Source: an uncultured Phycisphaeraceae bacterium (GTDB lineage: Bacteria > Planctomycetota > Phycisphaerae > UBA1845). Taken from it: a stretch of DNA of 64,000 nucleotides. The notes beneath the pieces were generated by a model that worked only from the letters and a program-made list of their open reading frames with translations, did no database searches and was not told the DNA's origin. The position numbers and the translations under genes were made by a program. The stretch spans positions 5,912 through 69,911 of the forward strand of contig CAZPHH010000009.1 in NCBI GenBank assembly GCA_964586145.1, read 5' to 3'. This document shows, piece by piece, positions 1-64,000 of this stretch (the first letter of the stretch is position 1; every line of letters begins with the position of its first letter).

Positions 1-48
1 TTGCGGGTGTCGCCGTCTGAGCGGACCGCACGCCGCCCCACCGGCCCC

Positions 49-717
49 CTACTGCTTCACCCGCTTCAGCACTTCGTCCACCATCTTCTTCGTTCCCTGG
101 AACACCTCTGCCGGGCCTGAGGCCAGCATGTAGGCCGGCGTCGACACGATCTGGTACTGTGGATCCACCACGATGTCGGTGGCCGGGCAGTTTTGGTGCT
201 TCGCCCCCATCTTTTCCACGGCCGCGGCGGTCTGCGCGTCGGTGCCGATGGTCAGAGTGGGGGCGATCTTCCGCCGGCCGGCGATCCGCGCCATCAGGGC
301 GGGTGCGATGCACATGAACCCGATCGGCTTGCCCATTTCGATCATGTCATTCACGAGGCGCTCCACGTCGGCATCCACCTCACAGTCCGGGCCCGCGGCA
401 GCGAACGTACAGAGGTTCTTGGCGGCGCCGAAGCCGCCGGGAACGATCAGGGCATCGATGTCCCGCGCTTCCATCGCTGAAAGGGGCGTGATTTTGCCGC
501 GGGCGATGCGGGCCGACTCGGCCAGTACGCCGCGGGTCTGGCCTTCCGCGGGCTTCTGCTGCACGTGGTCGATCACGTGCATCTGTGGCTTGTCCGGGGC
601 GCAGCAGACGGCTTGGGCGCCCGCCTGATCGAGGGCCAGCAGGGCCAGAACGGCTTCGTGGATCTCACTCCCGTCAAACACTCCGCAGCCGGAAAGACAG
701 ACAGCGACCTTTGCCAT
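49..717 (-). CDS. elbB: DJ-1/PfpI-family protein ElbB-like (glyoxalase/isoprenoid-biosynthesis associated)
   Basis: Internal ATG at 717 (MAKVAVCLSGCGVFDGSEIHEAVL...) with a GGAGG just upstream. Near full-length resemblance to E. coli ElbB, including IVPGGFGAAKNL and GFMCIAP. The 393-aa track ORF reaching 1230 is an over-extension. Confidence 0.85.
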   Translation of the reverse strand: MAKVAVCLSGCGVFDGSEIHEAVLALLALDQAGAQAVCCAPDKPQMHVIDHVQQKPAEGQTRGVLAESARIARGKITPLSAMEARDIDALIVPGGFGAAKNLCTFAAAGPDCEVDADVERLVNDMIEMGKPIGFMCIAPALMARIAGRRKIAPTLTIGTDAQTAAAVEKMGAKHQNCPATDIVVDPQYQIVSTPAYMLASGPAEVFQGTKKMVDEVLKRVKQ

Positions 718-895
718 GGGAACACCTCCGATGGTACTGGGGTTCAGGGTTTCTCCGGTCTCGCCTTCTCCATTGTACCCCCGCGGAGTGGGCGCGGCCA
801 CCGGTTCTGCTCGCGTTGCATCACGGGCCTCGTCTTCGTAGAATTTCCGGTCCGGACCGGCCCGCACGGTATGCGATGGGAGGGGAATCCCGGGA

Positions 896-2392
896 ATGAT
901 TGTGAGCACCCGAACCGTATATCTCGAGACGATGGGCTGCCAGATGAACGTGCTGGACAGCGAGCTCGTGCTGGGGCAGTTGCGTCGGCTCGGGTACCGA
1001 CCGGTAGACGATATCGCCGGGGCGGACGTGGTGTTGATCAACACGTGCAGCGTGCGGGACCACGCGGAGCAGAAGGCCTTCTCCCGGCTAGGCGCCCTGA
1101 AAAAGCCCAAGGCCGCCCGGCCGGCGATGGTCATCGGCGTGATCGGCTGCATGGCCGAGCGCGATCCGGACGGCATTTTCCGAAAGACGCCGCACGTGGA
1201 CCTGGTGTGTGGGCCGGGCGAGTTGAACAAGATTCCCGCCCTGATCGAAGAGGTGCTGGAGACACGTCAGAAGGTGGTGGCGCTGACGGAGAACAAGTCG
1301 CGCCGCAATTCGCTGCTGGCCCGGGCGGTGGACTGCGACTCGGTGGAGGCCCTGGACCTGTCGCGCGAGGCCGGCCTGCCCGAGCGGATGACCCAGGCGT
1401 ACGTGCGCATCCAGCGCGGCTGCGACAAGTTCTGCACGTTCTGCATCGTTCCCTACACGCGCGGGGCGGAGCGTTGCCGGCCGCCGCAGGTCATCGTCGA
1501 AGAGGCGAGGATGCTTGCGGACCGCGGCTGCAAAGAGGTGACTCTGCTGGGCCAGACGGTCAACAGCTACGCCTTTCCGGAGAACGGGCGGCGCATCGGG
1601 CTGGCGGACCTGCTGGAACGCGTCAACGCCATTCCCGGGCTGGAACGTATCCGCTTTGTAACAAATTACCCCGGTGATTTCACCGACGACATTCTCCAGG
1701 CCATGGGCGATCTGCCCAAGGTGTGCGAGTACCTTCACATTCCCGTGCAGAGCGGATCGGACGCCGTGTTGAAGCGCATGAACCGCCGCTACACGGTCGA
1801 GCGGTACGAGGAGCTGCTGGCCCGGGCGCGCGAAACCGTGCCCGGCGTCGCGCTGGCAACCGATTTCATCGTGGGCTTCTGTGGAGAGACCGAGGCGGAG
1901 TTCCAGGCATCGTACGACCTGGTGGAGCGGGCGCGGTTCAAGAGTCTTTTCTGCTTCAAGTACTCACCGCGTCCGAACACGGTCGCGGACCGGCGGCTGC
2001 CGGATGACGTTCCGGATGCGGTCAAGCGAGCCCGCAACCTTGCCATCCTGCGGCTCCAGGAGCGGATTTCGCTGGCCGACAATCAAAGTTTCATCGGCCG
2101 GGAGGTCGAAGTACTGGTAGAGGGCTTCAGCAAGGCGGCCGTCAAGGCCCAGGAGGCGGAGCAATCCCGCGGGGCGGAAGTCGGCTGGCGCCGCGCCGAT
2201 CAACTTGTCGGGCGGACGCGGGGCGACCGAATCGTGGTCTTTCCCGGTACGGAGGCGGACATCGGCCAGGTTCGCCGCGTTCGGGTGCAATCGGCCACGG
2301 CCCTGACCCTGTTCGGGGAGTTGACGCCGGTCGTGGCGGGCCATACCGTCGCATCGAGGGCGGCGGACGTCCACGGCACCACCGGGGTTTGA
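896..2392 (+). CDS. miaB: tRNA-i6A37 methylthiotransferase MiaB (radical SAM)
   Basis: N-terminal UPF0004 motif YLETMGCQMN, radical-SAM CDKFCTFC cluster motif, C-terminal TRAM-like region. GGGAGGGG RBS before the ATG. Confidence 0.9.
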   Translation: MIVSTRTVYLETMGCQMNVLDSELVLGQLRRLGYRPVDDIAGADVVLINTCSVRDHAEQKAFSRLGALKKPKAARPAMVIGVIGCMAERDPDGIFRKTPHVDLVCGPGELNKIPALIEEVLETRQKVVALTENKSRRNSLLARAVDCDSVEALDLSREAGLPERMTQAYVRIQRGCDKFCTFCIVPYTRGAERCRPPQVIVEEARMLADRGCKEVTLLGQTVNSYAFPENGRRIGLADLLERVNAIPGLERIRFVTNYPGDFTDDILQAMGDLPKVCEYLHIPVQSGSDAVLKRMNRRYTVERYEELLARARETVPGVALATDFIVGFCGETEAEFQASYDLVERARFKSLFCFKYSPRPNTVADRRLPDDVPDAVKRARNLAILRLQERISLADNQSFIGREVEVLVEGFSKAAVKAQEAEQSRGAEVGWRRADQLVGRTRGDRIVVFPGTEADIGQVRRVRVQSATALTLFGELTPVVAGHTVASRAADVHGTTGV

Positions 2393-2433
2393 GAGTCACG
2401 GAACAGTCTCATCCTCCGGAAGGCTGAAAACTC

Positions 2434-2784
2434 ATGGCAGACGAACACGATTCCGGCACCGCATTACAGGAGCAGACCCAAGAGCGGGCGAAGGCGGACC
2501 CGAAGCCGAAGATCCTGCCGCCCTACCACGTGATCCTGCTGGACGACAACGACCACACGTATGAGTACGTCATCGAGATGCTTATGCGCCTGTTCGGCCA
2601 CTCCCTGGAGACGGCCTTCCAGATGGCCTGCGAAGTGGACGCGACCGGCCGGGTCATCGTGGACACCACGAGCAAGGAGCGGGCCGAGCTCAAGCAGGAG
2701 CAGATTCACGCCTACGGCCCGGACAAACTGCTCGAACGCAGCCGGGGCAGCATGTCGTCCGTGATCGAGCCGGCCATCTCCTGA
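2434..2784 (+). CDS. clpS: ATP-dependent Clp protease adaptor ClpS
   Basis: Core PPYHVILLDDNDHTYEYVIEMLMRLFGH is typical of ClpS. No clpA is adjacent. Confidence 0.9.
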   Translation: MADEHDSGTALQEQTQERAKADPKPKILPPYHVILLDDNDHTYEYVIEMLMRLFGHSLETAFQMACEVDATGRVIVDTTSKERAELKQEQIHAYGPDKLLERSRGSMSSVIEPAIS

Positions 2785-2802
2785 GCACCCTCCGGCCCTG
2801 CG

Positions 2803-4272
<1,470 letters not shown>

Positions 4273-4721
4273 CTACCGGTTCGAAGCACCGACCATCACG
4301 CGGCTCGGATACCACCCGGGGTGGATGCTGCGCCCAAACGCGAGGGACATTATACCCGCGACCCCGCGTGGCGCCCCGGGGTTTCGGTCCGCCGGCCCGC
4401 GCATCGTCCTATGCAGTCTGCGTGGGCATGGTGCCCGGGCACTCTACGCACTCCGGTCTTTGGCCGGCGCAGACCGGGGTCCGGACGAAAGGCCTTCCCG
4501 CCGTCGCACCCGCTGCAGGGCAGGGCGATCGTGGGGACCCTCGACGCCGGCGCTGCCCGTTGGCGTAAATGGCGCAACCACCGCCAGTTCCCCTTCGTAC
4601 CTGGCATTCCCCTTCGGGACTGGCATCGGTCCGCGGTGAAATTGCCCAGGGGGTGTGGATGCAACCGCCCGGGGTTGCTACATTACCCGCCCAGAGGTTT
4701 CTGGAAGGAGGAGCATGAACC

Positions 4722-6107
4722 GTGGGTACACCCTGTCTGGGCATTCTGGTGGGCGGCGGACCCGCCCCGGGCATCAACGGCGTCATCAGCGCCGCGGCGA
4801 TCGAGGCGATCAACAGCGGGATGCGGGTCATCGGCCTGTACGACGGCCTGCGCTGGCTGGCCGGCAAGGAGTTCGACGTTGCGCATCACACCATCGAGTT
4901 GACGATCCCCCTGGTGGCGCGGGTGCATTTCGACGGCGGATCGATCCTGCGAACCTCTCGAACCAGCCTTCTGGACGACAAGAAGCTCAAGACGTCCACG
5001 GTGGTGGCGGCGGACCCGGAGAAGGTCAAGCGGGTCATGGCCCGCCTGGAGCTCCTCGGCATCACGCACCTGCTGACGATCGGCGGTGACGACACCGCAC
5101 TCAGCGCCCGGATCACCGCGGAGGCATCGCGGGGCAAAATCCGGGTCGTCCACTGTCCCAAGACCATCGACAACGACCTTCCGTTGCCCGGCGACCTTCC
5201 CACGTTCGGATACAACACCGCCCGGCACCATGGAGCGATCCTCGTCAAGAACCTGATGCAGGATTCCAAGACGACGGACCGTTGGTACATCGTGGTGGCC
5301 ATGGGCCGCAACGCCGGCTTCCTGGCCCTGGGCATCGGAAAGTCCGCGGGCGCCACCCTCACCCTGATCCCGGAGGAGTTCCGCGACAAGGTGACCGTCG
5401 CGCAGGTGTGCGACGTTATCGAGGGCGCAATTCTCAAGCGGCGCGCGATGGGGCGACACGACGGCGTGGCCGTCCTTGCGGAGGGCCTGGCGTACCGATT
5501 CGGCGACCGGGTCGAACTCGAACGCATCCTGGGCTGTGAAGTCCCGGTGGACGCCGCCGGTCACCCGCGACTCGCGGAGTTCCCTCTCCAGGACGTCATC
5601 CGCAAAGAGCTGGTCAGGCGGTTTCGCGACCGCGGCGACAAGACCACGATTGTATCCGGCACTCTCGGCTACGAACTCCGCTGCGCCGAGCCGACCCCGT
5701 TCGACATGGCGTACTGCCGCGACCTCGGCCACGGGGCGATCCGCATGTTGCTGGATACCGAGGCGAACTATCCGCTGGGCGTGATGGTTACGCTCCAGGG
5801 CGGGCACCTCAAGCCGATGTTCTTCGAGGAGATGGTGGATCCGCAGACCAACCGGACGCGCGTCCGCCAGGTGGACATCTCCTCCGACTCCTACCGCGTC
5901 GCCCGGGCGTACATGCTCCGCCTGAACAAGAGGGACTTCGAATCGCCCGAATTCGTGCAGAAGATGGCCGGGCACGCGAAGCTCAGCGAGGCGGAATTCC
6001 GCAAGCGGTTCTTCCCCGTTGTGGACGGCACGATCTGCCTGGACCCGCCGGCGGAAGGACCCCAGCCGTTTCTGAATCTGCTTCGCAATGGCCAGACGGA
6101 ACCGTGA
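4722..6107 (+). CDS. pfp: 6-phosphofructokinase, probably pyrophosphate-dependent (PFP)
   Basis: GTG start 8 nt after GGAAGGAGGAG. PFK motifs GGGPAPGINGVI, TIGGDDT (Asp where ATP-PFKs have Gly, a PPi-type marker), PKTIDNDL, MGRNAGFLAL. Confidence 0.8.
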   Translation: MGTPCLGILVGGGPAPGINGVISAAAIEAINSGMRVIGLYDGLRWLAGKEFDVAHHTIELTIPLVARVHFDGGSILRTSRTSLLDDKKLKTSTVVAADPEKVKRVMARLELLGITHLLTIGGDDTALSARITAEASRGKIRVVHCPKTIDNDLPLPGDLPTFGYNTARHHGAILVKNLMQDSKTTDRWYIVVAMGRNAGFLALGIGKSAGATLTLIPEEFRDKVTVAQVCDVIEGAILKRRAMGRHDGVAVLAEGLAYRFGDRVELERILGCEVPVDAAGHPRLAEFPLQDVIRKELVRRFRDRGDKTTIVSGTLGYELRCAEPTPFDMAYCRDLGHGAIRMLLDTEANYPLGVMVTLQGGHLKPMFFEEMVDPQTNRTRVRQVDISSDSYRVARAYMLRLNKRDFESPEFVQKMAGHAKLSEAEFRKRFFPVVDGTICLDPPAEGPQPFLNLLRNGQTEP

Positions 6108-6189
6108 TGCCGCCGGGGTGACCCGGACGCTTCGCCGTTTCTCGACCTGGGCCCCGGTGCGCCGACCGCAGGTCGGGAATCGCAGCGCC

Positions 6190-7305
6190 TCATTCCTCCG
6201 GGATCGGCCGCGTACCCTGCACCGGCCCGACCACGGAGTGATACTTGAACTCGACGTATCCCTGTCGCTCGAACTTCGCGGCCAGGCGCCGCAGGGTATC
6301 GATCAGGTCGGTCAGCCTCTCCAGGGACACGCGCATGGCCTCGTACAGCCGGGCGTCCCGCAGGAGCAGGCCCAGGGTCCCCTCGCCCTCGGCCATCTGA
6401 ACGGCCACTCGGTTCAGGGTACTCGTTAGCTCCGCCGTGCCATCCAGCACGGGGCCCAGCCGGTTGATCTGTCCGCGTACGTCCTGCACCGCCAATTGGA
6501 GTTCGTCCGAGATCTGCCGGACATCCGTCTTGAGCGTGGCCGCGGTCTCCCGCAGGTCCGCGAAGGTCTGCTTGCCGTCCGCCGTCATGTCGCGGATGTT
6601 CTCCACGGACTGCTTCACACCCGCCTTGAATTCCGGATCGCCCATGATGTCGTTCCAGTGCCGTAGCGTCTCGTCGAACCGCTGCACCACCGTATGGAGA
6701 GTGGCGGTGATCCGCCGGGCGGAGGCCGCCGGATCGTCCACTTCCCTGATGGTGCGTTTTTCCAGCAGATCGTGCAGGTCGGCGGCCACAGGCCGGAGGT
6801 CCGCGGCGAGGTTCCCGATTTCCAGGCCGGTGCGCTCGAGCGTGGGCATGAGTGTCGGCGGGAGAATGTCCGCCAGCGGATTGCCCATCTCGCCTCGAAT
6901 GCCCGCGCCTTCCCGTGGGAGCATGACCAACTCTTTGTCTGTGGTGGGCACCGCCAGCTCGATCCGGGTCCGGCCAATGCCGATGGGTGAGGTCAGGATG
7001 ATGGCCCGGGTGCCCTTTGGGATTTCGTACTGGTTTCGGATCAGGGCTATGATCTTGACGCCCTCGTAGGGCTTCTTGGCATTCACGAATTCGGTGCGTC
7101 CCACCCGCCCGACCTCGACGCCGTTCATGTTGATGGGCGTGCCCTCCTGCACACCGGAAAGCTGGTTCACCCGAACGGAGAGTTCATATTCCGCCCCCCC
7201 CAGCCACGTCGGGTGCTCGCCGAACAGGACCATCAACGTGGCGGCGGTACCCAGGCCCGCCAGCATGAAGAACCCGACCAGCACATTCCGCCTGAACTCG
7301 CTCAT
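6190..7305 (-). CDS. MCE/MlaD-family substrate-binding protein of ABC transporter
   Basis: N-terminal TM helix (VLVGFFMLAGLGTAATLMVLF) followed by an MCE-like beta domain and a long helical C-terminus. ATGA overlap with the upstream ATPase gene. Confidence 0.8.
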   Translation of the reverse strand: MSEFRRNVLVGFFMLAGLGTAATLMVLFGEHPTWLGGAEYELSVRVNQLSGVQEGTPINMNGVEVGRVGRTEFVNAKKPYEGVKIIALIRNQYEIPKGTRAIILTSPIGIGRTRIELAVPTTDKELVMLPREGAGIRGEMGNPLADILPPTLMPTLERTGLEIGNLAADLRPVAADLHDLLEKRTIREVDDPAASARRITATLHTVVQRFDETLRHWNDIMGDPEFKAGVKQSVENIRDMTADGKQTFADLRETAATLKTDVRQISDELQLAVQDVRGQINRLGPVLDGTAELTSTLNRVAVQMAEGEGTLGLLLRDARLYEAMRVSLERLTDLIDTLRRLAAKFERQGYVEFKYHSVVGPVQGTRPIPEE

Positions 7306-8120
7306 GATCCGACTCCGTTTCGCAGGCTGCGCAGGTCCGCCGCAGACGCCCGCCCTTCCACGAACCGGCGGACCCGCTCATCCTTCGAGGCTGCCAGCGC
7401 ATCCGGCGTGCCGTCGAAGATGAAGCGCCCGTCGTGCAGCATGATGATCCGGTCCCCGACCTTGCGAGCACTGGCCATGTCGTGCGTCACGACGACGCCC
7501 GTCACGCCCATCTCCCGCTTGAGCTTGAGGATCAGCTCGTTGATCACGTCGGCCCGCACCGGATCTAATCCTGTTGTGGGCTCGTCGTATAGTACGACTT
7601 CCGGGTCCAGAGCGATGGCACGGGCCAGGGCCACGCGTTTCTTCTGCCCGCCCGACAACTCCGCCGGGCGCTTGCCCTGGATTCCGTCCAACCCCACCAT
7701 CCGCAGCTTCTCCGACACGATCCGCGACACGTCCGCCGGGGAGCGACGCGTATGCTCGATCACGGGAAAGGCGAGGTTCTCCGCCACGGTCAGCGAGTCA
7801 AACAGCGCCCCGAGTTGAAACAGAAAGCCGAACCGTTGTCGCAGTCGATCGAGCTGCCGGATGTTCATCCGGTCCACCCGGTCTCCCCGGAATCGCACCT
7901 CTCCGTGGTCGGGCCGCAGCAGGCCCACCATATGCTTGAGAATGACGCTCTTGCCCGCTCCGGACTCGCCGATCACGACCATGGTCTCGCCCGCCCGCAG
8001 GGAGAGGTCCACGCCTTGCAGCACGCGCTGGGCGCCGAACGCCTTATGCACGTTGGCGAATCGAATAACGGGCACGCCATCGGCGTCCCCCCCGGGACCC
8101 TGCGACACGGCAAAACTCAT
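7302..8120 (-). CDS. ABC transporter ATP-binding protein (MlaF-like)
   Basis: Walker A GESGAGKS, signature LSGGQKKRVALARA, Walker B VVLYDEPTTGLD. Confidence 0.9.
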   Translation of the reverse strand: MSFAVSQGPGGDADGVPVIRFANVHKAFGAQRVLQGVDLSLRAGETMVVIGESGAGKSVILKHMVGLLRPDHGEVRFRGDRVDRMNIRQLDRLRQRFGFLFQLGALFDSLTVAENLAFPVIEHTRRSPADVSRIVSEKLRMVGLDGIQGKRPAELSGGQKKRVALARAIALDPEVVLYDEPTTGLDPVRADVINELILKLKREMGVTGVVVTHDMASARKVGDRIIMLHDGRFIFDGTPDALAASKDERVRRFVEGRASAADLRSLRNGVGS

Positions 8121-8132
8121 GGCAAACGCACG

Positions 8133-8951
8133 TCAGATCAACGCCTTGAAACCGAACAACCCCTTGTAGACGCCCTGCGCAAAAGTCGCCACGAAGAAGT
8201 CGATCACCAGAATCACGATGAAGTTGGCCACGAAGGAGTCGGTGCAGGCTTTCCCGACACCCTCCGCCCCGGGCCTGCAGTAGAACCCCTTGTAACAGGC
8301 GATGGTCCCGATACTGCCCCCGAAGAGCAGGCTCTTGACCAGCCCCACCCCCACGTCCCATTTCTCGATGGCCTCGGCCGTCCAGTACCAGTACGGGCCC
8401 GACGGAACGTCCTTCACCACGACCGCGATGAACCAGCCCGCCAGGCAACCCGCCAGGTCGCAGAAAAACGTCAGCAGCGGGGTCAGAAGCAGGCAGGCCA
8501 GAAACCGCGGAACCACCAGGTGCCGGACCGGGTCGGCCCCCATGACCCGGTACGCATCCAGTTGTTCCGTCACGTTCATCGTGCCCAGTTCGGCGGTCAG
8601 GGCCCCGCCCACCCGACCGGCCAGCATCACGCCCGCCAGGACCGGCCCCAGTTCCTTGACCAGGGTCAGGTTCAGGAGCATGCCCATTTGCTCCTGGAAA
8701 CCGGCCGCCGCCAACTGGTCATACGCCTGGACGGCCAGCACCAGGCCCACGAAGACGCCGGTGATCAGCACCACCGGCAGCGTCCGGTTGCCGACCTCGT
8801 AAAACTGAGGCATGACCCGCTGCCAGGTGCGATAGCGGGGCAGGCCCACAAGCGTCCGTTCGAGCATGGTGCCGGTGAAGCACCAGAACTGCCCGAAGGA
8901 CGCAAATGAAGCAACCGCTTTTCCGCCGCAGCGTGCGATCAGGCCCAGCAT
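8133..8951 (-). CDS. ABC transporter permease (MlaE-like)
   Basis: Polytopic membrane protein with MlaE-like sequence (ELGPVLAGVMLAGRVGGALTAELGTM). The start is uncertain (ATG 8951 chosen; the ORF is open to 9029). Confidence 0.8.
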   Translation of the reverse strand: MLGLIARCGGKAVASFASFGQFWCFTGTMLERTLVGLPRYRTWQRVMPQFYEVGNRTLPVVLITGVFVGLVLAVQAYDQLAAAGFQEQMGMLLNLTLVKELGPVLAGVMLAGRVGGALTAELGTMNVTEQLDAYRVMGADPVRHLVVPRFLACLLLTPLLTFFCDLAGCLAGWFIAVVVKDVPSGPYWYWTAEAIEKWDVGVGLVKSLLFGGSIGTIACYKGFYCRPGAEGVGKACTDSFVANFIVILVIDFFVATFAQGVYKGLFGFKALI

Positions 8952-9082
8952 GGTCGTTACGGGGAACCCGCCTCGCGCAACACGTAAACCCTGCCGCGAC
9001 CTTGTAATGGCGACGCCCCGGCGTGTCAATTACATGCCCCAGCGGCACTTGCCCCGATTTGTACCCGCGATATGATCCGCGG

Positions 9083-9808
9083 ATGCTTCCCGAATCCCCG
9101 GACGTATCCGTTGTTGTCCCCGCCTTTCGCGAGGCCCCAAACCTGCGTCCCCTCGCGGAACGCGTCTTCGCCGCAACCCGGGGCGCCGGGCTGGACGCGG
9201 AACTCATCATCGTCGACGACAGTTCAGGGGACGGCAGTGCGGAGATCGTGGCCGATCTCGCCGCCCTGTTTCCGGTCCGCATCATCGTCCGGACAAACGA
9301 ACGCGGGCTCAGTTCCGCCGTCCTTCGCGGCTTTCAGGAGGCCCGAGGCCCCTTCCTCGTGGTGATGGACGCCGACCTCTCCCACCCGCCGGAGGCCATC
9401 CCGGACCTGGTTGCCCCCGTTCGTGAGGGCCGGGCGGATTTTGCCCTGGGGTCCCGCTACGTCTCCGGGGGCCACATCGACCAGGACTGGTCGCTTTTCC
9501 GCCACCTGAACAGCCGCATCGCGACCTGGCTGGCTCGTCCCCTCACGTCCGTCCGGGATCCGATGTCCGGCTTCTTCTGCCTGGCCCGCGCCAGCCTGGA
9601 GCGGGCGGCCCCGCTGAATCCCGTCGGGTACAAAATCGCCCTGGAACTGATCGTCAAGACCCGAAGCCGCCGCTGCCTGGAGGTGCCCATTTCCTTTGCC
9701 GACCGGGCGGCCGGTACCAGCAAACTGACCGCCCGGGAGCAGCTTCGCTATCTTCGCCACCTAGCCCGCTTGTACTGGTTCCGCATTGCGGGCCCGCAGA
9801 AGAGATGA
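9083..9808 (+). CDS. GT2 polyprenol-phosphate glycosyltransferase (Dpm1-like)
   Basis: VSVVVPAFREAPNL...IIVDDSSGDGS...VVMDADLSHPP is typical of dolichyl/polyprenyl-phosphate mannose or glucose synthases. The start is set at the second ATG. Confidence 0.8.
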   Translation: MLPESPDVSVVVPAFREAPNLRPLAERVFAATRGAGLDAELIIVDDSSGDGSAEIVADLAALFPVRIIVRTNERGLSSAVLRGFQEARGPFLVVMDADLSHPPEAIPDLVAPVREGRADFALGSRYVSGGHIDQDWSLFRHLNSRIATWLARPLTSVRDPMSGFFCLARASLERAAPLNPVGYKIALELIVKTRSRRCLEVPISFADRAAGTSKLTAREQLRYLRHLARLYWFRIAGPQKR

Positions 9809-9957
9809 CCAGCGCTTGAGGAACGTCCGGTCGTTCGGGTATGCTGCATGTTTTACCGACGTGGGCTGAGCCGACCCACCGACACAGGAGGCGTGAGCTG
9901 CCCGGTCTCCACCCGGGAGCGCTCCCAGACGACAGGCTGCGGCGGAGTGAACCGGCA

Positions 9958-10917
9958 ATGAATGAATCCCTGCGAATCGTCGTGGCCCTCGGGGGCAACG
10001 CCCTGTCCGACCCGACCCGGCCCGGCAGCGTGGCCGAGCAGTTCGCACGCACGCGCGAGACTTCCATCCCGCTGTGCGATCTGCTGGAAGAGGGACACCG
10101 GCTGCTCATCACGCACGGAAACGGCCCGCAGGTAGGCAGTATTCTCCGGAGGGTCGAGCTGTCGCAGCACGAAGTCCATCCCATTGACCTGGGCCTCTGC
10201 GTGGCCGATTCGCAGGCGGGCATGGGTTACATGATCTGCCAGTGTATGACGAATGAACTGCTCCGCCGCCGCATCGATCGCTACGCCATCGCTCTGGTCA
10301 CCACGGTGCAGGTCGATCCGAACGACCCGGCCTTCACGAACCCCACCAAGCCGATCGGCGCGTTTTGCTCGCCCGACGTCGCACGGCGACATATGGCGCA
10401 GGACGGCTGGAAGATGGTCGAAGTGCCCGGTAAGGGCTTTCGGCGCGTCGTGCCGTCACCCCGGCCCATCGCCATCAAGCCGCTTCAGCCCATTAAGGAC
10501 CTTTTTGACAAGGGCGAGATTCTGGTCGCCTGCGGCGGAGGGGGGATTCCCATTATCTGGCGCGACGGCTGGGGGTATGAAGGACTCGAGGCGGTCATCG
10601 ACAAGGACTTGGCGGCCGCCCTGCTGGCCGTCGGGGTGGGGGCGGATCGGCTCGTCATCGTGACCGATCAGGATTGCGTTTACGAGAATTTCGGCACACC
10701 CGACCAGCGGCCCATCCCACGGCTGACCGTGGAACAGGCGCGACAACGTCTGGAGACGGGTGAGTTTCCCCCCGGCTCCATGGGGCCGAAGGTGGAGGCG
10801 GCCATCCAGTTCCTCACCCAGTCGCCACGGCCCAATGTCAAGACCGTAATTACGTCGTATACCACGTTGGTGGACGCCATCCACGACCGCGCCGGAACGT
10901 GCTTCGTCCGCGTCTGA
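9958..10917 (+). CDS. arcC: carbamate kinase
   Basis: MNESLRIVVALGGNAL...ITHGNGPQVG...CGGGGIP motifs. No arcA/arcB nearby. Confidence 0.9.
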   Translation: MNESLRIVVALGGNALSDPTRPGSVAEQFARTRETSIPLCDLLEEGHRLLITHGNGPQVGSILRRVELSQHEVHPIDLGLCVADSQAGMGYMICQCMTNELLRRRIDRYAIALVTTVQVDPNDPAFTNPTKPIGAFCSPDVARRHMAQDGWKMVEVPGKGFRRVVPSPRPIAIKPLQPIKDLFDKGEILVACGGGGIPIIWRDGWGYEGLEAVIDKDLAAALLAVGVGADRLVIVTDQDCVYENFGTPDQRPIPRLTVEQARQRLETGEFPPGSMGPKVEAAIQFLTQSPRPNVKTVITSYTTLVDAIHDRAGTCFVRV

Positions 10918-10973
10918 GAGCGGCCCTCATCCGGCCCGGGAGCAGCTCCCCTGCCGGGCCCCGCCTGCATCCG

Positions 10974-11753
10974 CTACTCGTCGATCCGGCCCCGCTCCAC
11001 GCGATTTCCGGTGGCTCGGGCCGGGTCCAGCCGGCGCAGCACGCGACGGCGCATGGCCTGGAACGGCTGTGTCAGCCATCGATGCACGTGGACGTAGACG
11101 GGCCGGCGGTACGAGGCCGTCAGGACCTCGGGACTCAACTGGTCCCGGCGTGTCCGCCGCTGGAGCTTGGTCAGGTGATACAGGTCACCCTGCTGGAAAC
11201 GCCGCAGCAGCCAGCGAGCCGGCGGGAACCGGCGTGCCCAACGCGGCAGCCGAAACGCGATCTGAAAATCGAAGAGGTACGGCCGACCATCTTCCCCGAC
11301 CAGCACGTTCTCGCACTTCTCGAGGTCCACGTACGCCATGCCGCGAGCATGCATGGCACGGATGGCGTCGTGAAGCCGGGGAAAGAAGTCATCCGGCACT
11401 CGCTCTCCCTTGCGGAGGACGTGCCCGGGCACGAAGTCGTGGGCCGTCGCTCCCCTGCCCCACATACCCACGAACCGCGGCACGGCCTCCAGGTCCGCCA
11501 GCAGGCGAAACATGGCCGCCTCGCGCCGGGCCAGAAACCGACCGGTCCAAGCCATGGGTATCCCAAAAAGAGACACGCGTCGCCCAATCTTCAGGACAAT
11601 CTGTCCGTCGGGGCCCCCGTAGAGTCCGGTGGCGGCGAAGAAGTCGTGCTTGAATCCGCGTACATAGGAATACGGATGCCCGTCGATTTCCACGCTTGGT
11701 GGAAAGGATTCTCTTCCCAGCGCACGCAGCCAAGCCGGCACGGTCCTGGTCAA
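10974..11753 (-). CDS. atypical protein-kinase-like (PKL) fold protein, RIO/LPS-kinase-like
   Basis: Catalytic-loop-like YVDLEKCENVLV followed by LFDFQ (DFG-like). The only in-frame starts near the 5' end are TTG (11753) or GTG. Function unknown. Confidence 0.55.
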   Translation of the reverse strand: MTRTVPAWLRALGRESFPPSVEIDGHPYSYVRGFKHDFFAATGLYGGPDGQIVLKIGRRVSLFGIPMAWTGRFLARREAAMFRLLADLEAVPRFVGMWGRGATAHDFVPGHVLRKGERVPDDFFPRLHDAIRAMHARGMAYVDLEKCENVLVGEDGRPYLFDFQIAFRLPRWARRFPPARWLLRRFQQGDLYHLTKLQRRTRRDQLSPEVLTASYRRPVYVHVHRWLTQPFQAMRRRVLRRLDPARATGNRVERGRIDE

Positions 11754-12297
11754 TGAAACAGCCCCCGACCGCGGCGGCTTCTTCGACCACCGGGGTCAGG
11801 GGCTGATTGTGCGGTCCAGCCCCCTGATTTTCAAATTTGAGGAAGCTGCCGCGCGTCTCGCTCTTCCCGTCCCTCCGCGCGAGGGTGCTTTTGCCGTGTC
11901 GTCCCAATCATCAGCCCCTCGGACGGAAGCTGTCGTGTCCCTCCGTTCAGAGGAGCAGTCAATGGCGTTTCATCGCAAACCGGTCCGCTCTCGCCCCCAT
12001 CCCAGGCGGAGGCTTTCCAGACTCCACGTTGGTCCAACGCCGGGAACAAGGCTCCGGCCAAGGCGTTGGCTCCACAGACACGATCTCCCTTAAAAAAACC
12101 AGTCTTCCTCACGAAACACGTATGGTACTGACAAGGACGGTGACCGGAGCCTTGTCCAGCGTTTCGCAGAATCAGCGTGTGGTGACGAACGGAGAGCCGC
12201 CCTGCGTCGGCAACCGGAACGCAAGGGCACACGCCGCGCGACGTCCGGGACGCCACAAGTTCACTCTTCGTTCATCGGGCTGACGCTTGAGGAAAAT

Positions 12298-12348
12298 ACG
12301 GAATGACGAACAGTACGAATGACGGATTCAAACGGAATACACGCGTCC
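12298..12348. repeat. three imperfect ~17-bp tandem repeats (core ACGGAATGACG) in an AT-rich island
   Basis: ACGGAATGACGAACAGT / ACGAATGACGGATTCAA / ACGGAATACACGCGTCC, read directly. They lie in a 1.1-kb region without a credible ORF. Confidence 0.4.
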
Positions 12349-12838
12349 GCCCATGCACTTTCTATTGTCTGCCAACGTCTATTTCATACCCGATAACGCA
12401 AAAAAGTCAAGAGCGCAGCGCCCCGAAAGTGACAAATTGTTGTCGGCGCGTTGCATGTTCCATGCGATGATGCCTGTTCGGTGGCGTCGCCTGACGCGGC
12501 CGACCCCTCCGCAGTCCGATTCCTGAGCGACAAGGTCCCCTGGAAGCTGCCATCGCAGCTCGCTCTGACGCACGACCCCGCGTCTGAGAACGCGACCGAC
12601 CGTGACGCATCCCATCCCCGCATTTCCTCCGGTCTGAACCGATCCTTCGTAGAGGTTCGTGGACCCGCCGAACTGAACCCTGTCAGCGCCCACAAGCCCA
12701 GGACGTCGCTCACCCGTCGCCGCTTGTCGTCTCGGTGGAGCGTCGAGTGAGGTCAGAGCCCAGCGACCGCCGGCGGCCGACCAAGACTTGGCCGGACCGG
12801 GACGATCGCGGCCAGTCGGTTGGTGCCCGATTACGGTC

Positions 12839-12867
12839 TTGGTGACGGGGCACGGACATACTATACT
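12839..12867 (+). promoter_or_regulatory. candidate sigma70-type promoter for cdaA
   Basis: TTGGTG-17 nt-TATACT, about 70 nt upstream of the cdaA ATG. Confidence 0.3.
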
Positions 12868-12939
12868 CCTCCCGGAGGCGACGGAACGCAGGGGCGCCGT
12901 GTAACCACTTTCGGCAGCAATAGGGGCAGGGCCACCGCG

Positions 12940-13896
12940 ATGCCGGGTTGGCTGATCGCACAATTGACCTTCGCGGATCGGGTCGGGCGTTTCGGAGCCC
13001 GTCTGGCCGACATCGAGTTGTACGATCTTTTCCGGGTCGCCCTCGAGATGTTCCTCATCGGGATCGTCGTGTACTTCACGCTGCGATTCCTCCAGGGCAC
13101 TCGGGGGGCCCGACTGCTACGGGCCATCGGCCTGATCGTCGTCGTCAGCTTTCTGGTGGTCCGACTGGTGGCCGCAAAGCTTGAACTCGACCGCATCAGT
13201 TACGTGTATCCCTACTTCCTGGGCGCCGTGTTTCTCATCACGCTCATCGTATTCCAGACGGAGTTGCGCCGCGGCTTGCTGCTGATCGGGGCGAACTGGT
13301 GGTCGCGGAGCTGGGCGGAGGAGGCGGCCCGGGTCATCGAGCCGGTCGTCCAGGCCGCCGCGAGCCTCTCCAAGAAGAAGGTCGGCGCCCTGATTGCCGT
13401 AGAGCGGAGCGTGGGCATGGCCGCTGTGGCCGAGACCGGCGTGGCCCTGGACGCGGTGGTGAGCGCCGAGCTTCTCGGCTCGGTGTTCTGGCCCGGCTCC
13501 GTGCTGCACGACATGGGCGTGATTATCCGGGGCAATCGAATTGTGGCGGCCGGGTGCCAGTTTCCGCTGACCGATTCCGATGATGTCGACCGCTCGCTGG
13601 GCAGTCGCCACCGCGCCGCGGTGGGCATCAGCCACGAATCGGACGCGCTGGTGGTGGTGGTCAGCGAAGAGACCGGCACCATCTCGGTGGCCGAGCATGG
13701 TCGCCTGCGCCGCTCGCTGACCCCCGACACGCTCCGCCAGATCCTCACCGAGGGCCTGACGGGCGGGGTGGGGCGCGGAGCCGGCGCGAGCTTCCTGCGT
13801 TCAGAGAAGGCCGCCGTGCCGCGTCCGTCCGTCGCTCGGGAAGAAAGCTCGGATGCGTCCGGGACCACGCTGTCCAAGGCGAAGACGGGTACCTGA
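12940..13896 (+). CDS. cdaA: diadenylate cyclase CdaA (c-di-AMP synthase)
   Basis: Three N-terminal TM helices and a DAC domain with GALIAVER...DMGVIIRGNRI...GSRHRAA...SEETGTISVA. The start is set at MPGWLIAQ. Confidence 0.9.
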   Translation: MPGWLIAQLTFADRVGRFGARLADIELYDLFRVALEMFLIGIVVYFTLRFLQGTRGARLLRAIGLIVVVSFLVVRLVAAKLELDRISYVYPYFLGAVFLITLIVFQTELRRGLLLIGANWWSRSWAEEAARVIEPVVQAAASLSKKKVGALIAVERSVGMAAVAETGVALDAVVSAELLGSVFWPGSVLHDMGVIIRGNRIVAAGCQFPLTDSDDVDRSLGSRHRAAVGISHESDALVVVVSEETGTISVAEHGRLRRSLTPDTLRQILTEGLTGGVGRGAGASFLRSEKAAVPRPSVAREESSDASGTTLSKAKTGT

Positions 13897-13897
13897 C

Positions 13898-14938
13898 ATG
13901 GCCCAGATCAAGCTCATCGCGATGACCATCGGACTGACCGTGCTGATCTGGGTGTTTGCCGACCAGCTCCTGCGGGAATCCGATGATCTGCTCATTCACG
14001 TTCGCCTCGCGCCCTCCGGCCCAACTGGAATGTCGGTCCGGACGCCGGACGATCACACTCCGTCTTTCCGGGTGCGAGTCAGCGGACCGCGGCGTATCAT
14101 CGCCAAGAAGGTGGTCGGCGGCTCTGTTGGTGTGGACCTTCCCGTCACGGAGCGCAAGACCGGCCGGTACACTCTGACCATGCTCGAGGAGCTCCGGAAG
14201 CTGCCCGGCCCGTTCGACGATCTGTCCATCGAATCCGTCAGCCCGGAAACGCTCGACGTTCTGGTGGACAACACCGTCACAGTCGAAATGGACGTTCGCC
14301 TCCGCGAAACGGAGGCGCTCGACTTCGAGATCGACCCCACCGTGGAGCCGACGAGGGTTCGCGTGGCGATTTCGGAATTGGCCCTGCACGGGCTGCCGCC
14401 GGACATCGCCGGCATCCCCCCGGACCAGCGCTACGTCGCCCTGAACGTCACCCGCCACCTCGCGAAGTTCCCGGCGGGCACGCTGTTCTCCCGCGACGTC
14501 ATGCTCGAACACCGCGTGGCCGGGGTCAATGTTCGCATCGAACCGCCTGAAGTCCGCCTCGTTGCGCAACTGGCGGAGCGACGCAAGGAAACCACGATCC
14601 CCGCGGTCCCCATCAACTTTCAAGGGAGCGCGACGGTATTAAACCGTTACTTTATTGACCAGCGCGACCGTTTCACCCTGCTGACGCAGCCGATTACGCT
14701 CCGCGGTCCGGATGACGTGCTGGATCGGATCACCTCCGGGCAGATCAAGGTTTTCGGGATCATCACCCTGACGACGCCGAATGCGGACGAGGTGGGCAAG
14801 TTCCAGGAGGCGATGCCGCGTTTCAACCTGCCGCCGGGGGTAGAGTTGGTGGGGTCACCCGATCCGGTCGAGTTCCGTCTGTTACCCCGACCCTCGCCCG
14901 AGAACGGCAACGAGTCCCCCCAGGCGTCGCTGAACTAG
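13898..14938 (+). CDS. CdaR-like regulator candidate (YbbR-type, by position)
   Basis: The ATG lies 1 nt after the cdaA stop. It has an N-terminal TM helix (IKLIAMTIGLTVLIWVFA) followed by repetitive beta-rich segments. The assignment rests mainly on cdaA-cdaR synteny. Confidence 0.6.
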   Translation: MAQIKLIAMTIGLTVLIWVFADQLLRESDDLLIHVRLAPSGPTGMSVRTPDDHTPSFRVRVSGPRRIIAKKVVGGSVGVDLPVTERKTGRYTLTMLEELRKLPGPFDDLSIESVSPETLDVLVDNTVTVEMDVRLRETEALDFEIDPTVEPTRVRVAISELALHGLPPDIAGIPPDQRYVALNVTRHLAKFPAGTLFSRDVMLEHRVAGVNVRIEPPEVRLVAQLAERRKETTIPAVPINFQGSATVLNRYFIDQRDRFTLLTQPITLRGPDDVLDRITSGQIKVFGIITLTTPNADEVGKFQEAMPRFNLPPGVELVGSPDPVEFRLLPRPSPENGNESPQASLN

Positions 14939-14963
14939 GGGTGAGATTTTCCGGGCCGGCCAC

Positions 14964-14991
14964 TTGACACGGGATGGCGCCGGGCTATTCT
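14964..14991 (+). promoter_or_regulatory. promoter of the stand-alone 5S rRNA gene
   Basis: Perfect -35 TTGACA (14964-14969), 16-nt spacer, -10 TATTCT (14986-14991). The predicted TSS coincides with the 5' end of the 5S helix I. Confidence 0.55.
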
Positions 14992-14995
14992 ACCC

Positions 14996-15104
14996 TGTGC
15001 GGTGACAATGCGTGCAGGGAAACACCCGTCCCCATTCCGAACACGGTAGTGAAGCCTGTACGGCCGAGGGTAGTCGAAAGGCGAGATTAGGTGATTGCCG
15101 CATT
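14996..15104 (+). rRNA. rrf: 5S ribosomal RNA, short (~109 nt) form
   Basis: CCCAUUCCGAACACGGUAGUGAAGC and GCCGAGGGUAGU match universal 5S loop B/C and loop E regions. Helix I pairs 14997-15005 with 15095-15103. Helix IV is shortened. Confidence 0.85.
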
Positions 15105-15110
15105 ATTTTG

Positions 15111-15139
15111 AAAGCCCGCTTCGGCGGGCTTTTCTTTTG
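15111..15139 (+). terminator. Rho-independent terminator after 5S rRNA
   Basis: AAAGCCCGC-TTCG-GCGGGCTTT stem-loop followed by TCTTTTG. Confidence 0.75.
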
Positions 15140-15227
15140 TCACCATCGGATCGGTCTGTATCCGGCGCGGCTCGGGCGTCCGCGGTGACGAGCCGGACCG
15201 TGCCGCTCTTTCTGAGGAGATCCAGGC

Positions 15228-15317
15228 GTGGGAATCGTCGCAACGGCATTGGTTCTGATCGGGATTCTTCTGGCGTCGTTCGGGGCCATATTCACCCCAC
15301 TGGTGCTGGCCACGTGA
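15228..15317 (+). CDS. candidate 29-aa hydrophobic mini-protein
   Basis: GTG preceded by GAGGAG (8-nt spacing). Translation MGIVATALVLIGILLASFGAIFTPLVLAT is a single TM helix. It is below the ORF-track length cutoff and is speculative. Confidence 0.25.
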   Translation: MGIVATALVLIGILLASFGAIFTPLVLAT

Positions 15318-15388
15318 GTGGGACCGTTCCGGCGCCGCTGATCGTGCCGGTGGTCGGAGTTCAATCATCTCATGGAAGGTAAAGAACG

Positions 15389-16087
15389 ATGAGCGCTCGT
15401 CTGGTGATCGTGACCGGGGGCGGCCGGGGCATCGGCCGGGCCACGTGTCGGCGCTTCGCAGCGGCCGGCGACCAGGTGGTGGCCGTTGCCCGAACGGCCG
15501 CCGAAATCGAGGAAACTCGCGATCAGATACAGGCGGACGGCGGCGTCTGCGCAGCCTGCTCTGCGGACCTGGGCCGCTGTGAGGAGGTCGAGCGGCTCAT
15601 CGACTCCGTCCATCGCGAGTTCGGCCGGGTAGACGTGCTGGTGAACAATGCGGGCATGGTCGTCAAGGGACCGGCGGCGACGATGGATCCTGCCGCCTTC
15701 GAGGCCATGGTGGCCGTGAACATCTCGGCGATCTTCCATGCCACGCGCCGCGTCTGGCCCATCATGGAAGCCCAGGGGGGCGGCACGATCATCAATGTGT
15801 CGTCCATGGCCGCGTTTGACCCGTTCCCGGGGCTGGGCACGTACGGGGCGACCAAGGCGTGGGTGAACACGTTCACGCTGGGCCTGGCCGGCGAGGGTCG
15901 CAAGGCGGGCATCCGGGTGTTCGGCGTGGCCCCCGGCTCGGTGGAGACCAAGATGCTTCGCAGTATCTTCCCCGACCTGCCGGCGCATCGCGTGCTTTCA
16001 CCGGATCAGCTCGCCGATACGATCTTCGCCGTGGCCCGGCCCGAGTTCGCGCATGCCACCGGGCAGGTCATCGCGGTTCGCAGTTGA
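15389..16087 (+). CDS. short-chain dehydrogenase/reductase (SDR)
   Basis: TGGGRGIG cofactor motif, NNAG, and the S...YxxxK pattern (YGATKAW). Confidence 0.9.
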   Translation: MSARLVIVTGGGRGIGRATCRRFAAAGDQVVAVARTAAEIEETRDQIQADGGVCAACSADLGRCEEVERLIDSVHREFGRVDVLVNNAGMVVKGPAATMDPAAFEAMVAVNISAIFHATRRVWPIMEAQGGGTIINVSSMAAFDPFPGLGTYGATKAWVNTFTLGLAGEGRKAGIRVFGVAPGSVETKMLRSIFPDLPAHRVLSPDQLADTIFAVARPEFAHATGQVIAVRS

Positions 16088-16110
16088 TCGTCCGCCCGAC
16101 CGCGCGGCGT

Positions 16111-17331
16111 TCATGAGCCGCCCAGAATCGTGACACTGGGCGTCTGGCGTGCAGCCAGGTTCCCTCGCAAGGCGTCGACCTGCTGTTGGAGTTGGCGCAT
16201 TCGACCGCGCAGATTCTCCGGGGCGAAGCCGATCTGCCGTTCGTACTCGGCGGCGATGGCCGTGACGTTGCGCGACTTCATCCCGTCCAGTTCCTGCCGC
16301 AGGAATTCCGATTCCGCCCGGATTTCCTCGGCGCGAATGGCCACTTCCGCCAGGCGTTCGCGGAGCTTTCCGACCACCTCCCCACCGGCCTGGGCTCGTC
16401 GCTGCGCTCGCTGCTCGCGCAGGCGTAAGCGGGCCTCGGCCAACTCAGCTTCTGCCTGATGAAGCTCCGCGGCGGGCCCTTGCCCCCTCTCGACCAAGGC
16501 CCGCGTGTGATCCACCTTTGCCTGGTGTGCGGCGATGATCTTCTCAACCTCTTCCGCAATGGGGTCGGGGCCGCCCTGGACCTGTTCGTCCACGCGGGCG
16601 ATCTGCTGGAGGATGGCATTCTCCTGGGCTTCCGCGCGTTTCAGCTCGCGTTCCATGTCCGCCAGGCGTTCCCGTAGCGATCCCTGAATCCTCAGAACAC
16701 GATCCAGCCGCAATTCCTCCACGCCTGCCTGGGTTCGAAGCGCCTCCTCCAGTTCCGCGAGTTGCTGCAGGCGACCACTGATCTCAGCCAGTTGTTGCTC
16801 GGCGACCGCCAGTCCGCGTTCCAGGCGCTCACCCTCCTGCTGTGATGCCTCTTTCAGTATGGCATCCACTCGGGCGCACAGTGCATCCCAGAAGCCCTGG
16901 CGGACCGGCTCACATGCAGCCCCTTCCCAACCGGCAGTCAGAATACAAACCATAGTCCCGCCTGCAGGAGGCGGACTGGGCAGCGGCATGGGCCCCTCCG
17001 TCATGGCTCCCGGCATCCCCCCCATGCCAGGTTGGCGGCCGAACATGACGCCACCACGATCATCGAGCCGGGACAGTCTGATGGCTGCTCGCAACTGGGC
17101 CGGATCACAGGGCGAGTCTTCCACTCTGAACTCCGGATACGTTCGTTCCAGCGCAACATTGAAAAGCTCCTGCGCCCCGTCCGCGCTCAGATGGAGAGCC
17201 GAAGGGTCGCACGCGATTCGCACCACGCACGACGACGGGGCGAGCCCCGGCTCAACCGCCTTCGGTTGGGCAGACGCCGGCCAAGCGGTCACAAGCAACG
17301 CCGCCGCTACTGCAATCACACGGACTTTCAT
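16111..17331 (-). CDS. secreted coiled-coil protein, function unknown
   Basis: Signal peptide MKVRVIAVAAALLVTAWPASA-QP, a Gly/Met/Pro-rich linker, then ~250 aa of heptad-like E/R/L/A/Q-rich sequence. ATGA overlap with the upstream gene. Confidence 0.7.
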   Translation of the reverse strand: MKVRVIAVAAALLVTAWPASAQPKAVEPGLAPSSCVVRIACDPSALHLSADGAQELFNVALERTYPEFRVEDSPCDPAQLRAAIRLSRLDDRGGVMFGRQPGMGGMPGAMTEGPMPLPSPPPAGGTMVCILTAGWEGAACEPVRQGFWDALCARVDAILKEASQQEGERLERGLAVAEQQLAEISGRLQQLAELEEALRTQAGVEELRLDRVLRIQGSLRERLADMERELKRAEAQENAILQQIARVDEQVQGGPDPIAEEVEKIIAAHQAKVDHTRALVERGQGPAAELHQAEAELAEARLRLREQRAQRRAQAGGEVVGKLRERLAEVAIRAEEIRAESEFLRQELDGMKSRNVTAIAAEYERQIGFAPENLRGRMRQLQQQVDALRGNLAARQTPSVTILGGS

Positions 17332-17933
17332 GAGACACCTCCCGTGGAAGTTTCGATTTCATTCAGTCGCTGCCGAGCGGTGTCGGCAGCGGGGGTTTGC
17401 GGAAACAGGTCCACAATTCGCCTGTACGTGGCCGCGCAGGCGGTGCTCACCACCCCGCTGCCGCAACGTCGCTCCGCGGATTCCAGCGCCACGTCCGCCA
17501 CGCCGGCGATCTGGCCGCGCAGCTCCTCCAAGGGGTCCGGCCGGTCGAGTTCCTTCTGAAGCTCAGCCAGTCGGGCACGGCTTCTCTCATAGGCCAGCAG
17601 AGCATCCACCGCCGCCTCCCGGGTCCGGATATCCGACTCCAGGCGGTCGATCTCAGCGCGGAGTTCCGCGGGATCAGCCACCGTTGGCGTCACCGCCGGG
17701 AGTTTCGGCTCGCCGGGGGACGCAACATGGGTGTTGCCCGGCGCTGTGCCCAGGAGCCACCATCCACCCAGCCCCACCAGAAGCAGCACACTTGCCGTGA
17801 CCCCCGTTGTCCGAGTCTGTGTACGCCGCAGGGCCTTTCGGCGAACCCGGTCCGCCAAGCCGTCGGCCAGGGGTCGGCCCGGGCCAGCCGCCGCGTCCGC
17901 GTCTCGGATTAGCCTGGCAAGGGGATCGCTCAT
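17328..17933 (-). CDS. putative anti-sigma factor (single-pass membrane protein)
   Basis: Immediately follows the ECF sigma gene with an ATGA overlap. It has a short cytoplasmic N-terminus, one TM helix (VTASVLLLVGLGGWWLLG) and a helical exterior domain. No zf-HC2 motif was seen. Confidence 0.55.
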   Translation of the reverse strand: MSDPLARLIRDADAAAGPGRPLADGLADRVRRKALRRTQTRTTGVTASVLLLVGLGGWWLLGTAPGNTHVASPGEPKLPAVTPTVADPAELRAEIDRLESDIRTREAAVDALLAYERSRARLAELQKELDRPDPLEELRGQIAGVADVALESAERRCGSGVVSTACAATYRRIVDLFPQTPAADTARQRLNEIETSTGGVS

Positions 17934-18520
17934 ATCGCACCTTCATCCACACCCACGTGGCCCAGTTTCTCCTTCAGACGCTGCCGGGCCCGCATCAGGC
18001 GAACGTTCACGGTATTGGGTCGCACTCCGAGGATTTCACCCACACGCTCCACCGGCAGGTCCTCCAGGTACCGCAGGACGATGACCTCACGGTACGCGAC
18101 GGGCAGTTGGCGTATGGCGTCACGCACGACCGCGGTTGCGTCCCCATCGTGACGATGCTCGCCGGACCCAAACTCGGCATCGGGCGTCGCTTGCCGGAGC
18201 AGCCATAACCACCTCATCCGATGCCGTTTGCGACACTGATTCACAGTCAGGACAGTCAGCCAGGTGGAAAGTCGGCAGTCCCCGCGAAAACGAGCCCGAT
18301 GGGTCCAAACCGCCAGGAACACGTCCTGAACGATATCCTCCACCTCGCCGGACCAGCCCACCAGCCGATAGGCCAGACGAGCGACGTGGCCCTGGTGGGC
18401 CGTCACAAGCCGAGCGAAGGCTGTGGCATCTCCGTCGGCACAGGCCGACCAAAGCCGCGTCTCCTCACTGGCCGTAACATCCACCCGTATTCCACCCGTA
18501 ATGACCAGGGTCCCGGTCAT
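17930..18520 (-). CDS. ECF-type RNA polymerase sigma factor
   Basis: Region 2 (EDIVQDVFLAVWTHRARFRG...STWLTVLTVNQCRKRHR) and region 4 (VIVLRYLEDLPVERVGEILGVRPNTVNVRLMRARQRLK). ATG 18520 is preferred over the TTG at 18571. Confidence 0.85.
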   Translation of the reverse strand: MTGTLVITGGIRVDVTASEETRLWSACADGDATAFARLVTAHQGHVARLAYRLVGWSGEVEDIVQDVFLAVWTHRARFRGDCRLSTWLTVLTVNQCRKRHRMRWLWLLRQATPDAEFGSGEHRHDGDATAVVRDAIRQLPVAYREVIVLRYLEDLPVERVGEILGVRPNTVNVRLMRARQRLKEKLGHVGVDEGAI

Positions 18521-18594
18521 GACCACCCTATTAGACCCGGACCAGGGCGGGAGATGACAGAGAATTCCCAAGGCGGCGGGCCGGCAGGCAGGCT

Positions 18595-19323
18595 TCAGGA
18601 TGGGATTGCCGCGAGGGCATCGCGGATTTCGCGGAGGACGGCGTCGTGCCGGGGGGTCCAGGCCCGGGCGGGTCGGGATTCGGCCTCGTCGTCGCCCAAC
18701 CCGGCGGTTTTCGACCCTCGGAGGCGGTCCAGGATGAGCGTACGGACGTGTTGGGGGTCTTGGATGCCTTCGATCAGCCCCTGGTTGGTGACCTGGAAGC
18801 CTTTCTCATGGGAGTCACCGCCCGCGCCGGCCGTCTCGACAACCACATCTGCGATGGCGAAGTGCCGCTGCACCGGGCCCTGCGAGACACGGATGTTCTG
18901 GACGTTTTCAAAGGTGATCGTCACCTCGCGGATGACCCAGACGCCTCGCCGAATGCGAAGGCTGCGCCGCGTCATGACGTACCAGGTAGTGTCGTACCGC
19001 AGGTGCAGCGCCACGAACACGATAATGTCCGGCACAACCGCCAGAATGAAGGCCACCGGAAACAGCAGAATGCCCAGCCAGGGGACGAAGACCGTCAGGA
19101 CGATCCAGCCGACGAGGATGGCCACGTCCAGCGGCAGCAGGCCGAGCCAGAACCAGAACTTGAGATACCGCAGGAAGCCCGGGGCGGGCTGAAACGTCTC
19201 GATGACGTCACCCGGCTCCACGGGCAGCGTCGGCGGTTCTTTCGGCACGCGGAACCAGTCGACGAGCACGCGCCAGACGCCCTGGTAGATCCACTGCGAA
19301 GCATGCTCCGTTCGGCCGCTCAT
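18595..19323 (-). CDS. bPH_2 (YdbT-like) membrane-flanked PH-domain protein
   Basis: TM hairpin followed by YVMTRRSLRIRRGVWVIREVTITFENVQNIRVSQGPVQRHFAIADVVVETAG. The ATG at 19323 overlaps the upstream stop (ATGA). Confidence 0.7.
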   Translation of the reverse strand: MSGRTEHASQWIYQGVWRVLVDWFRVPKEPPTLPVEPGDVIETFQPAPGFLRYLKFWFWLGLLPLDVAILVGWIVLTVFVPWLGILLFPVAFILAVVPDIIVFVALHLRYDTTWYVMTRRSLRIRRGVWVIREVTITFENVQNIRVSQGPVQRHFAIADVVVETAGAGGDSHEKGFQVTNQGLIEGIQDPQHVRTLILDRLRGSKTAGLGDDEAESRPARAWTPRHDAVLREIRDALAAIPS

Positions 19324-19838
19324 GCCTCGGCCCTCCTCTGCCTCGCCAGTCGGCGCACTTCGTCGCGGATTTCGCAAAGGACCTTCAGGGTCTCGTCCCC
19401 ACCGTCACCCGCGTCGGCCGGTGTCTCCGGGCTTCCTTCTCCCCTGGCCCCGCGCATCTGCGCGTAGAGGTAGTCTCGCAGAGCTTCCGCCAGCAAAATG
19501 CCCTCAATGGTCATCTCCGCCCCGGCCGACCCGGACGCAGTCTGGACGGAAATCGTGGCCAGGCCCAGCCAGCGGTGCAGGATGTTCCGGGTCACGTGGA
19601 TGTCCTGGATTCGCCGGTACGTCAAATAGATTTCGCGGCGAAACAGGACGCCCCAGGACATGGAGACGCCCTTGTCGTCAAAGCGGTACCGAAGCGTGTG
19701 GTACTTGCACCAGAGAACGATGATCACCACCGGAAAGGCCACGGTGGTCAGCAGGGACACGAGAATGTAGTAGGTCATCAGCACCGGGTCGGGGCGGGTG
19801 ATGGCCTGCGGATCGAAAGGCATTTGCGCACGTGACAT
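19320..19838 (-). CDS. bPH_2 (YdbS-like) membrane-flanked PH-domain protein
   Basis: TM hairpin and RYRFDDKGVSMSWGVLFRREIYLTYRRIQDIHVTRNILHRWLGLATISVQTAS. ATG 19838 has a GGAGG 7 nt upstream. Confidence 0.75.
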   Translation of the reverse strand: MSRAQMPFDPQAITRPDPVLMTYYILVSLLTTVAFPVVIIVLWCKYHTLRYRFDDKGVSMSWGVLFRREIYLTYRRIQDIHVTRNILHRWLGLATISVQTASGSAGAEMTIEGILLAEALRDYLYAQMRGARGEGSPETPADAGDGGDETLKVLCEIRDEVRRLARQRRAEA

Positions 19839-19902
19839 TACGGGGCCTCCGTTGTGGTCGGGCCGCAACGCCGAGCGATCATACCGTTCCTGCGATCAGA
19901 AT

Positions 19903-22900
19903 CTATGGCGCCGCCGCATCGCGGCCGTGTCCGCGCGGCTCTCCGCCGGCGAGCTTTGCGACCTCGGTGCCCGCCAGCAGGAACGCGCCGACCCCGTACG
20001 GCATAGAACTGTCAAAAGAGGTCGCCCCCGGCGCCGCGGCGGGCACCTGCACGAACCCGAGCTTGCCGTCCGGGTGGACGGAGGCCGCCAGGGCATCCCA
20101 CGCACTGCGAACGACAGGCGTGTATGTCTCGCGGTCCAGAATGCCCTGATTGACCCCCCACGCCAGGGCGTAGCAGAAGAAGCCGGTGCCGCTGGTTTCC
20201 TTTACGGCCGGATCGTCGGGATCCAGCAGGCTGGGATGCCACGTGCCGTCCGGCGTCTGCAGCTTCACGATGCGGGCCGCCATCTTCGTGAAGAGTTCCA
20301 CGTAGCGCGGGCGGTCGGGATAGTCCTCGGGCATCTTCGATAACACCCGCACCAACCCGGCCATCACCCAGCCGTTGCCGCGGCTCCAGAAGACCTTCTT
20401 CCCGTTGGCCGCGCGGCGGCCGAAGAAGCTCGAATCACGCCAATACAGCGATTCCTCGGCATCAAACAGATAGTCCGTCGTGTGCCACCACTGCTCGTTC
20501 ATGGTGTCCAGGTACTTCCGATCTCCCGTGACGGCGTACAGGTAGGCCAGCGACGGCGGGCCCATGAAGAGCGCGTCGCACCACGCCCACTCGCGGAGAT
20601 GGATGTTGTTCTTCCACTCCAGGGATTCGGTGTGGGGGCGAGCGGCGATCTGGTCGGCCACGTCTTGCCAGTTGGCGATCATCTCCGGGGACTTGTAAAT
20701 TTCGTAGAGCTCGGAATACGTCTGGCCGACGCAGTAATCGTCGGCGAAAAACGTCCGCGGCCCGATCTTCCACTCATTCTCCTCGCCGATCGCTTTCATG
20801 GCCTCGTAATATCGCCGGTCGCCCGTGTGGTGGCCGAGAGCCATCGCGCCGGCATAGAAGGCGCCGTTGATCCAATCGGTCTTGCTGACGGGCAGTTCCT
20901 GCGTGAGTTGCCAGTCCGCCACCTGCCGCATGAGGGCCTCGATCGCCTCGGGGTCGCGTGCGGAACTGGGGCGGGTTTGGTGCATCATGATGGCCGTGCG
21001 GAAGTCGGTGTAGTGGCGATAGTCCCCATTCATCCAGAACAGGCCGGATGCGTCGGCCGGGTGGTTCCGGGCGACGAACGGCCGAATGTTGTGCCTCGCG
21101 GAGTTCCCGGTGATGTGCTCCGATCGCCAGGTCCGGCCCAGGTCGGCCGTGGTCCAGCGTTCGATCTCGAAGCGGTCGTTCCGTCGGCGTGAGAGATACA
21201 CTACGGACGGTTGCGTGTGATCCAGCACCACGCCGCCCGAGTAGTGCGGCTCTCGCTCTCGCTCGCCCTTTGGGGTCTGGGGAAACCACGGACCGGCCCA
21301 GGTAATCTCGTTGTCGATCCACCGGCTGCCGTCCCACGCCGCATAGCGGTAGCGGTGATCCTCTTCCGTGGGGCAGGCCGCGTATACGAGGATCGGACGG
21401 CCGTTCGCGTCCAGCGCGAGGTCCCACACCCAGGCGCGTGCGTTGCCGTGGGCGGCCGCGTCGTACACCTTGTCGGCCTGCGACGGTTCGAATGGAAGAT
21501 CGGCCAGGGCCGCGATTTGGCTGCCGTCGGCCCGGTGAAAGGCGCCGTCATGGTAGCAGGCGTAGTAAACGCTGTTGAGCGGCTCATTTCGCGGGTGCCC
21601 GTCGGTGAAGATGAGGTGGATTTTCTTCCGGCCATCGGTGGCGATTTTGACGTAGGGGCGGTTCCCTTGTGTGTTCTCCTTGCGCGACAGCACCGTTCCG
21701 AGCGGCTCCCAGGACTCACCGTTGTCGCGCGACCGAGCCCAGTTGGGTTTGAAATTGTCGCCTCTCCAGAAGAGGTAGATCGTGTTGTCCTCTTCCGTCA
21801 GAAGAACGGGATTGGGATACGTAACGCTCTTGTTCGGCCGGGGCCCCGTGTGGATGGGCAGAGCGCGTTCCTCGCTCCACGGCTCCAGCGCCTTCGGATT
21901 GCTGCACACGCGGGCGAGCATCTCGTCGCCGCCGTGACGGGAGTAGAAAGCCATGAGCTTCCCGTCGGGCAGAAACAGCAGCGACGGGTTGTCGTGATCG
22001 TCCCGCTGCAGCTTCTCGTGGAGCGTGGCCACGCGGGGCGTCCGGCCGGCCGGGTTGATGCACCCCACCTGAACGGAGCCGTCAGTGCTGAGCCAGCCGA
22101 TGTACGTCCGTCCGTCGTGCCAGACGGCCCTGGGATCCGCAAACCAGCACCACGCGCCGCCCGGGGTGACGACGGAGAACGAGCCGCCGGGCGGCGCATC
22201 GCTTTTGAGCCTGGCCGAGGCCGGGGCAATGAGCATGGTCACCCGGGCCTTCTCAACGGGCTGGGTCAACTCGATTCCCACCCGGGTGGGCTGATCCGGT
22301 ACCCGAAGGTTTTCGTGGATGGCCTCCGGGCGGATTTCGAAGGGGCTGCCTTCCACGGCGATGCGCACTCGAACGGCCGCCTTCTTCCCCAGGATGAGCA
22401 CTTCATCGGGCGCGATGCGTTCACAATGCCCGAACGTGATCAGGGCGTCGGCGAACCTCTCGGGCCCCCGAAAGACGACCTCGTCCACGATCTTCAGGTG
22501 GCCGTCGCCCTGGCGGGAGTACTCGAACGCGCGATGCAGCTTCTCCAACTGCGGCACGTCGTAGGCCGAGGTCAGGTCCAGGACCAGGGTGTCGCTCTGT
22601 TCCGTGAAGTCCGTTCGAAGCACGCGGCCCTGCGCCTCCGCACCCGTCCGTTGAAGCTGACCGGCCACGACGGGGACCGGGTGGCCGAAGGAGTTCAGGG
22701 CCTTGCTGTCGTACCGCCCGCTGCCGAAGGTCCGCGCGGTGTACACCTCCGCTCCCAGCTCGGCAAGGACAATCTCTTTTCCGACCGCCACCACGTATGA
22801 TCCGACGTCATTGTGGTTGTGGTGCTCGGCGTTGTGCCCGCCCTTGAGGGCCACCCCCATTTTCGCGGACGATGCGACGCCTGGCCGGGCAATCAGCACG

Positions 22901-24108
22901 CCGGCGTCTGCAAACCACGTCCGCGGACCGGGGCCGCTGGACGCCTCCGGCGCCGGCGCCGACCGGGAGGCGGAGTTGGGAAAGCCATACAGGAGGACGA
23001 TGGGCAGCGAACTGCGGGACGAGCCCGGTTCCTTCCGCTCCCACTGCTCCAGTCCCAGTCCGAGCCTTCGACTCACGTAGTACATTGCGGCGGGATCCGG
23101 GCGGGTGGCGATCGGGCAATCGGCGAACGCCGGGTACAGGCCGTTGAAGATCTCAAGCCGCGCGCCGAACTGCGCCGGCTCTTTCACTCCCTCGACCGCC
23201 AGGAGGTCCAGGGCCCCTCCGGTCGCCTGGTGAATTGCCTCCACGAGCAACACGTAGTGCCCGAAGCCGTAATTCCAGTAACTCAATCCTTCCGAACAGT
23301 AGCCGTCCGGCGTGAATCCCTGGAGGAAGTACCTGGAGTACAACTCGGCCGCCGCGATGAAGAGCGCCCTCTCGTCACGCGATTCGACCAGGGCCAGCGC
23401 CGCCTGCGTGACTTCGGCCAAGCACACGCTGTTCCAGTTGTTCGTCCATTTCAGCCATCGGTCCGGCGGCCGGTTCCCGTCCAGCGTGGCGAGAAACGGA
23501 TCCAGCGTCCGTCGCCGCACGTTTTCCCGCAGCAACGCCCGCGTCTGCGGCTGGAGCCGATCCCCGAGCAGGTAATCTGCCAGGGCGAGGTTGGCCGACA
23601 GGTGGGAGGACCCGAGATCGATGTGCGTCGCCTTCCCGTGAAAATTCTCGAGCTTCGGGTCGTGCGCCGACATGACCCACGTGCGTTCTGCGCAAAGGGC
23701 GTGAATCACCTCTTCCAGCGCCGGCAGAAACCGGCCCGCGTTCTCCATGCACTCGGCCAGCACAAACGGCGCAATCCGCCCGCGTCGCTGGTTGGCGACC
23801 CTCTCCCACCGGCTGCGGTTTCCGTTTTCCGTGTACTCCAGAAAGAGCGCATCCGGCTGCTCCGGCAGGGGCCCTGTCAGGAGCTTTTCCGCCCGGGCCA
23901 TCCACGCCTGCGACGACTCGCGCTGCGCGAACCGCTTCCAGGCGGCGCGGTCGGCGATGGGCGGACCAAACCCGCACGGGTCGGGGCCGAGCATGGCCGC
24001 AATCTCCCGGACGCGGGCCTCGGGCGGGCGCTCGACCTCCGCGAAGGACAACGGGCTCGAGAGAACCACCGCCGCACACATGACCATATTTGAACAGGTT
24101 GGTTTCAT
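19903..24108 (-). CDS. secreted three-module polysaccharide-degrading enzyme: heparinase II/III-like lyase + BNR_4-like beta-propeller + GH105 (unsaturated rhamnogalacturonyl/glucuronyl hydrolase)
   Basis: Signal peptide MKPTCSNMVMCAAVVLSSPLSFA. N-terminal module with GGHNAEHHNHNDVGSY (heparinase II/III). Middle module WCWFADPRAV...DNGESW (BNR-like). C-terminal YteR/GH105-like module (REWAWCDALFMGPP, WSRGNGWVMAG, SGTGFFCYALAWG). Confidence 0.85.
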   Translation of the reverse strand: MKPTCSNMVMCAAVVLSSPLSFAEVERPPEARVREIAAMLGPDPCGFGPPIADRAAWKRFAQRESSQAWMARAEKLLTGPLPEQPDALFLEYTENGNRSRWERVANQRRGRIAPFVLAECMENAGRFLPALEEVIHALCAERTWVMSAHDPKLENFHGKATHIDLGSSHLSANLALADYLLGDRLQPQTRALLRENVRRRTLDPFLATLDGNRPPDRWLKWTNNWNSVCLAEVTQAALALVESRDERALFIAAAELYSRYFLQGFTPDGYCSEGLSYWNYGFGHYVLLVEAIHQATGGALDLLAVEGVKEPAQFGARLEIFNGLYPAFADCPIATRPDPAAMYYVSRRLGLGLEQWERKEPGSSRSSLPIVLLYGFPNSASRSAPAPEASSGPGPRTWFADAGVLIARPGVASSAKMGVALKGGHNAEHHNHNDVGSYVVAVGKEIVLAELGAEVYTARTFGSGRYDSKALNSFGHPVPVVAGQLQRTGAEAQGRVLRTDFTEQSDTLVLDLTSAYDVPQLEKLHRAFEYSRQGDGHLKIVDEVVFRGPERFADALITFGHCERIAPDEVLILGKKAAVRVRIAVEGSPFEIRPEAIHENLRVPDQPTRVGIELTQPVEKARVTMLIAPASARLKSDAPPGGSFSVVTPGGAWCWFADPRAVWHDGRTYIGWLSTDGSVQVGCINPAGRTPRVATLHEKLQRDDHDNPSLLFLPDGKLMAFYSRHGGDEMLARVCSNPKALEPWSEERALPIHTGPRPNKSVTYPNPVLLTEEDNTIYLFWRGDNFKPNWARSRDNGESWEPLGTVLSRKENTQGNRPYVKIATDGRKKIHLIFTDGHPRNEPLNSVYYACYHDGAFHRADGSQIAALADLPFEPSQADKVYDAAAHGNARAWVWDLALDANGRPILVYAACPTEEDHRYRYAAWDGSRWIDNEITWAGPWFPQTPKGEREREPHYSGGVVLDHTQPSVVYLSRRRNDRFEIERWTTADLGRTWRSEHITGNSARHNIRPFVARNHPADASGLFWMNGDYRHYTDFRTAIMMHQTRPSSARDPEAIEALMRQVADWQLTQELPVSKTDWINGAFYAGAMALGHHTGDRRYYEAMKAIGEENEWKIGPRTFFADDYCVGQTYSELYEIYKSPEMIANWQDVADQIAARPHTESLEWKNNIHLREWAWCDALFMGPPSLAYLYAVTGDRKYLDTMNEQWWHTTDYLFDAEESLYWRDSSFFGRRAANGKKVFWSRGNGWVMAGLVRVLSKMPEDYPDRPRYVELFTKMAARIVKLQTPDGTWHPSLLDPDDPAVKETSGTGFFCYALAWGVNQGILDRETYTPVVRSAWDALAASVHPDGKLGFVQVPAAAPGATSFDSSMPYGVGAFLLAGTEVAKLAGGEPRGHGRDAAAP

Positions 24109-24284
24109 AGTGAACCATGCTAGCGCGCCGGCGGCGGGTGTCAACGCGTATCGAGATCGTCTGGGCAGCCGAGCGAGTGCGGGCGAGCCTGTTCAGTGCC
24201 CCCCTCCAGCGTGATAATCCTCCGTGTGAGCGGTGCAGGCGCGTCCGGACATGGGTTCGAGCGCGGCACGGTTGAGGCACACCC

Positions 24285-25040
24285 ATGGCGGCAAACGAGC
24301 CCCTTCTACCTCTGCTGGAACGCGTCGCGGAGCTTCTGCGCGGTGCAGAGCGCATCGCATGCCTGACCGGGGCGGGCGTCTCGGCGGAGAGCGGCGTGCC
24401 GACCTTTCGCGGCGTGGGCGGCCTCTGGGAGGGCAGACGCCCGGAGACGCTGGCCACGCCGGAGGCGTTCGCATCCGACCCGGAGGAGGTCTGGCGGTTC
24501 TACCTCTGGCGGCGCCGCCTTCTGCTGGCCTGCAAACCCAACCCCGGGCATTGCGCGCTCGCACGGCTTGAACGGCAGAAACCCGGATTCACGCTGATCA
24601 CGCAAAACGTCGACGGGCTCCACCTGCAGGCGGGCAGCCGGCGCGTGCTCGCCGTCCACGGCGACATCTGGATCGACCGCTGCACGCGATGCGGACGCGA
24701 GGCACGCTCCACCGGTGAAGACCTGGAGACCATTCCCCGCTGCGGCGCCTGCGGCGCCCTGGCCCGCCCCGGCGTGGTCTGGTTCGGCGAGATGCTGCCC
24801 ACGGACGTGTGGACGCAGGCCGAACGGGCGGCAGCGTCGTGCGATGTGATGCTGGTCGTGGGAACGAGTTCGCTGGTCTATCCCGCCGCCTCGCTGGCCG
24901 ACGTGGCCCGGGCGGGTGGGGCCACCATCGCGGAGATCAACCCGGAGGCCACGCCTGTAACGTCTCAGGCGGACGTGGCCATTTCGTCCCCGTCCGGCCA
25001 AGCCCTGCCGGCCATCGTGGACGGCCTCGGCACGTCCTGA
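24285..25040 (+). CDS. cobB: NAD-dependent protein deacylase (sirtuin, CobB)
   Basis: GAGVSAESGVPTFRG, QNVDGLH, Zn ribbon CTRCG...CGACG, GTSSLVYPAA. Confidence 0.9.
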   Translation: MAANEPLLPLLERVAELLRGAERIACLTGAGVSAESGVPTFRGVGGLWEGRRPETLATPEAFASDPEEVWRFYLWRRRLLLACKPNPGHCALARLERQKPGFTLITQNVDGLHLQAGSRRVLAVHGDIWIDRCTRCGREARSTGEDLETIPRCGACGALARPGVVWFGEMLPTDVWTQAERAAASCDVMLVVGTSSLVYPAASLADVARAGGATIAEINPEATPVTSQADVAISSPSGQALPAIVDGLGTS

Positions 25041-25195
25041 GGGGGCGCGCCGAGTCGGCCGGCCGCGTTGACGGGGGTCAGCCTCGCCAGTAGCATCACC
25101 CGGTCCCGGACCCCTCCGGAGCCCGACCGGGGTATGGAAAGGGAGGGGAAACGTGCCCCGGCGGGATCGATGGCCCACGCGAGACCGGTTGCCGC

Positions 25196-26002
25196 ATGTT
25201 TGCCGTGATTTCGGACATCCACAGCAACATCGAAGCGCTGACGGCGGTCCTGGAGGACATCGACCGGCGCGGCGTCCGGGAAGTGCATTGCTGCGGGGAT
25301 ATTGTGGGGTACGGGCCGAATCCCCTGGAGTGCCTCGATCAGTTGATCGAGCGAGATGTAAAATCGGTCTGTGGCAATCATGACATTGCCGTGTTCTTTG
25401 AGCCGCTGAACTTCAACGTCAGCGCCGAGCGAGCCGCGTACTGGACGCGCCAGGTCCTGGAGGACGAAGCCCGCAAGGCGTTGCGCAACCGCCGCTGGGA
25501 GATGCTGGGCAACATGCCGGAACGAATGGAGGTGCATGGCCTGCTGCTGGTGCATGCCTCCCCCCGCCGGCCGGTCAATGAGTATCTGTTCTCCGAGGAC
25601 GTGTACACGAACCCGAACAAGATTCTGGCGAATTTCGACCGCCTGGGGCACAACCACCGGGCGTGCGTTGTCGGACACACGCACGTGCCGGGTGTGTTCC
25701 TGGACGATCCCTATTTCGACGCGCCGGGCGACCTGACGGAGACGGATCGGTACGAGCTGACCTCTGAGGAAAAGGCGATTATCAACGTGGGCAGCGTGGG
25801 GCAGCCCCGGGACCGCGACATTCGGGCGAGTTACATCGTGGTGCACGAGCCCGCGGACGAGCCGGACCACGCGAACAACGACCTGCACGCCGTCATCGAG
25901 TTCGTGCGGATCGAATACGATGTGGAGAAGACGGTCAGGAAAATCCTGGCCATTCCTGAACTGGACGATTTTCTTGGCACGCGTCTCCTGGACGGCCGCT
26001 AG
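25196..26002 (+). CDS. metallophosphoesterase family protein
   Basis: MFAVISDIHSN, GDIVGYGP, GNHD and GHTH motifs of calcineurin-like phosphoesterases. Confidence 0.85.
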   Translation: MFAVISDIHSNIEALTAVLEDIDRRGVREVHCCGDIVGYGPNPLECLDQLIERDVKSVCGNHDIAVFFEPLNFNVSAERAAYWTRQVLEDEARKALRNRRWEMLGNMPERMEVHGLLLVHASPRRPVNEYLFSEDVYTNPNKILANFDRLGHNHRACVVGHTHVPGVFLDDPYFDAPGDLTETDRYELTSEEKAIINVGSVGQPRDRDIRASYIVVHEPADEPDHANNDLHAVIEFVRIEYDVEKTVRKILAIPELDDFLGTRLLDGR

Positions 26003-26115
26003 CCTCGTGTCCAGGGTCGGTTCGGGTCGCGCCCCGGCGGGGACCGGCGTGCGGTCCGCGAGAGAGATTTCCGGAACCACCGACGATCGAAGATCGTAGA
26101 GGAGCAGGTCCGACC

Positions 26116-28209
26116 GTGGATCGACGTTCGTTTATCCAAGCCATGCTGTGGGCAACCGCCGCGTTTCTCGTGTTCATCACGGTCTCGCAGCGGTACCTCA
26201 CGCCCCCGACACGACCCGAAGCCCCGGCGGACACAAGGGCCGGCGCCGCGGCAGGTGAGGAATCCGCCGATGCCGCGCCGACCTCTCGCCCGGACACGCC
26301 GGGACTGACCTCCTCCCCTTCCACGCCCGACGGGCTCCGGGCTGCCTCGGCGGAAGACGCCGGGCTTGTGGTCCTGGGAAGCGTGCCGGACGACCCCGAG
26401 AGCCCGTACCGGATGCGTCTGGAGCTCTCGCCGCGCGGCGCCGCGATTCGCACCGCCCATCTGACGGACTTCGCCGCCCGATACGGCAGCGACGAACGAT
26501 ACCAGCTCCTCCAGCCGGAAAAGGGGCCGACCGGCTCGGAACAGCTCTCTCTCGCGCTGGAGAGCATTACCGTCAACCTGCGGACGATTTCTCTGGAGGA
26601 TGCGGTCTGGCAGGTGTCTCCGTCCCACAGCGAGGACGAACAGGCCGCGCGGTTCACGCTGGATCTTCTGAGCGCCGAGGACCAACCTCTGCTCCGCATG
26701 GTGAGAGAGTACGTTCTGCGGCCCCAGACCGTCGAGTCGGGCCGACATGACCTGACCGTGACGTTCTCCCTGGAGAACCTGACAAGCGACATTCTGGACG
26801 TTCGGTTTGCGCAGCGGGGGCCGGTGGGCATCCGCCAGGAGTACAGCCGGGCGGACGACCGGTACGTGTACACGGCCGTCAGCCCGTCCGGCGCGGCGAC
26901 CCTTCCCAAGCTGAGCGGGATCGCCTTCAGCAAAGTCGCGTCCGGCGACAAACCGCTGATCGAATACAAGCGGGACGCGGGCGACCACTTCTGGTGGCAC
27001 GGCGCCGGGAACAAGTACTTCAGCTTCCTCGCCGTGCCGTTGGGCCACGTGAACAACGAGCGGCCGGACTACGTGGTACAGGCGGACGCGCTGGATCTGA
27101 GTCGAGAGAACAAATCGCATACGGGCGTGACGACGCGTCTGGTTCTGCGGGCCTCGGTGCCCCCGGGCGGTACGTGGGAATCGACGCAGACGTGCTATGT
27201 GGGGCCGAACGACAAGGAGTCGTTCGTACGGGAAAGCAATGCGGACTACGGCCGCCTGGGGTTCGGCGAAATCATCAGCGTGCAATACGGGTCATGCGCG
27301 TTCGGCTGGCTGACCGACCTGATGGTGTGGCTTCTGGACGGTCTGCACAAAGCCGTTCCGAACTACGGGGTCGCCATCATCATCCTGGTGATCATCGTGC
27401 GGGCGCTCCTTCACCCGCTGACGCGCAAGGGCCAGATCAACATGGTCCGCATGCAGGAACGGATGGGCAAGCTGCAGCCGAAACTGGAGCAGATCAAGAA
27501 GACCCACGGCAACGACAAGGTCCGCCTCCAGCAGGAAACCATGCGGGTGTACAAGGAAGAGGGAATCAACCCGGCGAGTTCCGTGTTCAACTCATGCCTC
27601 CCCATGATGATCCAGATGCCGATCTGGATCGCCCTGTACACCAGCCTGGCCAACAACATCCAGATGCGGCACCAACCCTTCGTTCTGTGGATTCACGACC
27701 TGACCGCTCCGGATGCGCTCATCACGTTCAGCCAGTCGTATCACGTTCCGCTCCTGAGCGCGCTGACCGGCCCCATCGAGGCGTTTAACCTGCTGCCCAT
27801 CCTGATGGGCATCACCATGTATCTGCAGCAGAAGCTGATGCCCAAGCCGCAGACGCCGGCCAAGCCCTCCGCCGGCGCCGGGTCCGGCCCGCAGTTCGAC
27901 CAGGCCGCCCAGATGCAGAAGATGATGCCCGTCATGTCGGTGTTCTTCTCGCTCATCCTCTACGCGATGCCCAGCGGGCTGAACCTGTACATCATGACCA
28001 GCAGCCTCTTCGGCATGCTCGAGCAGTACTACATCCGCAAGCACATCCGCACGGTGAAGGAACGAAACAAGGAGGAGGGCGGCACGGACGCGGCTGCCCC
28101 CCGGCCGCCGAAACCCTCCCGACCGCCCTCCTGGCTGGCCCGGAAGTTCCAGGACTTGCAGAAACGCGCCGAGGAAGCTCAACGCGTCCAGGGCCGCAGG
28201 AAGCACTGA
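26116..28209 (+). CDS. yidC: membrane protein insertase YidC
   Basis: N-terminal TM, large periplasmic domain, then the conserved core GVAIIILVIIVRALLHPLTRKGQ...MQKMMPVM. Basic C-terminal tail. GTG start with GAGGAG upstream. Confidence 0.9.
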   Translation: MDRRSFIQAMLWATAAFLVFITVSQRYLTPPTRPEAPADTRAGAAAGEESADAAPTSRPDTPGLTSSPSTPDGLRAASAEDAGLVVLGSVPDDPESPYRMRLELSPRGAAIRTAHLTDFAARYGSDERYQLLQPEKGPTGSEQLSLALESITVNLRTISLEDAVWQVSPSHSEDEQAARFTLDLLSAEDQPLLRMVREYVLRPQTVESGRHDLTVTFSLENLTSDILDVRFAQRGPVGIRQEYSRADDRYVYTAVSPSGAATLPKLSGIAFSKVASGDKPLIEYKRDAGDHFWWHGAGNKYFSFLAVPLGHVNNERPDYVVQADALDLSRENKSHTGVTTRLVLRASVPPGGTWESTQTCYVGPNDKESFVRESNADYGRLGFGEIISVQYGSCAFGWLTDLMVWLLDGLHKAVPNYGVAIIILVIIVRALLHPLTRKGQINMVRMQERMGKLQPKLEQIKKTHGNDKVRLQQETMRVYKEEGINPASSVFNSCLPMMIQMPIWIALYTSLANNIQMRHQPFVLWIHDLTAPDALITFSQSYHVPLLSALTGPIEAFNLLPILMGITMYLQQKLMPKPQTPAKPSAGAGSGPQFDQAAQMQKMMPVMSVFFSLILYAMPSGLNLYIMTSSLFGMLEQYYIRKHIRTVKERNKEEGGTDAAAPRPPKPSRPPSWLARKFQDLQKRAEEAQRVQGRRKH

Positions 28210-28261
28210 GCGACAGGCCGGATTTGCCGCACCGGCCGCACGTCGCCCGGTCCGCCGCCCC

Positions 28262-28402
28262 GAGCCCCGAGACGGGCGGGGCAGGCGCTTTTGACTCCCC
28301 CGGGCGCGGGGGTAGGATACCGGTCGGCAGGCACGAAACCGGGCGTCCTGGGATTCGGGGCGCCACGGAAGCCGACACGGAGCCGCCAGTTACCGGAGAA
28401 GG
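28262..28402 (+). promoter_or_regulatory. possible degenerate FMN (RFN) riboswitch-like leader of ribH
   Basis: GGGCGGGGC, GAAGCCGACA and a terminal GAGAAGG (also the RBS) resemble RFN conserved blocks in the right order. The AGUCCGGAUG block is imperfect and I could not draw a P1 helix. Confidence 0.25.
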
Positions 28403-28406
28403 CCGC

Positions 28407-28904
28407 ATGCCACAGGAGATTCATGGCAATCTGGTCGTCCAGCAGCAGCGCTTCGCCCTGCTCGTGACGCGATTCAACGACTTCATCACGTCCAAGCTCC
28501 TGGCCGGAGCGGTGGACACGCTGCAACGCCACGGATGTCCCGACGGGCAGATGACCGTTGTGCGGGTGCCGGGATCGTACGAACTGCCCCTGGCGGCGCG
28601 GAAGCTGGTCGGGACCGGCCGGTACGATGCCGTGATCTGTCTGGGGTGCATCATTCGCGGGCAGACGCCGCATTTTGAGTTCATCGCCGCCGAGTGCGCC
28701 AAGGGCATCGCCCAGGTTGCGATGGAATCGGGGACTCCGGTCACCTTCGGCGTCATCACGGCCGACACGCTGGAGCAGGCCATCGAACGGGCGGGCGCCA
28801 AGGCCGGGAACAAGGGTTCGGACGCGGCCCTGGCCGCGATCGAGCTGGCGAACCTGTACGCCCAGCTTCAGGGCGCCGGCGGCCGCGCCGGCAAGAAGGA
28901 CTGA
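28407..28904 (+). CDS. ribH: 6,7-dimethyl-8-ribityllumazine synthase
   Basis: MPQEIHGNLVVQQQRFALLVTRFNDFIT...VPGSYELP...GCIIRGQTPHFEF...GVITADT. Upstream track-ORF residues rejected. Confidence 0.92.
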   Translation: MPQEIHGNLVVQQQRFALLVTRFNDFITSKLLAGAVDTLQRHGCPDGQMTVVRVPGSYELPLAARKLVGTGRYDAVICLGCIIRGQTPHFEFIAAECAKGIAQVAMESGTPVTFGVITADTLEQAIERAGAKAGNKGSDAALAAIELANLYAQLQGAGGRAGKKD

Positions 28905-28912
28905 CCGCACCC

Positions 28913-29347
28913 GTGAGTCTCGACCGCCACCAGGCCCGTATCCTGGCCATGCAGTTGCTTGCCCAGATGGATGCTCAGGGGGACTCGTTCCTGGACGAGT
29001 TCGACGCATTCCTGGACAAATCGGAGTTGGCGCCGGCCCGCGCGACTCGGACATACGCCGCCGACCTGGCCCGACGAAGCTGGTCCCAGCGTCAGAAGCA
29101 AGACGAGCGTATCCGGGGTGTTGCCAGGCACTGGTCGCTGGAGCGGATGTCTCCCGTGGACCGCAACGTGATTCGGCTGGCCCTGGTGGAGCTCGAAGCC
29201 GGCACGGTGCCGGCTCGCGTGGTGATCGCCGAGGCCATCGAAATCAGCCGCGAATACGGGTCGGCGGAGTCGCCGCGATTCGTAAACGGCGTACTGGATG
29301 CGCTGTACCGACAGCAATCCGCCGCAGGCGGAAAGGACACAGGCTGA
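28913..29347 (+). CDS. nusB: transcription antitermination factor NusB
   Basis: GTG start 9 nt after the ribH stop. RHQARILAMQLLAQ...VDRNVIRLALVEL...INEAIEISREYG-like and FVNGVLDAL motifs. Confidence 0.85.
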   Translation: MSLDRHQARILAMQLLAQMDAQGDSFLDEFDAFLDKSELAPARATRTYAADLARRSWSQRQKQDERIRGVARHWSLERMSPVDRNVIRLALVELEAGTVPARVVIAEAIEISREYGSAESPRFVNGVLDALYRQQSAAGGKDTG

Positions 29348-30264
29348 TGGGTCTCTTTGATCGTTTGCGTAAGGGCCTGGCCAGAACGCGTGAGAAGGTC
29401 GCGGGCGGCGTGCGAGCCATCCTGCCGATCGGGAAACCCATTGACGACAAATTGCTGGACGACCTCCAGGACACGCTTCTGCTGGCCGACGTCGGGCCGG
29501 CCACCGTCGCCAAGCTGATCGACGTGACCCGACAGGCGTGGAAGCGGGGCAAGATCCGCGAGGCCCAGGAAATCGCCGCGTTCATTCAGGAGCACGTGGT
29601 CGCGATGTGGCCGCCGGCCGACCGCTCCATCCGGTTCGCGCCGGACGGCCCGACGGTGGTCCTCGTCACCGGCATCAACGGCTCCGGCAAGACGACCAGT
29701 ATCGCCAAGCTCTCGCACCACCTGACCCGCGAGGGCAAAAGCGTCATCCTCGGCGCCTGCGACACATACCGTGCGGCTGCCATCGAGCAGCTCACCGAAT
29801 GGTCCAACCGGATCGGCGTTCAGATCGTCAAGCACAAGCATGGCGCGGACCCGGGCGCCGTGGCCTATGACGCGTGCGATGCCGCTCTGGCCCGAAAGGC
29901 CGACGTCCTGCTGATCGACACCGCCGGCCGCCTGCACACGCAGGATCACCTCATGCGCGAGCTGGCGAAGATCCAAAAGGTGGTCGAGCGTAAGATTCCC
30001 GGGGCGCCCCACGAAGTATTGCTGGTCCTGGACGCCACCATCGGCCAGAACGCCGTCAGCCAGGCCCGAGTCTTCAGTGAGCACGTTTCGCTGACGGGAA
30101 TCATTCTGGCCAAGCTCGATGGCAGCGCGAAGGGAGGCATCGTCATCGGCATCCGCGACCAGTTGAACGTACCCGTGAAGTTCGTCGGGCTGGGCGAGAC
30201 GCCGGAGGACATCGAGCCGTTTGATCCCGCCCAGTTCATGAGCGCGATGTTCGCCACCGAGTGA
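29347..30264 (+). CDS. ftsY: signal recognition particle receptor FtsY
   Basis: MGLFDRLRKGLARTREK start overlapping the nusB stop (TGATG). NG domain with GINGSGKTTSIAKL, DTAGRLH, AKLDGSAKGG. Confidence 0.92.
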   Translation: MGLFDRLRKGLARTREKVAGGVRAILPIGKPIDDKLLDDLQDTLLLADVGPATVAKLIDVTRQAWKRGKIREAQEIAAFIQEHVVAMWPPADRSIRFAPDGPTVVLVTGINGSGKTTSIAKLSHHLTREGKSVILGACDTYRAAAIEQLTEWSNRIGVQIVKHKHGADPGAVAYDACDAALARKADVLLIDTAGRLHTQDHLMRELAKIQKVVERKIPGAPHEVLLVLDATIGQNAVSQARVFSEHVSLTGIILAKLDGSAKGGIVIGIRDQLNVPVKFVGLGETPEDIEPFDPAQFMSAMFATE

Positions 30265-30276
30265 CCCGAGCCCCGG

Positions 30277-30714
30277 ATGGCCCCTTGCGTCGGATGGCCG
30301 GTCATGAGCCTTGGATCAGACGAGATCAACCGCCTGATGACCGAGTCCATGCCCGGCTGGGGAATCACCGCGTCCCTGTTCTGCGGCACGTGCGGTTACA
30401 ACCTGCGGGGCCTGCCCTACTCCGGCGTGTGCCCGGAATGCGGCCACCGCTACAACGCGTGCGATCATCGTCTCACAGGCATCTTCCTCCCGAATGCCGT
30501 CCCCTTCCCCGGCTCCGACCTCGCATGTACCGTCCTGAGTTTCGGCATGGCCGGTCTGCTGGCCCTCATCGCGATGTCTGAGCGGGGAGCGATTGTGCCT
30601 GCCATTGCGTTTGCCGGCTTCGGCGTGGCCTTCGCCTACTTCACGTGGCGCAAGGCTCGCCTGTTTGTCCGCGCCCAGCGCATCCTCCGCAGGATTGAAC
30701 GGGAGCAAACCTGA
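30277..30714 (+). CDS. zinc-ribbon membrane protein, function unknown
   Basis: CGTCGYNLRGLPYSGVCPECG zinc ribbon followed by two TM helices. The start is uncertain. Confidence 0.5.
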   Translation: MAPCVGWPVMSLGSDEINRLMTESMPGWGITASLFCGTCGYNLRGLPYSGVCPECGHRYNACDHRLTGIFLPNAVPFPGSDLACTVLSFGMAGLLALIAMSERGAIVPAIAFAGFGVAFAYFTWRKARLFVRAQRILRRIEREQT

Positions 30715-30743
30715 TCCCGGGACCGCGAATCCCTCCTCGCGGA

Positions 30744-31121
30744 TCAGAACACCCAGTGGAACACGGTGGCATCCGCCACGGCCAGGACCGCGCAGACCAG
30801 CGACACCTTCACCCACAGCGGCCACGACGGCTTTCCCTCCGCCGCACCCCGTGGCGGCATCACCCTCAACGGCACGAACTGCCGGCGATCCACGGATTCC
30901 CGGGCTTGCGCGATCAGCTCGCCGGCCTCCACGGCGGACAAGTCCAGCAGGGCCCCATACTGCACCAGCCGCTGCCAGCGCCGGCGCGACATCCCGCCCC
31001 GTCTCACCTCCCCAGCCACCATCTCCCGAAAAACGGCGTGCCGTTGCGGGCGCGTCAGCCCCCGCGTCGGTGACGTATCCGCCCCCACCCGATGCAATCC
31101 CGACGATTCACCCTCGAACAT
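30744..31121 (-). CDS. hypothetical protein with C-terminal TM helix
   Basis: ORF with plausible composition and a C-terminal hydrophobic helix (WVKVSLVCAVLAVADATVF). No recognisable family. Confidence 0.4.
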   Translation of the reverse strand: MFEGESSGLHRVGADTSPTRGLTRPQRHAVFREMVAGEVRRGGMSRRRWQRLVQYGALLDLSAVEAGELIAQARESVDRRQFVPLRVMPPRGAAEGKPSWPLWVKVSLVCAVLAVADATVFHWVF

Positions 31122-31306
31122 GACCTTTCCTCCTCCTGTTGAACCCTAGGCGCGCCGAGTCGGCCACGCCACCGGCTCAACCCTGCCGGCTGAACCTGTG
31201 CGAGCAGAGGCGTATTCCTGGGCATTGTGCAGGAGAACCCGCCGCAATAAAGTCGTGCTTTTATTTGGTTGCGTGATTCTCTTCATGAAACCAATGGAAA
31301 TTACCG

Positions 31307-31334
31307 TTGTGTGAATGGAATCTGTCAGTATAAT
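31307..31334 (+). promoter_or_regulatory. candidate promoter of the deoR-BMC operon
   Basis: TTGTGT-16 nt-TATAAT (a perfect -10 hexamer noted by eye) in an AT-rich island. Flanked by two AATGGAA direct repeats 21 bp apart (31293-31299, 31314-31320). Confidence 0.45.
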
Positions 31335-31397
31335 TCCGGTTTCAGTCGCGAACTGTGCGATATCATTCAGGCTGATGCGCGTGCGGGGTAGAGAGCC

Positions 31398-32195
31398 GTG
31401 ACTACGCGGGATCGTCAGACAGAGATGTCCGCCTACCTGGCCGAACACGGATACGCATCCATTTCTGACCTCATGGCCCGGTTTGCCATCTCGGAATCGA
31501 CCGCGCGCCGTGATCTGCAGGAGATGCAGCAACGGGGGCTCCTACGTCGGACGCGCGGCGGCGCCTACTACGTCGGGACTCGAGAGCATCCGCTGAGCTA
31601 CGCCATCCGGGAGGGCCGGTTCACCCGCGCGAAAGAGGAGATCGGGCGTGTGGTGGCCGAGATGGTGCGGGATGGCGACTCGCTGATTCTCGACGGCGGC
31701 ACGACGACGTATCAGGTCGCCCGGCGGCTGCGGGGGCGACCGTTGCAGGTGGTTACGAATTCTCTGCCCATCGCCAACCTCCTCGGGAATGCGCCCCAGA
31801 CCGAATTGGTCTTTCTCGGCGGCTACGTCATGCCGCAGGCGGGCGTCGCACTGGGACCGCACGCCGAGAACATGCTGCGCTCGCTCACCGTGCGGATGGC
31901 CATCATGGGGACGGCCGGCATCACCGAGGAGGGGCTGTTCAACTCGCATCTGCTGATGGTGGAAGTGGAACGGTTGATGATGCAATCGGCGGAAGAGGTC
32001 GTGATCGCGGTGGACCACTCGAAGTTCGGGCGCAAGTCCATGGCCAAGCTCTGCGAGCTGGGTGAATTCCGGCACCTCGTCAGCGATGACGGACTGGAGG
32101 CCCGCTGGGTGAACCTGCTGGAGTCGTGCGGCACGGAGGTTCGGCTCGCCTCCACGGCCGACGGCGAGGACGACGACCCGGGAGAAACGCCATGA
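31398..32195 (+). CDS. DeoR-family transcriptional regulator
   Basis: N-terminal wHTH (ISDLMARFAISESTARRDLQEM) and a C-terminal DeoR sugar-phosphate sensor domain (LILDGGTTT...VVTNS). GTG start. Confidence 0.85.
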   Translation: MTTRDRQTEMSAYLAEHGYASISDLMARFAISESTARRDLQEMQQRGLLRRTRGGAYYVGTREHPLSYAIREGRFTRAKEEIGRVVAEMVRDGDSLILDGGTTTYQVARRLRGRPLQVVTNSLPIANLLGNAPQTELVFLGGYVMPQAGVALGPHAENMLRSLTVRMAIMGTAGITEEGLFNSHLLMVEVERLMMQSAEEVVIAVDHSKFGRKSMAKLCELGEFRHLVSDDGLEARWVNLLESCGTEVRLASTADGEDDDPGETP

Positions 32196-32872
32196 CCCAG
32201 ACCGCCTCGCAGTCCAAGCCGGACCGGGCGCGGATTGAACGCATCGTGCGGGAAATCGTCGCGGACCGTTTCGAACCTCGGCACACGGCCGGCCCCTCGC
32301 AACTCGTTGTGAACATTTCAGCCCGCCACCTGCACATTTCGCAGGAACACCTGGAGCATTTGTTCGGTCCCGGTGCGGAGCTGACCCCGTTCAAGCCGCT
32401 GTATCAGACGGGAGAGTTTGCGAGCGACCAGACGGTGGACCTGGTGGGCCCGCGCCGACGCATCCTGGCCAACGTGCGGATTCTGGGGCCCGTCCGACCG
32501 GCCACACAGATTGAACTGGCTTTTACGGACGCGGTGGGACTGGGCATCGACGTGCCGGTTCGCATGAGCGGCAATCACGAGGGCACGCCCGGCTGCCTGG
32601 TGCTCGGTCCGGCGGGCCGGCTGGAACTGACCCAGGGGGTGATCCGCGCGCAGCGACACGTACACATGACCCCGAAGGACGCGGAGCATTACGGCGTCCA
32701 GGCGGGCGATTCCATGACCCTGATTGTCGAACACGCCACGTGCGCCACGACGCTGCAGGGTGTTATCGCCCGGGTGCATCCAAGCTTCAAGCTCGAGGTG
32801 CATATCGACACCGACGAAGGCAACTGCTGCAATCTGGCGCAGGCAACGCACATACGCCTGGTGAAGGCGTGA
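32192..32872 (+). CDS. pduL: phosphate acyltransferase PduL (PTAC) with N-terminal encapsulation-peptide-like helix
   Basis: Two PduL repeats (VNISARHLHISQEHLEHLFG and VIRAQRHVHMTPKDAEHYGV). N-terminal amphipathic RIERIVREIVADRF. ATGA overlap with deoR. Confidence 0.9.
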   Translation: MTQTASQSKPDRARIERIVREIVADRFEPRHTAGPSQLVVNISARHLHISQEHLEHLFGPGAELTPFKPLYQTGEFASDQTVDLVGPRRRILANVRILGPVRPATQIELAFTDAVGLGIDVPVRMSGNHEGTPGCLVLGPAGRLELTQGVIRAQRHVHMTPKDAEHYGVQAGDSMTLIVEHATCATTLQGVIARVHPSFKLEVHIDTDEGNCCNLAQATHIRLVKA

Positions 32873-32932
32873 CAGACGTTCACGAGATACGGCCTGGCCG
32901 GGCAACGAAACACGGCCGACGGAGAAAGTGAT

Positions 32933-33238
32933 ATGGCAACGATTCAGGCATTGGGAATGATCGAGACGAGGGGGCTGGTGGCCCTCTTCGAGGCATCCGA
33001 CGCCATGCTGAAGGCAGCCAGCGTGGAGATGCTTGGCTGGCGAAAGGTCGGACGCGGCATGGTCACCAGCTTCATCGCAGGCGACGTGGCCGCGGTGAAA
33101 TCGGCCGTGGCCGCAGGGGAAGCCGCCGCCGCCAAGGTGGGAGAAGTGGTGGCCGTGCATATCATTCCGCGGCCCCACGACGAGTTGTCGGGGCTGTATC
33201 CCGACCGCAGCAAGGTGAAGAAGGGCGCAGGCAAGTAG
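32933..33238 (+). CDS. BMC-H shell protein (PF00936-type hexamer), Arg in pore motif
   Basis: ALGMIETRGLVALFEASDAMLKAA...GDVAAVKSAV...IPRPH. The pore loop is KVGRGMV instead of the usual K-I-G-S-G. Confidence 0.93.
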   Translation: MATIQALGMIETRGLVALFEASDAMLKAASVEMLGWRKVGRGMVTSFIAGDVAAVKSAVAAGEAAAAKVGEVVAVHIIPRPHDELSGLYPDRSKVKKGAGK

Positions 33239-33323
33239 GCAATCACGGCTCGGCCCTTCGGGCGCGGCCCGGCGTTGTGTCGTCCGGTGGGCGCCCGGAG
33301 CGTACCAGGCCCGGAGATGAACC

Positions 33324-33593
33324 ATGGATCAGGCAATCGGACTGGTGGAGACCGTCGGCGCGAATCCGTCCATTCAGGCGGCGGACGCCATGTGCAAGGC
33401 GGCAAGCGTGACGTTGGTGGGCAGTGTGGAGATCGGCAGCGGGTACGTCACCACGATCGTTCGCGGTGACGTGGGCAGCGTGAAAGCCGCGGTGGATGCC
33501 GGGGCGGAAGCCGCCAATGCAGCCGGGGAGCTGGTCAGCGCCCACGTCATTCCGCAGCCGCACGAGGACCTGATGGCGGCGATGATGGGGTAG
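33324..33593 (+). CDS. BMC-H shell protein
   Basis: [24 protein letters not shown]...[22 protein letters not shown]...IPQPH. Confidence 0.93.
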
Positions 33594-33609
33594 TTGCCCG
33601 CGCGGCGTT

Positions 33610-34779
33610 ATGGAAACCATGAACGTACTGGTCGTCAACATCGGCAGCACGTCCTTCAAGTTCCGCCTGTTTGACATGGCGGACGAGACGGTCCTGGCGC
33701 GCGGCAGCGTGGAGGGCGTAGGCAAGCCCGATGCGGCGGTCACGATCCGCATCGGAGACGACCCGCCCGCGGTCACGCATCAGCCGGTGCCGGACCAGGC
33801 GGCAGCCGTCGCCATCTGCACGGGCGGACTGCCCTGCCGCATCGACGCGGTGGGCTTCAAGGCCGTGCATGGCGGATCGATCGCGGACCCGACGGTTGTG
33901 ACGTCTGACGTGCTGCGCGTGATGGAGGAGTTCGCGGACGCGGTGCCGGCGCACAACCCGCCGTACGTCGCCGCGATGCGGGCGTTTCAGACGCGGATGC
34001 CGGAGGTTCCCCTGGTGGCGGCGTTCGAGACGGGCTTCCACCAGACGATCCCACTCACGCGGACGACCTTCGCGGTTCCGCACGAGTGGCGGACGGAGTT
34101 CGGTGTCCGGCGTTACGGTTTCCACGGGGCCTCGCACCGGTACATCGCCGTACGGACCGCCGAACTGCTGGGCCGGCAGGACCTGCGGGTCCTCTCGTGC
34201 CACCTCGGCGGCAGCAGTTCCATCTGTGCCATCCGGGACGGTCGCAGCGTGGCCAACAGTTTCGGCATGACGCCCCAGTCGGGACTGCCGCAGAACAATC
34301 GCGTGGGCGATTTCGACGCGTACGCCATGCTGCTGGTCCGGGCCCGAACGGGAATGGACCTGGATGCGATGCTCACGGCCATGGCCGGTGAGGGCGGGCT
34401 TCTGGGCATCAGCAGGCTGACCAACGACATGCAGAAGTTGGTGGAGGCAGCCCAGGCCGGGCACGCGGGCGCGGAACTCGCCCTCGGCGTTTTCGTGGAA
34501 AGCGTACGGCATTTCATCGGGGCGTACCTGTTGGCGCTGGGCGGGCTGGACGTGCTCGTGTTCACCGGCGGCATCGGGGAACGATCGCCCGAGGTGCGGC
34601 GGCGGGTGTGCGCGGGCCTGGAGTTTGTGGGCATTCGGCTGGATCCCGCGCGGAATGAAAGGGGCGGCGTCGAGGCCACGGTATCGGCTGACGGCGCTCC
34701 CGTCCGCATCCTGGCGATGCAGACGAATGAGGAGTTGATCGTCGCCCGGCAGACGAAACAGGTGCTGGCGACGCGATGA
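33610..34779 (+). CDS. ackA: acetate/propionate kinase
   Basis: VLVVNIGSTSFKFRLF, HNPPY, FHGASH and VFTGGIGE motifs of the AckA family. No terminal extension. Confidence 0.9.
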   Translation: METMNVLVVNIGSTSFKFRLFDMADETVLARGSVEGVGKPDAAVTIRIGDDPPAVTHQPVPDQAAAVAICTGGLPCRIDAVGFKAVHGGSIADPTVVTSDVLRVMEEFADAVPAHNPPYVAAMRAFQTRMPEVPLVAAFETGFHQTIPLTRTTFAVPHEWRTEFGVRRYGFHGASHRYIAVRTAELLGRQDLRVLSCHLGGSSSICAIRDGRSVANSFGMTPQSGLPQNNRVGDFDAYAMLLVRARTGMDLDAMLTAMAGEGGLLGISRLTNDMQKLVEAAQAGHAGAELALGVFVESVRHFIGAYLLALGGLDVLVFTGGIGERSPEVRRRVCAGLEFVGIRLDPARNERGGVEATVSADGAPVRILAMQTNEELIVARQTKQVLATR

Positions 34780-34842
34780 GTGAGCATTCGGGGCCGCCCC
34801 GCTTTGCGGGCCTGGTTCCTCTGAGAACGACCAAGCAAGGAG

Positions 34843-35124
34843 ATGGTTATGGCAAGGCAGGCACTGGGCTTGATTGAAACGCGGGGCCTTATCCCGGCGG
34901 TGGAGGCCACGGACGTGGGGCTGAAGGCGGCAAACGTCACCTTCGCCGGCGCTCGTCAGACCGGTTCCGGATTGATCAGTATCAGTCTGGTGGGTGACGT
35001 GGCGGCAGTGCGAGCGGCCACAGAGGCCGGTGCTGCGGCGGCCGCACGCCTGGGGGAGGTGATCTCGGTCGAGGTGCTCTCGCGTCCGCACGACGAACTC
35101 GAAAAGATCATGCCGAAGAAGTAG
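34843..35124 (+). CDS. BMC-H shell protein
   Basis: ALGLIETRGLIPAVEATDVGLKAA...TGSGLISISLVGDVAAVRAA...LSRPH. Confidence 0.93.
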   Translation: MVMARQALGLIETRGLIPAVEATDVGLKAANVTFAGARQTGSGLISISLVGDVAAVRAATEAGAAAAARLGEVISVEVLSRPHDELEKIMPKK

Positions 35125-35155
35125 CGCTGCCTCGGCCTCAAACGGGAGTGAACCC

Positions 35156-35479
35156 ATGTTCATCGGCAGAGTGACCGGCCACGTCGTGACCACGCAGAAG
35201 GAGCCGAGCATCGCCGAAGTGAAGCTGCTCGTGGTGGAGGCTTGCAACGTGGAGGGGCCCGGCGGCGCTGGGCTCAAGCCGACCGGGCGGGTACTCGTCG
35301 CGATCGACTCGCTCGGGGCAGGCGTGGGCGAATTCGTGCTGGTCACGCAGGGCAGCTCGGCCCGCATGACCGAACAGACCAAGACGATGCCTGTCGACGC
35401 GGTGGTGATCGGCATCATCGATGCGGTGCGGCTGCAGGAATGCGTGCTGCGGCGAGCGGACGGCACCCTCGGCGGGTGA
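35156..35479 (+). CDS. BMC-P vertex protein (EutN/CcmL family) 1
   Basis: MFIGRVTGHVVTTQK...LVAIDSLGAGVGEFVLVTQGSSAR is a typical PF03319 pattern. Confidence 0.9.
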   Translation: MFIGRVTGHVVTTQKEPSIAEVKLLVVEACNVEGPGGAGLKPTGRVLVAIDSLGAGVGEFVLVTQGSSARMTEQTKTMPVDAVVIGIIDAVRLQECVLRRADGTLGG

Positions 35480-35514
35480 CGCCACTCCACAGGCGTCGCA
35501 GACGGAAGTGAGCC

Positions 35515-36963
35515 ATGGCGACAACAGGCAGAAAGATGGATGAGACGCTGATCGCGGATGTGGTGAGCGCAGTGCTGGCCCGCCTGGGACCCGTTCCGGC
35601 GGTCCAGACGCCGCCCGCCAAGAGCGAGCCTTCTCCCGCCGGCCGGTTCGGCATCTTCCATGACGTCGACGCTGCGGTGAAGGCGGCCACCCAGGCCCAG
35701 CGCCAGTTGGCCGACGGCACCCTGGCCATGCGGGAAGCGGCCGTGGAGTGCATCCGCCACGTCATGCGACGCGACCGCGACGAACTCGCCCGCATCGAGT
35801 TTACTGAGACGAAGATGGGTCGTCTGCCCCACAAGCTCGCCAAACTCGACCTGGCGGCGACCGTCCCGGGCGTGGAAATGCTGCGCACCGAGGCCGTCAG
35901 CGGCGATCACGGGCTGACCATCACGGAATACGCCCCCTACGGCGTGATCGGCGTGGTGACCCCGGTCACGCACAGCATTCCCACGGTGGGATGCAACGCC
36001 ATCATGATGATCGCGGCCGGCAACAGCATGGTCTGCAACCCTCACCCCTCCGGGGCGAAGTGCGCCGTGGAGGCCGCCCGCCGGTTCAACCGAGAGATCG
36101 TACAGAGGATCGGAATCGACAATCTGATCTGCCTGATCGAGAACCCTACGCTGGAGAGCGCAGACCGCATCTTCCACCACCCCGGCATACGGATGCTCTG
36201 TGTGACGGGCGGACCCGGCGTGGCCAAGGCCGCGCTGGTGTCGGGCAAACGGGCTGTCGTGGCCGGTCCGGGCAACCCGCCGGTCGTGGTGGACGAGACG
36301 GCGGACATCGAGAAGGCCGCGGCGGGCATCATCGAGGGCGCCGCCTTTGATAACGACCTGCTCTGCATCGGCGAGAAGGAGGTCTTCGTAGTGCGGTCCG
36401 TGGCCGACGCCCTGATGGCCGCGATGGAACGTCACGGCGGGCACCGCCTGACACCGGCCGATCTGGACCGGCTGGCACAGGCCGTCCTCCACAAGGACGA
36501 GAAGACGGGCCACTACCATCCGAAGAAGGAATTCGTCGGGCAGGACCCGCAGGTGCTGGCCGAGACGATCGGCGTGCGGGTGGCGGCGGACGCACAGGTG
36601 CTGTTTGCCCAGACCACCGAAACCAATCCGTTCGTTCCGTGCGAGCAGATGATGCCCGTGCTGCCCATCGTTCCGGTGGCGGACGTGGACGAGGCCATTG
36701 CCAAGGCCGTGCACTACGAGCACGGATTCCGACACACGGTCATGATGTGGTCACGGAACGTGGACAACCTGACAAAAATGGGCAAGGCCAGTGACGCCAC
36801 CATCTTCGTGAAGAACGGCGCCTGCCCGGCCGGGCTGAGCGTCGGCGGCGAAGGATACGCCTCGTTTTCCATCGCCTCCCCCACGGGTGAAGGCGTCACC
36901 AGCCCGCTTTCGTTCACGCGGGCGAGGCGCTGCGTAATGGTGGACAATCTGCGCATCGTGTAA
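35515..36963 (+). CDS. CoA-acylating aldehyde dehydrogenase (PduP/EutE-like) with N-terminal encapsulation peptide
   Basis: N-terminal ETLIADVVSAVLARL helix plus a Pro-rich linker. ALDH core with catalytic-Cys context FDNDLLCIGEKE, as in BMC AldDHs. Confidence 0.9.
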   Translation: MATTGRKMDETLIADVVSAVLARLGPVPAVQTPPAKSEPSPAGRFGIFHDVDAAVKAATQAQRQLADGTLAMREAAVECIRHVMRRDRDELARIEFTETKMGRLPHKLAKLDLAATVPGVEMLRTEAVSGDHGLTITEYAPYGVIGVVTPVTHSIPTVGCNAIMMIAAGNSMVCNPHPSGAKCAVEAARRFNREIVQRIGIDNLICLIENPTLESADRIFHHPGIRMLCVTGGPGVAKAALVSGKRAVVAGPGNPPVVVDETADIEKAAAGIIEGAAFDNDLLCIGEKEVFVVRSVADALMAAMERHGGHRLTPADLDRLAQAVLHKDEKTGHYHPKKEFVGQDPQVLAETIGVRVAADAQVLFAQTTETNPFVPCEQMMPVLPIVPVADVDEAIAKAVHYEHGFRHTVMMWSRNVDNLTKMGKASDATIFVKNGACPAGLSVGGEGYASFSIASPTGEGVTSPLSFTRARRCVMVDNLRIV

Positions 36964-36980
36964 GAGACCGGATAGCGAAC

Positions 36981-37250
36981 ATGCTGCTGGGCACCGTGGA
37001 AGGACATGCAACCTCGACCGTCAAGCACCGCTCGCTGCGCGGCGTGAAGCTCGTGCTGGTGCAGCCCGTGCGGTCGATGACCGCGGAGCCGGTGCTGGCC
37101 GTGGACCGCATCGGGACCGCCGTCGGAGACGTGGTGATGATTTCCAGCGACGGCAAAGGCACGCGGGAGTTCGTCGGCGACCCCACGTCCCCCGCCCGCT
37201 GGACGATCGTCGGGATCGTGGACAATACAAAGGACCTGGCATTGGCATGA
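36981..37250 (+). CDS. BMC-P vertex protein 2
   Basis: MLLGTVEGHATSTVKH...LVLVQPV...LAVDRIGTAVGDVVMISSDG. Confidence 0.9.
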   Translation: MLLGTVEGHATSTVKHRSLRGVKLVLVQPVRSMTAEPVLAVDRIGTAVGDVVMISSDGKGTREFVGDPTSPARWTIVGIVDNTKDLALA

Positions 37251-37879
37251 GCCGCCCGCTGATCACCGTCAAGACCCTGATCGCCCAGTCACGCGAGGGC
37301 GCGGCCATCAACCTGCCCGCCGACGCGATCATCACGCCGGCCGCACAGGACTGGCTGCAGGCCACCCGCCTGCCCGTGCGTCGAAACGGCCCCGGCGCCC
37401 GCGCCCCGGCGTCCAGCCCCACGGTATACCTGATCGGCGACGCCCAGGAGCCCACCCTGCAGACGCTGCTGCCTATTCTGGAGCGGCAGCACGAGTCGCT
37501 GACCTTCCTGCCCTGCCAGGGACACCTGGCCGGCTGTCTCGATGCGGTTCGCCGCATGTGCGACGGCCTTTCTCAGTGCTCGCAGCGCCGCGGCATCGTC
37601 GTCGTCCGAGCGGGGAGCATCGTGAGTTGCGTGGCGAATCGGAATCCCAAGGTGCGCGCGGCCGTTCTGACCCGGCCGTCGGACCTGTACGGCCTGCAGA
37701 CAAACCTGGACATCAACGTGTTGGTTCTGGAGCAGGAGCGGCTGTCGCTGCGGCAGATGCAGTCGAGCATCGAGACGTTCCTGAGAGGCAAGGGCTCCCT
37801 GCACCCCGCGGTGGAGGCGGCGTTGTCCGGGACTGCAACGGCCAGCGCAAGCTGCATCCCCTGCAACGGAGCGAAATGA
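37247..37879 (+). CDS. BMC-associated protein: EutQ-N-terminal-like segment fused to a degenerate RpiB/LacAB-like domain
   Basis: N-terminus RPLITVKTLIAQSREGAAINLPADAIITPAAQDWL resembles the EutQ N-terminal segment (from memory). The C-terminal half aligns by hand to RpiB (GIVVVRAGSIVSCVANRNPKVRAAVL...INVLVLE), but the catalytic Cys/Thr/His positions are substituted. ATGA overlaps at both ends. Confidence 0.6.
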   Translation: MSRPLITVKTLIAQSREGAAINLPADAIITPAAQDWLQATRLPVRRNGPGARAPASSPTVYLIGDAQEPTLQTLLPILERQHESLTFLPCQGHLAGCLDAVRRMCDGLSQCSQRRGIVVVRAGSIVSCVANRNPKVRAAVLTRPSDLYGLQTNLDINVLVLEQERLSLRQMQSSIETFLRGKGSLHPAVEAALSGTATASASCIPCNGAK

Positions 37880-38169
37880 CCATGCGCGTGGGAAACGTGA
37901 TCGGCACGGTGACTCTCTCGCAGCGACTCGAAAACGTGGCCGGCGGCCGGTTCCTGGTCGTGCAACCGCGCGGGCTGGCCTCGCTGCGTGACGGGTCGCC
38001 GAGCACCGCCGAGCCCATCGTGGCGTACGACGAGATCAGCGCGGGGATCGGGTCCGTCGTCTCGATATCCGAAGGTCGCGAAGCGGCCATGCCGTTCCAC
38101 CCGCGCCTGGTCCCCGTTGACGCGTACGTGGCGGCCGTCCTGGACCACGTGGAGGCCGGGCAGTCGTAA
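37876..38169 (+). CDS. BMC-P vertex protein 3
   Basis: MTMRVGNVIGTVTLSQR...FLVVQP...VAYDEISAGIGSVVSISEG. Lies inside a longer out-of-context track ORF (37558..38169). Confidence 0.9.
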   Translation: MTMRVGNVIGTVTLSQRLENVAGGRFLVVQPRGLASLRDGSPSTAEPIVAYDEISAGIGSVVSISEGREAAMPFHPRLVPVDAYVAAVLDHVEAGQS

Positions 38170-38188
38170 TTGAAGTGAGGCAACAACC

Positions 38189-39379
38189 ATGGCGACGAAA
38201 TCGCTCGACATCAAGCTGGCCCGAATCAAGGCCGACCGGAACTGCAGGGAGTTCATCATCGCGGACGCGAAGGATGCGGACATGGCGTACGGCATCGCGT
38301 CCCCGGGCAAGAGCCCGGAAATGCATGCCCACGAAGCCCGGTTCCGCGGCCTGGAAGACTATCGCGAGTGTATCCGGCAGGTCGTTCACCACGGCCGCGT
38401 CGACGTCATGCTGATGTCCGCCCATACGAACTCCATTCTCACCGTGCGCGAGAAGCTGTTCGAGAACTCCCACGTGACACCCGCCGCCCGGGCCAACGAC
38501 ACCACGGACATCCACGTGGCGCGCCAGGGCGTGTACACGGGCGAACCCTCCCGGCCATTCGAAAGCACGACGATCGATCACATCCAGTGCGGCTATATCG
38601 ACTGCCGGGAGGAGGACCGCGCGATCGGGGCCAACCTCGGGCTGTACAGCGTCACGTTCAACAACGACGTGGAGCTCGACCGGCAGACGATGGAGCGATA
38701 CAAGGCGTTTCGCATTGAGGCGGAGCGTAAGGGCTTCCGGCACTTCCTGGAGGTGTTTGACCCCAACAAACCACAGAACCCCATCGACCCGACCCAGCTC
38801 GGCGGATTCATCAACGATATGGTCGTGCGAATGCTCGCCGGCGTTCCCGACGCCGGCCGGCCCCTTTTCCTCAAGATGGTCTACCACGGCCCGAAGTTCA
38901 CCGAAGAGCTGGCCAATTACGATCCGAAGCTCGTGGTGGGCGTTCTGGGCGGGGCGTCCGGCACCACCTACGACGCGTTCAAGCTGATCGCCGAGGCACA
39001 GAAACACGGCGCCCGTGTCGCCCTCTTCGGCCGCAAGATCAACAACGCCGAACACCAGTTGGCCTTCGTCGAGATGCTTCGCCGCATCGTGGATGGCGAC
39101 CTCTCGCCGGAAGAAGCCGTCCACGCCTACCACGGCGTGCTCCAGGCCCTGAACATCCGCCCCCATCGCCCGCTGGAGGACGACCTGCAGCTCACGAACC
39201 CTGCCGTGGGCCACAGCGGCGGACACACCATCAGCCTGCCGCCCGCACGGCGTGACGGCGCCGCCCGCGCCCCCTCCGGCCGCAAACCCCGCACCCAGCC
39301 GGACTTCTCCAAGATGACCAGCGAGGAGCGTCTGGCCTACCATCGCGGTCGGCTCCGCGGGATCGGAACGTGGTCATGA
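38189..39379 (+). CDS. class I aldolase-like TIM-barrel protein (DeoC/LacD/FbaB family) with ~60-aa C-terminal extension
   Basis: Hand alignment to YihT/LacD-type aldolases: GFRHFLEVFDP ~ strand with Glu, PLFLKMVYHG ~ Schiff-base Lys strand, VVGVLGGASGT...ALFGRKI ~ phosphate-binding end. There is a disordered P/R-rich tail ending in a short helix. Confidence 0.65.
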   Translation: MATKSLDIKLARIKADRNCREFIIADAKDADMAYGIASPGKSPEMHAHEARFRGLEDYRECIRQVVHHGRVDVMLMSAHTNSILTVREKLFENSHVTPAARANDTTDIHVARQGVYTGEPSRPFESTTIDHIQCGYIDCREEDRAIGANLGLYSVTFNNDVELDRQTMERYKAFRIEAERKGFRHFLEVFDPNKPQNPIDPTQLGGFINDMVVRMLAGVPDAGRPLFLKMVYHGPKFTEELANYDPKLVVGVLGGASGTTYDAFKLIAEAQKHGARVALFGRKINNAEHQLAFVEMLRRIVDGDLSPEEAVHAYHGVLQALNIRPHRPLEDDLQLTNPAVGHSGGHTISLPPARRDGAARAPSGRKPRTQPDFSKMTSEERLAYHRGRLRGIGTWS

Positions 39380-40704
39380 CGACCCTCAGACTCGATACCT
39401 CGGGTCTGCTGGATCGCATCGCGGCCAACGGCGTCGTCGGGGCCGGCGGGGCCGGCTTCCCCACGCACGTGAAGCTGGCCGGCAAGGTGGACACGGTCAT
39501 TCTGAACGCCGCCGAGTGCGAGCCGCTGCTCCACAAGGACAAGGAAATGCTGCGGCGCTACCCGGAGCAGGTCCTGGCCGGTCTGGTCGCGGCAGGTGAA
39601 CTGACGGGCGCGCGGGAGGTCATCGTCGGCGTCAAGGGCAAGTACGCCGAAGTGATCCGCCAAGTGCGTCCTCTCATGCCGTCGCACGGCCGCGTCGTGC
39701 CTCTTGCTGACGCCTATCCGGCCGGGGACGAGTTTATCCTGGTCTACGACGTGACGGGCCGGATCATTCCGCCCGGCGCCATTCCGCCGGTGGTCGGATG
39801 TGCCGTCCTGAACGTGGAGACCGCATACAACATCGGTGCCGGAAAGCCCGTTACAGAGAAGTTCCTCACGGTCGCCGGCGCCGTGAAGCGGCCGGTGACG
39901 CTTCGGGTCCCGGTGGGAATTCGCCTCGCGGAGGCCATCGATCTGGCCGGTGGGGCCACCGTTGACGATGCCCGCGTCCTGATCGGCGGAGTCATGATGG
40001 GGCAGCTTGCCGCTTCGCTCGATGAGCCCGTGACCAAGACCTGCGGCGGGCTCATCGTGCTGGGGCCGGACCACATGCTCGTGCGGCGATACGAGAGCCC
40101 GTGGAAGGAAATCGCCCGCATCGGCGCCGGCGCCTGCGACCAGTGCACGTTCTGTACGGAATTCTGTCCGCGCTACCTGTTGGGCCACCCGATCGAGCCG
40201 CACAAGGCGATGCGGTCGCTCGGCTTCGTAGAGGATCGCGAGCCGACGGTCATCGGCACGCAGTTCTGCTGCGAGTGCAACCTCTGCACGATGATCGCCT
40301 GCCCGGAGGATCTGGACCCCAAGAACGTCTGTACGCACAACAAGCGCCGGCTCGCCGCTGAGGGCCGCCAGTGGAGGGTCGACGCCAATCCGGACCGCGC
40401 CCGATTGCACATGGACGACCGGCGCGTTCCGATCAGCCGGCTCATCCGGAAGCTCGGGCTGTCGCAGTTCACGAACGAAGGTCCGCTGGAAGAGCCGGGC
40501 TACCGACCGGCCCGCGTGGTTCTGCCCCTCAAGCAACATGCAGGCGCGCCGGCAGAGCCGGTTGTGTCTTCCGGGGCCCGCGTGCGCCTCGGCGACGTGG
40601 TGGCGCGTCCGCCGAAGGACGCGCTGGGCGCCGTGATCCACGCCACCATCGACGGGGTCTGTGAGGTGTCGAAAGGCCAGGTAATCATCGCGGCGGCCGG
40701 ATGA
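39376..40704 (+). CDS. PduS/RnfC-like flavo-iron-sulfur oxidoreductase
   Basis: GAGGAGFPTHVK nucleotide motif, SLBB-like middle, two ferredoxin motifs CDQCTFCTEFCP and CCECNLCTMIACP. The ATG at 39376 overlaps the aldolase stop (ATGA). Confidence 0.85.
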   Translation: MTTLRLDTSGLLDRIAANGVVGAGGAGFPTHVKLAGKVDTVILNAAECEPLLHKDKEMLRRYPEQVLAGLVAAGELTGAREVIVGVKGKYAEVIRQVRPLMPSHGRVVPLADAYPAGDEFILVYDVTGRIIPPGAIPPVVGCAVLNVETAYNIGAGKPVTEKFLTVAGAVKRPVTLRVPVGIRLAEAIDLAGGATVDDARVLIGGVMMGQLAASLDEPVTKTCGGLIVLGPDHMLVRRYESPWKEIARIGAGACDQCTFCTEFCPRYLLGHPIEPHKAMRSLGFVEDREPTVIGTQFCCECNLCTMIACPEDLDPKNVCTHNKRRLAAEGRQWRVDANPDRARLHMDDRRVPISRLIRKLGLSQFTNEGPLEEPGYRPARVVLPLKQHAGAPAEPVVSSGARVRLGDVVARPPKDALGAVIHATIDGVCEVSKGQVIIAAAG

Positions 40705-41300
40705 CGTTGGAGCAATCACACATGCTCGAATCCGTGGGAATCATCGAATTGACCAGCGTGGGCATCGGATACGTCGTGCAGGACGCCATGCTCAAGGCGG
40801 CGGACGTCCGGCTGGTCCTGGGCCGCACCATCTGCTCCGGCAAATACATCATCGCGGTCACCGGCCAGGTGGCGGCCGTCACGGCCGCCGTTGAGAATGG
40901 CCTGGAAGCGGCGCCGGATGGCGTCATCGATCACTGCATCATCCCGCGGATTCACCCGACCGTATTCCGGGCGCTGGGCGGCGGCGTGGAATTGCACGTG
41001 CCGCACGCCGGCGTGGACGCGGAACACCCGCCCAAGGCGCTCGGCGTCGTCGAGACGTTCTCCGGCGTCAGCGTATTGGAGGCAGCCGACGCCGCGGCAA
41101 AGGCCGCAAACGTCGCACTCTTCCGCATCCACATGGCCATGGCCCTGGGCGGCAAGGGCTACATGCTGATGGCCGGCACGGTGTCGGACGTGCAGGCGTC
41201 CGTTGCGGCCGCCGCGGAAATCGTACGCAGGAAGGGCCTCCTCGTCTCCGCCGTTACCATCCCCGGCCCCTCGCGCGAACTGTTCTCCGAATACCTGTAG
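40701..41300 (+). CDS. BMC-T tandem-domain shell protein (PduT-like, Fe-S pore Cys conserved)
   Basis: Two BMC domains. Aligns along its length to PduT, including the RTICSGKY context of the pore [4Fe-4S] cysteine. ATGA overlap with the PduS-like gene. Confidence 0.9.
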   Translation: MTLEQSHMLESVGIIELTSVGIGYVVQDAMLKAADVRLVLGRTICSGKYIIAVTGQVAAVTAAVENGLEAAPDGVIDHCIIPRIHPTVFRALGGGVELHVPHAGVDAEHPPKALGVVETFSGVSVLEAADAAAKAANVALFRIHMAMALGGKGYMLMAGTVSDVQASVAAAAEIVRRKGLLVSAVTIPGPSRELFSEYL

Positions 41301-41440
41301 GGCGTCGCCGCCGACAACGGCCGCGTTTTCCCGCTATCGCACACGGTGCGACCGCACGCTTCCCCACCCTCCCGGCCAGCCTTGCCGCCACCCTCCGTGT
41401 TCGCGACATCCCCCGCTTCGGAGCATCCAGCGCAACGCGC

Positions 41441-41470
41441 ATAAAATTGGGCAGGCTTCTCAGCCTGCCC
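41441..41470 (-). terminator. Rho-independent terminator (minus strand), ~300 nt downstream of the GT2 gene
   Basis: GGGCAGGCT-GAGA-AGCCTGCCC 9-bp stem followed by AATTTTAT on the minus strand. Confidence 0.5.
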
Positions 41471-41594
41471 GATGGGACTTCCCCACGAGACTCGCACCAC
41501 TCCCTGCTCTCCCCGCGAGCTCGCCGGGAACCCCCATGCCCTCTCCCCACCCATCCCCCCTTGTGACCCCTCGCGTTCACCCCATCGGCCCGAT
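41441..41594 (-). ncRNA. speculative ~150-nt G-rich small RNA
   Basis: Minus-strand TTGACA (41629-41624), 17 nt, TAGGTT (41606-41601), same architecture as the 5S and S10 promoters. Ends at the 41441-41470 terminator. No family recognised. Confidence 0.2.
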
Positions 41595-41618
41595 GGGCAT
41601 AACCTACCTCAGGACAGT

Positions 41619-41648
41619 CTGGATGTCAAGCCATCCAGGAACTTTTTT
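41619..41648 (+). terminator. Rho-independent terminator (plus strand) downstream of the BMC operon
   Basis: CTGGATG-TCAAGC-CATCCAG stem-loop followed by GAACTTTTTT. Confidence 0.6.
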
Positions 41649-41771
41649 ACCCAATATCTGCTCGCTTACGTAACGAATTGCAAAACAACAAGTTACGGAG
41701 ATTCCCAAAAGAAGGATCGCCAGGAGCTTCTTGAGCCGTGAGCTGGAGAAACTCGACTCCGCCCGAGGACG

Positions 41772-43346
41772 CTACCGTCGCTCCGGCCCGTTGCCGATCC
41801 GAGCGGCCGCCTCGGCCGGAACCTCGTGCGGCGGAATCGCCGGGTCGCCAGCCTTAGCCAGCCATGGGCTCAGCAAGGTGGTGAGCCCCACGTAGAGGAA
41901 GCCCACGGCAAACAGAGACATGAAGAAGGCGCCGATGGTGATCCATCCGCTGCGGATGCACAGGACCAGGCAGACGAACATGTTGGCGCCCATGACGATT
42001 TCCACAATCGCCAGCCAGGGCACCCGGCGGCGCCGCTTGGAGTACGCGGTCCGCTGCCGCCAGGCCCGCTCCTGCGAGCTGGCCACGCCGAATTTGGGCG
42101 TACGCACGAACTCGCTGACCTTCCCCGTGAACCCCTCCAGCGTGGCCAGGGCGTTGTTGTAGCAGATGCCGATGCCCAGCGCCATCAGGAACGGCAGATA
42201 CTTGAGGCTCTCCACCCACGTGCGCTGCAGCTCACGTTGGCTGCACACGTAGAAGCTGCTGGCCGAACAGGTAGCCACGATGAACAGCGACACGTCCACC
42301 AGATAGATCCGGAACGGGGAGGCCGGTGCCCCGCCCCACCGCAACAGCAGCACGGGCAGCAGCAGCAGCGTGAGGGCGACCATGTACAGGTAGACCGTGC
42401 AACTGGTCAGATGGAAGAACGCCTCCACCTTGATTCGCACCGGCAGTCGCGACCGCAGGATTTTCGGAAGCAGTTTGCGGCAGGTCTGGGCGCCCCCCTT
42501 GGCCCAGCGATGCTGCTGGGATTTGAACGCCGCCATGTCTGGCGGCAGTTCCGCCGGGGAGGCCACGGTGGGCAGAAACAGGAACTTCCATCCCTTGAGC
42601 TGCGCGCGATAGGACAGATCGAGGTCTTCGGTCAGGGTGTCATGCTCCCAGCCGCCGGCGTCCTGAATGCACGACTTGCGCCAGATGCCCGCCGTGCCGT
42701 TGAAACTCATGAAGCGTCCACTGCGATTGCGTGCCCCGTGCTCCATCACGAAATGCCCGTCCAGCAGAATCGCCTGAGTCCGGGTCAGCAGCGAGTGCTC
42801 GCGGTTGATGTGCTCCCAACGGGCCTGCACCATGCCGACGCGACTGTCCGTGAAGTAGTGAACGGTGTCCGTCAGGATGTTCGTCGGCGGCACGAAGTCT
42901 GCATCAAAGATGCACACAAACTCCCCTGTCGCGGTCTTCAGGCCGTTCTCCAGGGCGCCGGCCTTGTAGCCAGTGCGGTCGGTCCGGTGAATGTACTCGA
43001 TGTCGTGCCCCTCGCGCCGCATTCGATCCACCGCGGCCTGCGCAATCTCCACGGTGTCGTCCGTGGAATCGTCCAGCACCTGGATCTGCAGGCGATCGCG
43101 GGGGTACTCCACTTCACACGTGGTCTCGATGATCCGCTCGGCCACGTAGCGCTCGTTGTACATCGGGAGCTGAATCGTGACGCGCGGCATTTCGTCAAAC
43201 CGGACGGGCGGCTTCTTCGGCACGTTCCGCGCGTGCTTGTAGTACAGATACACCAGGTGGTACCGGTGCAGTCCGTACAAGCAGATCATCAGCATGATCA
43301 GACTGTACAGCCCGTAGATCACGTAGTTAAGCGTGTAGTGCGGCAT
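41772..43346 (-). CDS. processive GT2 beta-glycan synthase (CslA/cellulose-synthase-like)
   Basis: DDSTD, FDADF, TEDLDLS and QQHRW motifs with multiple C-terminal TM helices. Confidence 0.85.
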   Translation of the reverse strand: MPHYTLNYVIYGLYSLIMLMICLYGLHRYHLVYLYYKHARNVPKKPPVRFDEMPRVTIQLPMYNERYVAERIIETTCEVEYPRDRLQIQVLDDSTDDTVEIAQAAVDRMRREGHDIEYIHRTDRTGYKAGALENGLKTATGEFVCIFDADFVPPTNILTDTVHYFTDSRVGMVQARWEHINREHSLLTRTQAILLDGHFVMEHGARNRSGRFMSFNGTAGIWRKSCIQDAGGWEHDTLTEDLDLSYRAQLKGWKFLFLPTVASPAELPPDMAAFKSQQHRWAKGGAQTCRKLLPKILRSRLPVRIKVEAFFHLTSCTVYLYMVALTLLLLPVLLLRWGGAPASPFRIYLVDVSLFIVATCSASSFYVCSQRELQRTWVESLKYLPFLMALGIGICYNNALATLEGFTGKVSEFVRTPKFGVASSQERAWRQRTAYSKRRRRVPWLAIVEIVMGANMFVCLVLCIRSGWITIGAFFMSLFAVGFLYVGLTTLLSPWLAKAGDPAIPPHEVPAEAAARIGNGPERR

Positions 43347-43494
43347 GTGCGAAACTCATCCCTTGGCGCCCGACCCCGGACGGGCGTTCCGCGCCTTCCT
43401 CGCCCTCATCCGCAAGGAGGGTGTTTCATTCTAGCCGGAAGTGGTTCTGGTGACAACAGTTACCGGCATGCCCGATCCCGGCCCCATCGCGTCC

Positions 43495-43920
43495 CTACTC
43501 ACTCAGCGCCGCGTGAAGGGCCTCAACCAGCGCTTCCGCCCGACCCGGCTCATACCGCCCGGGGCGCCACCGATAGCCCAGCCCGTCGCCCTCCCGCCGC
43601 GGAATCAGGTGGAAGTGAAGGTGCATGACCTCCTGACCGGCCACCCGCCCGTTGTTCTGGAGCACGTTATACCCGTCGGCGGCCACGACGTTCCGAATCG
43701 CTCGTCCCAGCCGGGGCAACGACCGGCACAGCCCGGCGGCCTGCGACTCATCCAAATCGTCCAGCGCCACGATGTGGTCCCGGGGCACCCAGAGAATGTG
43801 CCCTTCCGCCAGCGGGCCGATGTCGAGGAACGCCAGCCCGTGCTCCGTTTCAAGGACTTTGTGGCAGGGGATTTCGCCGTGGATGATCCGGCAGAAGATG
43901 CACTGGGGGTCCCGAGGCAT
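43495..43920 (-). CDS. HIT-family nucleotide hydrolase/transferase
   Basis: CIFCRI zinc-like motif and histidine triad HLHFHLIP. Confidence 0.9.
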   Translation of the reverse strand: MPRDPQCIFCRIIHGEIPCHKVLETEHGLAFLDIGPLAEGHILWVPRDHIVALDDLDESQAAGLCRSLPRLGRAIRNVVAADGYNVLQNNGRVAGQEVMHLHFHLIPRREGDGLGYRWRPGRYEPGRAEALVEALHAALSE

Positions 43921-44013
43921 GGTCGCTTCCCTCCATGGCGTCCGGGCTGTCGCCCGTCCTCGGTCGACTCAGGCCTGGCCACCAGCCGCCCGCAACGAGA
44001 GGTCTGCGCCCCC

Positions 44014-44679
44014 TTACTCGGCCGGCGCGTCGGCCCCGTTGGCGGCCTTGCCCTCGGCCCCGACCCGACTGGTCTTGACGCCTTTGCGGGTCATGGCTAC
44101 GGCGAACGCATAGCGGGCGTCGGCCCGGCGATGTCGCGCGGTCTTGGGCGAACGGGCCACGGGGCCCGGCCCCTTCTCCTCTCCAACCAGTTGAACGATC
44201 GCCTGGGGGCTGTGGTCGCCGATGCGCGGGCGGGCCACTCGAATGATCCGGGTGTATCCGCCGTTTCGGTCGGCATACCGGGGTGCGATGGTGTTGATCA
44301 GCCGATGCGTCACGGACTCGCCGGTGAAGGCAAGGCGACCGCGCGGCTGCCCCGTGCGGTGTCGGCGCCCGCTGCGATACCGCAGCGCTGCCTGACGCTT
44401 TGCATCGGGCATGCCGTCATACGCCTCCTGATGCTCGGCCGGAATCAAGGTGCGGTCCGACAGGAGCTTGTGAATCTGCCGACGGGCCGTCTGACTCCCG
44501 TTCTGGGCCTCCTTCGCCAGGGTGATGAGCTTCTCCGCAAACGGACGGATGTCCTTCGCCTTGGCCAGCGTGGTCTTCACCTCGCCGTGCTCGAGGAGGC
44601 TCTGGGCAAGGTTGCGCTGCATGGCCCGGCGATGCGCCGAGGTCCGGTTCAACTTCTTCTTGGATATACGGTGTCTCAT
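44014..44679 (-). CDS. rplQ: 50S ribosomal protein L17 (extended, 221 aa)
   Basis: MRHRISKKKLNRTSAHRRAMQRNLAQSL...TTLAKAKDIRPFAEKLITLAK. Has internal and C-terminal extra sequence relative to the 127-aa E. coli L17. Confidence 0.9.
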   Translation of the reverse strand: MRHRISKKKLNRTSAHRRAMQRNLAQSLLEHGEVKTTLAKAKDIRPFAEKLITLAKEAQNGSQTARRQIHKLLSDRTLIPAEHQEAYDGMPDAKRQAALRYRSGRRHRTGQPRGRLAFTGESVTHRLINTIAPRYADRNGGYTRIIRVARPRIGDHSPQAIVQLVGEEKGPGPVARSPKTARHRRADARYAFAVAMTRKGVKTSRVGAEGKAANGADAPAE

Positions 44680-44791
44680 GGTCCTCGACCGTCCACTTCA
44701 CGGAACCACGGCTGTCCGCTTCGCGGCCGACAGCCCTTGCGATATCTCTGACTACCTCCGAGCGGGCAGACGCGCCATTCCGGCGCGGGCC

Positions 44792-45880
44792 TCACACACT
44801 CTCCAGAGGTTCCTGCTCCATACCACTGCCGATGCCCTCGGTGTCCGATTCGCTCAGCCCGGCGCCGGGGGGCAAACCCTCCGGCCGCCCGCCGCCGATG
44901 CTCATGCCCAGCGTCAGGCCAAGGTCCGCCAGCTTGCGTCGCACCTCCCGCAGGGACGTCTTGCCGAAGCTGCGTACGCGGAGCAGGTCGGCCTCCGTCT
45001 TGCGGATGAGCTCGCCGATCGTGGCCACCCGCGCCGACTCCAGGCAGTTGCTCGCCCGAACGGAAAGCTCCAAATCCGCGATGGGGCGAGCCAGGGTGGC
45101 CTGCATTTCGGAATCCAGCCGCTCCTCGATCACCGGACGGTGCGGCGTCTCGGTCACGACATCGTGCCCGAGCTCGTAGTACTGGACAAACGGGTTGAGG
45201 TGCTTGCGGAGGATCTTGGCCGCCTCCACCACCGCATCCTCCGGAAGCAGCGTCCCGCGCGTCCAGACTTCGAGAATCAGCCGGTCGTAGTTCGTGCGCT
45301 GTCCGACACGCGTGTCCTCCGTCCGGTATCGCACCCGCACCACGGGCGAAAAGACCGAATCGACCGGAATCACGCCAAGCTGCTGCTCCGGGCCCTCGTT
45401 CTCCTCGGCCGGCCGGTATCCTCGGCCCTTTCCGACCGTCATCTCCATCTCGAAGGGCACATCGTCTGTGAGCGTGCAAAGGAGCTGGTCCTGGTTGACG
45501 ATCTCGGCACCGGCTTCGGCCTCGATCGCCGAAGCGCGGATCTCGCCCGCCTTCGAGGCCGCGACCCGCATCGTTTTGACTGTCTCCTCGTCTCCCTCCA
45601 CCTGCACGACCAGGCTCTTGACGTTCAGGATGATGTCGGTCACGTCCTCCAGCACGCCGGGCAGGGAGGTGAACTCGTGCGACGCCCCCGTAATTTTTAC
45701 GGCGGTCACCGCCGCGCCCTCCAGGCTCGACAGGAGAATCCGCCGGAGGGAGTTGCCCACCGTCGTCCCGAACCCTCGCTCGAACGGTTCAATAATGAAC
45801 CGTCCATATGTGGGCGTGCATACCGTCTCATCCTTGACAACCCGGCTCGGCAGTTCCAACCCTCGCCACCTGATACGCAT
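44792..45880 (-). CDS. rpoA: DNA-directed RNA polymerase subunit alpha
   Basis: YGRFIIEPFERGFGTTVGNSLRRILLSS and the C-terminal domain ELSVRASNCL. ATG 45880 follows GGAGGAG. Confidence 0.92.
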   Translation of the reverse strand: MRIRWRGLELPSRVVKDETVCTPTYGRFIIEPFERGFGTTVGNSLRRILLSSLEGAAVTAVKITGASHEFTSLPGVLEDVTDIILNVKSLVVQVEGDEETVKTMRVAASKAGEIRASAIEAEAGAEIVNQDQLLCTLTDDVPFEMEMTVGKGRGYRPAEENEGPEQQLGVIPVDSVFSPVVRVRYRTEDTRVGQRTNYDRLILEVWTRGTLLPEDAVVEAAKILRKHLNPFVQYYELGHDVVTETPHRPVIEERLDSEMQATLARPIADLELSVRASNCLESARVATIGELIRKTEADLLRVRSFGKTSLREVRRKLADLGLTLGMSIGGGRPEGLPPGAGLSESDTEGIGSGMEQEPLESV

Positions 45881-45962
45881 CGACTTGATCTCCTCCGCGG
45901 GGTTACATCGATGAATCGCGGTCCGGCTCGTCACAGGCCGCAGGCCCGTCTCACCGGCGGGC

Positions 45963-46598
45963 CTAGCGGCTGCACATTTCCACGATCAGTTGCGTCTGCA
46001 CCGCAGGCACCTGGGCGTCCTCGGGGCCGGGCAGCGCCACCACCTGCGCCTCCAGCCGGTTCACGTCCAGACTCAGCCACGGCTGCACCTGCGGCGTCCC
46101 CTCGCCGAGAGTCGCGCGGATGAACTTCTGACTGCTTTCCGTCGGCCGCGCGCCGATCTTGTCTCCCACGGACACCAGGTATCCCGGACGGTTCACTTTG
46201 CGACCGTTCACGTGGATGTGACCGTGCCCGATGACCTGCCGCGCCGACCGGCGCGACGGGGCAAATCCCAGCTTATGCACGACGTTGTCCAAACGGCGCT
46301 CCACGGTGATCAGCAGCGCGTCGCCCGTGTTGATGCGGGCCCGCTCCGCCATCCGGAAGTACACCATGAATTGCCGCTCCAGAAGCCCGTAGTACCGTTT
46401 GAACTTCTGCTTCTCCCGAAGCCGCACGCCGTAGGAACTCGCCTGACGCCGCCGGCGGAACGCATGCATGCCCGGCGGGAAGTTCCGCCACTGCCGCTCC
46501 AGCGGGCACTTGGCCGTCTCACAGCGCACACCCTTGAGGTGAAGCTTCTTGCCCTCTCGCCGACATTGCCGGCACGCCGGCCCCAGATATCGTCCCAT
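45963..46598 (-). CDS. rpsD: 30S ribosomal protein S4
   Basis: MGRYLGPACRQCRREGKKLHLKG...RLDNVV...S4 domain. First 35 codons of the track ORF rejected. Confidence 0.92.
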   Translation of the reverse strand: MGRYLGPACRQCRREGKKLHLKGVRCETAKCPLERQWRNFPPGMHAFRRRRQASSYGVRLREKQKFKRYYGLLERQFMVYFRMAERARINTGDALLITVERRLDNVVHKLGFAPSRRSARQVIGHGHIHVNGRKVNRPGYLVSVGDKIGARPTESSQKFIRATLGEGTPQVQPWLSLDVNRLEAQVVALPGPEDAQVPAVQTQLIVEMCSR

Positions 46599-46672
46599 GA
46601 CTGCTCGCCTGATCCAATCGTTCGTTTCCGTCCCGATTCCGCGGTCGGCACCCGGCCGCCGCGTGGACGGGC

Positions 46673-47059
46673 CTAGACCCGCCGCCGCTTCGCCGGTCGG
46701 CATCCATTGTGCGGCAAAGGAGTTACATCTTCAATAGACTGAATATTCATCCCCGCCGCCTGCAGGGCCGTGATCGCCGACTCACGGCCGGACCCCGGCC
46801 CCTTCACCCGGACCTCCAACTCCACGATGCCGTACTTCTTGGCCGCCTGGGCCGCCTGCTCCGCCGCACGCTGGGCCGCGAAGGGCGTGCTCTTGCGCGT
46901 CCCCTTGAATCCCACCGTGCCCGCGGACGACCAGCACAGCACCTCGCCGCTCAGGTCGGTGATGGTCACCATGGTGTTGTTGAACGTGGCCTTGATATGG
47001 GCGATCCCCCGGGCCACGCTACGACGCGTTTTTCGCTTGCCGGATGCCTTCTTAGCCAC
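46673..47059 (-). CDS. rpsK: 30S ribosomal protein S11
   Basis: [18 protein letters not shown]...TPFAAQ...[15 protein letters not shown] start overlaps the rpsM stop. Confidence 0.93.
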
Positions 47060-47441
47060 GATGCAACTCCTTCACACCCTTCTTGCCGGCCACCGTCTTG
47101 CGCGGGCCTTTTCGCGTTCGGGCGTTCGTTCGCGTCCGCTGCCCCCGGGTGGGCAGACCCCGGCGGTGCCGCATGCCCCGGTAGCACCGGATGTCCCGCA
47201 GACGCGCGATGTTCGCGTTGACGATCCGACGGAGCTGGCCTTCCACCTGGTAGTTCCGGTCGATCACCGACGCCACTCGCGAAATCTCGTCTTCGGTGAG
47301 GTTCTTCGCTCGCACCGCGGGGTCAATGCCGGCCTCCTTGCACACCTGCACGGCGGTATGCGGACCCACCCCGTAGATGTACGTCAGTGCGATCCGAAGC
47401 TGCTTGTCATTCGGAATGTCAACGCCTGCTACACGTGGCAC
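47052..47441 (-). CDS. rpsM: 30S ribosomal protein S13
   Basis: [26 protein letters not shown]...[22 protein letters not shown] start after AAGGAGA. Confidence 0.93.
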
Positions 47442-47460
47442 GCCTGGTCTCCTTCGCCGG

Positions 47461-47574
47461 TCAACCCTGACGCTGCTTGTGACGCGGATTCGTACAGATC
47501 ACCCGCACCACACCCTTTCGCTTGACAATTCGGCAGTTCTCACAGATCCGCCGAACACTCGCTCGAACCTTCAT
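47461..47574 (-). CDS. rpmJ: 50S ribosomal protein L36
   Basis: [41 protein letters not shown] overlap with the map stop. Confidence 0.92.
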
Positions 47575-48422
47575 CTCGATCCCTGCCTTTCGACACCCGG
47601 CGACCACCCCGGCTCGGTCCGTCCGTCGCTCAGCACGTCCGAACCCGATGCAGTGACCGCAACGGTGTGCTCGAAATGCGCAGACGGCCTGCCGTCCCGC
47701 GTCACCACCGTCCAACTGTCCGACGTCGCCTTCGTCTCATGCGTTCCCAGGTTGACCATCGGTTCGATGGCCAGCACCAGGCCCGGCTCCAGCCGGAAAT
47801 CCTCGCTACGGCGCTGCCCGTCCCAGTAGTTCGGGACCTTCGGCTCCTCGTGCATCTGCCGGCCGATCCCGTGCCCCACAAAATCCCGCACGACCGACAG
47901 GTTCTGCCCCTCCACGTACGCCTGCATGGCCCGGGCCACCTCGCTCCAACAGCGGCCGGGCCGAATTTCCTGGACGGCCAGGGTCAGCGCCTCTTCGGTC
48001 ACCCGCAACAGGTGCTCCGCTTCCGCCGACACTCGCCCGACGCCCAGCGTCACCGCGGCGTCGCCGCAGTATCCCTTCAGCCGCACGCCGCAATCGATGC
48101 TGACGATGTCTCCTTCGATCAGCACCCGGTCACCCGGAATGCCGTGGACAATCTGCTCGTTCACGCTGATGCACAGCGCCGCGGGGAACGGGAAACGGGC
48201 CTGCGGATTGACCACCCCCTTGAACAGGGGCGCCGCCCCGCACTCCGCAATGATCTCCTCCGCATGCCGATTCAGGGCGCCCGTCACGACGCCCGGCTTC
48301 ACCAGCCCCCGCATCTCCTCCAGCACGCGGTACACCACCGCGTTCGCCCGACGCATCAACTCGATCTCTCGCCGGCTCTTCAGCACAATCCCGCCGGGCA
48401 CCGGTCGACTGCTTCCCATCAT
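47571..48422 (-). CDS. map: type I methionine aminopeptidase
   Basis: Metal ligand contexts [21 protein letters not shown] and FEHTV. Confidence 0.92.
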
Positions 48423-48488
48423 CTCCGCTTGCCTTCCGGTTCCGGACGCCGCGTCCGCAACCGCCCGCCGGCCGACATGGCCCGGCGA

Positions 48489-49859
48489 CTACCCCCGGCC
48501 TCCCTTGATCGTGCCCTCGCCACCCAGGAACCCCTGGTAGTTCCGCATGATGAGGTTTGCCTCGATCCGCTGCACCAAATCCAGGGCCACGCTCACCACG
48601 ATCAGCAGGCCCGTCCCGCCCAGGAACGCGGACACGAAGAACGGGATCTCGAGCCAGGCCGCCACCACGGTCGGAATGATCGCGATCAGGGCCAGGAAGC
48701 CCGCACCCACGTACGTGATCCGCCCCATCACCTTCTCCAGGTAGTCCGCGGTCCGCTTGCCGGGCCGCAGGCCCGGGATGAAGCTGCCGTAATCCCGCAG
48801 GTTGTTCGCCATCTCCTTGGGCTGGAACTGCACCGTGGTCCAGAAATACGCGAAGAAGTACACCATCGCCACGTACGTCACCACGTACACATAACTGCCC
48901 GTGCTGAACCACACCGCCAGCTTGTTGAAGAACCCGCCCGCATACCAGACGCTGTGGAACCAGTTGAAGATCATCCGCGGGAAGATCAGCAACGAACTGG
49001 CGAAGATGATCGGCATCACGCCGCCGTGGTTCACCCGCAGCGGCAGATACTGCCGCTGCCCGCCGTACACCCGCCGACCCCGCGTCTGCTTAGCCTGCTG
49101 GATGGGAATCCGGCGCTGACCCTGCGTGATCAGAATGGCCCCCGCCACCACGGCCACAAACGCCACGATCAGGAACAGGATCTTCTGCGGCCCCATCGTG
49201 CCCGCCGCGCTCGCCGTCACGCGAAGGTCGGCGGTCTGTGCCACGTAGATCACGGCCATCGGCATGTTGGCGAGAATCCCCGCCATGATGATCAGGGAAA
49301 TCCCGTTGCCGATCCCGTACTCGTCGATCTGCTCCCCCAGCCACATCAGGAACACGGTCCCGGTGGTCAGGGCCGCCACCGCGACCAGAAGGTAGAACGG
49401 ACTCTCGCGAAAGTCCGCGTAGATGAAACTCTGCTGCCCCGTTCCGGACCGCAGGAACTTCAGCCAGATGATGGCCTGAATCACGCAGAGAAGCACCGTG
49501 GCGTACCGCGTGTACTCCTGGATCTTCTTGCGCCCGGACTCGCCTTCGCGCTGCAGTTTCTCCAGGGCCGGCACCACCGTGACCAGAAGCTGGAAAATAA
49601 TGGACGCCGAGATGTAGGGCATGATGCCCAGCCCGAAGATCGTGCTCTGGCTCAGGTTTCCGCCCGTGAAGATGGCGAAGTACTGCGCCAGTTCTCCCAG
49701 CGGCCCGCCCCCTTCGGCGATGGAACTCATCGCCTCCTGGTTCACGCCCGGAAGGGGCACGGCGAACCCCAGCCGATAGATCATGAGCAGACCCAGAGTG
49801 AAGAGCAGCTTGTTCCGCAACTCCGGGATCTTGAAGATGTTGATGAATGTTCGGAACAT
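48489..49859 (-). CDS. secY: preprotein translocase subunit SecY
   Basis: MFRTFINIFKIPELRNKLLFTLGLL...10-TM SecY core. Syntenic after rplO. Confidence 0.93.
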   Translation of the reverse strand: MFRTFINIFKIPELRNKLLFTLGLLMIYRLGFAVPLPGVNQEAMSSIAEGGGPLGELAQYFAIFTGGNLSQSTIFGLGIMPYISASIIFQLLVTVVPALEKLQREGESGRKKIQEYTRYATVLLCVIQAIIWLKFLRSGTGQQSFIYADFRESPFYLLVAVAALTTGTVFLMWLGEQIDEYGIGNGISLIIMAGILANMPMAVIYVAQTADLRVTASAAGTMGPQKILFLIVAFVAVVAGAILITQGQRRIPIQQAKQTRGRRVYGGQRQYLPLRVNHGGVMPIIFASSLLIFPRMIFNWFHSVWYAGGFFNKLAVWFSTGSYVYVVTYVAMVYFFAYFWTTVQFQPKEMANNLRDYGSFIPGLRPGKRTADYLEKVMGRITYVGAGFLALIAIIPTVVAAWLEIPFFVSAFLGGTGLLIVVSVALDLVQRIEANLIMRNYQGFLGGEGTIKGGRG

Positions 49860-49918
49860 GGCCTCCCACGTCCTGCCGACCCGCCGGCCGGCCTGATCCG
49901 GGCCCTACGGCCCACCCT

Positions 49919-50365
49919 TCAGACCACGCGGGCCTCGCCGCCCGCCGCGGCAATGCTCTCCGTCGCCTTCCGGCTGAACCGGGCCGCTTCGACCGTCAAC
50001 TTCTTGCTCAGGGCGCCGTCGCCCAGCACCTTCACCGGCTGCTGCTTGCTGCGGACCAGCCGGGCATCGATCAGGGCCTGAAGATTCACCACGTCCCCCG
50101 AAGAGAACCGCTCCTCCAGGTCCTTGAGATTCACCACGCTGTACCGCGTCCCGAACTTGACGTTGCTGAAGCCCCGCTTGGGAATCCGCCGGAACAGGGG
50201 CATCTGCCCGCCTTCCGCGAACCCGCGGTTCCGCCAGCCCGCCCGAGACCCGCATCCCTTGTGCCCACGGGTCGCGGTCTTCCCGCGTCCGCTGCCCGGA
50301 CCCCGCCCGATCCGCTTGCGACGGCGGTGAGCGCCGGCCTGACGCGTGATGTCCGTGATATTCAT
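49919..50365 (-). CDS. rplO: 50S ribosomal protein L15
   Basis: RIGRGPGSGRGKTATRGHKG...GGQMPLFRRIPKRGF. Confidence 0.93.
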   Translation of the reverse strand: MNITDITRQAGAHRRRKRIGRGPGSGRGKTATRGHKGCGSRAGWRNRGFAEGGQMPLFRRIPKRGFSNVKFGTRYSVVNLKDLEERFSSGDVVNLQALIDARLVRSKQQPVKVLGDGALSKKLTVEAARFSRKATESIAAAGGEARVV

Positions 50366-50369
50366 GATT

Positions 50370-50879
50370 CTACGCCTGCCCGGCCAGCGTCACGCCTCGA
50401 TTGCGCGCGATGGCCTCCCGATCGTACAGCCCGTCCAGCGCGGCAAACGCCGCTCGAACGAGGTTCTTCGGGCTGTTCGACCCGTAACTCTTCGTCAGTA
50501 CGTCCTTCACGCCGGCCAGCTCCAGAACCGGCCGGACGCTGCCACCGGCGATCACACCCGTGCCCTCCGACGCCGGCAACAGGATCACCTTGCTCGCGCC
50601 GAACCGACCCCAGATGCGATGCGGAAGCGTGCCGCCCTGGAGCTTCACCCGGATCATGCCTTTGTGCGCGATCTTGCGAGCCTTGTCCACGGCGGACGGC
50701 ACTTCCGGGGCCTTGCCATAGCCGATCCCCACCCGGCCGTTCCGATCGCCCACCACCACCAGGGCCGCGAAACTGAACCGCCGACCGCCCTTGACCACCG
50801 TCGCGCAGCGGTAGATCTTGACGACCTCCTCCTCAAATTCCGACTCTTCCCGTGGAAAGAATGCTTGCGACATACTCAT
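50370..50879 (-). CDS. rpsE: 30S ribosomal protein S5
   Basis: [30 protein letters not shown]...GTGVIAGG. Directly abuts rplO, so there is no rpmD. Confidence 0.93.
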
Positions 50880-50922
50880 TCCCTTTGCGGGACCGCTGGC
50901 CGGCCGGCCCGTCCCGCCGCGG

Positions 50923-51291
50923 TCAGAACTTCAGCCCGGCCTCCCGGGCCGCGTCGGCCAGGGCCTTGATGCGGCCGTGAAACTTGTATCCGTTGCGGTC
51001 AAAGCACACCTGTGCGATCCCGGCCGACGCCGCCCGCTCCGCGAGCGTCTTGCCGACCGCCTTGGCCGCGTCGATGTTGCCACCGTACGTTACGCTCGTC
51101 CGCAGGTCCTTGCCCTGCGTACTGGCGGCGCAAAGCGTGACGCCTCGCTGGTCGTCCACGATTTGCGCGTAAATGTTCTTCAGGCTGCGAAACACCGTCA
51201 GCCGCGGCTTCTGGGCCGTGCCGAAGACCGACTTCCGCACGCGATGCTTGCGCCGCACCCGCCGAACCTGCTTGATTTTTTCCGCTCTCAT
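50923..51291 (-). CDS. rplR: 50S ribosomal protein L18
   Basis: [18 protein letters not shown]...[26 protein letters not shown]. Confidence 0.93.
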
Positions 51292-51386
51292 GGCCTGCTT
51301 CGTCTTCCGTCAACCCCACAACCCAACCCCACTGAGGGTCGCCCCGCGGCCGACCGACGCGGTCGACCCCGGTTCAGGCCGCCCGG

Positions 51387-51986
51387 CTAGCCGCCGCCGC
51401 TGGCAAACGCCTTGCCCTGCTTGCGGCGCACCTGCTCGCCCTGGTACCGAATGCCCTTGCCCTTGTACGGCTCCGCCTTGCGGATCATCCGCACGTCTGC
51501 ACAGAAAGAGCCGACCAGTTGCTTGTCGATGCCCCGCACCACGAACTTCGCCGGCTCCATCTCGCCGCGGGCCGCCTTCACCTCCACGGTCACGTCCAGG
51601 CCCTTGGGCACCGGGATCTCGAACTGGGCCTTGTTCTTGCCGCCGCGGCCCATGAATCCGCAGTTCAGGTGCAGCTTGCCGCCCACCAGGTCACAGCCGT
51701 AGCCGGTCCCGTAAATCTCCAAACGCCGTTCGTACCCCTGCGTCACCCCGACCACCATGTTCTGCAGCAGGGCCCGCGTCAGCCCGTGAAGGGCGCGTTG
51801 CTGCTTGGTGTCGGCCTCCCGCTCGACGCAGATTCTCTTTTCGGCCGCATCCACCGTCACGGAAATCCCTGCCGGGAACGTGTGGCAAAGCGACCCCTTG
51901 CCGGACGACACGGTTACCGTGCGTCCGCTGACCTTCACATCCACCCCGCTCGGCACAGGGATGGGTTTCTTGCCGACTCGAGACAT
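51387..51986 (-). CDS. rplF: 50S ribosomal protein L6
   Basis: MSRVGKKPIPVPSGVDVKVSGRTVTV...PEPYKGKGIRY. ATG 51986 follows GGAGGATGAG. Confidence 0.93.
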   Translation of the reverse strand: MSRVGKKPIPVPSGVDVKVSGRTVTVSSGKGSLCHTFPAGISVTVDAAEKRICVEREADTKQQRALHGLTRALLQNMVVGVTQGYERRLEIYGTGYGCDLVGGKLHLNCGFMGRGGKNKAQFEIPVPKGLDVTVEVKAARGEMEPAKFVVRGIDKQLVGSFCADVRMIRKAEPYKGKGIRYQGEQVRRKQGKAFASGGG

Positions 51987-52038
51987 CGTCTTCTCATCCT
52001 CCGGGCCCGGGGCCGTAGACGCCGCCGGACGCACCCGG

Positions 52039-52434
52039 TCAGTACACCGTGCAGATCAACTCGCCGCCCACTTTCCGTTCGCGGCACGCGCGGTCGCTCA
52101 GCACCCCCTGGCTGGTGGAAATGATCGCAATTCCCAGCCCGTCCATCACGCTCGGCAGGGCCTCGACGCCGGAATACATGCGCCGTCCCGGCTTGGAGGC
52201 GCGGCGAATGGCGTGGATCACGTCCTCTCCGTTCGGACCGTACCTCAGGTCCATCCGCAGCAGGTTCTGCCGGGTGTCGGCGATCACGTCGTACGACTCG
52301 ATGAACCCTTCGTCCCGCAGCACCTGGGCAATCCCCACTTTCAGCTTGGACGAAGGCACCGTCACCTGCTTCCGGCGGATGCGTGCGGCGTTGCGAATCC
52401 GGGTCAGCATGTCGGCTATGGGGTCACTCCACAT
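52039..52434 (-). CDS. rpsH: 30S ribosomal protein S8
   Basis: DPIADMLTRIRNA...GIAIISTSQGVLSD...GGELICTVY. Confidence 0.93.
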   Translation of the reverse strand: MWSDPIADMLTRIRNAARIRRKQVTVPSSKLKVGIAQVLRDEGFIESYDVIADTRQNLLRMDLRYGPNGEDVIHAIRRASKPGRRMYSGVEALPSVMDGLGIAIISTSQGVLSDRACRERKVGGELICTVY

Positions 52435-52530
52435 CCGATCGTCACCTCACTTGCGTCTCTCCGAGGGCCCGCGGCCCGACGCCGCCGCCCTCCGTCGTCC
52501 GCCCGTATCCGACGGGCGGACTCCAGGTCG

Positions 52531-52716
52531 CTACCAACTCGCCTTCCGCATCCCCGGGATCTTGCCCTCATGGGCCAGCGACCGCAGGCAGATGCGACAA
52601 ATCCGGAACTTGCGGTACACCGCCCGCGAGCGGCCGCACAACTGACACCGTCGAATGATTCGAACGCGGTACTTCGGCGTCCGACTCGCCTTGTTCATCC
52701 AGGCCTTGGTCGCCAT
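52531..52716 (-). CDS. rpsN: 30S ribosomal protein S14, zinc-binding type Z
   Basis: 61 aa with [20 protein letters not shown]. Confidence 0.92.
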
Positions 52717-52719
52717 GCG

Positions 52720-53277
52720 CTACTCCTGACCGCCCGTCCGGCGGAACGGCATTCCCAGCTTCGCCAGCAGCCCCCTCGCCTGTTCATCCGTGGTGGCGGA
52801 GGTCACCAGCGTGATGTTCATTCCCTGGGGATACTCCACTTTGTTGATGTCGATCTCCGGAAACACGGACTGGTCCGCGATCCCCAGTGAGTAATTGCCC
52901 CGGCCGTCAAACGCATCCGGGCTCAGGCCGCGGAAGTCACGCATCCGCGGGATGGCCAGGTTGATCAGCCGGTCGACGAACTCATACATCCGCCGACCCC
53001 GCAGAGTCACCTTCAGGCCGATCTCATACCCGGTGCGGAGCTTGAAGTTCGAAACGCTCTTGCGGGCCCGGCAGATCGCCGCCTTCTGACCCGTGATCTT
53101 GGAAAGATCATCCGCCGCCGCCGGCAGCCGCTTCTTGTCCTGCAGGGCCTTGCCCAGCCCCATGGACACAATCACCTTCCGAAGGCGCGGCACCGCCAGC
53201 TCGTTTTGGATCCCGAAATCCTCCCGCAACGAAGGGAGAATCTCCGTCTTGTATTGCTCGAGTAGTCTCGCCATCAC
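52720..53277 (-). CDS. rplE: 50S ribosomal protein L5
   Basis: ARLLEQYKTEILPSL...PRLRKVIVSMGLG...DGRGNYSLGI. Confidence 0.93.
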   Translation of the reverse strand: MMARLLEQYKTEILPSLREDFGIQNELAVPRLRKVIVSMGLGKALQDKKRLPAAADDLSKITGQKAAICRARKSVSNFKLRTGYEIGLKVTLRGRRMYEFVDRLINLAIPRMRDFRGLSPDAFDGRGNYSLGIADQSVFPEIDINKVEYPQGMNITLVTSATTDEQARGLLAKLGMPFRRTGGQE

Positions 53278-53338
53278 CTACCGTCACGCTTTCCGTCGGC
53301 CGCCCGCATCCGGGCCGGGCCGCCCGTCACAGTCCTCC

Positions 53339-53692
53339 CTATGCCTGCTCCGCCTTGCGCAGCGAGTCCAGCACGTTGCCGTCCTGCGTCACCCGCCTCT
53401 TGGCGATCACCTTGCCGGCGCTGTTTCGATCCACCTCAAAGTGGATCCGGCGACCCCGGCCCGCCTTCGGGTCGTACGGCAGCACGTTGGACAGGTGGAT
53501 CGGGGCCTCCTTCTGCAGGCGGCCGCCCTGCGGGTTCCGGCGGGTGGGCCGAACGTGGCGGTACACCATGTTCACGCCCTCCACCACCACCCGGTCGCGG
53601 TCGTAATCGATCCGCAACACTTTGCCCCGCGCTCCCTTGTGAGCGCCGGCGATCACCTCGACCACCTGATCCCTGCGAATGCGACGCGCCAT
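53339..53692 (-). CDS. rplX: 50S ribosomal protein L24
   Basis: MARRIRRDQVVEVIAGAHKGARGKVLRI (KOW motif). First 10 track-ORF codons rejected. Confidence 0.9.
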   Translation of the reverse strand: MARRIRRDQVVEVIAGAHKGARGKVLRIDYDRDRVVVEGVNMVYRHVRPTRRNPQGGRLQKEAPIHLSNVLPYDPKAGRGRRIHFEVDRNSAGKVIAKRRVTQDGNVLDSLRKAEQA

Positions 53693-53748
53693 GGTTCGCC
53701 TTCCTGTCCGCGTTCTCCACAAACCGTCCCGGCCGGACCGGCTTTCGA

Positions 53749-54168
53749 TCAGACCACCTCGTCGGCCAGGGAGATAATCTTCATGTACCCCCGCTCGCGC
53801 AGCTCCCGGGCCACCGCCCCGAAAATGCGCGTGCCGCGGGGATCGTTGTTGTTGTCCAGCAGCACCACGGCGTTCGTGTCAAACCGCACGTAGCTCCCGT
53901 CCGGTCGACACGTGGGCTTGCACGTCCGCACCACCACCGCCCGCGCCTTGCGCCGGGTCGATCGCTCCTTCCGCGTGGCGCCGCCCGCGAAATCACTATT
54001 GGGAAGCGCCTTCTTCACCGCCACCAGCACGATGTCGCCCACTTCCGCACGCTTCAGACGATACTTGCCGTGGCGGGCCGTGCTGCCCTTGCCAAGCACG
54101 GCGATCACCTGGGCCTGTTTCGCCCCGGTGTTGTCGGCCACGTCCACCATGGTCTGCAACTGGATCAT
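53749..54168 (-). CDS. rplN: 50S ribosomal protein L14 (with ~17-aa insertion)
   Basis: [17 protein letters not shown]...[16 protein letters not shown]...[12 protein letters not shown]...KIISLA. Confidence 0.92.
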
Positions 54169-54260
54169 CGATCACCTGCGCTCACGCTGCGCCGCTTCGG
54201 CGGCATCCCGTCCGCCCGCCTCGGGGCGGCCCCGCCGTCTCCCGGCCCGCGGTCCGGGGC

Positions 54261-54548
54261 CTACAGAACCTTGACCAGCCGCCAGCTCTTCGTCTTCGAT
54301 ACCGGACGACAGGCCGCCACCTCCACCCGATCACCCACGTGGGCCTCGTTCTTTTCGTCGTGTACGTGCAGCCGGGTCCGCCGCCGCATGTACTTGCCGT
54401 ACTTGGCGTGTTGGGTCAGGTGCATGCACTCCACGACGATGGTCTTGTCGCCCTGGTCCGAGGCCACCACGCCGCGCCGCACCGCCCGCGCCCGTCGTCC
54501 CGATGACTTCTCGCTTCCCGTATCGCTGCTCGTCTCTGCTGGCGTCAT
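54261..54548 (-). CDS. rpsQ: 30S ribosomal protein S17
   Basis: RRGVVASDQGDKTIVVECMHLTQHAKYGKYMRRRTRLHVHDE...GDRVEVAACRPVSKTK. Confidence 0.92.
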   Translation of the reverse strand: MTPAETSSDTGSEKSSGRRARAVRRGVVASDQGDKTIVVECMHLTQHAKYGKYMRRRTRLHVHDEKNEAHVGDRVEVAACRPVSKTKSWRLVKVL

Positions 54549-54605
54549 GCCGCTGCTCGTCCTTTCCGAATCACGCCGCGGTCACCCACCCGGCAACGTC
54601 CGAAC

Positions 54606-54854
54606 TCAACCGCCGCGCCGGTGCGTGGCGATCGCCTCCAGGTGGTATTGCCTCTCTTCGATTCCGCTCTCGCCCCGCTCCTTCAGAATCGTGAAGATGC
54701 GAGCGATGTCCCGCCGGGCCTGCGTCACCTGGTTCGGGTTCTCCAGCTTCTCCGTCACCCGCTGCGAACGCAGGTCGAACAGGTGCCGACGCAACCGGTC
54801 CAGCTCCCCGTGCAACTCCTCGGTCTTCATGTCACGCAGTTGCCCGATCTTCAT
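54606..54854 (-). CDS. rpmC: 50S ribosomal protein L29 (C-terminally extended)
   Basis: MKIGQLRDMKTEELHGELDRLRRHLFDLRSQ. Lies at the C-terminal end of a longer spurious track ORF (54606..55547). Confidence 0.88.
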   Translation of the reverse strand: MKIGQLRDMKTEELHGELDRLRRHLFDLRSQRVTEKLENPNQVTQARRDIARIFTILKERGESGIEERQYHLEAIATHRRGG

Positions 54855-54874
54855 CAGTATCGCTCCCAACCCGA

Positions 54875-55291
54875 TCAGCCGTGATGCCGCCGGACAAACC
54901 GGCAACGCAACGGCATCTTGTTGGCCACCCGCGCCAGGGCCATCTTGGCGATGCTCTCCTCGACCCCGCCGATCTCGTACAGAACCTTCCCGGCACGCAC
55001 CCGGGCCACCCATTCCTCCGGCTCGCCCTTGCCCTTGCCCATCCGCGTCTCCAGCGGCTTGGACGACACCGGGTGGTCCGGGAACAGACGCATGAACACC
55101 CGCCCCTCGCGGTGCAGGAAGTGCGTCGCCGCCACCCGGCCCGCCTCGATCTGACGGGCCGTGATCCAGCCGGGCTCCAGCACCTGCAGGCCGAACTCCC
55201 CGTACGACACCCGCGTCCCGCGGGTGGCGTGGCCGCGAATCTTGCCGCGCTGGGCTTTGCGGAACTTGACTCGCTTGGGCATCATCGCCAT
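54875..55291 (-). CDS. rplP: 50S ribosomal protein L16
   Basis: MPKRVKFRKAQRGKIRG...ETRMGKGKG. Confidence 0.93.
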   Translation of the reverse strand: MAMMPKRVKFRKAQRGKIRGHATRGTRVSYGEFGLQVLEPGWITARQIEAGRVAATHFLHREGRVFMRLFPDHPVSSKPLETRMGKGKGEPEEWVARVRAGKVLYEIGGVEESIAKMALARVANKMPLRCRFVRRHHG

Positions 55292-55318
55292 TGCACAATC
55301 TCCCGATCACACCCGCGG

Positions 55319-56017
55319 TCAGCCGCGCTTGCCCCGCCGACCCCGCCGCGGCTCCATAGGCGTCAGCGTCACCTCTTCCCCGTACTTGCCCGTGAACAGC
55401 CAGACCTTCACGCCGATCACGCCGTATGACGTCCGGCTCACCGCGAATCCGTAATCCACATGCGCTTGAAGCGTGTGAAGCGGAATCGAACCCCGGATCT
55501 GCTTCTCGCACCGGGCCATCTCCGCCCCGCCCAACCGCCCGCTGCATATGATCTTGCAGCCCTTGGCGCCCGCGCCCATCGCCGCGTCAATCCGCATCTT
55601 CATCACGCGGCGGAACCCCGCCCGCTTCCGAAGCTGCTCCGCCACCGACTCCGCCAGCAACTGGGCGTCCGTGTCCGGCGACTGGATCTCCTGGATCGTC
55701 ACCTTGATCTTGCGGTCAACCAGCTCTTCCAGCGCTTCCCGAAGCTTGTCCACCTCGGCGCCCTTCGGCCCGATCACCAGACCCGGACGCGCCGTGTGCA
55801 GAACCACCTCCACCTCGTTCCGCGTCCGTCGGATGACCACCTTCGCCACCGCCGCGTACGGAGGCTGCCGGTTCAGACGTTCGTCGATGAACCGCCGAAT
55901 CTTCTGGTCCTCCACCAGGCACTCGCCGAAGTCTTTTTTCGACGGCGGGTACCAATGAGAGCGCCAGTCCTCCGTCACGCCCATGCGGAAGCCGAGTGGA
56001 TGAATCTTCTGCCCCAC
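55319..56017 (-). CDS. rpsC: 30S ribosomal protein S3
   Basis: MGQKIHPLGFRMGVTEDWRSHWY...KH domain...GRLGGAEMAR. Confidence 0.93.
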   Translation of the reverse strand: MGQKIHPLGFRMGVTEDWRSHWYPPSKKDFGECLVEDQKIRRFIDERLNRQPPYAAVAKVVIRRTRNEVEVVLHTARPGLVIGPKGAEVDKLREALEELVDRKIKVTIQEIQSPDTDAQLLAESVAEQLRKRAGFRRVMKMRIDAAMGAGAKGCKIICSGRLGGAEMARCEKQIRGSIPLHTLQAHVDYGFAVSRTSYGVIGVKVWLFTGKYGEEVTLTPMEPRRGRRGKRG

Positions 56018-56074
56018 GTCTTGCTCCTCGTCCGGCCTGCCGGGCCCGTCCCTCGGGACCCGCCGCCCGGCCCG

Positions 56075-56440
56075 TTACTTCTCGGCAACCCGAACAACCA
56101 GGTGACTCGTCCGCTTGGCGATCGGATGGGCCCGGCCGCGGTCCTTCGGGTGCCAGCGTCGGAAGTACGGCCCGCCGTCCACCCGAGCCTCCGTCACCCG
56201 CAACTGCGCTACGTTCGCCTCGTCCTGTTCCGCGTTGTTGATCGCGGAGCGCAGCACGCTCGCGACCATGCCGCTCGCCCGCCGATGGTTGAAGCGCAGA
56301 ATGTCCAGCGCCTCCGGGCACGACCGCCCGCGAATCAGCGCCATCACCAGACGGGCCTTTCGCGGACTGATCCGGGCGAACCGAAAGATCGCCCCCCACT
56401 CGCTCCGTGTCTCGGTCTGCTCTGCCATGGTCCGACTCAC
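56075..56440 (-). CDS. rplV: 50S ribosomal protein L22
   Basis: FARISPRKARLVMALIRGRSCPEALDIL...SAINNAE...RAHPIAKRTSHL. Confidence 0.92.
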   Translation of the reverse strand: MSRTMAEQTETRSEWGAIFRFARISPRKARLVMALIRGRSCPEALDILRFNHRRASGMVASVLRSAINNAEQDEANVAQLRVTEARVDGGPYFRRWHPKDRGRAHPIAKRTSHLVVRVAEK

Positions 56441-56505
56441 CTATCCAGGCCCTCCGCCGTCGGCCCGCCTCCGCCGTCCGCGAGGCGCCGCCTGCGGCAT
56501 CGGGA

Positions 56506-56772
56506 TCACTTCTTCGAGCCCGCGTGCCCCTTGAACGTCCGCGTGGGACTGAACTCGCCGAGCTTGTGGCCCACCATGTCTTCCGTCACCAGCACGCCCA
56601 CAAACTGCTTGCCGTTGTGCACGTCGAACTTCTGGCCCACGAACTCCGGCACGATCGTGCATCGGCGAGCCCAGGTTCGAATCGGCTGGTTCACGTTCCG
56701 CTCCTTCGCCAGGATCACCTTGCGATAGAGCTTCTCGTCCACGAACGGACCCTTCTTCGCAGATCGCGTCAT
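56506..56772 (-). CDS. rpsS: 30S ribosomal protein S19
   Basis: [15 protein letters not shown]...[27 protein letters not shown]...[16 protein letters not shown]. Confidence 0.93.
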
Positions 56773-56865
56773 CCTGCGAGCCTCTCACTTGCTTTCGTGA
56801 CCATCCGGACTCACGCCGCCGCTGTTCGGCCGTTCACAGGGGCCGCATACGGCAACCACGTCCCG

Positions 56866-57732
56866 TTATTTCCGAGGCAGCACCAACTGCCCGTACCGCT
56901 TGCTTCGACGCCGCCGCAAGATGCGCTTGTTCGACGGCTTGTTCGGGCTTCGGGTATGTCCACCCTTCGCCAGTTTGCCGGTCGGGCTGCACGGGTGACG
57001 ACCGCCGCAGTTCCGCCCCTCACCGCCGCCCAGCGGGTGATCGTGCGGGTTCATGCAGGTCCCGCGCACGTGCGGGCGCCGACCCCGATGCCGCGTCCGC
57101 CCGGCCTTGCCCCAGCGCAGATTCTGGTGGTCGACGTTGCCGAGCTGCCCGATCGTGGCCCGGCACTCGATCCGGACCTGCCGCATTTCGCCCGACGGCA
57201 TCACCAGCGTCGCCCAGTTCCCTTCGCGGGCCAGCAGCCGGCAGGCCGCGCCCGCGGAGCGTGCCATCTTCCCCCCCTGGCCCGCGTTCATCTCGACGTT
57301 GTGTACGTCCATGCCCACGGGGATCGAGCTGAGCGGCATGCAGTTGCCGATTTTCGGCTCCACGCGCTCGCCGCTCTCGACCACCTCGCCCGGCTTCAGC
57401 CCGACGGGGGCCAGGATGTACCGCTTCTCGCCGTCGGAGTACTGCACCAGGGCGATATGGCACGAGCGGTTCGGGTCGTACTCCACGCTCACCACGCTCG
57501 CCCCGGAGTCGTCCTTTCGCCGCCGGAAGTCAATTCGACGGTAAATTTTGCGGGCCCCGCCGCCGCGATGCCGACACGTGATCCGCCCGTGATGATTCCG
57601 ACCGCCGCGCCGGACCAGCCGCTCACAAAGCGACTTCTCCGGGCCCTTCCGCTTGTCGGTGATCTCATCAAAATCATTCACCGACGACTTGCGCCGTCCG
57701 GGGGACGTCGGTTTGTAGATCTTGATGCCCAT
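56866..57732 (-). CDS. rplB: 50S ribosomal protein L2
   Basis: [14 protein letters not shown]...[13 protein letters not shown]...[18 protein letters not shown]. Confidence 0.93.
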
Positions 57733-57774
57733 GTCAACCCCGCTCTCGCCGCACGTTCACGGCGCTTGGCTTTC

Positions 57775-58086
57775 TCAGAACAAATCAATGTGGAAGCCCT
57801 GCCGAAGGACCACCACCGCCTTCTTGACGTCAGCCGTCTTGCCGGTCTTGAACCGCACCCGACGACGCTTGCCGCCGCGATTCGCCGTACGGACGGCCTC
57901 CACCTTCACGTTGTAGATCTTCTCGATCGCCTGCTTGATCATCGGCTTGGTCGCTTCGGCGTGCACCTCAAACGTGAACGCCCCGCCCCGAGCCGCCCGT
58001 GACGCCGACGCGTCATACTGCTGCTGGCTCTGGTGCGTACCCTTCTCGGTGACCAGCGGGCGCTTGATAATGTGGTAAATGTCCAT
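57775..58086 (-). CDS. rplW: 50S ribosomal protein L23
   Basis: IIKRPLVTEKGT...FEVHAEATKPMIKQAIEKIYNVKV. Confidence 0.92.
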   Translation of the reverse strand: MDIYHIIKRPLVTEKGTHQSQQQYDASASRAARGGAFTFEVHAEATKPMIKQAIEKIYNVKVEAVRTANRGGKRRRVRFKTGKTADVKKAVVVLRQGFHIDLF

Positions 58087-58088
58087 GG

Positions 58089-58754
58089 TCAGGATGCCCC
58101 GTCACCGTGTTCGACCCGTCCCGGCCGCAGGCGAACCGGATCGTTCTGCAGAACCTCAAACGCCGCCTGCGAAAACACCAACGTCGGCCGACGCAGCACC
58201 TCGCAGGCGTTCAACTCCTGGATCGCCCGGATCTCCGTTCGCGGAATGTTCCGCCCGGACCGGTACACCGCCTCGTTGTGCTCGTCCAGCGCCACCACCG
58301 CCCCCCGCTCCGCCCCGATGGCCTTCAGCATCTGGGCGAAGCGTCGCGTTTTGGGCGCGTCGAACGAAAGGTCCTTGACGATCACCGCGTGATTCGTGGT
58401 CAGCTTCGCCAGAATCGCGCTGTTGCGGGCCAGACGCCGCATTCGCTTCGGTACGTCCTTCCGCCAGTTCTGCTCGGCCTTGGCAAACGCCACCCCGCCG
58501 CCCCGACGGATGTTCGTCCGAAGCGTGCCCGCCCGCGCGTTGCCCGTCCCTTTTTGCCGGTAGAGCTTCCGCGTCGAGCCGGCCACCATCCCGCGGCTCT
58601 TCGTCCGGGCGCTGGCCTGCCGCTGATTGGACTGCCAGGCCACGATGGCCTGCTTCAGCAGCTTCACGCGGACCCGCCCGCCCAGCAGCGCCGGGTCGAT
58701 CTCCATCGAGCCCGCCGCCTTGCCCTGCATATCCACCACTGGAACCGAAATCAT
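58089..58754 (-). CDS. rplD: 50S ribosomal protein L4
   Basis: KSRGMVAGSTRKLYRQKGTGNARAG...RRGGGVAF. Syntenic between rplC and rplW. Confidence 0.92.
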   Translation of the reverse strand: MISVPVVDMQGKAAGSMEIDPALLGGRVRVKLLKQAIVAWQSNQRQASARTKSRGMVAGSTRKLYRQKGTGNARAGTLRTNIRRGGGVAFAKAEQNWRKDVPKRMRRLARNSAILAKLTTNHAVIVKDLSFDAPKTRRFAQMLKAIGAERGAVVALDEHNEAVYRSGRNIPRTEIRAIQELNACEVLRRPTLVFSQAAFEVLQNDPVRLRPGRVEHGDGAS

Positions 58755-58811
58755 GACCTCTGATCCACCGCCCGATTCGCCCAGGCGAACCGGGCGTCTT
58801 CATCGCCCGGT

Positions 58812-59462
58812 CTACTTTCTCGTTTTCGACTGCCGCACGAACACCAGCGACCCGTTCGGGCCCGGCACGCTGCCCTTGATCAACAGCAAATTGTGCTCCG
58901 CATCCACCTTCATCAAACGCTGGCAGCGGGCCGTACGCCGGTCATGCCCTTTGTGACCCGCCATCCGCTTGCCCTTGCGAATCGCCCGCCCGGTCCCACG
59001 CGTGGCCATCCCGCCCGCGATGCTGCCCGGAGAACGGTGCTTCCGCTCCGTCCCGTGCGTCGCCGGCTGCCCGCCGAACCCGAACCGACGCATCACGCCG
59101 GTGAACCCGTGCCCCTTGGACACGCCCGTCACGTCCACGTACCCGACACCCTCCGCAAACAGGTCGACCGTCACCACGTCACCCTGGGCAACAGCGGCCT
59201 GCTCGTTCAGGCGAATCTCGCGGGCGTACCGCTTCGGACCCGTGCCGGCACGGGCCGCATGGCCGATCAGGGCCTTCGTCGTCCGGTGCGGCTTGACATC
59301 CTCGAACCCCAACTGCACCGCGTCGTACCCGTCGACGTCCCGCGTGCGGACCTGCATCACCGTACAGGGACCGGCCTGCACGACGGTCACCGGCGTCACC
59401 ACGCCCGACTCATCGCACACGCGAGTCATGCCGATCTTCTTGCCTATCAGTGCCGGGATCAT
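58812..59462 (-). CDS. rplC: 50S ribosomal protein L3
   Basis: MIPALIGKKIGMTRVCDE...GVSKGHGFTGVMRRFGFGGQPATHG. Upstream 68 codons of the track ORF rejected. Confidence 0.92.
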   Translation of the reverse strand: MIPALIGKKIGMTRVCDESGVVTPVTVVQAGPCTVMQVRTRDVDGYDAVQLGFEDVKPHRTTKALIGHAARAGTGPKRYAREIRLNEQAAVAQGDVVTVDLFAEGVGYVDVTGVSKGHGFTGVMRRFGFGGQPATHGTERKHRSPGSIAGGMATRGTGRAIRKGKRMAGHKGHDRRTARCQRLMKVDAEHNLLLIKGSVPGPNGSLVFVRQSKTRK

Positions 59463-59625
59463 AATTCTCGCATCTAACCCGACCCGCGCCGGTACACGGA
59501 CCGGTCCCGCTCCGGGTTCTTCTGGCCGTGCGATCCAACTCACACAGCTCGATTGTCTCTCAAGATAACGTCGAAACGGGTCCGGTCGCCCGGTCGCCCG
59601 ACGGGTGAAACGAGGAAACCTACGG

Positions 59626-59940
59626 CTACGTCTTAATGCGGATGAACACCCCGGCGGGAACCACAAGCCGGTTCAGGGCCTCTACGGTCCGCGGGGTCGG
59701 ATCGTAGATGTCGATCAGACGCTTGTGCGTCCGAAGCTCAAACTGTTCCCGCGACTTCTTGTCAATGTGCGGCCCACGCAGCACCGTGTACCGCTCAATG
59801 CGCGTCGGCAAGAGCACCGGTCCGTGGACCCGCGCACTTGTCCGCTTGGCGTGATCTACGATCTCCCGGGCCGAAGAATCCAGCGCCGCGTGATCGTAGG
59901 CCTCCATCCGTATACGAATTCTATTACCGCTTGCCGGCAT
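59626..59940 (-). CDS. rpsJ: 30S ribosomal protein S10
   Basis: [22 protein letters not shown]...[39 protein letters not shown]. Confidence 0.93.
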
Positions 59941-60013
59941 GTTTCCGCCTGTACCACCTGCACCTGAACCTGGCGTATTCGCCCTGCCGCCCCAATAGCG
60001 CGACAGACCGGAT

Positions 60014-60041
60014 ACCGTATCTGCTCCGAGAATTTTGTCAA
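60014..60041 (-). promoter_or_regulatory. candidate promoter of the S10-spc-alpha superoperon
   Basis: Minus-strand TTGACA (60041-60036), 16 nt, TACGGT (60019-60014), about 70 nt upstream of the rpsJ ATG. Confidence 0.45.
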
Positions 60042-60055
60042 CACCCGCCCGCCAC

Positions 60056-60075
60056 GGGATTTTTGTGAAAATCCC
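60056..60075. promoter_or_regulatory. perfect 8-bp-arm palindrome just upstream of the S10 promoter -35
   Basis: GGGATTTT-TGTG-AAAATCCC, read directly. A/T-tract arms sit where an UP element or operator would lie. Confidence 0.4.
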
Positions 60076-60267
60076 GCCGCCCGGACCGATCCCGCTGGCA
60101 CACCAGCGTCACTGTATTTTCTAACGCCCCAATGCATACGCGGCCGCGCCAACCGCCGCTTTGGCGGGGTGCGAGCCAAGTGCCCCCTGTGGTATCATCC
60201 CCCTCCCGCCCCTTAGGGCATCGATCCGTGGTTGGCTCGACCCCCGGCGGGAGGAGGTGCTCATTCA

Positions 60268-61008
60268 ATGTCCCGCCTGTCTCTCCGGTTTGCCATGCTT
60301 GTCTGCCTCAGCGTCACCCTGTTCAGCGGCGCCGAACCCGTGGCCGCCCCGCCGACCACCGCGCCGCCACCGGACCCCACACGGTTTTCCGACGAGATTT
60401 CCCGGTTCATCGAATGGGACCGCCGTAACGCCTTTCCGAAGCATGCGATCCTCTTCGTCGGCAGTTCCAGCATCCGGATGTGGGCAACCCGCGAGAGCTT
60501 CCCCGACTGGCCGGTGATCAACCGGGGCTTCGGCGGTTCCCACACGTCCGATGTGAACCACTACTTCAACAACCTCGTCAAGCCGTACAACGCAAAGGTC
60601 ATCCTGCTTTACGCCGGTGACAACGACATCGCCAGTAACCGCAGCCCGGAGCAGGTCCGCGACGCCTTCCTTGCGTTTGTCGGCCGCGTCCGGGAAACCC
60701 AGCCCGACGTCCCGATTCTCTACCTCTCGATCAAGCCCAGTGCGAGCCGCTGGCAACACTGGCCGCGCATGAGAGAGGCCAACGCCCTCATCCGCGACGT
60801 CTGTGAGAAACAGCCTCACCTGACCTACGTGGATGTCGGCACGCCCATGCTCGGTTCCGACGGCAACCCCCGCCCCGAATACTACCTCCCGGACCGTCTC
60901 CACCTTTCCGAGGCCGGCTACGCCGTCTGGACCCGCATCCTGACCCCGATCCTTGACGAGATCCTTCACCCCCTGGTCAAACCGCCTGCTACGGGCGGGA
61001 CGCGCTGA
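60268..61008 (+). CDS. secreted SGNH/GDSL-family esterase
   Basis: Signal peptide MSRLSLRFAMLVCLSVTLFSGA. SGNH blocks FVGSSSI, GFGGS, YAGDNDI and a DRLH-type block V. ATG 60268 follows GGAGGAGG. Confidence 0.8.
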   Translation: MSRLSLRFAMLVCLSVTLFSGAEPVAAPPTTAPPPDPTRFSDEISRFIEWDRRNAFPKHAILFVGSSSIRMWATRESFPDWPVINRGFGGSHTSDVNHYFNNLVKPYNAKVILLYAGDNDIASNRSPEQVRDAFLAFVGRVRETQPDVPILYLSIKPSASRWQHWPRMREANALIRDVCEKQPHLTYVDVGTPMLGSDGNPRPEYYLPDRLHLSEAGYAVWTRILTPILDEILHPLVKPPATGGTR

Positions 61009-64000
61009 ACTGCCTCTGGAAGTGGGCGAAGTCGCGCAGGTCGACGTCGTCGTCCAGGTCGATGTCGAACCTCTCGCACTGGGGGGATTCGTAGGTGGCC
61101 GCGGGGCCCGTCATGCAGCCGGACCAGTAGGCATAGTCCTCCAGATCTACGCCACCCTCGCCGGTGTAGTCCCCGTCGGGCCACGAACGCACGAAGGTCA
61201 GTCGAAGTGCGTCCGCGTACATCCGCTGGTCCCAGCCCGCGCTCGGTTTGCCGCTGACGGCTTCCTCGGAAACATTCACCGAGCCGGCTTCGGCGCTCTG
61301 GCCGGAGTCGAACCAGTACTCGCCGAGCGATATCCACTGGTTTGCGTTCGTCGGCTCGGGCGCCCCCGTGGAAATCTGATCGATCAGCCGGACCGTCTGC
61401 CCCTGGTGATGGCGAATCGTGTACTTCGCGTCGTAGCAATTGGCGCCGTTGTCCCACGTCACGAAGGCCTCGTACCGGCCGCGGGTCTCGACGTGCGGGA
61501 TGAATGTGGCGTTGTCCGTGCCGGTGTTGGGCAGTTCATAGGTGATGAATCGACTGCCGGTGCCGGTCAGTCCGGGCGCCGTGCTCTTGATGGTGCTGTT
61601 GGCCCACGCTCCGATTTCGCTGTAGACGGGTGGTGGCGTCACGTTTCCGAGCGCATCTCGGCTCTCGCAGATGATGGCGGGGGCCGTGGGCACGTCGCAA
61701 AGCAGCTCGACCTCATCGATGTACACCGTGAACGGTCCCACGGTATCCACGGCGGAGAAGGCCAGATGTTCCAGCGTGCCCTTGTTCGTGAAAGAGGCGA
61801 GCACCCCGTCCCCCGTCATGCCGAGCACCGGGTCCGTCAGCGGGTCAAAGAGGAAGGTCTGCCACACGCCCGGCATGGGCTCCACCAGCCTGCCCTGAGG
61901 TGCCGCTCCCACGACGCTGTCCGCTCCAACCCATTCGATAGTTCCACTATCTCCGCCGTCCTCGCCGAAATCTGCGGTCGTGCCCGTCTCTCGAACGCCG
62001 ACGGCCAAGCGGAACCGTCCGGCCTCCACCCGCATACGTACACGAATCGGTCGATCCAATGCAATCGTCGGATTGGGAACGTACGGGCTGTTGTGCGTGG
62101 TCAGCCGCATCCAGCGGCTCGGATCGCTTTCCACGAATTGCCACTGGACCTTGCAGCAGGCCGATCCGCCGAAGGGCGCCACCTGGTCGGTGACACCGGC
62201 CACGTTCGGCTCCATCTCCAGATTCTGTGGCGTTGAACCACTGTACCGAGGATACTGGAACATCACTCGGGCATTGTTGGCGTAGCCCTCGAAATGACTC
62301 AGCATGACCGGATAACACGGGAGCGGGTCCTCCACCAGGACCTGCCAACTCACTTCATCGCTGCCTGCTGAATTCTCCGCCCGTACAGTGAAATCGATCA
62401 CCTGGCCCACTTCGTCCTCTGATGCGACCCAGCCGCTGACCAGGCCCCGAACGGATACGGCCGCCCCCGGCGGACCCTCGACGAGCGTCCAGGGTTGGGC
62501 CGTACCCTGAACCAGCGTCAACTGGCGAACGGGCTGCTGGCCGACCAGCACAACCTCCGGACCGGGCGAAACCTCCGCAATCACCGGCGACAAAGGAGTG
62601 TCGAACGCCATATCCAGCCGAACGATGTCACCCGCCAAAACGGTCGCCTGCCCGCCGATGACCACATAGCCCGAATGCTCAGCCGTGACCGCGTACTCGA
62701 TGCCTGCCGCATCGGTCGGGATCAGCGTGGACACGAAGTACCCGTTGCCGTCCGTCAGCACGGAGGATTGGCCCGCGACGGTTACCGTCGCATTCTCAAC
62801 CGGCTGGTCGGTCACTCCATCGGTGATCCGACCCCACAGCGTCCCTTCTACGGCGGCGGCCGTTCGCCAGGGCATCGCCGGCACCGGGGCTCGATCCGTG
62901 TACAGATTCTGGGCAACGTAGGGATACCAGGTCCAATCGGCCTCGAAGTTACCATCGAGATCGTTGTCGGCGGTTTTCGAGTAAGCGAAGTTGATCGTTC
63001 CGTCGGCACCCTGGTCGAACGCGTATAGCATCTGGATGATGCTGTTGGGCATCGAGTTCAGATAGAGGCACTGGCCGATGTACATGTGGCGCTGATAGCG
63101 CCATCCTATGGAAAGATCAACCCAGGTCCGATAGAGATCGCTTTGCGAGGGTATATGCTCGGCCTGGTAGTTCATGGGGCAGGCGCCGTCGAGCCAGCCC
63201 AATCGCATCCATTTCTCCCAGTCCTGGAACACGTTTCGATAGCCGTAGGTGTTCTTGAAGGTCGTGGTTGGGGTGCCCCATTCGACCACGGCAGCCGTGA
63301 GACTCAACGGTTGCACAGGATTCGTCTTGATGGCGGCCATTTCCGCCCGGCTCCTGCGAACCAGTTCGTCGATGGTCCGCCGGCGAAAATCGTCCCATCC
63401 GGTGTCACAACCTGGCACGGGCACGTCGGAGCGGCCGGTCAGGGCACGGAATCGGGCAAGAGATGAATGAGCGTACGTCGTGTCGACAGGGTAGCCGGCA
63501 TCGTAGCTGGAGTGGCGGATGTAATCCCAGTGAATGCCGTCGATCTCGTAATTCATCACGAGTTCGCGCACGATGCTGATCAGATACTCCTGCACCTCGG
63601 GCGACCCGGGATCGAGATGATAGAAGCCCTCGATCGTGGTCGGGCCGTCGCCCATATCCGCGGAGCGCACGCAGAGCCATTGCGGATTCGCCGTGAGGAT
63701 CGTGTTGCCCACCGGCGGCCAGGCCTGGCTCACCAGGTAGGGGATGAGCCGCCCGTGCACCTTGAGCCCGTTGGCGTGGGCCCGCGCAATCAGGTGGGCC
63801 AGTGGATCGATTTCCGGCGGATAGGCAAGTGCCTTGGGCAGGATGCTGGAGTTCCAGAGGGCCCCGTGAAGGCTTCCGGCCGTGTCCTGCTTGTACAGGA
63901 TCAGGGCGTTGATGACGTTGTAGTTGCCCTGCATCGCCCGGGCGACCATGTCGTCAATCTGGCCCACGTTCTGCAGCCCGGTATGACTAGCGGAAGTGGA
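60989..64000 (-). CDS. GHL10 (DUF187/YngK-like) glycoside-hydrolase-like protein with Ig/CarboxypepD_reg-like modules and C-terminal dockerin/EF-hand-like repeat; N-terminus lies outside the window
   Basis: GHL10-like HANGLKVHGRLIPY...FYHLDPGSPEVQEYL...EIDGIHWDYIR. C-terminus has DGDYTGEGGVDLEDY...DLDDDVDLRDF. The reading frame stays open to position 64000 upstream of the GTG used by the track. Confidence 0.8.
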   Translation of the reverse strand, partial: STSASHTGLQNVGQIDDMVARAMQGNYNVINALILYKQDTAGSLHGALWNSSILPKALAYPPEIDPLAHLIARAHANGLKVHGRLIPYLVSQAWPPVGNTILTANPQWLCVRSADMGDGPTTIEGFYHLDPGSPEVQEYLISIVRELVMNYEIDGIHWDYIRHSSYDAGYPVDTTYAHSSLARFRALTGRSDVPVPGCDTGWDDFRRRTIDELVRRSRAEMAAIKTNPVQPLSLTAAVVEWGTPTTTFKNTYGYRNVFQDWEKWMRLGWLDGACPMNYQAEHIPSQSDLYRTWVDLSIGWRYQRHMYIGQCLYLNSMPNSIIQMLYAFDQGADGTINFAYSKTADNDLDGNFEADWTWYPYVAQNLYTDRAPVPAMPWRTAAAVEGTLWGRITDGVTDQPVENATVTVAGQSSVLTDGNGYFVSTLIPTDAAGIEYAVTAEHSGYVVIGGQATVLAGDIVRLDMAFDTPLSPVIAEVSPGPEVVLVGQQPVRQLTLVQGTAQPWTLVEGPPGAAVSVRGLVSGWVASEDEVGQVIDFTVRAENSAGSDEVSWQVLVEDPLPCYPVMLSHFEGYANNARVMFQYPRYSGSTPQNLEMEPNVAGVTDQVAPFGGSACCKVQWQFVESDPSRWMRLTTHNSPYVPNPTIALDRPIRVRMRVEAGRFRLAVGVRETGTTADFGEDGGDSGTIEWVGADSVVGAAPQGRLVEPMPGVWQTFLFDPLTDPVLGMTGDGVLASFTNKGTLEHLAFSAVDTVGPFTVYIDEVELLCDVPTAPAIICESRDALGNVTPPPVYSEIGAWANSTIKSTAPGLTGTGSRFITYELPNTGTDNATFIPHVETRGRYEAFVTWDNGANCYDAKYTIRHHQGQTVRLIDQISTGAPEPTNANQWISLGEYWFDSGQSAEAGSVNVSEEAVSGKPSAGWDQRMYADALRLTFVRSWPDGDYTGEGGVDLEDYAYWSGCMTGPAATYESPQCERFDIDLDDDVDLRDFAHFQRQFSASRP

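Follow-up and report, generated by a model that had tools for sequence, protein, structure and literature searches.

Recycling of NAD+ across a bacterial microcompartment shell, by the metabolosome NADH dehydrogenase MNdh together with the shell protein BMC-T^SE, was proposed and tested in vitro by Sutter et al. (PNAS 2024; PMC11626177), using EPR, UV-vis and voltammetry on MNdh/BMC-T^SE. Their survey counts 2,172 loci with MNdh, 97% adjoining BMC-T^SE and 361 without an alcohol dehydrogenase (ADH); the carriers include PVM-type loci, and a CP(G/S)K pore motif is described as universally conserved next to MNdh. The purified complex of C. botulinum GRM1 proteins contains FMN and Fe-S, has a kcat of 20 s^-1, and yields a BMC-T-type EPR signal with NADH. 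In AlphaFold docking, MNdh came out on the two faces of BMC-T with equal frequency, and knocking out pduS or pduT in Salmonella has mild effects (PMC11626177). For canonical PVM loci, the LDH-like PvmO is the sole NAD+-regenerating candidate (PMC4207490).

The locus described here lies in a 64-kb stretch of DNA (64,000 nucleotides; hereafter the window), and is an ordinary example of the known pair, in a Phycisphaerae sugar-degrading microcompartment operon. We propose that the two genes are probably MNdh/BMC-T^SE, serving as the electron-export module of an aldehyde-oxidising microcompartment. The genes of the operon and its surroundings are:

2803-4272, minus strand: glutamate dehydrogenase
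31398-32195, plus strand: DeoR-family regulator, first gene of the locus
32189-32872, plus strand: PduL-type phosphotransacylase (PvmB), extended at the N-terminus by a helix
32933-33238, 33324-33593 and 34843-35124, plus strand: three BMC-H genes, with the kinase gene interleaved
33610-34779, plus strand: acetate/propionate-family kinase (PvmG)
35156-35479, 36981-37250 and 37876-38169, plus strand: BMC-P triplet, with the AldDH and PvmL-position genes interleaved
35515-36963, plus strand: CoA-acylating aldehyde dehydrogenase (AldDH; PvmJ/PduP/EutE type; Pfam Aldedh; NCBIfam NF011927, 612 bits)
37247-37879, plus strand: 210-aa protein at the PvmL position, a weak pass for PF02502 (33 bits against a cut-off of 24.7)
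38189-39379, plus strand: X396, a conserved 396-aa protein without a Pfam match
39376-40704, plus strand: MNdh, PduS-type metabolosome NADH dehydrogenase, 442 aa, intact (Pfam, NCBIfam, RnfC structures)
40722-41300, plus strand: BMC-T^SE, PduT-type tandem-BMC trimer shell protein, intact, 192 aa from the likely start
41618-41639, plus strand: terminator-like hairpin and T-run 3' of the BMC-T gene, at the operon end
41772-43346, minus strand: convergent GT2 gene facing the operon end

Side by side and on the same strand, the MNdh and BMC-T genes close an operon that encodes AldDH, PduL and AckA, with AldDH 2.4 kb upstream of MNdh. AldDH, the presumed lumenal source of NADH, has an N-terminal extension of ~48 aa that reads as encapsulation-peptide-like. 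The locus is syntenic, gene for gene, with more than 40 Planctomycetota/Verrucomicrobiota loci, and public Phycisphaerales genomes, among them the complete genome CP070691, repeat its 14-gene layout. An Rfam scan returned nothing in or near the operon.

As judged by Pfam, MNdh is composed of Complex1_51K (PF01512, aa 15-153; E 1.2e-40), SLBB (PF10531, aa 165-209), a 4Fe-4S dicluster (Fer4_17, aa 253-314) and a C-terminal RnfC_N (PF13375, aa 376-428). The NCBIfam matches are to RnfC/PrdC/NuoF, and RnfC cryo-EM chains match with E 5e-45; the alignment to RnfC falls into two pieces in swapped order, that is, MNdh is circularly permuted relative to RnfC. Its start codon overlaps the stop of the upstream 396-aa gene in an ATGA (39376-39379). 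The cofactor motifs of MNdh, and the pore loop of its partner, are:

39439-39465, plus strand: GAGGAGFPT, glycine-rich FMN/NADH-site motif of MNdh (aa 22-30), aligned with GGATFPT of RnfC 7zc6
40135-40170, plus strand: first 4Fe-4S motif of MNdh, CxxCxxCxxxCP, CDQCTFCTEFCP (aa 254-265)
40267-40305, plus strand: second 4Fe-4S motif of MNdh, CxxCxxCxxxxCP, CCECNLCTMIACP (aa 298-310)
40824-40847, plus strand: pore loop RTICSGKY of BMC-T, with the Cys codon at 40833-40835

All eight cysteines for two [4Fe-4S] clusters are present in MNdh, which also carries NAAECEP at aa 44-50. The second 4Fe-4S motif is one residue longer than in RnfC, and both Cys motifs are kept in 120 of the 120 nearest homologues.

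BMC-T contains two non-permuted BMC domains (PF00936; Pfam, E 1.9e-39). Its best solved-structure matches are the PduT structures 3pac and 3n79 (E 1e-36 to 1e-40; Citrobacter PduT 3pac, E 6.6e-40), to both of which it aligns over its full length. Since RTICSGKY aligns with KTICPGKF of 3pac, the pore cysteine falls on the PduT cluster-ligand column; counted from the Met at 40722 it is Cys38, the position of Cys38 in PduT, and it is predicted to be a ligand of a [4Fe-4S] cluster on the trimer axis. The loop has CSGK in place of CP(G/S)K, differing in the proline alone and keeping Cys, Gly and Lys. The same CSGK occurs in all 120 nearest BMC-T homologues, and looks like a clade-specific variant and not a loss of the site.

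The first-pass annotation had named a PduS-like protein with GAGGAGFPT and two 4Fe-4S motifs, all of which were located in the 442-aa product, and a BMC-T keeping the PduT pore cysteine context (RTICSGKY), in agreement with the alignment of this cysteine to the ligand in 3pac. It had also taken the PduS and PduT genes to be translationally coupled, which is probably wrong. The longest BMC-T ORF (40701-41300, plus strand) does begin with an ATG that forms an ATGA overlap with the MNdh stop. The start is most likely ATG 40722, however, because in all 120 nearest homologues the protein starts at the position matching Met8 (counted from 40701), and in locus L002, 93% identical, an in-frame stop precedes that position; the overlapping start was dropped on these grounds. 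ATG 40722 lies 17 nt past the PduS stop and is preceded by GGAG at 40709-40712. Among relatives, the spacing runs from a 4-nt overlap up to 243 nt, such that adjacency is conserved and overlap is not.

By analogy with the purified homologues, the pair would contain FMN and Fe-S, form a complex, and pass electrons from NADH to the BMC-T cluster. The first-pass reading, in which lumenal NADH is oxidised by PduS and the electrons exit via the Fe-S centre of BMC-T, is supported: every sequence feature it named is there, and it coincides with the published homologue model, part of which has been demonstrated in vitro. The proposed cycle would run as follows: (i) lumenal AldDH would convert aldehyde, NAD+ and CoA to acyl-CoA and NADH; (ii) PduL would regenerate CoA, and the kinase would make ATP from the acyl-phosphate; (iii) MNdh, on the lumenal face of BMC-T, would oxidise NADH at FMN and pass the electrons to its two [4Fe-4S] clusters; (iv) the electrons would move on to the BMC-T trimer, whose three pore cysteines would bind a third [4Fe-4S] cluster; and (v) a cytosolic acceptor (ferredoxin or flavodoxin, or O2) would take them up, with NAD+ regenerated. 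Regeneration of NAD+ by export would spare half of the aldehyde from becoming alcohol. We infer the lumenal location, the direction of electron flow in vivo, the acceptor, and the role of the pair as sole recycler.

The direction of flow bears on an improbable alternative, in which the BMC-T cluster imports electrons or Fe-S clusters into the lumen, or the main work of MNdh is to consume O2, which would keep the lumen anoxic. Early proposals for PduT included repair of Fe-S and import of electrons (Crowley 2010, cited in PMC4207490), O2 is the only acceptor demonstrated in vitro, and O2 scavenging has been discussed (PMC11626177). However, the operon contains no lumenal low-potential-electron enzyme (no glycyl-radical enzyme, no activase), its sole NAD(H)-linked enzyme makes NADH, and published voltammetry and EPR favour electron transfer from NADH to the cluster of BMC-T (PMC11626177).

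We scanned ~45 candidate ORFs across the 64 kb with Pfam, mainly ORFs of at least ~190 aa with coding-like GC3, together with the small operon genes. No Fe-ADH, Zn-ADH, LDH/MDH or B12-dependent enzyme was found among them, as the first-pass annotation had held in noting neither a B12 enzyme nor an alcohol dehydrogenase. Besides the operon, the sole dehydrogenases among the scanned ORFs are the glutamate dehydrogenase and a short-chain dehydrogenase (15383-16087, 234 aa). The latter was rejected as the missing ADH: it lies 23 kb upstream, and the SDR domain covers the whole protein, with no extension. Neither the PvmN signature class II aldolase (PF00596) nor PvmO (LDH/MDH family; PF00056, PF02866) was matched in the Pfam scans of the window ORFs, and tblastn of canonical-locus PvmN (two sequences) and PvmO against the window gave no hit, with best E > 1.

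The same scans bear on the classical role of PduS, originally assigned to the Salmonella protein (cited in PMC4207490, PMC11626177), in which the flavoprotein reduces cob(III)alamin or cob(II)alamin and so supplies a B12-dependent lumenal enzyme with regenerated adenosylcobalamin. This role is very hard to reconcile with the locus and was rejected: no diol dehydratase, ethanolamine ammonia-lyase, adenosyltransferase or B12-binding domain was detected in the operon or the other scanned window ORFs, and PDU and EUT are the only BMC types whose signature enzymes are known to use B12 (PMC11626177).

With AldDH, PduL and the kinase present and no alcohol-forming enzyme co-encoded, the pair would carry all NAD+ recycling. 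It is less likely, though not negligible, that the pair is auxiliary and active only under particular redox conditions; a satellite locus would then encode an alcohol or lactaldehyde reductase (PvmO-like or Fe-ADH) and, probably, the class II aldolase as well. Most MNdh loci (1,725) carry an ADH as well, and PVM modules usually occur as satellites (PMC11626177), so that a PVM system often has its genes at more than one site; two-gene satellite MNdh/BMC-T modules occur in other Planctomycetota (L083, L084), and with 64 kb of genome in view a reductase could lie outside. Against this, no such gene was found among the scanned ORFs from 38 kb upstream to 23 kb downstream of the pair, and no ADH or PvmO-like gene was present within 10 kb on either side in six related loci of the same layout.

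Co-occurrence of the pair was evaluated in 50 related loci, seven of which (including the window) have the PduS/PduT pair in the operon and 43 of which do not. PvmO is absent from all seven pair-carrying loci and present in 26 of the 43 others, and PvmN is present in 42 of these 43. We discount the Fisher tests (p = 0.0035 and 8e-8) because the pair-carrying loci lie in a single clade: the AldDH tree groups all seven loci with this layout (pair present; PvmN and PvmO absent) in one clade of Phycisphaerae, together with a pair-less locus (L006). The exclusivity of PvmO and MNdh is thus essentially one evolutionary event and not independent replication, and the same event removed the class II aldolase, so that the change may reflect a different substrate and not a swap of NAD+ recyclers. 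The absence of PvmO from the carriers fits the published MNdh/BMC-T^SE model, but adds no independent support.

Loss of PvmN leaves X396 as the sole candidate aldehyde-forming enzyme in the operon. X396 has no Pfam match, PF01791 included, matches no PDB entry either as a single sequence or as a 42-sequence profile, and matches NCBIfam weakly, over its C-terminal 65 aa only; because sequence-level identification failed, its assignment rests on fold. The predicted structure is a class I aldolase-like TIM barrel, closest to PF01791-family structures, in which the invariant Lys229 lies on strand 6. The barrel is followed by a predicted disordered linker (aa 341-368) and a C-terminal helix (aa 378-391, motif PDFSKMTSEERLAYHRGRL), which is predicted to be encapsulation-peptide-like. 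X396 has more than 8,000 database relatives, with 55-97% identity among those examined; the family occurs at PVM loci across two phyla, and is also the last gene of canonical PVM loci.

These features allow a tentative suggestion, to which we attach less than even weight: the Phycisphaerae clade may constitute a distinct PVM subtype, in which PvmN and PvmO have been lost, X396 is the aldehyde-generating signature enzyme, accompanied, as in SPU, by an RpiB-like or PvmL-type protein that has lost its catalytic activity, and MNdh/BMC-T^SE is the sole NAD+ recycler. The 210-aa protein at the PvmL position consists of an N-terminal ~45 aa followed by a Pro/Ala linker and the remainder; on alignment to RpiB 3he8 the catalytic Cys and His are replaced by Arg and Asn. 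PvmL is filed as PF02441-like in the microcompartment catalogue. If the subtype exists, acyl-CoA and ATP would be the fate of all aldehyde, and each turnover would send two electrons out across the shell.

The mechanism itself is already known, having been published for MNdh/BMC-T^SE (PMC11626177); its re-derivation here from raw sequence makes the locus one more instance of a printed model and not a new idea. The window operon is nonetheless a clean natural test case, and the complete genome CP070691 has the same layout. X396, a by-product of the analysis, possibly matters more than the gene pair: as the sole candidate signature enzyme in the clade, it suggests that the substrate range of these abundant organelles of polysaccharide degraders is incompletely understood.

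Finally, we compared the locus with the known systems. With PVM (Erbilgin 2014; Axen 2014; Sutter 2021) it shares the order DeoR, PvmB (PduL), D, E (BMC-H), G (AckA), H (BMC-P), J (AldDH), K (BMC-P), L and M (BMC-P). The BMC-P triplet is common to both, whereas the window has a third BMC-H, has MNdh and BMC-T^SE appended, and has neither PvmN, the class II aldolase, nor PvmO, which is LDH-like; because of these two absences, canonical PVM was rejected as a label for the locus. For SPU (PF01791 DeoC-type aldolase with PF02502 RpiB-type protein) the evidence is mixed and does not favour the label: the shell genes and AldDH are syntenic with PVM, and X396 has no PF01791 match although its predicted fold is closest to that family, while the 210-aa protein passes PF02502 weakly but lacks the catalytic Cys and His. 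Relative to PduS/PduT of Salmonella and Citrobacter, the PduS domain set is the same and the cluster-ligand Cys is aligned, but the B12 diol dehydratase, PduQ and PduO/PduGH are missing, and the context is oxidation of sugar-derived aldehyde.

The closest correspondence is with MNdh/BMC-T^SE (PMC11626177), with which the pair shares four permuted domains, the FMN/NADH and two [4Fe-4S] motifs, an adjoining tandem-BMC protein with a pore Cys, and the presence of AldDH with no ADH or B12 enzyme. It differs in the pore motif (CSGK against the published CP(G/S)K), in the spacer before the final CP of the second cluster (four residues against three), and in its integration into the main operon, at the 3' end; of the 20 PVM occurrences in that survey, 18 are satellites. 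The FMN/NADH and two-cluster ferredoxin domains also match RnfC/NuoF (E 5e-45 to RnfC 7zc6), but in the window protein RnfC_N is at the C-terminus, membrane partner genes are lacking, and the partner is a shell protein.

The shell genes lie in one co-oriented operon on the + strand, spanning approximately 31.4 to 41.3 kb of the window (65% G+C), with the genes for the PduS-like and PduT-like proteins at its 3' end:

31398-32195, + strand, DeoR regulator gene, the first of the operon
32189-32872, + strand, PduL phosphotransacylase gene
between the PduL and kinase genes, + strand, two BMC-H genes
33610-34779, + strand, acetate/propionate-family kinase gene
between the kinase and aldehyde dehydrogenase genes, + strand, third BMC-H gene, then first BMC-P gene
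35515-36963, + strand, CoA-acylating aldehyde dehydrogenase (AldDH) gene (NF011927, 612 bits)
between the AldDH and 210-residue protein genes, + strand, second BMC-P gene
37247-37879, + strand, gene for a 210-residue protein, at the PvmL position
between the 210- and 396-residue protein genes, + strand, third BMC-P gene
38189-39379, + strand, gene for a 396-residue protein without Pfam match
39376-40704, + strand, PduS-like gene
40701-41300 (ORF), + strand, BMC-T gene, the last of the operon
41618-41639, terminator-like hairpin at the operon end, with a convergent glycosyltransferase gene beyond

The first-pass annotation had assigned NADH/FMN and 4Fe-4S motifs to the PduS-like protein and a PduT pore cysteine context to the BMC-T protein, and both assignments agree with the domain matches and structural alignments. 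The PduS-like protein contains Complex1_51K (E 1.2e-40), SLBB, 4Fe-4S dicluster and C-terminal RnfC_N Pfam domains, and aligns with cryo-EM RnfC chains (E 5e-45) in two pieces in swapped order, with GAGGAGFPT, NAAECEP and both cysteine motifs inside the alignment. The BMC-T protein matches the Citrobacter and Salmonella PduT structures (E 1e-36 to 1e-40), where its RTICSGKY segment falls on PduT KTICPGKF, the loop with the cluster-ligand cysteine. The 120 nearest database relatives of the PduS-like protein all keep both 4Fe-4S motifs, and those of the BMC-T protein all keep the pore cysteine.

Pfam scans of approximately 45 candidate ORFs across the 64 kb (mainly those of at least ~190 residues with coding-like GC3, together with the small operon genes) returned no Fe-ADH, Zn-ADH, LDH/MDH-type or B12-dependent enzyme, as had been read from the sequence for B12 enzymes and alcohol dehydrogenases. 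Besides the operon AldDH, the dehydrogenases in the scanned ORFs are limited to a short-chain dehydrogenase 23 kb upstream, which carries no extension, and a glutamate dehydrogenase. An alcohol dehydrogenase, the LDH-like PvmO or the class II aldolase PvmN may be encoded elsewhere in the genome, outside the window. A cobalamin-reductase role for the PduS-like protein is very unlikely here, and the use of B12 is reported to be confined to PDU and EUT systems (PMC11626177).

Non-PDU PduS proteins were renamed MNdh, and their partners BMC-T^SE, by Sutter et al. (PNAS 2024; PMC11626177), who found MNdh in 2,172 of >7,000 BMC loci, BMC-T^SE directly adjoining it in 97% of MNdh loci, and the pair without an alcohol dehydrogenase in 361 loci. 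FMN and Fe-S are present in the purified C. botulinum complex, which oxidizes NADH with a kcat of 20 s^-1 and gives a BMC-T-type EPR signal with NADH; a linear electron path has been proposed from FMN over two clusters to the one in the pore, the centers being 7-9 Å apart, and the published docking is ambiguous on which BMC-T face binds MNdh (PMC11626177). We propose that the pair in the window probably performs the same electron export: lumenal NADH from the AldDH would be oxidized at the MNdh FMN, the electrons would pass over the two MNdh clusters to a pore cluster on three Cys38 residues of BMC-T, and the pore cluster would deliver them to a cytosolic acceptor. Electron flow in the reverse direction, repair of clusters and scavenging of O2 are alternatives of low probability. 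NADH oxidation by PduS with electron exit through BMC-T, as proposed in the first-pass annotation, matches the published model (PMC11626177) and is therefore already in print rather than new; earlier hints of the model are found in Axen et al. 2014 (PMC4207490), and it has been used in a 2024 paper on the sugar-phosphate utilization (SPU) compartment (PMC11585597) and in a PNAS commentary. The co-occurrence counts, EPR and UV-vis spectroscopy and NADH oxidation measurements suggested alongside that proposal have largely been done (PMC11626177).

The longest BMC-T ORF opens at ATG 40701, overlapping the PduS stop, and the two genes had been described as translationally coupled. However, the N-termini of the 120/120 nearest BMC-T homologues begin at the equivalent of Met8, and a 93% identical relative (L002) has an in-frame stop 5' of that position. 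Because of these observations, we reject ATG 40701 and favor ATG 40722, 17 nt past the PduS stop, as the likely start of the BMC-T gene, which argues against the coupling; a GGAG at 40709-40712 lies 9 nt upstream of ATG 40722. Among relatives, the distance between the PduS and PduT genes varies, from an overlap of 4 nt up to 243 nt. The 396-residue protein gene overlaps the PduS-like gene by ATGA in the window and in related locus L082, while in L081 the overlap is 1 nt.

Using gene names from the BMC catalogue table, the gene order follows the Planctomycetes/Verrucomicrobia microcompartment (PVM) locus gene for gene. In canonical PVM loci of Pirellulales and Gemmatales, PvmN, PvmO and a homologue of the 396-residue protein come after the third BMC-P, in that order, whereas the window has neither PvmN nor PvmO, the 396-residue protein gene directly follows the third BMC-P, and MNdh and BMC-T are appended. 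Both genes are missing at this junction (38169-38189) in the window and in L001, L002, L004, L009, L081 and L082, in contrast to L023 and L046. We compared 50 loci spanning the PvmN-PvmO-396-residue region:

PvmN and PvmO present, in-operon MNdh and BMC-T absent: 26 loci
PvmN present, PvmO and in-operon MNdh and BMC-T absent: 16 loci
PvmN and PvmO absent, in-operon MNdh and BMC-T present: 7 loci, among them the window and the complete genome CP070691
PvmN, PvmO and in-operon MNdh and BMC-T all absent: 1 locus

PvmO is the only NAD+ regenerator proposed for PVM (PMC4207490), and its mutual exclusivity with MNdh fits a replacement of PvmO by MNdh. However, the AldDH tree groups all loci with the in-operon pair in a single Phycisphaerae clade, which also contains the locus having none of the three genes, so that the pair loci represent essentially one evolutionary event. 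The Fisher tests on the 50 loci (p = 0.0035 and 8e-8) therefore do not provide independent support, although 7/7 pair loci are without PvmO.

More than 8,000 database entries are related to the 396-residue protein; identity is 61-97% for the 120 best listed, and each of these that bears a name is called "hypothetical" and has no Pfam domain. Its gene is the last (3') gene of PVM loci in Planctomycetota and Verrucomicrobiota, and in several other phyla relatives also occur that are not near shell genes. The AlphaFold2 model (pLDDT 70.5, pTM 0.73) is an eight-stranded alpha/beta barrel followed by a disordered linker (residues 341-368) and a terminal helix (378-391). Foldseek matched the barrel to class I aldolases, namely ADH synthase (2qjg), LsrF (3glc), archaeal FBP aldolase (1w8s/2yce) and tagatose-bisphosphate aldolase (E ~2e-9, TM-score normalized to target 0.66-0.77), and weak NCBIfam matches are to the same families. 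The fold is thus predicted to be that of a class I aldolase (ADH synthase, LsrF, FbaB, LacD), in which the invariant Lys229, on predicted strand 6, would be the natural Schiff-base candidate. The terminal helix, with its conserved PDFxKMTxxERLAYHRxRL motif, appears to resemble an encapsulation peptide. The 210-residue protein weakly passes the RpiB/LacAB Pfam cut-off, whereas PvmL in the BMC catalogue is placed under a PF02441-like, flavoprotein-like model; it has Arg and Asn in place of the RpiB catalytic Cys and His, and its N-terminal ~45 residues, with an ITPAAQDWL-type motif, precede a Pro/Ala linker. Since the 210-residue protein is without the RpiB catalytic residues and PvmN is absent, the 396-residue protein is the sole candidate aldehyde-forming enzyme in the operon of this clade. 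For SPU compartments, the pairing of an inactive RpiB with a class I aldolase has been reported (PMC11585597).

The 64 kb has a single Rfam match, outside the operon: a 5S rRNA gene (14998-15103, + strand, 66 bits), so the window holds no 16S or 23S rRNA gene; the short-chain dehydrogenase gene mentioned above (15383-16087) lies 3' of the 5S gene. The region is flanked by two very large secreted-type glycan-degrading proteins, one of 1,429 residues with BNR repeats and GH88 (19903-24192, - strand) and one of >1,000 residues with GHL10, CarboxypepD_reg and Golvesin_C that runs past the window end (60989-64000, - strand); both would fit an organism that lives by degrading polysaccharides. In the approximately 1.1 kb from yidC to the conserved part of ftsY (28210-29338), no + strand ORF has coding-like GC3; the ftsY ORF has a long Arg/Pro-rich extension upstream that appears to be spurious, and a 149-residue ORF (GC3 0.86) occupies 28421-28867 on the - strand. 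A sustained GC skew of -0.15 to -0.20 from ~46 kb on coincides with a block of ribosomal-protein, SecY, Map, RpoA and L17 genes (44000-59700, - strand).

The MNdh/BMC-T pair itself is real, was correctly read and is already explained in the literature; what merits follow-up is the variant layout of the locus and the aldolase-like family, which is undescribed. The 2024 survey lists PVM as a carrier type, with 18/20 PVM occurrences in satellite loci (PMC11626177), in agreement with the isolated two-gene MNdh and BMC-T satellites, surrounded by unrelated genes, in other Planctomycetota (L083, 4307-6256; L084, 10001-11877). The pore motif of the window BMC-T (40833-40844) is CSGK, as in 120/120 of its nearest homologues, and differs from the CP(G/S)K published as universally conserved for MNdh-associated BMC-T proteins (PMC11626177).
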